Below are positions 1 to 64,000 of a stretch of DNA of 64,000 nt, piece by piece. The stretch comes from Antedon mediterranea (Eukaryota; Animalia; Echinodermata). Location: positions 5,472,422 to 5,536,421 of the forward strand of contig NC_092678.1 in the NCBI RefSeq assembly GCF_964355755.1. The letters are read 5' to 3'. The translations under genes were made by a program, and so were the position numbers. Under the pieces are notes generated by a model. It saw only the letters and a program-made list of their open reading frames with translations. It ran no database searches and had not been told where the DNA came from. Positions within the stretch are counted from its first letter, which is position 1. Each line of letters begins with the position of its first letter.

Positions 1-801
1 GTACCACTGGGACTTGTACGTACCATTGACGACCTAGAAGAACACAAAGTATCAGATGTAGTATTAAACTCCGATGGTTTTATATTAGTAGCAAGCTATT
101 GTAATCAGATTCTGAAGTATAATCAATCAGGTGAAATTGCTGCCAATGATGAAGTGACACCGAACACTAAGTTGAATAAGATGCACAAAATGGGTAATGG
201 TTACATTTTGTATAGTGACACAGAAGGGAAGAGAGTTGTAATGTATACTAACAAACTTAAAGAAATAAGACAATTTGGTAAAGGAATATTGGAATGTCCA
301 ATGGGGTTGACAGTAAACAACAAAACAAATTCTATGTATGTTGCAGATGAAAAACTTAATTGTGTATTCAAATTTGATGTTGATGATGATACAAAACGGG
401 ATGAGATAGGTTCTAAAAATAGAGAACAAGCTAAACTGAATTGTCCGTGCGATGTCACTTTAAACAAGGAAGGTCATTTAATGGTTACCGACTCTGGTAA
501 TCATAGAATACTAGTGTTTGATGCAGATGGTACCTTTATTAAAAGACTTATAAGCAAAGGTGAGGAAGATGGGAAAGTTATCCATCCTAATGCTATAGTA
601 ATGGACATGGATGAAAACATAATAGTAACGAGTGAAAATAAAGTACAATTATTTCATAAAAATGGTGATTTTATAAAACGAATAGATGGCATAAACGACA
701 GTATTGATAAACCATGTGGAATCAGTGTGATCTCCAATAGACCAAGGAGAGTAGCCATTGCAAATGGTGGAAAGAACAATGTGAAAATATTTAATTACTA
801 A
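1..801 (+). CDS. NHL-repeat beta-propeller protein, 3' part of terminal exon (5'-truncated by window); paralog of the 13774-18805 gene
   Basis: Frame 1 is open from base 1 (VPLGLVRTIDD...) to TAA at 801. It has NHL blades (CPMGLTV, MYVAD, DSGNHRILVFDADG) and aligns collinearly with 17986-18805, ending NVKIFNY vs NVKILNY. Confidence 0.9.
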   Translation, partial: VPLGLVRTIDDLEEHKVSDVVLNSDGFILVASYCNQILKYNQSGEIAANDEVTPNTKLNKMHKMGNGYILYSDTEGKRVVMYTNKLKEIRQFGKGILECPMGLTVNNKTNSMYVADEKLNCVFKFDVDDDTKRDEIGSKNREQAKLNCPCDVTLNKEGHLMVTDSGNHRILVFDADGTFIKRLISKGEEDGKVIHPNAIVMDMDENIIVTSENKVQLFHKNGDFIKRIDGINDSIDKPCGISVISNRPRRVAIANGGKNNVKIFNY

Positions 802-1067
802 ACAGCCAAATGTTTTTGAAAATCACATATCATTATAGTTTTTTAAACTTTTTAAACATTCTTTTAATTATAAAGGACCTAAATATTTTAACTCTTTAGA
901 CGTTCAATTAGAAATTGCAATACTTTTTTAAATTTTAAAAGTAAATTAAAGAATTTTATGCTTAATAATGATACATTTTAAATGTTTATCTTCCTAACCT
1001 TTTTACATCTTTCCTTTTAATTTATATATATATATAATGATATATATATAATGATATAATGATATAA

Positions 1068-1230
1068 TGATGAAGGGCTAGTGTTGCCCGAAAGCTCTGC
1101 TAACTTTTCTGGCTGTTTACTTTATCGTTTTGATTTAGCTTTTCGCTTTTTATTTTTGAATCTCCATTGAGATCCAGCCACTGATACCCACAGCATTGTC
1201 ATTTTTTTCAGTAATTTGCCTTTGGATTTA
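1068..1230 (+). mobile_element. Penelope-like element pLTR fragment with a 5'-truncated minimal hammerhead ribozyme core
   Basis: TGATGA-A-GGGC-tagtgtt-GCCC-GAAA-GC-TC at 1068-1097, followed by T-rich sequence. It is embedded in a (TA)n tract, and the conserved C of CUGAUGA is missing. Confidence 0.55.
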
Positions 1231-1861
1231 TATATATATACTTTATTGAATTTTAACTATTGTAATATATTTTTTTACTTGTAATGTTGTAATGTAGCTT
1301 GTATTGTTGAGGGCCCCTTGAAATATTGTTGAATAAATAAATGAATTCATTATTTGAAAAAGTTGCTATTGCATAACAATTTCAAAAGCAACATTTTTTA
1401 AGCATATTACTGACAATTACCAAGCAACTTTAATAATGTACAATATTTGTACTGCATGTAATATAATGTATGATAATGAAATGTCATGATCTTTAAATAC
1501 AAAATTCATATTTTTAAGTTTTATCTGAAAATCACAGACAATTTATGTGTTATTTATATTTTATTCATAGGGTATGTAGAGAAAGGTTTATAATGAAATC
1601 AGTAATTAGTTGAAAAAAGTAATATAAAATAAAGCCATAAAGGTACAAAATATGCTTTGTGAACTGATATGTGATCTTTTAGTTGTGCGTCTTTAGTGAG
1701 CAATTAGTCTACAGTAATAGATAGGCATACGAAACAGCATAAATACTACCTTGTGAACAGATAGGCACACTCCTATACATGTTAAGACAAACAAATAACT
1801 GACACCACTACATACAGTTGTTGGATTACTTCACTCTACTTTAGTTAGTTAGTGTCCTTAC

Positions 1862-2031
1862 CTTCTTTTTGCTGGTAGGGTTGACAATGACAGACTGTTT
1901 CATCGGGGATTTCACTTCTATTTTAACATTAACAAGACTGTAGCTTGCCAGTTGCTGCAGGACTGGTTCACCAGGTGCTGTTTCTACTGGTAACAATTTT
2001 AGTGGCTGAATATCAATCAATGACTTCACAT
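1862..2031 (-). pseudogene. Orphan duplicate of WD40-gene exon 22 (19538-19701)
   Basis: Encodes DVKSLIDIQPLKLLPVETAPGEP... vs DVMSLIDVQPPKPLPVETAPDEP.... About 27 mismatches in 164 nt by hand count, plus a 6-nt indel. Same acceptor (TACTTTCAG) and donor (GTAAGG). Lies beyond the host stop at 3051. Confidence 0.75.
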
Positions 2032-3050
2032 CTGAAAGTAAATGGTCAATACATTTTCTGTCAGTAGATCAATCAATTATGATATTAATATTTGAGGCTA
2101 TATACAATTTACTTGAATTACAAAATAATTGATTGGTCGCGTAAAATAAATTCATCATTACTATTTCAGAAAAAAAGGCAAACATCTACTCACCATATAA
2201 TTATTCTTAAAAGATGAGCTTAATCAACAATGTGCAGCAACAAGAATTATGCTAACTAACTAAAATATACAAGTATTGTATGCAGTGTTCTCTTTATTGA
2301 TCCAATTGATCAATCACTCTTGGTTAATGTTTTAAACTCAAAGACAAGTGTTTATTTAATTCCTGTTAGGAGTCAAGTTATTCCTGTAAATCTTGATGGC
2401 AAAATCTGCTTCAGAGAACACTGGTATCAGGTCACTTTACACACAACAAAACTACAATTTTAGGTCCATTTTCCTTTATAATTATATACTTCTTACAAAT
2501 ATTAATAAACAAAAACAGTATTAAGTGTATGAATTTATTGTTATGAATGCAAAATATGCATTTTATAATCAACTTAAGTAATAGCATACCAAGTGGTTGT
2601 GTGTAAATTGCTCATGTACACAATTCGGTATAAAGAAATACAGTATGTACAGTACACTATTGGAAAAGAGTAGGAATCATCTGGCGGTATGCTGATCATG
2701 GTCATGTGCACTGGGGTCTCTGGGAGGACAGTCTTTTACTGAAGATGTCCCCCAGTATAAAGAAACAAATAAAAACAATTACATAAAGTTAAATAGATTA
2801 TACAACCTCAGAATATAGTATTTAGTATTCTGATTGTTATGAAAGCAGTAGTTATAATTTTCAATCAAAATAAAAAAGTTTGTCTTTTTATTGCACTGCA
2901 CATGGAAGTATTAAAAAAATTATAAATAATGTACAAATACACTAATTAATTCTTGACAAGAAAAACAATTCTTGATATGGTTTTTTGACGAACACATTAA
3001 AAAATTGTGATGCAATGTCATTCTGGAGAATTATACAAAAATAAACATTT

Positions 3051-6000
3051 TTACAAGTAGGATACCAAAACGTTTGGTGTTGGAATATTCCTTTCAAGCT
3101 CATCATGATGGATGATTCTTCTTCTCATCTCTGGAAATCTTTCCATCAGTAAATGTTCTTCCAGTGGTGAAGGCGTCAGTCTGGCTGTTGGATGAAATGG
3201 CTTGAGCAAAACAAATCTAGAAGTGCATAAAACAAACAAAAAGCAATGAAGTTTCACCACATAAATTCAGCTTTGTTGTGAGTGATGATGATAATATGTT
3301 GATGATGATGATAATGTTGATGGTAGCCATAGTGATGATGATCCTTCTCATAAAGATAAAAATATGAATAGTAACTAATTGATACAAGTCATACTTGGCC
3401 TTGTTTGGGATGGATTGAGGTGTGTGAGGGCGCCGTACAAGCATTGGTCCTGATATCCCATCAGCCTTCTCAAACATCTCTTTGTTTGAGCTTCTCAATA
3501 TTTTTGGGTGTTTATTTAGACGAAACCTGAAAAACAATTTACAATTTTACTCAGTAAACTGGAACACAAACGAGGCTGAATAGATGAAAAAACAGGAAAT
3601 ATAGTATTGTGTGAATGATGACATAATATTACACACAGTAATAAATAGTCTGTACTGAGCATGCTCAAAAGTAGAAAACACATCAATACCTGTATGCCAT
3701 TTCTTGACTCAGATCATTTGTTTCTTTATAGTGTTTAGGTTGTGGTGGTGTACCAGGACGTGCTTTCATTGCTGGTGACTGATGCTTCTTAAGTAGATCA
3801 AGTGAACTATCTGAACGTGTTAGGCAATCTGTAGAATAGTGTTAAGAACTTGTATTATTGCTTAGATGGACATGACATTGCAACAAAATACACTATAAAA
3901 TTTCAAATAAATTTTAAATAAAATGCAAAATTTTAAAGTAAAAGGAGACTCACACGTATTAGTTTGGTCAGGGATATCAGTTGAGCCACTACGATGGCCC
4001 TTAAGTGCCTTCTGACGCTGTATTAGATGAGCCTCTTGCTCAGAAATGTCACCAGAGCAATTATGATGGCCAAGAAGTGACTTTCTTCGTTGCCTAAGAC
4101 GCTCCTCCATTATTTGACGTTTTTCAAATGCAAAACGAGCACGTTCTGCCTTTTTTAAACGAAGTAGTTGATTCCTAAATTTTAAAAGAAAAACATTTTA
4201 AAACTTAGCTTACATAAGTAAAATTTAAATAAACTAAACATTTTTATTAGAAAAAGTAAATGTACCTACCTCTCTATCATCCTATCTTGCCAGTTGTCAT
4301 CAAACCTTGTTCCATTGTTTTTTAATAAATCAACAGGACTTCTGTATAAATAACAAAAAGCTAATTTTTTATTTCATATTTTAATATCAATCCGTCTGGA
4401 AATCTTTTCATAGCATATGGGTACTATTTGTATTTATGTTCATTACTTTACAAAAAGTAAAACCAATATAGATTATGTTAACTGCATACTGCTTTTTTAG
4501 GAATTATATGTGTACCAAAAACCTTGCTTTACTAGTGTCATCAACTCACCCTGGCAAACTGATATTTCTTTGTAAGTAATGCGAATCAAATGACATCTTG
4601 AAGACAAAAAAAGACAAAATCATATTTTTTTTTTAAAACAAAGAAAAAACATATTTTATTTTATTATACATATATATTTACTAATCTTTAATGCCTCTCT
4701 CAGGCAACTTAGTATTTCTCTCAGGCTGTTCATTTAACTTTTTTGTTTTACCCACAGCAAGGTGTAATCCAGTAAATTATTATTAATTACTATTATTATT
4801 AACACATATAAATCTTACATCATCCTGTAAGGCATAAAGATCTCCTGTCGCAACTGTATGAGGGCGCTCTAAAGAATATCGTCTTCCTTTAATAAAGAAA
4901 AATAATTTATTATGATTAATTAAAACATACTTATAAGAATACTTTATAATTTGTTTCATGATTTTGTTAACAAAATGTTTCATATTATCTTTCATTTAAG
5001 TCTTACTGTTTCCATATTCCGCTGTGTTTGGTCTCGCAATTGTCCCGTCATCTACAGTAGATTTCAAACACATGTTCATGTCAGAGAACAATGGATGAAT
5101 AAGACTTTCTTTTGACCTTCCTCTGACCCCACTTTCTTCTTCAAAATACGATGGCTCATCTGTACTCTGTTGTTGCAATCTCATTAATGATTTTAAACCT
5201 TTAGACTCCTTAAGTCTTCTAGAAGTGTTCTTTTTCTCATCCCTAGATTCCTCTATTAAATACTCTTCTTCCTCTAAGTTTGGATCATCTGTATCTATAC
5301 AGCTAGGCTTGGTTGCTCTACTCGAGATGGCAGAGCTTGTATGGTACTTAGTGCTTGTTGTGACAGAGGCTGAGCTAGGCCTGCTTTCTTCTTTGCTAAT
5401 TGACTTCCTTGATGCTTTATGAAGACTGTACTTCTCAGTGATGGAAAGTCTTGAGGCTGCTTTTAAAAATGACATACTTCCTACAATACAAAGTATAAAA
5501 TATAAAGCTATATATACTGTATGCATGTAGTAAGTAGATGAATATTTGTTAAAATGATCCACTGTCTCTTTTAGCTGTAAAAGTTGTATATGTTCTCTAA
5601 ACCTAAGCTAGTCAATTCACAGCCTTTATTTAAGGAGATACACAGAGCATCTTCCTTTTCCATACCTGTATCTTTTGATTTCTTAGTGTCTGCTTCTTCT
5701 TTCTGCTTTCCTTCAAATCTTTTATCTTTCAGTAAGTTATCTTTTGATTTTCTTTTATCATTTAAATTCCTCTTTTGTTTTAATCCTTTTCTCTCTGTTG
5801 AATCCTCCTGGTTTATTTGTTTCTCTGTCATTTTTGATTTCTTCCCTTTCTCCATCTTCTCTCCATATGGTAACCTATCGTTACTCTTTGCACTTGAAGG
5901 ATGTCCTACTTTTAATTTCCCATCAGGAATGCTTATCACTGAGATGACATCAGATTCCTTTCCCTTAAAAGGGAAATAAAAACAACATCAAGACTTTAAC

Positions 6001-9000
6001 CTCTATCTACACTATCAAAGTTTATGTGAAAAAAAATGTAATATCATATTTGGGCATATCACTACAATATTTGGGCACATCACACCTTTTTTGTCAAACT
6101 AGTTTGATAGTTGAGACAGAGCTTAAATCGCCACTAGACAGAAAATCAAATATTTACCTCAGTACCACTAGCAGATGAAGGTTTCAGTTTCCACACATCA
6201 GTAGTAGCATCACTCTCAGCTTCTCTGCTACTGTCCAATACAAGCGCAGCCCCAACTCCCTCTGCCTCTGGTGAGGTCTGTGACTTAAGCTCAAGTGCCA
6301 GGCCAGCTTGGCTTCCTGATGCTGGCTGAGCTACATCTGATGACACATGGAGAGCAATATCTGATTCAACAATTGCTTCTTCAGCTTCACTTTCATCTGC
6401 CTTTGTATATGTGTCATTTTTAGTAATCTGTTTACAAAATACAAATATATACAAATAAAATGTGTATGGATTAATTATATAAAAACCTATTTAAACTATA
6501 CTACTGTTTGTAATACAATAAAAAAAAAGGTAATATGTATACATACTTATTTAACAACCACATTCAAACAGAGTTGATCCATAGAGTTCCTTACTTTTAT
6601 TGGGACAGATGATTCACTATTCAATGTCATCCTCTTCCTTTACTGTTCAGAACTTGAGTATAATCCCAACCGGGAGATTTAAATCTTGCTGGTCACACAC
6701 AGGTGGATATTAGGAACTTTTAGATGGAATAAATTACAAAAAACCTCTTTCCTTTTCTAAAATATATACAAATGACATACCTTCCTTTGGTTAGTTGACT
6801 GTGAATTCTGTAGATCACCTGACACTGTAGATACTGTCTGTTTGGATCTTGTTTTGTTCTTTGCTAGTGTCCTAGTACCTTTTTGTGTCTTCTTCAGAAT
6901 AACTCGCTTAGAGGCTGAACTGGGTTTCTACAATTAATTAATTATCTGTATATTATTCTTCGCAAGGTAAGGTGAATGCAACGCCTAACTAGGCAGGCTT
7001 ATTACATAAAGGAGGCCTAGCTACCCGACCCAGCAGTAGATATTCTACTTGTTATTGGCTATACAATATAATAGATATCAACTTTTATATCGGTAAAATA
7101 TAAGATTTGATATTCCCTCGGGAAGGATATTTTGTTCGAGGGAATATATATTTCCCTCTAACAAAATATCATTCCCTCAGGGATATCAAATCTTATATTT
7201 AACCTTTAAGCAGGCAATATCTGTATAATATAAGATGATAATTTTGATTACAGCTTGTGTATACAAAACAAGTCTTACTTCATTTATCTTGGTTTCTGTA
7301 TCACTTTTCTGGTGACTAACAGCCTATTTAAAATTTAAAGAAAATTAAGATAATGTCATGTAGATTTAGTCGTGTTCACAAATCTATATATAAATTTACG
7401 TAAGGGCAAAATTCGGTAAATCGCGCCTTACTTCTAGAATTTTCACTCGATGGTATGTAAAGTTGGTTCGTACTTTCGGTACTGATTTTAACCGCCTGAT
7501 GTAACCCTGTTTACTAATTAAATTGAGTTAGATAATTAGTTATTGACGATTAAAACGAATTTAGGTTCAAAGATTTGCCCCAAATAGGGGTGTTTTCCGA
7601 TCGTGGTATACACTGTCTAATGGATGTCCATCTTGAAAAATACCTGCCAAAAAAATGCGAGGAGGCTTCGCATTTTTCTATCTCCTCCTACGATAATTGT
7701 TTTTAATAGCTGAAAACCGGTTGAACAGCTAGAGTACACCATCATAATGTTGAAGACAGGCCGATTTTCTTTAAAAAATACTATTTTGATAGATTTAATA
7801 TACGATTATACAAATGTATTGATTTGCGATGAATGGAACATCCCAATCTCTCAGTCTGCCAGAGTTTGGTTTAACACAAGTACTGTAGGTAAATTTATGA
7901 GCCCTTGGTTTAACACATACGGTAGGTAAATATATGGGCCCTTTGAGAATAAACTTGCAATACTTTGACAATACTGTAAATACCTATTAACTATTTTTCA
8001 TTTGAATCGAACATTTCTTACTGTGAATGTTCGTACTGTTAGATGTAATATAAAAATATATACAAATAAACTTTATTACTGAGACTGTGGATAGGCTCTA
8101 CTGTTAGATATACAAATAAACTTTATACTGACAGTTCCTTCTCAACGTTTGTATTAATTAATAATTACCAAAAATATAAACGTCGTAGTGGTGTATCGTG
8201 ACATGTACTTTAATATTTCAATCGATTATGACAGTGACAGTTTTAACAAAGTATTAAATCGCAAATGTTTTAGGCCTACTGTATTTAGAGGTATATTATT
8301 TATAGGCCTATAAAACATGAACAAAATATTTCGTTACTCAGTGGATAAAGAATATATTTAAAAATTGTTCCTCTTTGTACCTATCCGCTTTCCCATCCCT
8401 CAACCCTAATGTTACATAGCGAGGAGGCTTCGCATTTTCCTATCTCCTCCTACGATAATTGTTTTTAATAGCTGAAAACCGGTTGAACAGCTAGAGTACA
8501 CCATCATAATGTTGAAGACAGGCCGATTTTCTTTAAAAAATACTATTTTGATAGATTGCTAGAGTACACCATCATAATGTTGAAGACAGGCCGATTTTCT
8601 TTAAAAAATACTATTTTGATAGATTTAATATACGATTATACAAATGTATTGATTTGCGATGAATGGAACATCCAGTTTGGTTTAACACAAGTACTGTAGG
8701 TAAATTTATGAGCCCTTGGTTTAACACATACGGTAGGTAAATATATGGGCCCTTTGAGAATAAACTTGCAATAGGTTCGGAAAATGTTAAAAACCAATTT
8801 CTATTATTTGAATCGGTAAACAGTTTCCATTTATTATACATTGATAATGAAACATGAAATATTCCTATTTATGTCCCTCGAGGTTCATTACAATTTATAT
8901 TTAGTAGTCCCACGGACTTCATCTTAGCCACTCCCCCGAGTGCTAAGGCCAAATTTATGATACCCTACTTTCTATGTAAGTTTAGTTACAGTTAGTTCTT

Positions 9001-12000
9001 GACGATAATACAACGAATTTAGGTTACACCCTTCGGCCGCGAAACTGTTTCTGTACAAATATGATACCGATTGGCTTTATTTCATTCAACAGCGACCATA
9101 ATCTCGCCAATTACAGGATAGATAAACTATTTTATTATTGATGTGCTTATAAATTAAGACTCATGTAAACAGCTTGATTACATCATTTTACAGACAAACG
9201 AAACTTTTTTAAACCTACTGTTTCAATAACTGAGTATAATACTGTATACGTTTTCATAAGTAAGTGCATATACATTTTCGTGTTTTCATTGACGAGATTG
9301 TAATAGTAACTTCAGTAACTATTACAGATACTTATTTATTATACGACACAAGACAATTGTATCTGACAGGTACGTACATTATTCTAAAAAATAAGTCTAG
9401 ATAGATCCCTTAGGCGTCATAAATCACAGGCCAACAAATCAGTACTCATGACAGAAATTCGACCCAGTTTGGTTCACACAAATGTTTACAGGAAGTTCAA
9501 CACCACAACCGATGATTTGCCCTAAATATTTAGGTAGACTACAGTTTAATTTTTCACTGAATAGGAGCTTGAATTTCCAATTTCCATTTCGCAGAATGTC
9601 TAGGTCTATTTATTTAGTTTGGTTCTTATAATATATAAATACAATCAACTTTATTACTGCGGTTCCATCACCACCACCACGTGCCGCCGCCCAATTCCCG
9701 TACATACATTTCCATTTCTCCCTAATTTCTTTAATCCACATAAATTAATTGTCCTTTATGGAATCCAGTATTGGTTTTGTTGTCTCTATTTCTGAATACC
9801 CCAATTAGGGGGACACTTCCGTTTTTGTTTAGTGTCCCAAAAAAGTCCCCGTCCGTGGATTCTACTGTATTCGAGAACCATCTGTGAGCACCCCTAGATG
9901 GTACGCGAGCGAAGCGAGCGTGCCATCTAGTTATAATAATTAATATAATTATATTTGATTAGTACTAAGAATGAGAGTTGTTTCTTGCCACACACATTAA
10001 CAAAACTCATGGAACAGAAGTCTCCATTTTGGTGCTACCTGTGGAAAAAGTCGCAGTTTTTAATTGTCATGAATTTAAATGCCTCTTAATTTTGTATGGT
10101 ACATATATGTGAATGGACTAAGATAAAAATTCAAACATGAGATGTTTATCTTGAAATATTCTAATAATTAATAATCAATGTGAAATGTATTGACAGAAAA
10201 CAAACAAAAATGGTGGGTATACAAACATGTAAATATATATTCAGAATTAATATTGATGTTTGTTATATTGATGTTTTTTAAACACAATGTTGTACTCGGC
10301 ACTTCATTGAAAATTTATAATCCATTGTGAACTGTACCTATTGTTATATTTCATTAAGTAAATAAAGTATTTTGCATTAAATAAACATAAATTGGCACAA
10401 GGTATACATAATACAATTTCAAAACGGTACTAAATGCCATAAAGTGTAAATATTCCAGACTAGAAGTACTGTATGAAATACATTATTATCTTCTGATAAG
10501 ATAATAAACACAAAGCTTTGGTACTGCACTGAATAGCTGACCCTTGACCCTCACTAGCTACGATTTATTTTAATCAATAGTAATCATTTTCCATAATATA
10601 AATAGCAGGGAATTTCCAGTTTGTAAAGCTTCTGCTATTTTGAGGCTATTTTAAGGTCGGAAAGGTAGAATGTATTGTGGATAGATTAATACTCAATGTA
10701 CTGTATTGGCAACGATTCTGAGCGGAAGTGGAACTGAAACCAGCGGTAAGTAATATGCAATAATTGGTGTAGAAATTAATGATCTCGTCTGCAACATTCT
10801 CTAATAAAATATATATATATATACAGAGGGTTTGAGAATTCAGATCAAATGTAAAGTCAAAAAGAATACTAGTGTTTTGTAAGGAACCATTAATAAGAAT
10901 TACAATGTAATACCACCTTATTTACATTTCATTTCATTTCATTTATTTCGTCTCACATAATTATACCAAAAACATAACAAACAATAGAGAGAGACATGAT
11001 TCCCAAAAGCGAACTAAATCAAACTATCCAGCAAAACAAAATCATCCAACAATAAAATACAAAATTACAACATTAAAAACAACGTGAAGATTAAAAAGTA
11101 CAAAATATCTATACAAAAGTTACCCAAGACATTATTTTTATTATTATTATTGTTATTATTACTGTTATAATTATCACAGATATCAAATGAAGTTTCAATT
11201 TTTCGTGGATTAATGGCCGATAGTTGTAAAAGAATAAAAGGAAATATTTTGCTTAAAATAACATTTTAATTTATTAATAAATAAGCCTAAGTTAATCGGG
11301 AGCGTATTTCTAAGATCCTGAGGCAACCTATCCCATGAGCGTTGAAACTGCTTAAATGTAGAAAATTTAGACTTTTCAGTCCTACCAAACTTGTGAACAA
11401 ATCTTAGATCATTGTCACGCCTGAGGTTAAACTGAACAAAATCAAAAATTTTAAAATTATATTTGTTATAGAGATATTTGGAAACAAAGGAAATCAACAG
11501 GTAATTTATACGACCATCAAAGGATGGAAGACCAAGAACTCCAAGTCTCTGCTCATAAGAGGATTTAGGTATACAAACCCTGGTCATGCGGCGTTTAACC
11601 CGCTCTAAAGATTCAATCTCTCTCTTGCAATACGGAAACAACGCCGGCATCCCATACTCCATAATAGGTCTAACAAGAGCATTAAAAAGCTTCGGGATAA
11701 CGATGTGGTTTCTAAAACGCACGACCCTCATGATAAACCCCAGAAGCCTGGACGCCTTAGCCTTAACATTTGCGACATGGGTACCCCATTCAAGCTTGTG
11801 TGTAAAGGTAATCCCAATATATTTAAAACACTCCACCCTCTCAATAACGTTCTCCCCAATTAGATAATTGATTGCACTGTTCTTAAGTTTGGCTGATCTA
11901 GTAAACCGTATGTGCTTACATTTAATAGGATTAAGCGGTAATTTATTAACAACACTCCAATTATAAATTTCGTTTATGTCGTTCTGCAATGCAGCACTTT

Positions 12001-15000
12001 CTTCGGTAGATCTTATTGCCCTGTAGACTGCTACATCGTCGGCATAAAGTAAAATATTCAATTCAATGAAGGAGGACAAGTCTAAAGTAAATAGGTATGT
12101 AATCTGTAGCGTGTGTTTGTTTGTTTGTTAGCAGGATTACTCAAAAAGTAATTACAAGATCTTTACCAAAATGAATAGACAGATAGATATGTGGTCAAGG
12201 ACCATTCCATTAAATTTTGGGACCATTTGGGATCACAGTCCCAATTCAGGACCACTTTTTAGTATACTTTTTCAGACCTGCTAGTTTTAAAAGATAGGAC
12301 AGAATTTTTCAAAAGCCGGCGAGCAGTCTTAAAGTAACAAGTAAACTGAAATTGCATTTACTTCTCCAAAAAACTTCATTTTTTAACAAGAGGCAAGAGT
12401 TATAATTTGTGATGTGTAATCTTAAAACATAATTTGATTTAATGTGCACGTTTTTTGATGCGAGTAGTTTAAAAAACCTATTTATTTTCAAATTCACTCG
12501 TTTGATTTTCGCGTTGCTGTTCTATTGTTAGTCAACTGAAGCTATTGTTAATTGAAAGGCTTGTTACATAACCATTACACGAAACTCGCATACACATGCT
12601 TGTAATGAAATTAGCCTAAATCACAAACAGCATTAAGACACACACAAATATATATATTTTTTTTTACCGGAGAAATCTTATGTAGGAGAATTTTACAGCA
12701 GGCGGAAGTATGCACTCTCGGAGTGGCTTTCTAGTTTTAGGTGCAAAAACTGTTAAGTTTGTAAATATTTGGTGATCCACCACAGTCACACTATCAGTTT
12801 ATTCTAATCTAAATTGGCAGCAATCAGGGCGTAATTGTAAATATATAAACTTAATTATTTTAGTATTATTTTGAATTACTGTTATTGTTTTAATATACAT
12901 TTAAAGTTAAATTTATTTTTTATAGGAAAGTGAACTTAGTAACCTTAACATTTCTCACTCTGTCAATTAATTTGCATAACAAAACAGTACAGTTCTACCA
13001 TACCTCCCTGGTTCTACTACCCATTTGACTTCTAGAAACCATAAATTATTTGTATTGTATATTAGATATTCTAATATCCATTTAAATTCAAGCAACCATA
13101 AATTCTTTGTATTGTATTTTAGATGATTATACAGACTTAGTTATTCACGCCTTAGTGGATGCTACAGCAACATTTTTAAGCATACTTGCTTTAATAACGC
13201 TATATTTGTAACTTGGGGAATTTACAACTATTGTCAATTTCTAGGTAGTGGGTTTATGGAACTGTTTATCATTTCTATTCTATTAGTTTTTATATGACGC
13301 CCTACAAAGAACAGAGCGCTTAACAAATACTTAGTAATTAATTAAAAAGAAAAGTTTTAAGTTGACGTTTAAATACAGGAAGCGCGTTCCAGATCCGCGG
13401 AGCAGTGGCAGAACAAGCATTGTCACCAGCTTTCAAATTAGGTCATGGAACGAAAAGTCGGGTAGGACCATTAGAGGAGCAAAGTCGACAACTGTAATTA
13501 AATGAAAGCTGATCACGTTTAAACTTAATTAAATCAAATTTGAGGTACAAAGGAAAAACAGAGTAAATACATTTATAAACAAAAAAAATAATTTTATACA
13601 ATATTTTTTTTATGGAACTCTTTCAATAAATCACCATCAGAAGACTGATCCCGTCCACACGCAAAGACCAGCAGCGCCGCCTAATCGTCGTCACAGTAAT
13701 TGTCGTTACTGTATTATTGACTTTATAATTGTCACACTATTTTAATAATTCTTTATTTTTACTATTCCAGAAAATGTCAAAAGACGAATTTGCAGATTTA
13801 CTTTCAGATATTAGTAAAGAATATGATGGTGATGAATATTTTCAGTTAAGATTTCTGTTAAAAGACCACTGTTCTGGAGCATTATTAGGCAAAAAAAACA
13901 ACACAGGGCAGACATTATTTAATGAACTCATTGACCGAGGTCACATTTCTCATCCCCCTACAAATGTGGAGATTCTGATTGAAATTGCTAAACTGACAGA
14001 AAAGACTCAGGCTTTAACTTACCTTAATGATTTTAAAAATGAACATGAAAATGGAAATGAAATCAAGGTGAAACCAATAACAGAATTTCGTAGAAATCTT
14101 TATAAAGCTATAACAACAAATACAGTTGAAGTATCAAGAATTGCTGCAGCCTACCAGCTAGGTCATCATAATTATGGGAATACTTGGGATCTTGTATTCA
14201 AGCTTGAAAGAAGCAAACGGTTGGTGGACACAAAAGTGTCAAAGAAAAGGTTTGCAAAACAACTTGACGAGGAAGCAGGAGACATTTTGCTCGGTTGGTA
14301 ACTTTTTTATATAAAACTACTAAAATCAAATATTGCAGACAAAGAAATATTCCTGCTGTCCATTTAATGACAATTACATCCAGGTCTTAATGCAATATAC
14401 CTTACATTTCACAGGTAAATCCTCTGGTATAGATGAGCAAGAAAGGTCTGTGTCATCCACACTGCAGTCTGGTGACCACATGGAAAGAGGTGATATTATT
14501 TGTTCTCAAAATGATTAAAGTTAATTGATTCAATACAGTAAACATTTTCCGGTTTCATGTTATTGAAGGATGCTAGAATCGGCCATATCAAACGATTTGT
14601 ATAAAACTACTTTTAACCTATTTCACAGGTGAATCTTCTGGTGTACATGGAAAAGAACGTCTAGAGGCACCCACTTCGCAGACTGTTGACTCCATGGAAG
14701 AAGGTAACACAATTTCACCATTAAAATGCATGCATCCAACAACTATAACTTTCTTACAAACTAATAATAACTTTTATCCCACACTAATGGTGCTCTGCAT
14801 TTATGGTGGATTTCTTGTCATGCTAAAGGTTGCCTACAATATAATTTTCTGTTTCACAGTTGAAACCTCTCAGACAGAAGTACAAGATGCATCCACATCA
14901 CAGTCTAAAGGTCTCAACAAAGATGGTAATTTTTATTTTAATATCAATTAGTATTATTTGTTGTTTAATTGTTATTTTCAGAACAACAGTGATGATGTTT

Positions 15001-18000
15001 AAAAGTTATTGATTTATGTTTACTATAATTATTACATTTCTAGATTTATATGATTTCTTTGTTGTAAGTGATGATGGTGGTGAATGGGAAAATAGAGTAA
15101 TAAAGGAGCTGCAAAAATTAAGATCAGATGTCACTTGCCTAAGTCAAACAGACTGGAACCCTTCACTTTTTTGGACAGCAAACTTGTCAAAACTTTCTAA
15201 AATATGTAAAATGGTATTAGTGGGCTTTACATCAAATCCTATGACAAAATATTCAGAGTATACTGCTCAAGTAATGCTTCAACGATGGAATAGTACAAGT
15301 ATGGAAAAACTAAAACTGATTATAGCAAAAATAAACAGGGATGCCATCATACCGGATCTCTTGGACGGAGTATCTGTTAGCAAAGGTTGGGAAAAGGATT
15401 TCTATAGAAAGATCCTCAACACATTACGTGAAGAAGGTAATGTTACTCCATATCTAATAACAATTCTTTATAGTTCTCCATAGCAGACTTCAAAACTATG
15501 TTGAATAATACACATGTTCTTCTTGTGGTTATGTTTAATGATTTTTATTAAATTGTTTATTTGATAAACAAACAAAAAATTGAATAACTTAATATTTGTA
15601 TATTTATAGTTATTGGAGTGATAGTAAAGACACAGAATTCGGAACAAGAAAAACCTGTTTATAATTCATGTGTCAACAAATTTTCAAGACTGAGAAAGTT
15701 TTTTGAAAGATTCAGAGTCATCTTAAGATGTATTGGAAAGAGATCTATAATCCTTCACCTTGCTGTAAATGATGCAAATAGTTTGATTATGTTATGGGAA
15801 AGTCATTTAAAGGAAGAGTTGAAGAAAGATCTGGCAGAGATATTAGAATATCCTGCAAGTGAATTGGAAACAGAAATAGATGAGTATGAATATCAGGTTG
15901 TTCTCAGCAAACTAATGGAAAATGGTAAGTTTATTTTTTAAACACTATTGAAATATCAAAAGATAACTAACCAATGATGTTTAATTTTGTTTAACTTTAC
16001 ATTTCTAGATGTATGTGATCTCTACATTGTCAGTGATGATGTTGCATGGGAAGAAAGGGTGATAAAGGAGCTGAAAGGAAGAAAACGAGGTATTCAATGC
16101 CTTAGTCATGAAGACCCTTCACTTAGTACTGGTGACTTGTCAACTCCTACAAAGAAGTGTAAAACGGTAGTAGTGGGCTTTACACAAGGGCATGCTGATG
16201 TTTCAAATCATGTTGCTAAATTCATGCTTGAAAAAATGAAAATAAATGAAAACATGAAAAAAGCACAACTGATCATAGCAAGAACAGATGAGAACGCTGT
16301 CATACCAGACTCTTCTAAGTTAGTATCGGTTATCAATAGTTGGGATAAAGATTTCTACAGTCAGATCCTGAACACACTAAATGAAGAAGGTAAAGTTACT
16401 GTATTCAATCTCTATCATTGATAATTATCATTAATAATTTGAGTTATTATCATTATTATGGTATGAACATTATTTATATATATATATTACTTTTTTTTTT
16501 TTTTATAAATTAATATTTTTACATTTTATAGGTATTCTATTAAAAATAAACATACAGAATTTGGAACATCAAAAACAAGTTTATAATTCATGTGTGGAGA
16601 AATTTCCAGAATTGGTAAAAGTTTTCCAAGAAATGATTCCTGCCACATTACGATACATTACCGAGGGATCAATACTCTTCCACCTTGCTGTAAATGATGC
16701 CAGCAGTTTAAATAAGTTATGGGAAAGTCATGTCAAGAAAGAGTTAAAGAAAGATTTGGCAGAGATATTACAATGTCCTGCAAGTGAGTTGGAAACAGAA
16801 ATAGATGAGCATAAATACCAGGATGTTCTTGGAAAACTAACGGAAAAGGGTAAGAATTACACTGTGTTTTGGAAATGTTCCACTTTACCATCTTTAAGTA
16901 GGAGATTCCCCTCATTTACCTCTTTAGAAAAGTAAAGAGAAAGTGTAGTTTTATTTTATTGCATTTTGACCGTACACTGATAATTATAACAATCTTATTT
17001 AGGTACAAGTAGCCAAGAAGGTGTCACCACACAAACCAGTACATCCTTAGATGAACCTGTCATAGATGTTGAAGTAAGTGTTCAACATAACATATAACAA
17101 AACACATCTCTATGATAAAAAGCATAATAAACATATTGAAATAAATTACTGCTAACATATGACATTAAGCGAAAAACCTGTCCCCTCCCATTCGAACGAC
17201 TTTTCTGTAGTAAGTTTAAAATGAAAATAGGATCATCTTACCTCAGCATGCATCGTGCATCCATTGCACAATTATTTCTTTTTTGCAGAAGATCCTAATT
17301 TAGTTTTTCCCTTCATATAATCATAAATTAAGATTTTGTCAAACTGTATTTGTACTACCTATAGATGCAGTTGAAATTTGATATCCCATTAATCAATATA
17401 AAAAATACTTTATTACTTTATTTATAATACTTGAATTAAAAAATGTGTTAATATTATATCATCTTTAATTTTTAAGAATTATAAACAGTTGCAAATGAAA
17501 AAACTCATTGAAACGCAAGAGAATAAGCTTGAATTCCACCAAGATTCAAAACCTGACCACCACAAGTCAAATATCAATGAAAGTGCACAACATGAAATAG
17601 AGAAAGCATCAGAAATGTATGCCAAACTAAAGTTTATGAACATTAAACAATTTCTAATCCACATTTTAAACATTTCTCCTGATAATATGACAAGAAAAAT
17701 TATCCCAGATTCTGTAAAGTACATCATTGGAGAAGATAAGCCTATTACTGTAACAAAGGGACAGCCATTTGTAGTGAAGGTACAAAGTGAGAATAAAAGT
17801 GTAGAATGCAATTTAGTTGCTACTCTGATAAAGCCATCAGGGGAAACAACTGCCACAGATGAAGTAAAATATGTAGGAAGTGGAAAGTACAGAATAAAAG
17901 GTAGATGTGACGAGGAAGGTGATTGGAAGATGAATATCATTTCTGCTAGAATAAAAATTAAAGGTTCGCCAGTGAATATCAAAGTTGAACCACTAGGCCT

Positions 18001-21000
18001 TGTGCATACCATTGAAAACATAGCAGCACACAAAGTGGATGAGGCATTCAACGTATCAGATGTAGTATTAGACTCAGTTGGTTGCATATTGGCATCAAGC
18101 TATTGTAACGAGTTATTGAAGTTTAAAAAGTCATTTAAATTTGAGGAAAATGTAAAGGTGGCTGAAAATGCTATGGTCAGAAGAATGCATAACATGGGTA
18201 ATGGTCACATTGTGTACAGTGATTTACACAAAAACATTGTTGTGATGCTTAATAACAAATTCAAAGAATCCACTCAATTTGGTAAAGAAAAATTGAAATG
18301 TCCATGGGGCTTGGCAGTAAACAATAAAACACGAGTTCTGTATGTTGCAGACAGTGAAGTTCATTGTGTTTGTAAGTTTAATCTTGATGATGGTACGGCA
18401 TTGGGTAAGATAGGTTTAGAGGGTAGAGGAGATGGTCAAATGAAGTTCCCAAGAGATCTCACTTTAACCAAAGAAGGTCATGTAATGGTTGTTGACTGTG
18501 GTAATCATAGAATACAGATGTTTGATGCAGATGGTACCTTTATCAAAACACTTGTAAGCAAAGGTGAGGAAGATGGGAAAGTGATGAACCCGCGTGCTAT
18601 AGTAACAGACATGGATGAAAACATAATAATAACCAGTGGGGATAAGCTACAATTATTTGACAAAAATGGTGTTTTCGTAAAACGAATAGATGGCAAAGAT
18701 GATGGGATTAAGGATCCATGTGGAATATGTGGAATCTCTAATAGACCAAGAAGATTAGCTGTAGCAAATTATGGACAAGGCAATGTGAAAATACTTAATT
18801 ACTAAACTTGAAGCCAAAATTACACACTAAATCAAGATGGAAACGGGTCAAAAAATCACTATATGCTGATTAACACCTTGTTTATGGGAAATGACTGTTT
18901 TATGTAAGTTATACTATATTGTTCATATGTAAAAGGGTCCTACAAAAAAACAAAGCTACAGCTTTTTTATGCAGGATCCTTGTTGTATTGCAATTATGAC
19001 GTGATTGATGACTAAATAAATGTGAAAGCAACGGGTGGAGTTCAAATATATAAATGTGCAATATATATCATACAGTATGATCGAATTCACTCTTTAACAG
19101 AATAAAACTTAACTATTGTAAAAACCTTGAAAACTAGCAATAGAAAATACAGTACTATAGGAAAAATCATATTCTAACAATTATTAATTATTGAAAATAA
19201 TTCTGAATTATGCATTTTTTAGTCTTTATATTGTCTTTACCATGCCATTGAATGTTTTTTTAAATTTTAAAAGGATTTATAAACATTTTAATTAAAATCG
19301 CTGAAAACTTTAATGCAACATTCATACTAAATACATTCCTTGTTACTTGTATGATCAGAATTAAAGTCAAAGTTTTCTGTTTTATTTGTACAGTAAATTG
19401 TAAAACATTATTTATATACTATTTATAATTTTTTAGTCAAAGAACTGTGAAGGGTGAGAGAAATAATTATTTGTAAAAAAGTGATACAAAAAATAAATCT
19501 GCAAAATGAAAAATATTTCAGTGTTTAGTGTCCTTACCTTCTTGTTGGTAGTATGGTTGATAGACTTTTTCATCAATAATTTCACATCTATTTTAACATT
19601 GGCAAGACTGTACCTTGACAGTTGCTGTGGGATTGGTTCATCAGGTGCTGTTTCAACTGGCAATGGTTTTGGTGGCTGAACATCAATCAATGACATCACA
19701 TCTGAAAGTAAATGGTTTAAACAGTTAAAAATCAATTCAGTTCGAGTCTCTGGAAGCTATATTTTGTGTCCAACCGGACCAAATAAAAGTGGTTTCTAAT
19801 TGGGAGAGCCATTGAAGTGGAGGTGTGGCTTGGTTCTTTAATGTGCTTGCCTTCCAATCCCAAGGTCCAGGGTTCAATCCCGACATAACGCAAGAGTTGT
19901 AACTAGACACTACTCTACCCTCTAAGCCTGAAGTATAAATGTAGTTTATCCATCTGTAATTGGTGAGTTACATTAGCCTGTTCACGTCGCCTAGCAAACT
20001 CTGACATTAGGTGTACATCCCCATTAGAACTTTTTGGTCAAAATCCTTATCAGATATATCAACTAAGCAGGTGATTAATGACTTGAATCCTATTATACCC
20101 CTGTAATATTATTAGCTCTCTTGTAATTGATTGATTAGGAAAAGGTACATTCTTCAGTATGCAAGGTCAATGGTCAGGCAAAAACTAGCAGAAGTCAGCA
20201 ATGATCAAAAGGTTTAACGACCTGCCTATCAAAGTTGGACTTATATAAACACATGTCACAGTAGGAGGTTAAATGACATTTACCCAAAGTTTTGAAAAAC
20301 TTCAGGTAAAAATGAACACATTCTCTAATGGGGCTGTACACGTAATGGAAGTTTAACCCATTTTGTAAAAAATAATTTGGAAGCGTTTCTACTAGAGGGA
20401 GTCTTAAATCAAATGGTCTCAATTGGAAGGTGTTCCCTTATAACTTGAAAAGTCTTTAATTGGGGTGAAAGTGGTAATTTCAGTTTAATATATAAATGTA
20501 ATCTAACCTAGAGGGTGTTCTGTGGTGCTTAGTGATTCACTGATGATTTCTTCATTTTTCACTTCTTCATCTTCTATCTAAAAAATAAAATATTTTGTCA
20601 TTCGCATTTTAGTTCGAAAAAGAGAATGCAAGCAAACAAATTTTAAAAAATTAAGCACAAAAAAAAAGGGTATATACAAAATCAAGGCAATTACAATACA
20701 TATAATACATTGATAATTTTCAGAAGAAAAATATTATGTACAAAACGGTTAAATAAAATAAAGGCACTGTTAAATTCATTATGTTTGTATAAAACCAACC
20801 AAAACATTCATTTATTTACCATTTGGCAAATAGCCTGAGAGAAAACCAACAGAGAGGTAGGGACCTCTTGACTTACCTCAGATGATGAGTTATATTCTGG
20901 TGTGGAGGATGGTGTAATGGTAGGTGACGGACCTGGAGAGACGCCAAATTTTGGCATTTCATAGTCACCTATTTCTCTTTCCTGTTCTTCCATCATCTTT

Positions 21001-24000
21001 AAAATACTTCTCTTTTTTACTGAAAAATATAAACAAAAAAGGTTAGTTTATAATTATGTCCAAGACACGGAACTGACCGACTGAAAGTAGTGATGATGGC
21101 ATTAATTATGTCTGATCAATACAAAATGTGCTCTTTTAGTTGCAGGCAATAAATACAGAGGATAAGGTTCAGTCCAGTAAAGAGCTTAAGCAGGGAAATA
21201 GGTGATAAAGTTAGGACACTTTCTGGAATTGGAGGTTACTAAAACAGTATGTGAAAGGGAGGGATTACCATCAATTTACTAGTACAATTTTATTTATATC
21301 TAGCGTTATACTAACGTTATCTAAATTTTTTTTTAGGCAAGTAACTGTACATACATTTCAAGATTTCACTGTTAATATCCTGTTGATTAAATTCGCTGTT
21401 GAGAATCATGTCAATAACTGATAGAGTTCGAGGTGTTCCACTTGGTGACAAATAAATGTCACTTGGAGCCATTGACATGTCACTGTCAGAGTCCTCTTCA
21501 CTTTCCTATAAAAAAAATGTACAAATTGTTGACGATAAACAAAATTGAGTTACCATAAAAACGAGACTTAATCATAAATTGTTCAAAGGCGGATAAAGAC
21601 TAGAAAAGTCAGGTTTGTTTCCAAAAAGGATGAATGTATCAAAGCCTAATTAACACACATGACATGACAAACCTAATACTTTACTACTACTGTTAACAAT
21701 TATAATTAACAAACCTCAACAGAGTTTTGTTCAGACTCAGAGCTTTCTCCTTCCAAAAATGCATTGCTGAAATCCAAATTGTAAGGAACCTGAAGAAAGT
21801 AAAATAAATTTCAGGTAAACTGTGTTTGTCAAAATCTTGAATTAGATATCTTTTATTGTACCTTTTCTAAGTTGTCCATAAAGTAGTTAACACTGCTGCA
21901 AATCTATAGATTAGATTAACTTTTAGGCTTTTCATTTTGTTATTGTTATGTGTGTTTTTGTATATCTATATTTTCATCGTCGTGAGGTGGTTTCCCGAAT
22001 GATCGTAAAATCAAAAACGGTACTGTGTATGACCAACTAGCGTTAATATAGGTGTATACACTGTTGGATGTGTAAGAATAAGCATAAAAAAAATATATGG
22101 TTGTAATGTTAGACTTTCTTTTGCTCATATAAACGACTTTCTTTTGCTCATATAAACATCATTACATATGAAAAAGCGGTATTATGTTAGAGAATTATTT
22201 GCCGTATTGTGCAACTTACAAGATAACGTGCCATGTTAATTGAGTCAGTGTTTGATGGAACACCTTCAAATCGCACGGCAGGGTCTTCATAGATATCAGA
22301 TTCTATAATAAAAATAAACACATAAAAGTACATAAACATTAACTGAATGTCCTCTTCAGCAGATTAAACATGTTTCTTTTATGTTGATAATATACAGGGT
22401 GAACAGCCAATAGAAAATCTTCAGGTCATATTGTGTAGCATATCTAAAGCCTGGCGCACACTAGAGCTATTGGCTAAGCCAACTGGCACAAGTAGTACTT
22501 GCCTCACAGTGTGCGCCGGGGATTTTGTGAGGAATTGGCCACGCGTGCCGCTGAGGAAAATATTAATCGTGTTTAATAATATTTTTTGCCACGCGTGTCA
22601 TCTTCCTCAAGTGTGCGCCGAACGTGAGAAGATAGCTCACTTAAAAATTCCACTGCGCATGACATGTTCTGATTTATTATATATAATATGTCAGCGCGTG
22701 CCGTATAGCGTAGTAAGTAATTATCCAATAAGAAAATCTTGTACTGAAGGCGTTTAGTGTGCATCCGATAGAACGCGATCAGAGTTTGCGGAAAATTTTT
22801 TTAGTGAGTCAAGTGTTACTCGTGCCAGTTGGCTCAGCCGATAGCTCTAGTGTGCGCTGGGCTTAAGCACAAAACTGGACATACCAACTATATTATATAC
22901 AATCAGAATCACTGAATTAGATTGATAAAAATATTGAGTGAATATTAAGTATTGAGTGTAATGGGGACATTTTCATCTTTACCATCACACATGTTACTGA
23001 ATTGGATTGACAACATTCCAAACGATCACTGTACAAAATACGTATTTATTACCTGATTCTATACAGCTATCGTGAAGTGAATTGCAATCTTGAGATATAA
23101 CTGAAATTTAAACAAAATGGCAAATATTATCATTTACTGCTAATTATATTCCAGTCATATCCAATGTACCTTGTTATCTAACCTAAGACCTTGTCTACAC
23201 TATCAAACTTTATTATTTTTTTTTATTATCAAAAAAATGTGATGTGCCCATATATGGACCTGATAATGTCATATCACTACCATATTTAAGCATAGCACTA
23301 CCATACATGGGCACATCGAACTTAGTAATTAATTAGTACAGATAAGGATGATACACACAGAATGTTACAGAAGCTTTTTTTCAGTTTTGTTATGTTACTA
23401 ATACATTTGCTGATACATACATACTAACAACTACTACAAATTTGCCAAAGCCACTTTAGAGTTTTTTCAACTTTTTGTTTTTAAAGAAAAAGTATTAGCT
23501 TGTGTTACAAAATAAATTCTTACGTTTAGTATGACTGATCTGAAATAAATGATTCTTGTAGCCAATGAGGAGGTCTCCCTTCACATTTAAAAAATAAGCA
23601 GAACTGATTGGTCCATCCAGGATGACCTCAGTAAGCGTCACCTTGTGTTTGTTGCATATTTTTATCACATTATCCTCCCTATGAAAAGAAATAAAATAGT
23701 CTTTAAAATATAGTAATACATTTTTGCTGCCTTCAGAAATCATTTCAAAATAAAAGGAAATAATGTTGAGGTTTAGATAATGTATGTTTCTGTTTTTTTA
23801 ATTTATAAATGTTTTTGGTGATATTATAAATTTATTCCACCATATAAAAATAATGTATGACAAATGATGGTGAGGGCAACCATCAGAGCAAACTTAACAT
23901 TCAACCATAGTGTTGAAATAACATGAAAATAGTACAATGTGTGCACTTTAATACATAGAAGACATTGTTCTTAGAAAATAAAGAATTCTACTTACCCACA

Positions 24001-27000
24001 AGAAACAAACATTTTCAACTGGCAACACGAATCAATGGCAACTACTCCTCCCTTGTGTTCTATCTTGGATTGAACCACCTCACTTTGCTGCGACTGTGTG
24101 TGCACGTCCGTGCCACCATAAGTCATTCCAGTCTGTTGAATTTCAGTTAATTTGTAAAGAACTAAATGACCAGTTGCATGGCCAGTCAGAAAAAAATTGT
24201 CCTGTCAATTAACAAATAGTATTACAAATATTAGGATAGTATCACATGCAAAGATCGAATAACAAATGAAGGATTCCAAAGGAGAGTAAGAGCAGCTATT
24301 GCAATGGAACACATCATGGAAGATGAGATGGCATGGCCACATTACGAGATCTTCCAGACTTGGCAAAAAGCGATCATGCAAGGCATTGTACCAGATGATA
24401 GATACACTGGAAAGACAACATAAATGAATGGACCAGACTAACTCACAATAAGACATCGAGGTTGGAGAAGGACAGGGCCACATGGAGGAGACTTGTTAAA
24501 TCATCTACAATACCACGACAGTCCCCAAACGGCTAAAGTAAAGTAAGGGTAGTACAATTTTTTTAGTTTTTATTACGATATGGATATGTGTTGCTATAAT
24601 AAGTAAAAGGATGAATTACCAGCAGTGCATAGCAGGTAGTATCATCATCAGTATCAACCTCGTACTTAAGCTCTAAACTTGGAAGACCCCAGAATCTAAA
24701 CAAAGCACCATCCCTGCATTTACATTTAGTGATTAAAACACGATGTACATCTTCAACAATTATCTCCAAAATCTACAAGAAATAATTCAAACATTTTAGA
24801 AAAGCTAACCTTAACAAAACTACGGAAAAATAAGTAATAAAAGTTAAGCTCTTTTATGAAAACGATGTCAATTATTATGGCAATATTATTAATATACTCA
24901 CAGCGTCTTTGTAGGCTTTATGCTGAAAATGAATTTCACCAAACTTAATAGGATCCATAAAAAGAACTCTACCATCCTGCAAAGAACAGACAGACAGAAA
25001 TACTCATTTCATGGAGCCATGAGAAAGTAACTTGATCTGTGCTTTCAACATGCAGTTTCATATATGACATCACTCAATTGGAAACATATAAATCAATGAT
25101 GGGACCATAATATTCTTATAATGACCTTTAAATGTTTAACAGGTACTGTTTCCGATTACCTAATTGATTTTTATGATTTTATTGATAATTATCACAATTT
25201 AAATACAAGAAGCAAATCGAAAAACACTTTATTCTTACCAAAACGGCATAATGATTCTGATCATGATTTCAATACCGCTCAGTCAAACTCTGGAATAAAT
25301 CTTTCACCAGATATTCGCAGCTCTATAAATTCATTAACTTTGCAATCGTTTAAAAATTTGATCTAACTGTATTTTTCTCTTGCTTCTTGTGATATTATAT
25401 TTTCCATTTTTATTGTTTATATTTGTAATTTGTAAGTGTTAACTGTTAACTGGACTTCAAGGAAGAACAATGTACAAATATTGAAAGAATATCCAGAATA
25501 AAGAAAGATTTCTATCTATCTATCCTATAACAATACAATATCTATCTTATTGTTTTGTTAATCAGTTTTTTCTTCACACAGATACAAAGAAATATTGTAT
25601 TGTGTAATAGATATATACTGTTTAATTTAAATAAATATTCATATTTACCTGCATTCCAAGCACCAGAAAGTTAGTTTTAAGCGGACAAACATAGCCTTCT
25701 TCACCTTTGTACATGATGGGCATGTTTAGGACAGTAATTGAGGAGCATTCCACGGTAGCTGTTGATGGTTGATTCTCCTGATGAGCTGGTTGTGATGATT
25801 TCATTCTAGACGAACATCTGTATTGGCTACAATAGAAACCATGAGGTTGAGCAAATTATGAAATACAAGTTTCAATACAAATATTCTGAATTAATTTAGG
25901 GTGAATTGCCCTTGATTGACATTGAAGTTCATTGCTGTAATCTAAAGCTCTGTCCACACTATCAAAACTATCACACACATTGTATGCATGTTCAATGTCT
26001 CTTGAGCTCTGCCTACACGATCAAACTTTATGTGACAAAAAAATTGTGATGTGCCCAAATATGGTAAGAATATTCCCAAGTATTATAGTGATATGACATC
26101 ATCATGTCCATATATGGGCACACATTTCTTTGTTACATAAGGTTTGATAGTGTACACAGAGCTTTAGTCAAGAGACATTGAACATGTATACAATGTGTGA
26201 AGATTCCATTACTTACTCTGGATGAGGCGATGTATCTGTATTACTTGAATGACATCTGTCAATCTTATCTTGCACACGACAGATATCCCATATACCAATA
26301 CGGCAAGCTGGGTCCGTCCTACAATAATAACAATACTCCATCTGTAAAAATCCTGCTTATGAAACTCCACTATGTTTTGAAAGTAATCCTAATTTAAACT
26401 GGGTTCTTTTTATGTGATATCACAGTACACCTTTATCTTTATTTCAGCTTGGTTCCCATTAAGAGGCAACGCAAGTAATTTGACCAATCACAAGCTATTG
26501 ATTATCCAAACTATTGCTTGTCATTGGTCAATTTCCTTGCGTCAGCTCTATGTCCTAATGGAAACCAAGTTCTCACTACATACCTCATTGTGTAGACCCA
26601 TAGCTCATGCGGTGTAACCAGTAAGTATGCTAAACTGTGCTCTCGGTTATATGCTATTCCTAGTATCTTTTCCATCGGTGAGATGTTTGGCGGCGGAAGA
26701 ACAGTCGATAGGTTCTTACGATGTTTGATAGAAACCAACCGCATACTGAAAAAAATAGTAATTGTTAGTATCACTAATAAATATATTAAATTAATATTGA
26801 AAAATAATTAAACAATTAAAATTATATGGACATGATAAATAGAATGAAATTCTATCGAATTTTCCAATTTCAAGATTAAACATTAGTACCTGCTATCATC
26901 TCCCACAGCAACAATGCGACTTGTTTTCCCTCGACAGTGTAGCACTTTAATGGATGTGATCTTTGATCGTGTCAACGTGTAAAGCTCAACGACATGATTT

Positions 27001-30000
27001 AGATGCCAAACGCTAAGATCACGCTTTGTTGCTGTCCATAAATAGTTCTCTCCCGTCAACCCCATCCATTGGATACCCTCTACTGATACTGTAATCCTGT
27101 GAGAAAGAAATCATATATTGTATATATATCATATTAACGCCTACATCAACTCAATAATATCTTATGTTAAGATGATACAGATACAGATACAGATTCATTT
27201 ATTGTCCAAAATATTAATGGAAATTACAGTGCTCATTAAACCTTGGCTTGCCTAAAATAAATATAAATAAATATAAGGGGGACTATCTAACAAATGTTTT
27301 GTTATAATGCCTTATCCCAGCTGGGTAGAACGAGTGCATGTAACTTGTGATGCCTGGTCACTTTATGTACTACTATAAACTGGTCTTGAATTCTTCTTCT
27401 TTTGTTATTCATTTATTGTGTTGTCTATCAAGTATCATGCTTCTTCTTTTCTTTTTTTCACCATATTTAATGAGGATGATCCATCCAGCAATTGCTGATC
27501 ATTAGGGACCCTCTTTATAATATACATTGTGACATACAACGAATACATCATTATTTCTTAGTATAAAAGCGTTTGCTTGTGTAGTTAACTTACGAATAGA
27601 TCATATCCATAATTTCCAGTGACCAGAGTCGCACAGAACCATCCATGGAAGACGTTAAGACGAGTGATGGTGACTCTGGATGAAGGAGGATGTTAGTAAC
27701 AGCTTTGGAATGACCTCGGAATGTGTGTACATGGCCACCTGTCATGCTCCATACCTTCACTATAAATGAAAATATACATTATTACAGAATATATACAGTT
27801 GAAAATAAAGTGTTCACAAAATACTCCAAGAAACTACAACTTTTATCCCTGTTTATATTATACATTGATCCAATGACTGGACTAATATTTGGAACAGATT
27901 AAAGCTCTGTCTACACCATTAAACTACATGTGACAAAAAAATGTGATGTGCCCATATATGGACATGACGTTGTCATATTACTACCATATTACACTTTTTT
28001 TGTCAAACTAGTGTAAATAGAGCCTTAGGTTGGGTATGAACAAAATTATTTGATCATTTATTGACCACAATATGTGGATCACCATTAAAACTGATATCAC
28101 AACAGAGTAAAAATAAAATGTGGTTCATTCAATAGCAGAAACATCTGAATAAATCTTACCATTGGTATCCGCTGAACAAGTTATCAACAGACGAGCTTGA
28201 GGGCAGTATTTGCAGCCAGTAATCTGTGACTGGTGAGCACTGAGAATAAAGAGAATGTGTATATGTTTAGTTTTAAACAAGGCACACTGGAACAAAATGG
28301 TGCGAACTTAGAACAATGAGACAGTTTATAGTTTAGTTTTATAGACAATGCAAATAGATACTGTTAAAAATATACAACAAGGTACTGTACTGAAAAGAGT
28401 CATTTGTACTTGAATTTGTTTTAAGGCACTAAGGTACTGTACTGAAAAAACATGTACAAATTGAATGCAAATACAGTCGACTGGAAACTCTCCCAAAACC
28501 AGACTTTTCTTGCAGCCCAAAATTTCTTTTTAGCATTAAAAACACATTCAAAATACCAGACTATCCGGAAATCTAGACATTTTTGGCCAGCCCAAAGGTG
28601 TCTGGTATTGGAAGAGCTGACTGTATATGCCTATTGATAATTTAACATAGAATCCTACTTTGGCAACTTGAAGACCATTCTGCCATAGATATCATAGCAG
28701 ATGACGTCAGTATCTGAGCAGCAGTACAGGTACTGCTGATGTTGGTCTAACTCTACTTTCTTTACCCAGCTTCCTCCCACACATTTCAGTTCTCGTCTGC
28801 AATACAATAGAAAGGCGGCAAATGAAAATATGATGTTCAGGTACTCTAACTTAGTGGACCTAGGCCAGAAAATGAAACAATCTTTGTAGGCCTACCAACC
28901 ATGCATGCTGGTGGCTACCGCCAGTATGCATGGTTGGTAGGCCTACAAAGATTGTTCCATTTTTTGGCTATGGCACTGTGGACTATTACTATATGAGTTT
29001 TCTTTCTCGTGGTATCATACAGCTTTTTTCTTGGAGGGAAAATGATGGTTATAGTTTGAAATATATAGAGCGCAAAAAAAAACAAATGGGTTGTGAACAA
29101 AATTGAATATGTTTTCAGTAGACATGAAGGAATTAGTGGAATACTGGGTTTACCAGCCAATTGGTCAACTTTACCAAATTCTTCATTTACACTTACTGTA
29201 AGAATAAAGCGTAGTTAGCCATTGGCTTAATTTCTTTCCAGACATGATCAGTATCTTGACGGAATTCCCACACCATGGTTCCCTTGACGCCACCGGTTAT
29301 CAACTCGTCACGAAAAGGATTGAAGATGAGGAACATAACTGAACTCAGATCAGAATCAACGTTACAAGTCTCTTCAAAATTCATGTTTAAAACCTGCAAA
29401 TTCAAATTAGCATCATTATTATTCATATATTAATTATTATACATTTAAATTAGAATATACTACTAAAGTTAACAGTATAGATACATACGAAAATTTACTT
29501 GATTTTTTATTAATTTAATTAATTTAACTATTTGTTAATACAGTCAACTCTCCCAATACCGGACACCTTTGGGTTGGCCTATTATGTCTGGTTTTCTAGA
29601 AAGTCTGGTATTCGGAATGTTTTTTAATTGTAAAAATGAATTTGGGACCTTTTTGGACTGCAAGAAAAGTTTGGTTTAGGGAAAGTTTCCAGATTTCAGA
29701 GTAAAATAAAGTAGAAAATAAAAACAATGATTATACCTTGAGAGAGAAGTCCTTTGCAATGCAGAAATAAACGTTAAACTTTCTTGCATAAATTATCTTT
29801 ACTAGTAACTTGTTTTGGTATTTAGGGTAATTCAAACCTCTGCTCACTAAAAAACAACATTTATTTCAATTCACATATAAAAATTCACTGATAAATCATA
29901 AGCATATGGTATTTGTGGTAAAATTACATTTCATTGAAATTTTAAAACAGTAAATTTGTATAATAATTTACTTATTTAATTCAGTTTTCCTAGGTGTGTA

Positions 30001-31809
30001 TTATACAACTACGAAAACTTAATTAAATAAGAGGTACGATAAATGAGGCAGTCAAAAATAAATACCTTTATTATGAATGCTGTCCTTGTTCCATGTTGTT
30101 ATGCCTCTGGTGTCAAGAAAGATAAACTCCCTGCTTCTTGGATTATAAGTCACTAGAAAGATTTAAAAATATGAAAATTGCAATTAAATTGCAAATGTTT
30201 GTACAATAACTATACGCTGGTAATATGATTTGTGTCCATCTCTGGACTAATACCCCTTTCACACCAAAAGCAAAACTCCGGAGACACTCCGGAGACACCC
30301 CGGAGTTGACGTCCCGCTGTTTGGTGTGAAAGGTAAAATCAAGCAACTCCGGAGTTTAAAACTGCGGGGTTGAACAGCTGAACATTCTCCGGAGAGCGAA
30401 CTGCGGGGACACCCCGGTGTTTTGGTGTGAAAGGTACCAACATCAAACTCCGGAGTGTTTCGGGTCAAAAGGTCATCCTCACACGATCACTCTTTGCTTT
30501 AGTTTTATTTAAAAATACTTTAAATATTTGTACAAAATATATAGCGGGTTTAAAAAATAATTAGTAGTATCAATAAAACATTATATTACTTCTGAGACTT
30601 TTGAAAGTAATTATTAAATTAAAAATATTGTTAATTAAAATTATTCTAATGATCGTCGCTATGTAAACAAACAGAATAGAGGGTGACATTTACAATTTTA
30701 TTTTATAAACCCCGGTGTTGCTAGGTTGGTGTGAAAGGGGTATCTCCGGAGTTTCTCGACGTTTCGAATGGTCATAAACCCCGGGGTGTCTCCGGAGACA
30801 CTCCGGAGTTTTGGTGTGAAAGGGGTATAATAGAGAACTTTTCTTGGCAACTTAATTTTTGAACTGCAACATAGTAATTTGTTTTCAATTGATTGTAACT
30901 TGCACAATAATAATATATGAAAGACTTTGTTTATGTAGAGTATCTTGTGTATGTTTGTCTTGTGAACCTCTGAGGGTACCTAATGATCAGCAATAGCTGG
31001 ATGGATTACCCTCATTAAAAATGGTTTAAAAAAAAAAATTTTTTTTTAAATAATAAATAATTAATAATTTTCTGGTACTCGACTTGAAGGCAAAATGTCT
31101 AAGAAATAACATGTTAGTAGCCTGTGGAATAGCCATAGATATTGGGCAATATGAAAATCGCCATGCAGCTTTAAAAATATATTGGTACAAAAAATTGATG
31201 GATTCTTCAATATATACCCAATAAAATATACATACAATATTGACATGACATACTATCTACACTATCAAACTTTATGTGACAAAAAAATGTGATGTGCCCA
31301 TATATGGACATGATGATGTTGTATTACTACCATATTTGGGTACATCACTGCCATATTTGGGCACATCACTACCATATTTCACTTTTTTTTTGCTAAACTA
31401 GTTTGATAGTGTAGACAGTGCTTGGTAACTAACCATCAACTAGATCTGTCAGTTTCTTGCTATGGATATAAAGACTCTTGAGTTGAAATCCCTCGGGAAT
31501 AAAATTGAAAGAACTTGTCTTAACACTGCTGTTGTCATCATCATCTTTGAAAGAGCTTGTCTTAACACTGCTGTTGTCATCATCTTTGAAAGAGCTTGTC
31601 TTAACACTGCTGTTGTCATCATCTTTGAAAGAGCTTGTCTTAACACTGCTGTTGTCATCATCTTTGAAAGAGCTTGTCTTAACACTGCTGTTGCCATCAT
31701 CTTTGAAAGAGCTTGTCTTAACACTGCTGTTGTCATCATCTTTGAAAGAGCTTGTTTTAACACTGCTTCTGTCATTATCATCTTTTATTGTATCTTCCAT
31801 GATTGACAT
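3051..31809 (-). CDS. WD40-repeat protein of the WDR87/WDR97 type, ~1734 aa, 34 coding exons, long low-complexity C-terminal half
   Basis: Phase-consistent GT-AG exons: 31809-31434, 30152-30066, 29846-29737, 29393-29197, 28796-28659, 28239-28160, 27759-27594, 27096-26890, 26745-26584, 26318-26217, 25826-25649, 24976-24902, 24772-24620, 24201-23996, 23678-23524, 23100-23053, 22302-22220, 21789-21715, 21505-21355, 21019-20877, 20577-20508, 19701-19538, 7323-7279, 6927-6781, 6427-6158, 5963-5666, 5480-5007, 4886-4819, 4596-4550, 4341-4270, 4174-3954, 3828-3690, 3526-3395, 3216-3051 (5205 nt, no internal stop seen). WD repeats include AHQSQITGC..LITCSADTNVKVWS and GHSKAVTNI..LTSSMDGSVRLWS. The FLNVKGDLLIG segment resembles WDR87/97 (family call from recall). 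Confidence 0.8.
5999..6123. mobile_element. Harbinger/Tourist-like MITE family A (TIR AGCTCTGTCTACACTATCAAACT), copy 1
   Basis: ctctatctacactatcaaag...aaactagtttgatagttgagacagagct followed by TAA; 8 related copies in the window. Confidence 0.75.
7095..7200. repeat. ~105-bp imperfect palindrome, probably internal to a non-autonomous DNA element
   Basis: aaatataagatttgatattccctcgggaaggatattttgtt...aacaaaatatcattccctcagggatatcaaatcttatattt. Confidence 0.7.
7657..8772. repeat. ~310-bp dispersed direct repeat (7657-7962 and 8419-8772); second copy has an internal ~70-bp tandem duplication
   Basis: gcgaggaggcttcgcattttt...gagaataaacttgcaata occurs twice, nearly identical. Confidence 0.85.
10597..10751 (+). 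promoter_or_regulatory. Candidate promoter and first non-coding exon of the DED-TIR-NHL gene: TATA, NF-kB site, ETS and ETS-IRF composite motifs, splice donor
   Basis: TATAAAT 10597-10603; GGGAATTTCC 10608-10617; CGGAAGT 10723-10729; GGAACTGAAA 10730-10739; consensus donor CG|GTAAGT at 10746. Confidence 0.55.
10925..12090 (-). mobile_element. 5'-truncated CR1/L2-group LINE with an uninterrupted RT C-terminal frame (11210-12079)
   Basis: YADD catalytic motif, then KYIGITF, LVRPIMEY and WDRLP; 3' UTR ends in AATAAA plus a (TGAAA)n tail at ~10925-10947. Confidence 0.9.
12091..12735 (+). mobile_element. Non-autonomous Helitron/Helentron-type element
   Basis: 5' gtgtgtttgtttgtttgttagcaggattactcaaaaag microsatellite head; 3' hairpin GCACTCTCGGAGTG followed by TTTCTAGT. 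Confidence 0.6.
13774..18805 (+). CDS. Multidomain immune-type protein: tandem DED-like, linker, TIR-like, TRADD-N-like, TIR-like, TRADD-N-like, Filamin, NHL repeats (~1180 aa, 10 coding exons), nested antisense in a WD40-gene intron
   Basis: Exons 13774-14293, 14415-14489, 14629-14703, 14860-14925, 15044-15436, 15610-15924, 16009-16389, 16532-16849, 17003-17073, 17477-18805 splice in frame (3543 nt). DED: FADLLSDISKEY..QLRFLLKD..LFNELIDRGHI. TIR: YDFFVVSDD..EW..VIKELQ..CLSQTDWNP..KMVLVGFT..IIPDLL..W..FYRKILNTL. TRADD-N-like: GSILFHLAVNDASSLNKLWESH..ETEIDEHKYQ. Filamin: GSGKYRI..IKGSPVNIKV. NHL: CPWGLAV, FPRDLTL, DCGNHRIQMFD. Confidence 0.85.
19820..19985 (+). mobile_element. tRNA-Gly(TCC)-derived SINE (other copies 47510-47700 minus; tail fragment 9085-9165 minus)
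   Basis: A-box-like TGTGGCTTGG, GCCTTCCAA anticodon-arm relic, B-box GGTTCAATCC; shared tail TAGTTTATCCATC(C)TGTAATTGG in three copies. Confidence 0.7.
22448..22863. mobile_element. PIF/Harbinger-type MITE
   Basis: ~45-bp TIR (AGCCTGGCGCACACTAGAGCTAT.../...ATAGCTCTAGTGTGCGCTGGGCT) with TAA TSD on both sides. Confidence 0.85.
23187..23320. mobile_element. MITE family A, copy 2 (partial)
   Basis: tgtctacactatcaaactttat...aaaatgtgatgtgcccatatatggac; right TIR missing. Confidence 0.65.
24270..24546 (+). mobile_element. Decayed RTE-clade LINE 3' fragment
   Basis: Broken frames read WHGHITRSS..MQGIV..WKDNINEWT, ending in a (TAAAG)n tail. Confidence 0.6.
25080..25524 (+). mobile_element. Decayed L2/CR1 LINE 3' fragment
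   Basis: TFKCL..DYL..HNLNTRS..L.LP..IRS..SFK relic, T-rich UTR, AATAAA and (CTAT)n tail. Confidence 0.55.
26005..26163. mobile_element. MITE family A, copy 3, inserted inside a small foldback element (arms 25978-26004 and 26168-26196)
   Basis: Both TIRs present; outer arms acattgtatgcatgttcaatgtctcttga / tcaagagacattgaacatgtatacaatgt. Confidence 0.75.
27903..28025. mobile_element. MITE family A, copy 4
   Basis: agctctgtctacaccattaaac...aaactagtgtaaatagagcc. Confidence 0.7.
28474..28623. mobile_element. Tc1/mariner-pogo type MITE (second, inverted copy at 29541-29695)
   Basis: TA-CAGTC...GACTG-TA termini; internal sequence is the reverse complement of 29541-29695. Confidence 0.7.
28864..28968. 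repeat. Near-perfect 105-bp foldback palindrome
   Basis: ~51-bp arms around a CTA loop with 4 mismatches. Confidence 0.9.
30251..30827. mobile_element. PIF/Harbinger-type MITE with subterminal repeats
   Basis: TIR TACCCCTTTCACACCAAAA / TTTTGGTGTGAAAGGGGTA, TAA TSD on both sides, repeated GGTGTGAAAGG and CTCCGGAG. Confidence 0.85.
31250..31423. mobile_element. MITE family A, copy 5, abutting the first coding-exon donor of the WD40 gene
   Basis: atctacactatcaaactttatgtgac...aaactagtttgatagtgtagacagtgct. Confidence 0.75.
31505..31785 (-). repeat. Coding 39-bp minisatellite, 7 x SSVKTSSF(KDDDN)
   Basis: Near-identical units; one carries an extra GAT codon; frame preserved within the first coding exon of the WD40 gene. 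Confidence 0.95.
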
Positions 31810-32754
31810 GAATGTATTACTTTTCAACAGAAATATTTATTCATGTCATTTTTCTTCTGTTCAGTGTTCATTCAATGGTCTTGATCTTTTTAAATTATCA
31901 TGTCAAATTTGAACCAGACAGTCTTGAGCATCACTTCTCATAAATTTGATACACGACAGGTCTGGTCCTCCTATAAAATAATTAAAAAGAAAATATGTAA
32001 ATGTATGTTATGCGCAATTTGTACAATTCGATACACAAAAAATTCTCAGAATATATTTTGGATTTGGTTAGGTCTGGTTATCGAATCATAGTAGCCTGTA
32101 GGGGAGCTAGCCAATATGGTAGAGATTTAGTCTTAGACTAACCTAATAGGGGCCCTTTCCTATAGGCCTACTAGGCTATAATAAATATAGGCAGCAGACG
32201 CCACAACCACCACCAGTCTGTATGCAGGCTGATAAAGTATAAAAATAGGCCCTAGCTAGTAGACCTATGAATAGCCTACTACTAGGCCTAGTACTAGGCT
32301 ACTACTACTAGCACTTCTAGGGCCCAGAGGTAAGTAGGCTATCTACTCTATCTAGGCCTAGGCCTAGGCCTATCTAGCTTAACCTTTTTATTTAGGCCCT
32401 CCTCCTTACATCATACTTCACAGAGTGGGCCCTATTATTATGCCTAGGAAGCCTAGGCCTAGTTGTTATAGGCTAGTACTCTAGCTAAAACTTAGCTAGC
32501 TAAGCCTACTAGGCCTAGGCCTAGGCAGGCCTAGCCTAGTAGGCCCTATCTATAGCCAAGAAGGATGGATAGGTAAGGTAGCCTACTAGCCTAGCTAGCT
32601 TACCTAACTTTAACTATAAAAGTAAGCTTTCTGTAATATTTACTATAATAATAATATAACTAATAATCCATGCCCCAGCTATATTTCAACACTTTAGCCC
32701 ACCTAGGCCTAGGCCTATGTCATATTCAAATGTAAAAATCAGACAAAATATTAC

Positions 32755-33128
32755 TTTTAAAAAGTATACCACACGTTATCATTTTCAACTTTATTTTGTA
32801 TTTTTGACAGCTGAGCTTGAACAGCGACCTCTCTAGTCTGTATCTACGGACGCGCGGATCGGAGACCATAATTAATTATCAATATCAATTATTGATACGT
32901 GATCGATCACTACCGTTTCGTTGTTATAGAGGGCGCTATTTTGTTTCCGTGGTTCCGATGACGTAAGAGCGTAAACATGGTGGCCGTATTGTTTTCATGA
33001 TTTTTACTGCTGAAATTCATTATGGAAAATGTATTAATTAAACCCCTATATAGTTAAGCCTGTATACGTTTACAGAAACACCAATCATTTATTTATTTTT
33101 ACCCGTGTTTAAATTATGAGAAAATAAT
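32755..33128. promoter_or_regulatory. Candidate bidirectional promoter between the WD40 gene (-) and the Ubl-TM-ARM gene (+)
   Basis: Locally CpG-rich. CTCF-like cores CAGCGACCTCTCTAG (32822) and TAGAGGGCGCT (32927), CRE-like TGACGTAA (32959). Minus-strand donor at ~32754 and acceptor at 31971; plus-strand ATG at 33129. Confidence 0.55.
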
Positions 33129-36100
33129 ATGCTTGTCTATATTGAGAGTAAAGATTTTCAGGTAAGTTCAGTATTCTTAGTTAGCCAGCTAGCCTACTAC
33201 TACTAGGCCGGGGCCTACTTGGCCTACTCATTTTAATTTAATAAGCTAGCCTAGACTATGCCTAGATGAGCCCGATGAGAGAGAAGGGAGAACAAAAGAG
33301 GAGAAGGGAGAACAAAAGAGGAGGAGGGGGTATGAATAGTTAGCAGACTAACTGTAGAGGGTGTAACTGTAATGATACTACAGTAGGCTTTAGGTTATCT
33401 GGAGACGAAACCAGACAGCTCAATAGACGGACTTTATTATTTATTTAATTTTATATTATTATATTATAAATATTAATTATGATAATCAGTCTTTTTTATT
33501 TATAAGATAAACACATTTGTGTTAAAATGTGGGACAGGAGAAACTTTAGCTCGTGTCAAAGCAAAAATTCTTCATGTTCTTTACGGTATGGCTCGTGACG
33601 ACCACCAATTTCGTCTTCGTTACAAAGGACAGTTCCTGAGAGATGCCTACACATTGGAAGACTACAAGATTATTGATAAATCAATTGTAAAGATGATACC
33701 AATGGCAAAGAAGGGAGAGGTAGGTACATACTCGTGAAGAGTGGCAGAACGAATTTAAGAAAATTAAAGAAATTTCTTCAGGTCTGAAATTTTTAATTTA
33801 AAATAGAGAAATAAAATTTAAGGCAAAACAAAAATACTGAGGATAACTGCAAAGTACAATTCCTCATATTTAATAATAATGATAATAATATATTTTATAC
33901 AGTCTCTTAAGAGTATTCGTGCCAGCAAAGAAGCCAATTTAGGATCTACAGGGCAGCTGAGTGAAGTTAAACTTGCGCTGTTTGAAGAGGTTGCCACGCT
34001 TAGATGGAGAGAAAAAATGCTTGCCGATTTTAAGGTATTTAATTAATAATAAATGAGTGAATGTCAAGTAAAAATAATGACAAAAAAATGATTGAAAATC
34101 AGTATTAATTTGGTCTTTAATTAGACTTTTACCACATAAGGCAAGATATTTTGTGGTCATCATGAACATACTCACATTGGAAGATATTAACAACCCTTCT
34201 ATCCACTGATCTTTTTGTGTTTTCACATTTTTTTCAGGGCTTGTTGTTTATTGGGACTTTGTTTACGTTGTTCTCTTTTTTTACAATATTCTGGTATGCT
34301 ATTGCATGGATTCTGGTAACCACCATCTACGCCATATGGAAGTGTCCGACGTACACACACAAGTGTGGTTTTGTTGGCGCATCAAGCCTTTGGTAAGAAC
34401 ACACAAGTGTAAAAAAAGTCCTGATTGTTGAAAGTCCTCTTTTGACATTTTTGAAATTGTGAGAGGAATTGGGCAAATTACAATTTAGTGCATTATTTAT
34501 TCTTATCAATTCGCATCTGTTTTTCATCAGGCCTAGACGTTTCATGCTTCTGATGGGTATACTAGCCATATTAAATGTCGGTGCATCTATTGCCTTGGCT
34601 GTCATCTCATTAAATGATATCACTGTAAGTAAAACAAAGATCCTGCCTAAGAAGAACAGTGTGTATTAATCTGACAAAAAAATGTTATGCCCAGTCAGTC
34701 TTTTTTAGCCCTTACAGTCACGATAATTAAAGGGTGCGGTGGTCGCCAAAAAATAATAATCCCCTGTGCAGGCCACAGGGTTGTCAAACCTCTGTCAAAA
34801 AATGGTCAAGTTAAAACCTTACCAACCGTACTGGTGGCTACTTTCTATTATAAATATGAGGTTTATTAATAATAATTATTATATAATAATGATTTACTTT
34901 GATATTGATAGAGCTTTGAGTGTGGTAGTAAAGAGGCAGCCTTCGATTGTGACCAACGAAAAATCAAGACCATCTATTCTGTCATCTTTTTTGCGCTGCA
35001 CATCCTCTACTTGTTGATGGTGTCCATGACAAATTGGATTCTCTTTCGTAATTTCAAGTTCCAGATAGGCGACATTCTTGAGGAGCTAATGGTGATTTCT
35101 AGAGATGTTGAGAAGGTGATCCAGGCAGCTAAATCTGGAAGGTACTGTATAACGATGGGTGTGGAGGGTACTGCTGTATAACGATGGGTGTGGAGGGTAC
35201 TGTATAACGATGGGTGTGGAGGGTACTGTATAACGATGGGTCTGGAGGGTACTGCTGTATAACGATGGGTCTGGAGGGTACTGCTGTATAACGATGGGTG
35301 TGGAGGGTACTGTATAACGATGGGTGTGGAGGGTACTGTATAACGATGGGTGTGGAGGGTACTGTATAACAATGGGTCTGGAGGGTACTGTATAACAATG
35401 GGTCTGGAGGGTACTGTATAACGATGGGTGTGGAGGGTACTGTATAACGATGGGTCTGGAGGGTACTGTATAACGATGGGTCTGAAAAGGTCACTATATT
35501 ATGTTAAGCACAGAATGCATGATTCAATCTTCCTCAACCAAAGATGTAAATAATGGAATGACTTAAAACCAGAATTGTAAACGATAATCTAACAAATTAT
35601 ATTTTCAATTTCTTTCTACAGTATTTTATAATTCATGTAAACAAATATTTACAGTAACATTTTATATATAATGTTTTAAATTACCAAAATGAAGATTTCT
35701 TATCACTAATAAGTATTTATTGTATATAATAGTATACTGTAGGTTCACATACAATTATGTAAGTCTACATGTGTACATTGGATGTACGCCAACTTCATTC
35801 TGTTTCCAACGATTCATAAACTGGATTGTCGACACTGATAGGATCCTCCTCTTTTTCACTTTCGTTGGTTGTATCGTTTTTATTAATCAGGTCTGTATTT
35901 TCTGGCAATACATTTGAGCAATTTATTTCACCATTACAATCACTACTCCCGTCGCCTAATTTTTCACCTTTTATCATCCCTAATTCAAGGTAATCTCGGT
36001 GCACTTGAAGGTAATTATGATTCAGAAATTGTTCTTCCAATTTGTCTTCTTCTCCTGTGTCCTCTCCAACAGTGTTGCTGTTTTCGCTTTTTACAACTTG

Positions 36101-39100
36101 ATCGTAATGATGCTGGAGCAGTTCCTGTTTTCTACCACCGTTCTCAGACGCATAAACATTGTTAGGTGCATTTCCTACAGTGTTGCTCATTTCAACTTTC
36201 GGTCCTGTTCTCTCCAATTCTGGTTCAACTTGATCGTAATGATGTTGCAACGGGTCCTCTTTTCTACCACCGTTCTCAGACATAGAAGCATTCACAGCAG
36301 TGTCTACTGGATCATCTGTCTTTGACTTTACCCATAAGAACCCACAATAGAAAACCAAAATGACTATAAAAATTAATAACACAGAAAATCCTGTTACAAA
36401 TACGATGATATAGACAATATCTGGCTTGGCTTCGTTATTTACTTCAGTGCGCAAATTTGTCAAAAGTGTTGTTGGAAGAGAAGTTGAGGATTTATCGTTC
36501 TCAAAGTCTATTGTTACAGCCAGATGACATTCCTTGGTGTTCATTAAGTTTTGTGACTGACATGTAAAATTTAATTCTTCATCAATAAATTCATATTTAT
36601 ACTGGTAATTCAGTTGTATTTCAGTTCGATTGTTGGTTTGCAAGAGACTATTTAACCCAAACCATTGTAGGGTTACTGGTGGGTACGCAGGTAGAGATGT
36701 ACAAGATAGTCTGATTCTCTGGTTGTTGGTATTTTCATAATCGTACCGGCACTGTGGTTCTGGAAGAAAACCATCAATCAACAGGAATGCTTCTGCAGTG
36801 AAGGATTTCATAGATGGAGGATTGAAGTTCAAAATACAACTGTACTGGCCGTGGTCAGATTTCCTCACGTTATGTTTTAAAATAGTCATTGTTTGAGATA
36901 TGCTTTGGCTTGAAACCGAAGAATCACCTACAATGTTATACCTAGATGTTCTGTTTTCATAAATGTCATCTAACATCAAAACAGTTCCATTGTCAACAAC
37001 AACAATACCATTTCTTTTCCAAGAAAACCAGTGTGGCGTGTTTATTTCGTCAGTTGTCAGATTGGCTGAGCATACAAATTGCACTGCATTAATACTACTA
37101 CTAAAGTATATTAATGCTGGCGGGTTAATAGCAATGTCAGCACACTTTGATTTGGTTAAATAGATAAGGAATAGTACTATTCCACTACAAGATATTCTTA
37201 TTCCAATATCACCTGTAAAAACAATCAAAACTATCTGAAAATTTGTTTTTTTATGTATAATAAAGCAAGGTTGAACCTATTGGCATTCACTCCCTCCTTT
37301 GTCACCTAAAATAAAATTATGAACTACTTTTTCATATCTATTTTTGACAGACTACTATTAATTTTATTATGTTAGTGCTCCCCTATTTGAAAAATTCTGG
37401 ATCCGCACCCGAGAAGTTAAATTCAATCAAGGGTTAGATGAGTTTGAGAAGTAATTGCTTTGAAGATTAATAATTCCAAATTTAAACTGGGATATAATTT
37501 CTATCTTGCTACACAGTGGGAAGTAATATGACATCTGTCAAAAACTTACCCATGGTTTCAGCAGAGACATTTGCAGATTTGAGTATCCAACAAGCAAATG
37601 AATTTTTAGAGATCAATACATTTTTAATGATTACTGCAGCAAGGAATAAATGATAACTAATAATCAAATACCCATTTCCTTATTTATACATGTGTTTCTG
37701 TGTTATGATATTTTGTTGATTCATCATTGCTTCAGTAGGTTCCATTTGTGTCTCAGTCTTGCTTGTTATTTATACAACCAATGCTCACTGAAGGGTGACA
37801 ATAGAACAAATAAATATTCAATGGAACAAATTCCTTATTATTTTTATGATTTTTGTATGAGTGAATTGATCAGAAGTTTGTAAGGTCTATTTGTTTATAA
37901 TATTGATGACTCATTCTTGTTCTTTAGGGCTAATGGTGATTTTTCTGAAACATATAAGAAAACAATATTTCTCCCAACACTAGAACAACTGCAAGCATAT
38001 AAGAGGGTCAGAAATACATATTGCCAGAATGTACAGATTAAAATCAATCATTTTTGTATTGTTTCAGAATAAAAGAACAAAGAAATGCAGCGTTTGAGCT
38101 TGCTACTCTGGCAACCACTGGAGATGATAGTAAATTTAGGATTGTAGCTGAAGGAGGGTGAGCCATGTTTCTTCTGTAAAAGAATTAAACTTGGTCTACA
38201 CTATCAAACTAGTTTGACCAAATAAAGTGTGATGTGACCAAATATGGTAGTGCTGTGACCAAATATGGTAGTGCTATGCCCAAATATGGTAGTGATATGA
38301 CATCATCATCTCCATATATGGGCATATCACATTTTTTTGTCTTACACAATTTGATAGTGTAGCTTAATTAGTCAAAGTTACTACTGTAGTAATCCATTAA
38401 ATTTGATATTGTTTTTTTACACATTAGACTTGATGTTCTGATTTTGTTGTGTCTGTCTACGGATGAGTCCATCCAAGAGTATGCTACTGAAGCTGTTGCT
38501 GAACTACTCACAATTCCTGTCATTCAGGTTTGTTATCTCCTACAAGTTAAGATCAATTGTGTCTAAGAATGACGTCACATTGAGCTCTTTATTTCCCACC
38601 AATGGCATACTGATTGTATCTCAAAATGTTGCAGTAAGAAAATCTCTTCCATTCTGAGCTAAACTTGCTCCAAGTCTGTATTTATTGTTTTTTTTATGTT
38701 GGCATTTTGATTAGACGAGCTTGTGTATTATACATATGAAACGACATATGTGCCAAAATATTTATTTTACTCCTTTTGGTCTAGAACCTAGAGTAAGCTT
38801 ATACCAACAAAGATTAATTTCAATTAAACATTCACTGTCTATTTTCACCAACAGGATCAATTTGTTGAAATGGGTGGAGTGTCAACTCTCTCTACTTTGC
38901 TCCACTCAACAAACAAACGAATCATCCAAGAAGCTGTTACGGCAATCTCTTACATTGTGTCTGACTCGGAGGATAATAAACATTCTGTGGTAGCTGACCG
39001 TGGTCTTGAAGATCTGTCCCACGCCGCTTTCAACAGCTCCATCCTGACGCAGCGCTACATCGCAGGCATCTACTTAGAACTCGTCTTCAATGCTGATATT

Positions 39101-40500
39101 CGATCTCAGATTGCGTCACTGAATTCGCCCAGTAAGTCACACAAGTTTTTGATTTTGCTGCAACCAAGACGCTTCTTCTTCTAATATCATGTTTGGTGGT
39201 AGACATTGATGAACTTTGTTCCCCAGAGTTCCCTGTTTGAATGACTTGTTGTTGGTGAGCTGAGTGTTATTCTATTGTAGAGAGATATGTCTAACGTTGT
39301 ATTTGTTGGTATTTTTCATCATTGTTTGAATATATAATTTGTTCATCTTTTTCAGCTAAAGCACTTCTTCATCTGTGTAGTAATAAAGACAATGAGACTA
39401 TGCGACTAGCACTGCAGACCTTAGAGTTGGTAGCGATAGAGAGCTCTGATGTCATTCTAAACCAGGTACTATATCAATGCATCTACATCATAACAATTAA
39501 CATACCTTTACAAATGATGTAAATTGATTAAAAAGTGAGAGGTATAAAGTATTAATTATGATCTTTTACTTTGTAGGAGAATCTTGTTTTTGACTTATTA
39601 AACATTCCTACGAACACACTAGATGCTTCAATCTATCTACTAGCTGGTAAAATACTTTTGTATGTTGCAGAAGATACTGTGGTAAGTGAAACAAATTGTT
39701 ACACAATTAAATAAGTAGTACTTCATTATCACATGTCCCTAACTTTCTGTCATCTACCCCATTTTGATTGTGACAAAGAATTGTTTTTATTCGTATCAGA
39801 TTAAAAGTACGTGATAATAGAATATTAAAGGAGTTTTTATATAATTTCAGTCATGTGGAAAAATGTTAAATACAGATTCTCTTAAGGACACCTTGATGCA
39901 GTTTGCAAAAACAGATGACCCAATCTTACAAAAGGTCGTTGCCAAGGTGATACTATGCACATTGGATGATAGAGATTTGGCGTAAGTATCATCAACCAGT
40001 TTGTTTCTAGTTTTTCAGTAATTCTAAATTACAGATATCATAATCTATTTTAGGTAAAGAAAATAGTATCATAATTTGCTTTTAGTACTAAAAATATGAT
40101 GGTTTCTTCCAACAAAAAATTATAATTTTTAAATTTTATATATTTTAGTATCAAAGCCCAGGACATGAAATTACAAGACGTATTAGTTTACATCCGCAAC
40201 AATTCCAACGACCGTGACGCATGGAATATGGCGGACCAAGGCATCACATTATTCAACAACAACGACTTCCGCAAGTACCAACCCATGCCACCGCCATCCG
40301 ATAGCTTTGGGTCTACTTTGTCGCTTAGGAAACCCAGGCCATCTGGATATCCCGGGTCAACGTTCTCACTTAACAAAGATGCGAAAATGATGGGATCTCA
40401 GAGTACAATGTTGGAGAAGGTCAGAATGGGGTCAAGGTTATCATTGAGGAGTGGAAACCAATCAAATGTTGGTAGTAGAGCTAGTCTGCAGTCAAATTAA
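33129..40500 (+). CDS. Ubiquitin-like domain, ~4 transmembrane helices, armadillo repeats (~673 aa, 13 exons)
   Basis: Exons 33129-33161, 33507-33719, 33903-34034, 34238-34392, 34531-34624, 34912-35141, 38068-38157, 38428-38527, 38855-39131, 39356-39465, 39577-39681, 39851-39981, 40149-40500 are in frame (2022 nt). Ubl: ETLARVKAKI..QFRLRYKGQFLRDAYTLEDYKI. ARM: NAAFELATLA..IVAEGGLDVLILL; VEMGGVSTLSTLL..IIQEAVTAI. Confidence 0.85.
35134..35492. repeat. 26/29-bp minisatellite (~13 copies) seeded on a splice donor
   Basis: Unit TGGAGGGTACTG(CTG)TATAACGATGGGT(G/C); the first unit is the exon 6 junction TGGAAG|GTACTG. Confidence 0.95.
35795..37553 (-). CDS. Type I membrane receptor with two Ig domains and a tyrosine-motif-rich tail (~473 aa), nested antisense in intron 6 of the Ubl-TM-ARM gene
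   Basis: ATGG|GTAAGT (37553-37550) splices to TTTTACAG|GT at 37212, then one exon to the stop at 35795. Signal peptide; Ig1 C..WKRNG..SDHGQYSC; Ig2 CTSLPAYPPVTLQWF..NFTC; TM IVYIIVF..FLWV; tail YDQV x2, YLQV, YLEL, NPVYESL. Confidence 0.85.
38190..38362. mobile_element. MITE family A, copy 6 (reverse orientation)
   Basis: gtctacactatcaaactagtttgac...tttgatagtgtag. Confidence 0.75.
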
Positions 40501-40621
40501 TTGTTTAGTGCCTAAGAGTCCATTGGGCGAGTTAGACAATAGCCCCAACTTTACCATCTACAGTAGTTGCAAATCTGAACTTAATTTGCCACTCATAGCT
40601 GAGCACAAATGGATCTAGGAA

Positions 40622-41724
40622 AGGATTCATTAAAGTGGTTTGACCCACCAAAGAGGTATTTGTACATACACTACCCTACACCACTAAAGCATGGTGGTTC
40701 CACTAGACACACAACGCAAGGACATGGACTTAATATGAATGCTATGAATTTGCATACATATTATGTTAAGTGATTTTTTAATGCCATAACTAAATATTAT
40801 GTTATAACACTATTACAAAACTCTGTTTGCATTTTAACCGAATAAATCTATTTTTGTTAAATTGAGATTTTTTGGAAAATGAAGTATTTATAGAAGTTTA
40901 TTTTTAAATTAGAAATCTAATCACCTTTTGTATATAAATTAGTGAAATATATTTTTTAGATTTTCAGATGAAAACATTGACATTCCATTCAATTTGCTTT
41001 GAAACATATTGTAATTAATATTTATCTTTCTTAATATTTCTTGATGTACAATAAAATAGATAGAAATATATAGTTTGATTCTGTCATTTAGTCTTGTGTT
41101 GATATTATTATATTGCAAAATCAACTGAATCGACCTTTTAAAGAGAACTCCTCTAAACACGAATAAATAACCAGGATTCATTAAAGTGGTTTGACCCACC
41201 AAAGAGGTATTTGTACATACACTACCCTACACCACTAAAGCATGGTGGTTCCACTAGACACACAACGCAAGGACATGGACTTAATATGAATGCTATGAAT
41301 TTGCATACATATTATGTTAAGTGATTTTTTAATGCCATAACTAAATATTATGTTATAACACTATTACAAAACTCTGTTTGCATTTTAACCGAATAAATCT
41401 ATTTTTGTTAAATTGAGATTTTTTGGAAAATGAAGTATTTATAGAAGTTTATTTTTAAATTAGAAATCTAATCACCTTTTGTATATAAATTAGTGAAATA
41501 TATTTTTTAGATTTTCAGATGAAAACATTGACATTCCATTCAATTTGCTTTGAAACATATTGTAATTAATATTTATCTTTCTTAATATTTCTTGATGTAC
41601 AATAAAATAGATAGAAATATATAGTTTGATTCTGTCATTTAGTCTTGTGTTGATATTATTATATTGCAAAATCAACTGAATCGACCTTTTAAAGAGAACT
41701 CCTCTAAACACGAATAAATAACCA
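40622..41724. repeat. 551-bp tandem duplication, apparently identical copies, covering the 3' UTR and polyA signal of the Ubl-TM-ARM gene
   Basis: aggattcattaaagtgg starts at 40622 and 41173; ORF-track stops 40939 and 41490 are 551 bp apart; AATAAA at 40841 and 41392. Confidence 0.95.
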
Positions 41725-42221
41725 AATACTTTTGCGTTCTAGACAGCTTAATATTCGTAAATATTTTGACACACAAGGCATGCCATACTTGGAAAAACGG
41801 CTCTAACAACATAACAAAAAAGAAAATAACTTTGTGCAAATCTCTCGAAATAAACCACCTCCACATAAAGACATTTCAAATTTCCGACATACGCTCCAAC
41901 AACACAAAAATTCAAATTTGAATTTTTTAGTTGTAAAAAAAAACCTGCATAATTATCCTATATTAATATTATCCCCTTCTTTGCTGCATGTTAAGCGTTT
42001 ATTTTCATTCTATATCGAGTTTTTACTATTATTACAATTAGAATTAATTTATATTTTTCATACATTTGTCTGTGTCTCCACATAATTTACTCATTGCAAT
42101 AGCAACCATACGTAATTTTCTGCCGGAGACCCAATACATAGCTAGCGGATCCACGGGGATTAGTTGCTTAAAGATTAGAACTTACCTTCTTCTTCATCCA
42201 GCTGAGAGATTAAATCCAAGT

Positions 42222-42325
42222 AATAAATCCAAAGTAATAAATCCAAAGTAATAAATCCAAAGTATCAAATAACAAGTAATACATCCAAAGTAATAAATCC
42301 AAAGTAATTAATTCAAAGTATTAAA
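42222..42325. repeat. 15-bp tandem repeat (AATAAATCCAAAGT-like)
   Basis: About six degenerate units are visible. Confidence 0.75.
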
Positions 42326-43315
42326 GCCATGTTTCTTCCAGATAGAAACTGGAGCGCCACAAGACAAAAACAAAAAACAAAAGAGCTATTAATCTCTTTG
42401 TTCTTTATTGCACTTCCGAATTTTCACATCACCTGAGTATGCAATGCAAATGAGCTGCAAACTGAGGCCGTTGATTGGTCAGAAAATCTTCGATTTGACT
42501 AGTGTGAGAGAAAGCGGACACAGAGCTTGCAAAAATATCAAATTATGTTCATGAAGAATCCTAAATAAAGATAGTAGACCATTGTTGAAGGAGACCACCT
42601 CCACTCTCCGAATTGTTGAACGATATTCTCTCCCTTTCCATGTTAAGGTAGCAAATAATATGCTTTTTTTTTTTAATGCAACCTCCACACTCCTTGATGA
42701 CTGATATTCTCTCTCTTTCCATGTTAAGTTAGCAAGTAATATGCTTATATTTTTTAATGCAACTTCCACACTTCTTTCCATATCTTTTAGTATTGTTATA
42801 ATCTATGAACACTAGAAAAGAATTCTGGCGTTTGTGTCCCCGTTTTTTGTGTGTGCGCAGTTTTTGATATTGTTGTGCATTATACAGTAAGTCTTTTTTA
42901 TATGTATTTGTGATATATGACGAACGAATAGACGTGGTAGTTTAAACCAAAAAGAGATGCGAGTCATACAAAAATAAGAAATAGGCCTACAGTATTATCT
43001 TCAATTTGAAATGAAATAAATAAATGATTATTATTCAAAAGGTTGAATTCTTATAATAGCTCTTAACGATTATTCATTCATAACAAATAATTACTAATGA
43101 ATGACTAACAATACCATCTTCCCCATTACACCTGTACAACACAAACTCATTTGCATAGCAACGCACGGCATACCAAAATGTTCAAAATAGAGCTGCAAGG
43201 TCCCCCGAAGATGACACCTATATTTGAAACAAAATCTATAAGAGTCTTCAGTACCCCCACCATGCTTGTGGCTGAGCAGACAACTTTAAAAAATAGAGCT
43301 TTAACTCTATTCCAC

Positions 43316-43388
43316 CGACTACCATAGGAATCGAACCCACGACATTCGTGTTACTAACACGACGCTCAGTCGACCGAGCTAACTGGTC
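43316..43388 (-). pseudogene. tRNA-like sequence (Ile-AAT body, AGT anticodon); probable tRNA pseudogene or SINE head
   Basis: GACCAGTTAGCTCGGTCGACTGAGCGTCGTGTTAGTAACACGAATGTCGTGGGTTCGATTCCTATGGTAGTCG. D, anticodon and T stems pair, but the acceptor stem has two mismatches and the D-loop GG is lost. Confidence 0.7.
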
Positions 43389-44734
43389 ATCTTGCTTTTA
43401 ACTGGGCTAATGTCTATTTATGACGTAATGATGAATTACATAATACACGTATATACTACTGTAATTAGAAATTCCATTTTGTAAAATAACTATGGCTTCG
43501 AAATTGATCGTCATGTCTCTATTAAGTAAGTTATCTATAAATTTCCTATCCACCATCAGAATATAACATTCTAGTGTAAATATCTTGGTTGATAGATCGG
43601 AAGATATTTATTTCATTGAGAATTATTAGGTTTATTTTATATTGCTTAAAGGTTTGCATGGCGCAATCAATAGGAAGATATAAAGTTTGCGGTACACCAC
43701 GTATATATAGTTCTGAAAATCATTGAGTTTCTTGATTTTTTACTTTGATGGTTCTCAGGATTGAGATTGAATGCAGAAAGTCCAGGAAACTGGGATACTA
43801 AGTGGAATTGGTGTGAAAGCTAAATATATTTGAATTGTTAAATTCAATGTTTACAAAGAAATTTTAAAAAGAAACAAAAACATAATTCAATTTTATCTAG
43901 ATTTTTATTTATTTTTCAACCATTATAATCTCAAGAGAACACTCCATTTATTAGTACAATTAACTGCTTTTATAACAAATTAATAAGGTTTTAAGCAGAC
44001 TAGAGACACATTGTACATGGCCCAGTACAGTGCACTGACATCATTCGTGATATATTATTGAATACATTGATTGCTTGTTACAAGTCTGTGTAATATCATA
44101 ATTCCTAATTGTTATAGTAATATTCATGTTAAAGTTTACTGCATTGTTTTTTAAACAGATCCGTAAGTTCTTTCCAAGACAACAGGTCTTGGGTTTCTTA
44201 TAAGTTTTTTTCTGAATATGTATTTAAAAATAATCAAATTCAAAGCTGCATAAACAAGATATACAAAATAAATTTATAGAGTTGCTAATGGTAATGTGAG
44301 GTCGATGAGGTCAACCAGAGTTGTAAATAAACCATGTCTGTTAAATGGTTTAAATGGTGAATACAAAGATTCTTTTCTATCTCTCTCCCCCCCCCCCACC
44401 CCCAATTTGAATCCAACAAAATCATTGAGTAGTAAAGATAAAGATTTTTTTTTTTCTACTCATCTTTCACTTCTTACAAATAGTTGTGATTTAAGCACAA
44501 AGATGAAAGATTCCTTTTAAAGATGAATATTGAGCAACAATAATTATACTCCTTTTGCATCAACCAAAAAAACTCCATCAGCACCTTGGTGTGTTTAAAC
44601 CCCAGGGTTTTGCTAGGCGATGTTGAAGCGGTATAAAGCTACCCTTCAAATACAGTAGAGGGAGCCCTGGTATACATCATTATACAAATCTTTCGTAAAT
44701 TACAACAATGATTTTGTTGGATGTTTTCAAACAA

Positions 44735-44810
44735 CTTGCAAGTCTTTCATCAGGATTGGCCGTCCCACATTTTGGGTTTCTGGTTCAATCCGTCATACGT
44801 GCGCATCACG
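44735..44810 (-). promoter_or_regulatory. SECIS element (type II) in the TGR 3' UTR
   Basis: Minus strand: ATGA-C-GGATTG-AA-CC-AG-AAA-CCCA-AAATG-TGGG-AC-GG-C-CAATCC-TGAT. This gives the AUGA/GA quartet, helix II, unpaired AAA and an apical ministem, ~200 nt after the UGA. Confidence 0.92.
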
Positions 44811-44994
44811 TCAACGCAGAATAACAAGATGATTGATATGTACATAAACGTTAACCCCGCTGTCGCAGCCCAACCACAATTCACAACAAGATCGTTGAAA
44901 CGAGTTATTACACCGACGTCACCATGAATGCATAGTTCAACGAAGATGTTATCTTGTATGGTTTATGAATCGTAGAGGGCGCTTACAGCAGGGT

Positions 44995-56961
<11,967 letters not shown>

Positions 56962-57407
56962 TTTATGATATGTCTTCAGCAAAAAACTTACTTCGCAATC
57001 ACTTTACTTTTCAAGCCCAGGACTAGGCCTAACCCGGTAGATCGTCGATTGACAGTATCAGCGAGAAGACGTTCCTCCCGCCGCTAATAAAAAAAAAGGC
57101 AAGCAACTGAGCCGCCTAGAATAGGCCTAACGACGATAAGATATTTCTTGATATCTATACGGTTTTCAATAACATAAATACAATCAATTACCAGCAAACC
57201 ACATTTTGTTTAACACTAAACAGCATAAAGTTCTTGACAATAATATCAGAGCCTATAAACATGAATTACACAATACTTTTTCAGGGTTTCAACTAACGTC
57301 ACGCCGCTCTTTCTAAATCCGCGAAAATTTCTCAACTAAAATCTTAAACTATAGAGGGGGTAACTTTTAAAATGTTAAAGTACCCCCTCTACAGTAGGTT
57401 CGGGCGA

Positions 57408-57884
57408 ACCGTAAATCTAATTGTAACCCTATATTCTTTGATTGTTTTTTTAGGGTGGGTTACTATTAGATGGGGGATTACTATTAGAGTAGTGGGTTAC
57501 TATTACTAACCTTAAATTAAGCACTTGAAAATAGTAACTAACTATTCCGTTCAACAAATCATAGCAAAATAATAAAACAGTACGAATAAACAACTTTGTT
57601 TGAATTCTAACTTTATTTCATAAACTGAAAAACATTCAATCCTCCCCGACTCTCGAGATCAACATGCATTAGCTCCTTATTTTCAAAATACGGCTGCATC
57701 ATAAACGACCAGTCTTCAATTCATAATGTAATTTTGTCAATAGTTTTTGTGACTCTAATATTAACCTCATGGGTTACTATTAGAGTAGTGGATTATTATT
57801 ATTATAGATTGACTTATAAGGTTGGTTACTATTAGAAGGAGGGTTACTATTAGAAGTGGGGTTACTATTAGAAAATTTACAGTA
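57408..57884. mobile_element. Probable pogo/Tigger-type MITE with repeated GGGTTACTATTAG subterminal motifs upstream of TGR
   Basis: accgtaaat...atttacagta termini; about seven copies of (G)GGTTACTATTA. Confidence 0.5.
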
Positions 57885-58429
57885 TAGCCTTCCGACGTAC
57901 ATTAAAAAATGGAACGCTGGCGTATTTATGTGTGGCTATGAAGTATAGTGTATCATCATCATAGAGGATTATAGTGAATATATTAATATATTACACTATC
58001 TATGGTATCATGTAGGCCTACTATAGTTTACATTATAGCATCCGATTTTTCTAGGGCTACCAGCCGATACGTAGGCTAATCAACTGTATCAATACCATCT
58101 ATTTACATGGATTAATATTTAATTTCCTCAACAAATTGCTGTAAATAAATATAGGTAGAGCTATAATAAGCATTGAATTTGCCTTCTCACACAAAGTGTG
58201 CTTTTTTCGGGAATTCCCCTAGGCGTTCGTACGTACACATTGAACTTGAACGCAAAACAAAATACCGAGTGAATGATCAAACAATCGGCGGTTCATGATA
58301 AATAGTTCACGTGTGTGAGGAGGAGAAAAAAAATACGAATACGATCGTTTTGCTCATTGGTAGCATGCTGCATGAGAGTATATTTTGCGACCATTTAGCG
58401 GTGCCATTTATCATGAATTTTATGTGCGA

Positions 58430-61400
58430 GAGTACCATTTCTGGCCATCTAGGAGTGTCATTTAACAAATTCTCCCCTCAGGAGCGGGGGCAGTGTCCAA
58501 AATACTTAGTGTCCGAATTATCCTACTATCGTCATTGCCACATACCAGGGTACATTTACCATCACTAGGTTTTGGTACATCACAATGTAAACTTGAAATG
58601 TGGACTTTACCACAATGCTGACATAGTACCTTAGCCGGCCTTACATTCAGATGCTATATGGTTGCCTTTGCCACATTTAAAACCTAACCTCATGACAAAA
58701 ATATTTCTCTTCTTTACATGACTAGGCTGTTTACTAAAGGAATCGCAATTGTCGAAAGGATGAGATGATTTACAAAAAGAGCACTTTTCTGTTTTACTTG
58801 GTTCTCCATCATTTTTCTCAACTTTCTGCTTGAATTCCTTCTTTCTCTCTGTTTTTAAACTTGTAGGCTACGTGAAGACTGTGAAGACAGACCTTTAGGT
58901 TTATCTGTGAACGATCGAGTAGATTTCTTGCCGTGCAGCTTCAGACATTGGTAAATTTGCTTCTTCTGCTTTATCTTTTAAAAAGGATGCAAATTGTGCG
59001 AATGACGGACTCCCACCATTTTTTATGACACTATTGATCTCCATTTACTCTCAATGTAAGTAGGTAACTTACAATGTTCTGCTGTATAATTAAGCACGAC
59101 TTCATTAACAAAATCTGAGAAGTCCCGAAGACCAACATAGTCCTTTCCATTTATCTTTTGCCAAGCATCCATCTTTTTAAGGAAAGCCCTCGCTACCACA
59201 GAACCGTGACCATACCGATTTCCTTGGTAACAAGTAATTACTAACTAAATTCTTTTGTTTACCTTCAAGGTGTTGACGTAACAAAAAAAATTCTCAATAA
59301 AAGTAACTGACTTTGTTTTAATTCGTGATTAAAACGGTGCTTCCCATTTAGGACATTTTAGAGGATCTTCATCAAACTTCTCTACAAGCACAGGAGGCAG
59401 TCTCAACGAATCAGTAAGTTGTATAAGATGCATATCACCATATTGTGGCTATGTCACCTGATTTTTTTTCGACATAAGGTAATTGATTCTGTTAAGGATT
59501 ATTTAAATTAGCTGTCGTAGAAGGAATTACATCATACACATTGAATGTATTAACATCAGAATGCAATGGAACTACAGTACTGTCTGTGTCAACTGGCGCT
59601 GTAAACATTGGAAAATCTGGAGAATTAGCATATGTTATTGGAGTAAAGCTTGTAGAGGCAATAGATCGTGTGAAACAGTATGTAAATTATTAGTTGTACT
59701 AACTGGTACTGAAAACATTGGGAGTGCTGCAGACCTCACATAACTAAGAGATTTTGACGCAGTAGGCCTAGCAGGAACACAAGCCGATCCACATGGATGG
59801 ATCACTAGGTGCATTCACATAAGTTGAATTTGCAGGAATTATGTCCATCTGAGAAATACATAAAGTTAGTTGCATTGAAAGAACTAATATTTGGCACTCT
59901 GGTAACAGTACTGTTGCGTACATTTGCAAATGATAATGACTGGTTAATGTTAGTGGAAATAGTATGGGTTGAAGTGTCTATTGCCGACTTTGCAATGTAA
60001 GTAGAAGTGGCAGCGCAGAGGTATGTACAGCAACACTCGTGGTTGTAGATACACTTTAGGATGAAACAGTAAATTGAGCTGATTCTGCAACAGACCTACC
60101 ACAACTGCCGATGGTTCACCAACCGCTTTCGGTATATCATCAAGGAATTTCAGCAAACCAAGAGGAATGTAATCATCGTCCTCACCACTCAGCAATGGCT
60201 GTGAATCGTCACCATTACATCATCCTCACGCAAGACATCTAGTCTAGCTTCCATCTTTGCTAACTCCTTCTGTTCCTCAATCAACGTAGTCTCAAACTCA
60301 ATTTCTAACATCTTCTCCTCCATCTTAAACTTATGTTCTGCAGCTTCACGTTCAACCTTAAGCTTATATTTCTTAAGTTTGTGCCAGTGGTGGCGCCAGC
60401 GGGGGGGCTACGGGGGCTCTAGCCCCCTCGTCGGGGAGCCTAGCCCCCCCGTCGGGGAACACGGGTACTTTTTGTCGGGGAATATAATATACAGTAAAAC
60501 ACGTTCGCGTTCACTTCATATAGCTTCAGCGCCTAGAAAACCACGACGTTCCATTGACCGTGAGAGTACGTCAGAGGGTTATTATGCACTTTTATGCATT
60601 CATTTATTGCCAGCGATCTAACTTACTACTAAACATTAGCTAGGTACGCACTTGTCTGGCGGTATCCCTTTGTACGAATCGTTCAACGTTGGGTCGCGAC
60701 GCGTGATATCAAGTTCCATCCAGGGACCAAAATGTGTAATGTAGTTATTTTCCAGGCGAAGTTTACCGACGGTTACCGAAGGAAACACGGGTACTTTTTG
60801 TCGGGGAATATAATATACAGTAAAAAGCGTTCGCGTTCACTTCGTAGCTAGCTTCAGCGCCTAGAAAACCGCGACGTTTCATTGACCGTGAGAGAGTACG
60901 TCAGAGTGATATTATGCACTTTATATGCACTCATTATTGCCAGCGATCTAACTTACTACTAAACAATAGCTAGGTTCGCACTTGTCTGGCGGTATCCCTT
61001 TGTACGAATCGTTCAACGTTGGGTCGAGACGCGTGATATCATGTTCCATCCAGGGACCAAAATGTGTACTGTAGTTATTTTCCAGGCGAAGTTTACTGAC
61101 GGTTACGTCGTGTACTGCGTCGACGTACGCTACACTACAGCAAAAACGAATTATGTTAATTGTTCGTATGTTCACCAATTTTTTTAATTTACAAGTAACA
61201 TTCTGTACCGTGGGGCACCTAAAATAAATTGTTCATCCATTACTAAACAAAAAAACATGCCATTTTCGCTTAGCCAACATCTTATTATAGCTAAGTTATT
61301 ACATTTTCAATGTCCTGTATGTCATGAATTTCTCACCACTCGGAAGTCCAGATGGTACGCACGCATACACTTGGGAGGAATAAACTTATTTCCCCGACTG

Positions 61401-62110
61401 AAAAAGGTCTACGCTTGCGTTTTTTAAGCCTCTATGCCTGATGTTTCCGAAGTATAAAATGCAATTTTTTGAAGACCTGCAGCTCTAGTTTTAAACAGTT
61501 TCTTAGCTCAGCCCCAACAATAAAGCTGGTTATATTTCGAAGTACAAAAAGTGCATTTTCCGGGACCTAACATCTCTATTTTTCAAACATTTCTTAGCTC
61601 AGTCACAACCTTGATAGGGACTTATATATTTTGTTTCATGTTTTGAAGTATAATAAGTCCAATTTCCGGGACCTCCAACTCTATTTTTCTAAATTTTCTT
61701 TGAACTTTTATTTTTTAAATTGAAAAATATGGATTGAAACAGTCATCACGCATCGTTTTTTTGCACGCAGTATTTTATTTATGCATTATAAAAAATGGAA
61801 AAAATGGCTACCCTAAATCTGATTAAAATGACCTCAAATGACGCTAGAACGCGTTGCTTTCGGGGGCTTCGCCCCCTGGACCCCCACCGGGGGCCCTTGG
61901 CGGCCCCCTGGCCCCCAGCCTAGTAATGCTCGCTTCGCTCGCATAGCCCCCTCGTCGGGGAATGTAGCCCCCGCGTCGGGAAGATCCTGGCGCCACCCCT
62001 GGTTTGTGCTTCATTCCACTAAATTCAGCTTTCAATTCCGCCCTTTTGGCCTATTCGACGACTCCTTTTTTAACTCGACGAAGATCTCCAGGCACCACGT
62101 GATGCTGTAA
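58430..62110 (-). mobile_element. Decayed BEL/Pao LTR-retrotransposon gag region, interrupted by a hAT element
   Basis: Broken frames: coiled-coil AKRAELKAEFSGMKHK|LKKYKLKVEREAAEHKFKMEEKMLE, FDEDPLKCPKW, RYGHGSVVARAFLKKMDAWQKINGKDYVGLRDFSDF. Stops and frameshifts present; no LTRs identified. Confidence 0.7.
60385..62001. mobile_element. Non-autonomous hAT transposon (1617 bp)
   Basis: TIR CAGTGGTGGCGCCAG / CTGGCGCCACCCCTG; exact 8-bp TSD GTTTGTGC (60377-60384 and 62002-62009); internal ~325-bp direct repeat (60457-60778 and 60782-61106). Confidence 0.92.
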
Positions 62111-63090
62111 CAATTCCTATGATATTGTGCGAATATTGTCACGTTATGGCGATACAGCACTGATAATCGGATACTATACGTTTAGAACAAATCATAAATA
62201 TACAAATATAATACCTGTGTTTTAGGCCTATATAAAAGTTAATTTATTAATGTAATAATTGTCCTACATATATAACATTATATAATATCAATGTACACAT
62301 AAATATACTTTTTAACGTTTTTAAAATAGTGGTCAAGGTCAAAGGTCAGTAAATGATTAAAGACTAAAGTAATATTAAAATAATATAATATATATTTATA
62401 ACGGTATAAAAAAAAACTATAATAAACTGCAGCGATAAACCCGAGATTAATAAAATTATATACCGGTTAGGTCAAGGAAATCTACTGGAATAAGTCGACT
62501 CTACGATAGATTTTATGCATCTCATTAGACCACATAATAATAATTATTATAATTATAAAGTTAATTAAAATACTGTTGTCAATGGTACATCATATTGTAC
62601 AAAAAAGGATGAGAAAGAATCAAAATGATTAAATTCGCTCGGTTAGTTCAAACTGGAGCTTAACCTACACCATGAACATGTAGGTCCACTGTTTACACAC
62701 ATTACAGCAGCACGTTATAGAAGCTAATTCTTTGGTGTGTTTTAGTCTTTTGGTCTTATTTAATATAAATGAGAGCCCTTCAGAGTTGTGCCTCTAATAG
62801 GCACCAGTAATTAGACGGAACTACAAATCAATTGGCATCAACCAGTAATTTGTGTCCGCATTTAACCGAAAATTGATGCATATGAACCAGAGTTTAGACT
62901 TATTTATTGTCTTTTTTATATTAGTCTTCGTTTCGATGTTTGCATGGAAGCTCAAGTAGTACGTATGAAACGCCATATGTGCCAAAATATTTATCGTTTT
63001 ACTAATTTTAGGTCAAAACTCCGTCTGGACGAGAACCAGTCATGCAGAATGCAATCGTGTTTCCAGAGATTAGTAGTTAAATCAAAATCT

Positions 63091-64000
63091 TCAGAGTGGA
63101 GTCGTCTGCTGGGCAAGAGCATTGTAATTCTCCGAAGTTCGTTGTTTTTCTCTTCGCTTTAGAAAAAGCTCAATAGCCATAAAAATTAAAGGCACGATCA
63201 AGTAACTGGCAGACATGAAAAAAAACGCGTCGTTGTAACTGTTTGTCAAATCGTATAACCAACCTGAAATACAAACAAACAAAGGTTAATATTATTGTGG
63301 AAAGGTTTGCTTGCCGCTGATTACTAGCTGCATTATGGGAGTATGTTTCCATACGTGTTTGATCTGGGGTAATAATGTTCAGCGCTTAGAGAAGCTTGCT
63401 TGTAGAGCGCTATATAATAATGAACTATTATTATTATTATTATAATATGCGATTTGTGATTCCAAAATGAAAGTAAAAAGGTCGAGGGATTTTCTGGCAC
63501 TTCGGGATAACGAGCTATAAAGCTTTATTGGTCGAATTTCAAAACATTGGTAGACTCCGGGCTTCATGTTTGGTTCGCACTAGGACGCAACGCAAGAACG
63601 TAAAGCTCTGTCTACACTATCAGACTTTATGTGACAACAAATGTGATTTGCCCATATATGGACATGATGATGTCATATCACTACATATTTGAGCATATCA
63701 CTACCATATATGGGTACGGTCAAAACACTTGCGTTGCGCTTACGTCATTGACACGCATTTAAATCCTTGTTTTGATTGGAGGAGAATAAAGGCTTGTGAC
63801 CTACCTGCTGCGAATCCTCCTATGACGCATCCTATTCCGCCAGGCACTTGTACGATTCCAAACGCTTGGTGAAAGTATTCATCTCCAACGAATACACGAA
63901 CCATAACTGGAATAAGCGGCACATGAACACCGACGTTATATGCAATAACAACAGTCAAAATATATAGCAGCACTTTGGATGAACAAAACGGGTAGCCTAG
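63091..64000 (-). CDS. Monocarboxylate transporter (SLC16/MFS) family, last two exons (5'-truncated by window)
   Basis: 64000-63805 (..LIPVMVRVFVGDEYFHQAFGIVQVPGGIGCVIGGFAA) is joined in phase 1 to 63263-63091 (GWLYDLTNSYNDAFFF..), the typical SLC16 TM10-12 pattern. Confidence 0.85.
63604..63715. mobile_element. MITE family A, copy 8 (partial), inside another small TIR element
   Basis: TAA-AGCTCTGTCTACACTATCAGAC...; flanked by gacgcaacgcaag / cttgcgttgcgct. Confidence 0.65.

Follow-up and report, generated by a model that had tools for sequence, protein, structure and literature searches.

Results

Structure of the locus

The window is a 64,000-nucleotide stretch of the genome of Antedon mediterranea, and it holds a predicted ten-exon gene together with the 3' end of a neighbouring NHL paralogue that is cut off at the window edge (Table 1). 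As the first-pass annotation had proposed, the ten modelled exons splice into one stop-free frame (3543 nt, i.e. 1180 amino acids and a stop codon), and all nine modelled introns, 84-403 nt long, are GT-AG. Introns 1-8 are in phase 1 and intron 9 is in phase 0, with one domain per phase 1-1 exon. The TIR-TRADD-N unit is internally duplicated (69.7% DNA identity across 910 nt, introns counted), and linker exons 2 and 3 share 75% DNA identity with a dN/dS of about 1 and a wide interval.

Table 1. Features mapped in the window and the protein regions that they encode.
Feature	Position	Strand	Residues (aa)	Description
Neighbouring paralogue, 3' end	1-801	+		NHL; cut off at window edge
Exon 1	13774-14293	+	1-173 (tandem DED 1-171)	predicted tandem DED; weak donor GTTGGT past 14293
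Exon 2	14415-14489	+	174-245 (low-complexity linker, exons 2-4)	Ser/Thr/Glu-rich linker, 75 nt, phase 1-1
Exon 3	14629-14703	+		linker, exon-2 duplicate
Exon 4	14860-14925	+		linker, 66 nt, phase 1-1
Exon 5	15044-15436	+	246-376	predicted TIR domain 1, TLR/MyD88-like
Exon 6	15610-15924	+	~384-481	putative TRADD-like N domain 1
Exon 7	16009-16389	+	482-608	predicted TIR domain 2, BB loop shortened
Exon 8	16532-16849	+	~616-714	putative TRADD-like N domain 2
Exon 9	17003-17073	+		24-aa linker, phase 1 to phase 0; consensus donor GAA/GTAAGT
Exon 10	17477-18805	+	739-815 (remnant), 816-910 (Filamin), 911-1180 (NHL)	77-aa remnant, Filamin, six-blade NHL, stop

The model is less secure at two junctions, namely the exon-1 donor and the exon-10 acceptor. 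A rival donor, GTAACT, lies 4 nt downstream of GTTGGT (donor at 14297) and would cause a frameshift and an immediate stop. Spliced introns in the neighbouring gene have donors with T at +3 (GTTAGA, GTTTGT), thus GTTGGT is usable in Antedon mediterranea. The exon-10 acceptor may lie at 17477 or 17489, with an identical frame. Run X5, which carries the same species label, was recognised as RNA, since it skips five GT-AG introns that the neighbouring gene has on the reverse strand. None of the 15 joints listed (of 17) in X5 matched the modelled introns, and the covering contigs were mostly paralogues (80-95% alike), so this outcome speaks neither for nor against the model. A second joint comparison likewise placed none of the 15 joints listed (of 29) at modelled introns of the ten-exon gene. 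Many divergent copies are present in DNA runs of the species.

Death-fold, TIR and TRADD-like modules

Exon 1 matched the Pfam DED family below the curated cut-off (E 1.6e-6), and a profile of its family aligned with the caspase-8 prodomain across both DEDs (E 2.3e-4). Its AlphaFold2 model (pLDDT 91) matched the caspase-8 tandem DED in Foldseek (TM 0.72-0.74), with cFLIP and vFLIP ranked below. Profile and predicted fold thus agree on a tandem DED of the caspase-8/cFLIP kind, and the proposed DED identity is borne out. Pfam matched no caspase or caspase-like domain in the ten-exon gene. The DED modules of five relatives stop at the identical residue. When exon 1 was used as a single query sequence against longer proteins, none of 828 candidates matched; an alignment-based search afterwards found 13, so the blank result reflects insensitivity.

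The AlphaFold2 model of exon 5 (pLDDT 89) matched the MyD88 TIR in Foldseek (E 2.7e-5, TM 0.75-0.79), and its profile matched the TIRs of TLR2/TLR3. Exon 7 is 48% identical to exon 5 and matched the TIR family profile with an E-value of 1e-41. The TIR assignment therefore stands, by modelled fold and profile for exon 5 and by homology for exon 7; Pfam recognised neither copy. Among 34 family TIRs, no glutamate occurs at columns 73-75, which we take to be the position of the NADase catalytic glutamate in helix C from a TLR3 alignment and the NADase motif, and Glu reaches at most 35% in any of columns 69-83. In its model, the exon-5 TIR folds like a MyD88-type, non-enzymatic domain lacking the NADase glutamate. 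The BB-loop Pro-Gly is frequent across the family (P in 16/25, G in 21/32), and neither copy in the ten-exon gene has it: TIR1 carries Pro-Ser and the loop of TIR2 is shortened. As the motif is altered in both copies, a role as decoy or regulator is possible. TIR1 versus TIR2 gave a dN/dS of 0.79 (0.48-1.29), indistinguishable from neutral.

Exon 8 scored just under the cut-off of Pfam PF20694 (E 6.1e-5; 23.2 bits versus 23.7). In the ESM Atlas it scored 0.94 with 220/256 features against a cluster of which 18% carries PF20694; in the cluster at rank 3 the share is 54%. Atlas scores for TRADD-N were 0.93-0.94, and the hits lean towards PF20694 over PF13820. Exon 6 alone had no Pfam TRADD match; it is 63% identical to exon 8. 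The conserved tiny-Ser motif, typical of TRADD-N in the expansion proteins of Kaur et al. (2021), is intact as G-S in exon 8 and reads R-S in exon 6. Exons 6 and 8 are thus considered putative TRADD-like N domains by profile only: the proposed identity is backed by the Pfam and Atlas profiles, and a profile built from the two sequences only retrieved no TRADD structure from the PDB. Designed repeat proteins returned by that PDB search, and a SEN1_N match on exon 6, were discarded as helical chance matches. The two TRADD-like N domains are under purifying selection (dN/dS 0.41, 0.22-0.72).

Filamin-NHL tail and loss of RING and B-box

Exon 10 encodes a Filamin domain (Pfam 0.005) and six NHL repeats (1.5e-15), as in TRIM-NHL proteins. 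It is 46-57% identical to crinoid TRIM-NHL proteins and has Thin, TRIM71 and TRIM2/3 as PDB relatives, which confirms the tail described earlier. The NHL is under purifying selection (dN/dS 0.52, 0.34-0.76). No RING finger was found by Pfam, by motif scan or by scanning six frames with a crinoid RING-B-box-coiled-coil profile, and no B-box by Pfam, motif scan or the crinoid profile; tblastn for the B-box gave chance-level matches only (best E 0.02, in another frame with a stop inside). Intron 9 was searched for a hidden RING or B-box and yielded neither. No coiled-coil profile matched exon 10, and the 77-aa remnant region (739-815) shows a short resemblance to a relative's coiled coil that falls short of significance (E 0.58). 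Loss of B-box and coiled coil would remove the usual TRIM dimer. The first-pass annotation held that the RING/B-box had been replaced by the signalling modules. This is overstated in view of P0004 and P0042, in which modules precede an intact RING-B-box-coiled coil. Since several relatives with modules keep both, we infer that RING and B-box were lost after the modules had been added.

Variability of the ligand face

Across 13 crinoid-type NHL domains, ligand-face positions average 2.12 bits and opposite-face loops 0.88 (29 versus 37 positions, Mann-Whitney p 7e-10); positions were set by motif anchors rather than a 3D model, the sequences are related, and P0041 was omitted for its long branch. 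The position classes correspond to the RNA-contacting ones in zebrafish LIN41, as given in the available text of PMC5908797 and the 6fpt sequence. In comparison with the neighbouring paralogue, pN and pS are 0.43 and 0.44 on the ligand face, and 0.12 and 0.39 on the other face; the near-1 ratio of the ligand face can be explained equally by relaxed constraint and by positive selection. A hypervariable ligand face favours a sensor. The face includes three arginines (R973, R1064, R1111), which are missing in most paralogues, and several aromatics, including W1015 and F1062. Basic residues occupy 4 of its 29 positions, compared with eight basic RNA contacts named for LIN41 in the available text of PMC5908797, and the NHL is near neutral (37 K+R, 35 D+E). 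A basic RNA pocket or LIN-41-type hairpin binding thus appears, from sequence, not to be conserved.

Crinoid relatives

All named close relatives are crinoid. Among 11 retrieved NHL-bearing crinoid proteins, all predicted models of which P0001, P0002 and P0041 are probably fused neighbours, seven (P0003, P0004, P0006, P0007, P0009, P0041 and P0042) join at least one DED, TIR or TRADD-N module to Filamin-NHL in one chain, so fusions of head and tail are seen again in two further species. None of the 11 combines all three module types with NHL. The Anneissia models P0003, P0004 and P0006 and the Antedon models P0007 and P0042 share the module types, placed N-terminally, and a Filamin-NHL of 46-57% identity; unlike the ten-exon gene with its three module types, they have one or two each and keep B-box and coiled coil, two of them also RING. 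They are annotated as TRIM71-like, TRIM2-like or uncharacterised. The modules also occur on NACHT-LRR (P0020), Roc (P0018, P0049, P0051), kinase (P0024), helicase (P0035) and deubiquitinase (P0045) bodies; in P0020, the NACHT-LRR protein is headed by a TIR of the same class as ours.

The retrieved set contains 19 TRADD-N, 34 TIR and 25 tandem-DED matches (ten-exon gene and isoform duplicates counted). It shows both features of the systems described by Kaur et al. (2021): lineage-specific expansion with diverse architectures, and a death-like domain, usually DED, accompanying TRADD-N with variable flanks. Hits P0029 and P0032 (2 of 21) were dropped as MBG and ankyrin repeat proteins, as were, prior to architecture mapping, the non-crinoid P0010-P0014 and the 53-aa P0037.

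The neighbouring paralogue's NHL (74% DNA, 58-60% protein identity) is sister to that of the ten-exon gene (support 96/92). The NHL tree implies three changes per head type and is compatible with single origins; 5 of its 11 branches are open, and therefore repeated grafting is not claimed from it. The closest orthologue-like model is Antedon P0017, 80% identical to TIR1 and 70% to TRADD-N1, with identical residues at the exon 5/6 junction. Antedon P0009 looks like a degenerate version.

Discussion

Comparison with known systems

In vertebrates, caspase-8/cFLIP, MyD88-type TIR and TRADD modules reside on separate adaptor proteins. The ten-exon gene places predicted counterparts of them in one chain and has neither a caspase nor a death domain: a tandem DED fold like the caspase-8 prodomain, cFLIP-S and vFLIP, an adaptor-type TIR fold like MyD88, TRAM, MAL and TLRs, and a putative TRADD-N with tiny-Ser motif. 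Its tail resembles TRIM71/LIN-41, TRIM2/3, Brat, Thin and TRIM56 (Filamin and six-blade NHL), whereas RING, B-box and a recognisable coiled coil are missing and the ligand face is variable.

The first-pass annotation knew of no characterisation of this architecture. Its theme is already catalogued in coral and amphioxus; the combination is new. In its available parts, Kaur et al. (2021; PMC8195603) report Stylophora XP_022798487.1 (DED+DED+TRADD-N+coiled coil+Filamin+beta-propeller) and Branchiostoma TIR+TRADD-N dyads, read TRADD-N expansions as immune/apoptotic systems, and predict, with domain architectures as their sole basis, that immunity in marine invertebrates diversifies by the grafting of DED and TRADD-N heads onto binding tails that vary. 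The DEDD2- and NCOA6-clade expansions described there share with the crinoid family a constant DED/TRADD-N head and variable C-terminal propeller, as well as the Filamin-propeller tail (coral), the TIR-TRADD-N dyad (amphioxus) and species-specific shuffling. Unlike the proteins in these parts, the ten-exon gene has a tandem DED, two TIRs and two TRADD-N in one chain and no clear coiled coil. Among the listed rows of supplement 4, none of eight Filamin rows has a TIR and Anneissia does not occur. The three-module head on Filamin-NHL is new and the crinoid expansion apparently undescribed: listings and abstract openings of the openly accessible literature yielded no description of a TIR-NHL fusion or crinoid TRIM-NHL expansion.

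A likeness to NLR or RIG-I, as initially suggested, is overstated. Among the six large exons, Pfam matched neither a NACHT/NB-ARC nor an SF2 helicase switch (the remaining four exons are 66-75 nt), and lack of an ATPase switch brings the working logic closer to pyrin. According to the available text of PMC4455283, pyrin/TRIM20 likewise has a RING-less TRIM chassis, an N-terminal death-fold domain, an extended linker and a binding domain at its C-terminus; it differs in carrying PYD and B30.2 where the ten-exon gene has tandem DED and NHL, in retaining B-box and coiled coil, and in lacking TIR and TRADD-N. The likeness is one of analogy, not homology.

Possible function

We tentatively favour, at somewhat less than even confidence, a single gene of a crinoid-type TRIM-NHL family encoding a predicted cytosolic immune sensor-scaffold. 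The fast-varying propeller would bind a ligand and thereby cluster the head, in which a tandem DED is combined with two copies each of a non-enzymatic TIR and a TRADD-like N domain. Several copies might be gathered by a repetitive ligand of foreign origin, either RNA or protein, upon which the tandem DED could seed a FADD/caspase-8-type filament, the TIRs could engage further TIRs from their crinoid class and a MATH/TRAF protein could be recruited by TRADD-N. As there is no ATPase switch, it would be clustering that triggers activation, a mechanism also assumed for TRIM5 and pyrin. The receptor role claimed earlier gains from the hypervariable propeller face and the shared TIR class on P0020; the altered BB loops leave room for a decoy or regulator. 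Potentially, phase-1 exon modules were shuffled ahead of a single RING-B-box-coiled coil-Filamin-NHL exon and joined through a short phase-converting linker exon, followed by TIR-TRADD-N pair duplication and RING-B-box-coiled coil erosion.

Somewhat unlikely in our view is a ligand-targeted brake, in which a caspase-less tandem DED like short cFLIP or viral FLIPs, with altered TIRs as decoys, dampens signalling by RING-bearing and NACHT-bearing relatives wherever the NHL propeller directs it. The missing caspase domain, the cFLIP and vFLIP structural matches, TIRs altered in the BB loop and devoid of the catalytic Glu, and a presumed lack of ligase activity after RING loss are consistent with it, and for pyrin, the nearest analogue, both activating and inhibiting roles are reported in the available text of PMC4455283. 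However, caspase-8 ranks above cFLIP as fold match, and a hypervariable binding face is more in keeping with ligands of foreign origin than with an unchanging partner in the host.

It is unlikely that exons 1-9 are transcribed separately from exon 10 or as an alternative to it, or that the gene is a paralogue under recently relaxed constraint that has so far retained an open frame. P0017 stops past an exon-9-like linker without NHL, the linker being followed by V-S, which we infer to be GTAAGT donor read-through; in the ten-exon gene, read-through of exon 9 would reach a stop 7 codons on, and AATAAA occurs at 17126 and 17140 (weak signals in AT-rich DNA). Exon 10 has its own Met close to its start, and P0016, P0044, P0046 and P0048 are head-only models. 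The weak exon-1 donor, near-neutral TIRs and P0009 point the same way. Against this, the exon-9 donor is perfect and in the phase that exon 10 requires, fused P0004 and P0006 show a similar short linker ahead of the TRIM start Met, 1180 codons are stop-free with NHL and TRADD-N dN/dS below 1, and the neighbouring +3 T donors and common DED end speak for the exon-1 junction. A LIN-41/Brat-type regulator of own mRNAs, linking RNA control through death-fold adaptors to apoptosis or regeneration rather than pathogens, is very improbable: homology to TRIM71, Brat and Thin and the arginines and aromatics of the ligand face suit it, but these arginines are mostly absent from paralogues, no other part of the NHL varies as much as the face, its basic positions are fewer than the contacts named for LIN41, and the net charge is near neutral.

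Extending the sensor-scaffold reading, it is possible, though doubtful, that crinoids possess a receptor repertoire on the TRIM Filamin-NHL propeller, whose face diversifies like the specificity loops in TRIM5 or NLR repeats while interchangeable phase-1 exons (tandem DED, TIR, TRADD-N) choose the output. The ten-exon gene would be its most complete member, a one-chain signalosome, devoid of RING and ATPase, in which recognition by NHL is directly coupled to caspase-8 filaments, to the assembly of TIRs and to the recruitment of TRAF. If such signalling holds true, NHL would rank with LRR, SPRY and TPR among the scaffolds of pattern recognition, and this in the echinoderm class that has been studied least. 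The family offers natural head-swap variants for probing the role of invertebrate TRADD-N. The NHL, otherwise known as a conserved developmental RNA-binding domain, bears in crinoids a measurable sign of a diversifying ligand face, and the locus displays grafting at the exon level in its phase 1-1 domain exons, phase-converting linker exon and internal duplication.

Gene model and domain architecture

As the first-pass annotation had proposed, the ten exons of the candidate gene join into one intact frame of 1180 stop-free codons. All introns are GT-AG, with phase 1 for introns 1-8 and phase 0 for the last, and the large middle exons carry one domain apiece. The exon pairs 5-6 and 7-8 duplicate each other in tandem, introns included (69.7% DNA identity, dS about 0.5), and exons 2 and 3 likewise form a duplicated pair. 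Two junctions are soft, the exon-1 donor and the exon-10 acceptor. Only the GTTGGT after 14293 will serve as donor for exon 1: the rival GTAACT, 4 nt further on, leads to an immediate stop and is without a convincing in-frame acceptor. The donor at 14293 is also favored by the end of the tandem-DED module, which falls at the identical residue in five relatives, and by RNA-supported introns with similar +3 T donors in a neighboring gene. For the start of exon 10, 17477 and 17489 are both possible. At the exon 5/6 junction the residues are identical in the Antedon model P0017, and DNA contigs spanning 16779-17779 with zero differences possibly come from the sample behind the assembly. Gene model and domains hold up as a prediction.

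In exon 1, Pfam recognizes one DED, the first (E 1.6e-6). A profile built from 14 sequences covers both DEDs in its match to the caspase-8 prodomain, and the AlphaFold2 model (pLDDT 91) has the caspase-8 tandem DED as best match (TM 0.72-0.74). The TIR of exon 5 (TIR1) was not recognized by Pfam; in the Atlas, TIR clusters reached 0.90-0.92, ranked under two unnamed clusters. The TIR family profile matches the TIRs of TLR2 and TLR3, and MyD88 TIR is the top match of the exon 5 structure model (pLDDT 89). The DED and TIR folds called initially were recovered by modeling, Filamin-NHL was recovered by comparison, and the TRADD-N call is supported by exon 8, a putative TRADD-like N slightly below the Pfam cut-off and at 0.94 in the Atlas. 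The tiny-Ser motif, linked to TRAF2-MATH binding by Kaur et al. (2021; PMC8195603), is kept in the exon 8 alignment and is R-S in exon 6. No helix C glutamate is conserved across 34 family TIRs, with the helix register set by means of a motif, which suggests that these TIRs are likely of the scaffold type rather than NADases. The family BB loop W-I-P-G-K reads W-N-P-S-L in TIR1 and is shortened in TIR2. Exon 10 encodes a Filamin domain with six NHL repeats, akin to those of Thin, TRIM71 and TRIM2/3; a search of exon 10 and intron 9 found no RING, no B-box and no significant coiled-coil match.

Crinoid relatives and module shuffling

Among the long relatives of exon 10, the best 9 of 14 are assigned to two feather stars, Anneissia japonica and Antedon mediterranea. 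A two-TIR profile run against 1.84 billion proteins found 21, of which 19 are TIR-like; all ten that were looked up come from one of these two species, as do all 13 tandem-DED matches, which points to a crinoid source for the window. When mapped with profiles seeded from the candidate gene itself onto predicted gene models, some of which resemble fused neighbors, the putative modules show a shuffled toolkit in crinoids. Such modules occur in 7/11 retrieved crinoid NHL-bearing models, the other four being plain RING types, and all three kinds in one chain in none of the 11.

Predicted module orders in retrieved crinoid relatives
Model	Module order	Class
P0004	TIR-TRADD-N-RING-B-box-coiled coil-Filamin-NHL	
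P0003	TIR-B-box-Filamin-NHL	
P0006, P0007	tandem DED-B-box-Filamin-NHL	
P0042	tDED-TRADD-N x2-tDED-RING-Filamin-NHL	
P0020 (Antedon mediterranea XP_071954612.1)	TIR-NACHT-LRR	non-TRIM
P0024	TIR-kinase	non-TRIM
P0035	TIR-helicase	non-TRIM
P0016	tDED-TIR	non-TRIM
P0049	tDED-Roc	non-TRIM
P0018	TIR-TIR-TRADD-N-Roc-TIR-TRADD-N-tDED	non-TRIM

The first-pass annotation regarded RING and B-box as replaced by the modules. Their absence stands; replacement is better read as addition then loss, because relatives carry the modules ahead of intact RING-B-box regions. P0015-P0035 and P0041-P0051 comprise two families, one of divergent TIRs resembling those of TLRs and one of tandem DEDs. Most lie below Pfam cut-offs, every named member is crinoid, and the bodies among which they are shuffled are Roc-COR, kinase, DEAD helicase, deubiquitinase, ubiquitin and LRR. 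In P0020, an NLR from an animal, the N-terminal TIR is of the same class as those of the candidate gene.

Kaur et al. (2021; PMC8195603) described DED-TRADD-N proteins that underwent lineage-specific expansion in sponges, cnidarians, bivalves, echinoderms and amphioxus; their tails vary, beta-propellers and TRIM domains being among them. In supplement 4 of that paper, Stylophora has DED+DED+TRADD-N+coiled coil+Filamin+beta-propeller, and TIR is in none of seven further Filamin-propeller rows. Branchiostoma TIR+TRADD-N dyads with STAND, LRR or RIG-I tails are among the first 30 of 325 'TIR' places, and DED-TRADD-N-propeller rows are many among the first 30 of 190 places. Anneissia does not occur in the covered portion of supplement 4, and a literature search at the level of titles and abstracts gave no relevant account of TIR fused to NHL or of TRIM-NHL proteins expanding in crinoids. 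The claim that the architecture is not known as characterized is therefore narrowed: its theme is already in Kaur et al., and a TIR in a head on a Filamin-propeller is unlisted in the portion covered. The candidate gene falls outside the canonical TRIMs, NLRs and RLRs; it takes its place among the TRADD-N expansion proteins as a new variant from crinoids, with a three-module head and a hypervariable NHL face.

The NHL ligand face

The ligand face was defined by placing the RNA contacts of zebrafish LIN41 (PMC5908797) on the 6fpt sequence, where they lie on either side of the proline in each repeat and in the loop past the conserved Asp. Across 13 crinoid-type NHL domains, which are related sequences with faces assigned from motifs, entropy averages 2.12 bits at 29 ligand-face positions, versus 0.88 in the opposite-face loops (37 positions) and 1.13 over the whole domain. 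Between the candidate gene and its neighboring paralogue, pN/pS is 0.43/0.44 on the ligand face and 0.12/0.39 on the opposite face. The ligand face looks like a diversifying binding surface, which falls short of proving positive selection. The LIN41 basic pocket is not conserved (basic at 4/29 face positions), so that the putative ligand may be RNA or protein. NHL binding surfaces are diverse, and TRIM56 has an antiviral role (PMC9634614).

Proposed mechanism

The most likely reading, with nearly an even chance, is that the product is a clustering-activated sensor-scaffold. A ligand on the NHL face would gather several copies, upon which the tandem DED would seed a caspase-8-type filament, the TIRs would join up with others of their class, and TRADD-N would recruit TRAF-like proteins; these partner roles are transferred from vertebrate pathways by analogy. 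The proposed likeness to NLR or RIG-I holds only loosely, since the candidate gene is without an NTPase; pyrin, a TRIM with its RING replaced by a death-fold domain (PMC4455283), is the better analogue. It is conceivable, though doubtful, that crinoids possess a whole receptor repertoire on the Filamin-NHL propeller, with swappable head exons choosing the output.

A FLIP-like or decoy regulator, for which the altered BB loops of both TIRs speak, is rather unlikely. A split or decaying gene is somewhat less probable still. Against it stands dN/dS, <1 overall for NHL and TRADD-N though not clearly <1 for TIR. In its favor, P0017, the closest model, ends past an exon-9-like linker, continuing V-S as read-through of a GTAAGT donor would; either the model is truncated or the short form could be genuine. 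A host-RNA regulator is very improbable.

Genomic setting

The candidate gene appears to be nested antisense within a ~12-kb intron of a minus-strand host gene, whose RNA contig has about 507 additional bases, judged by coordinates. A copy of the host exon adjoins the paralogue NHL end; therefore host exon and candidate gene were duplicated together as a block. Reverse-transcriptase neighbors of such genes were remarked on by Kaur et al. (2021; PMC8195603), but from a lone fragment within the intron of an animal gene little can be concluded.

Positions of features in the window
Feature	Position	Strand	Remark
Paralogue NHL end	1-801		74% DNA identity to candidate gene
Host exon copy	2031-1862		83% identity
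Host gene continuation	7323-5666	minus	in-frame candidate exons, inferred
Local duplications	7657-8009, 8419-8815		140-280 nt, 87-99% identity, same ~12-kb intron
Reverse-transcriptase fragment	11210-12127	minus	Pfam RVT_1 E 2.8e-6; 1.6 kb upstream of candidate gene; probably LINE remnant
Candidate gene	13774-18805	plus	ATG to TAA
Probable dispersed repeats	13286-13436, 18919-19024, 19838-19888, 21978-22052		short, high-depth, many loose ends in sequencing runs
Host gene exons	19.5-22.3 kb	minus	RNA-supported
Host gene exon	19701-19538	minus	RNA-supported, GTAAGG donor at end
Short tandem-repeat arrays	31429-31912, 35007-35503, 45525-45929	both	give long open frames
Single-ORF protein, 493 aa	35795-37276	minus	two immunoglobulin-like domains, likely transmembrane segment
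Armadillo-repeat protein	38828-39184	plus	exon(s)
Glutaredoxin-domain protein	55755-56201	minus	exon(s)

The glutaredoxin-domain protein is one that we take to be thioredoxin-glutathione-reductase-like.
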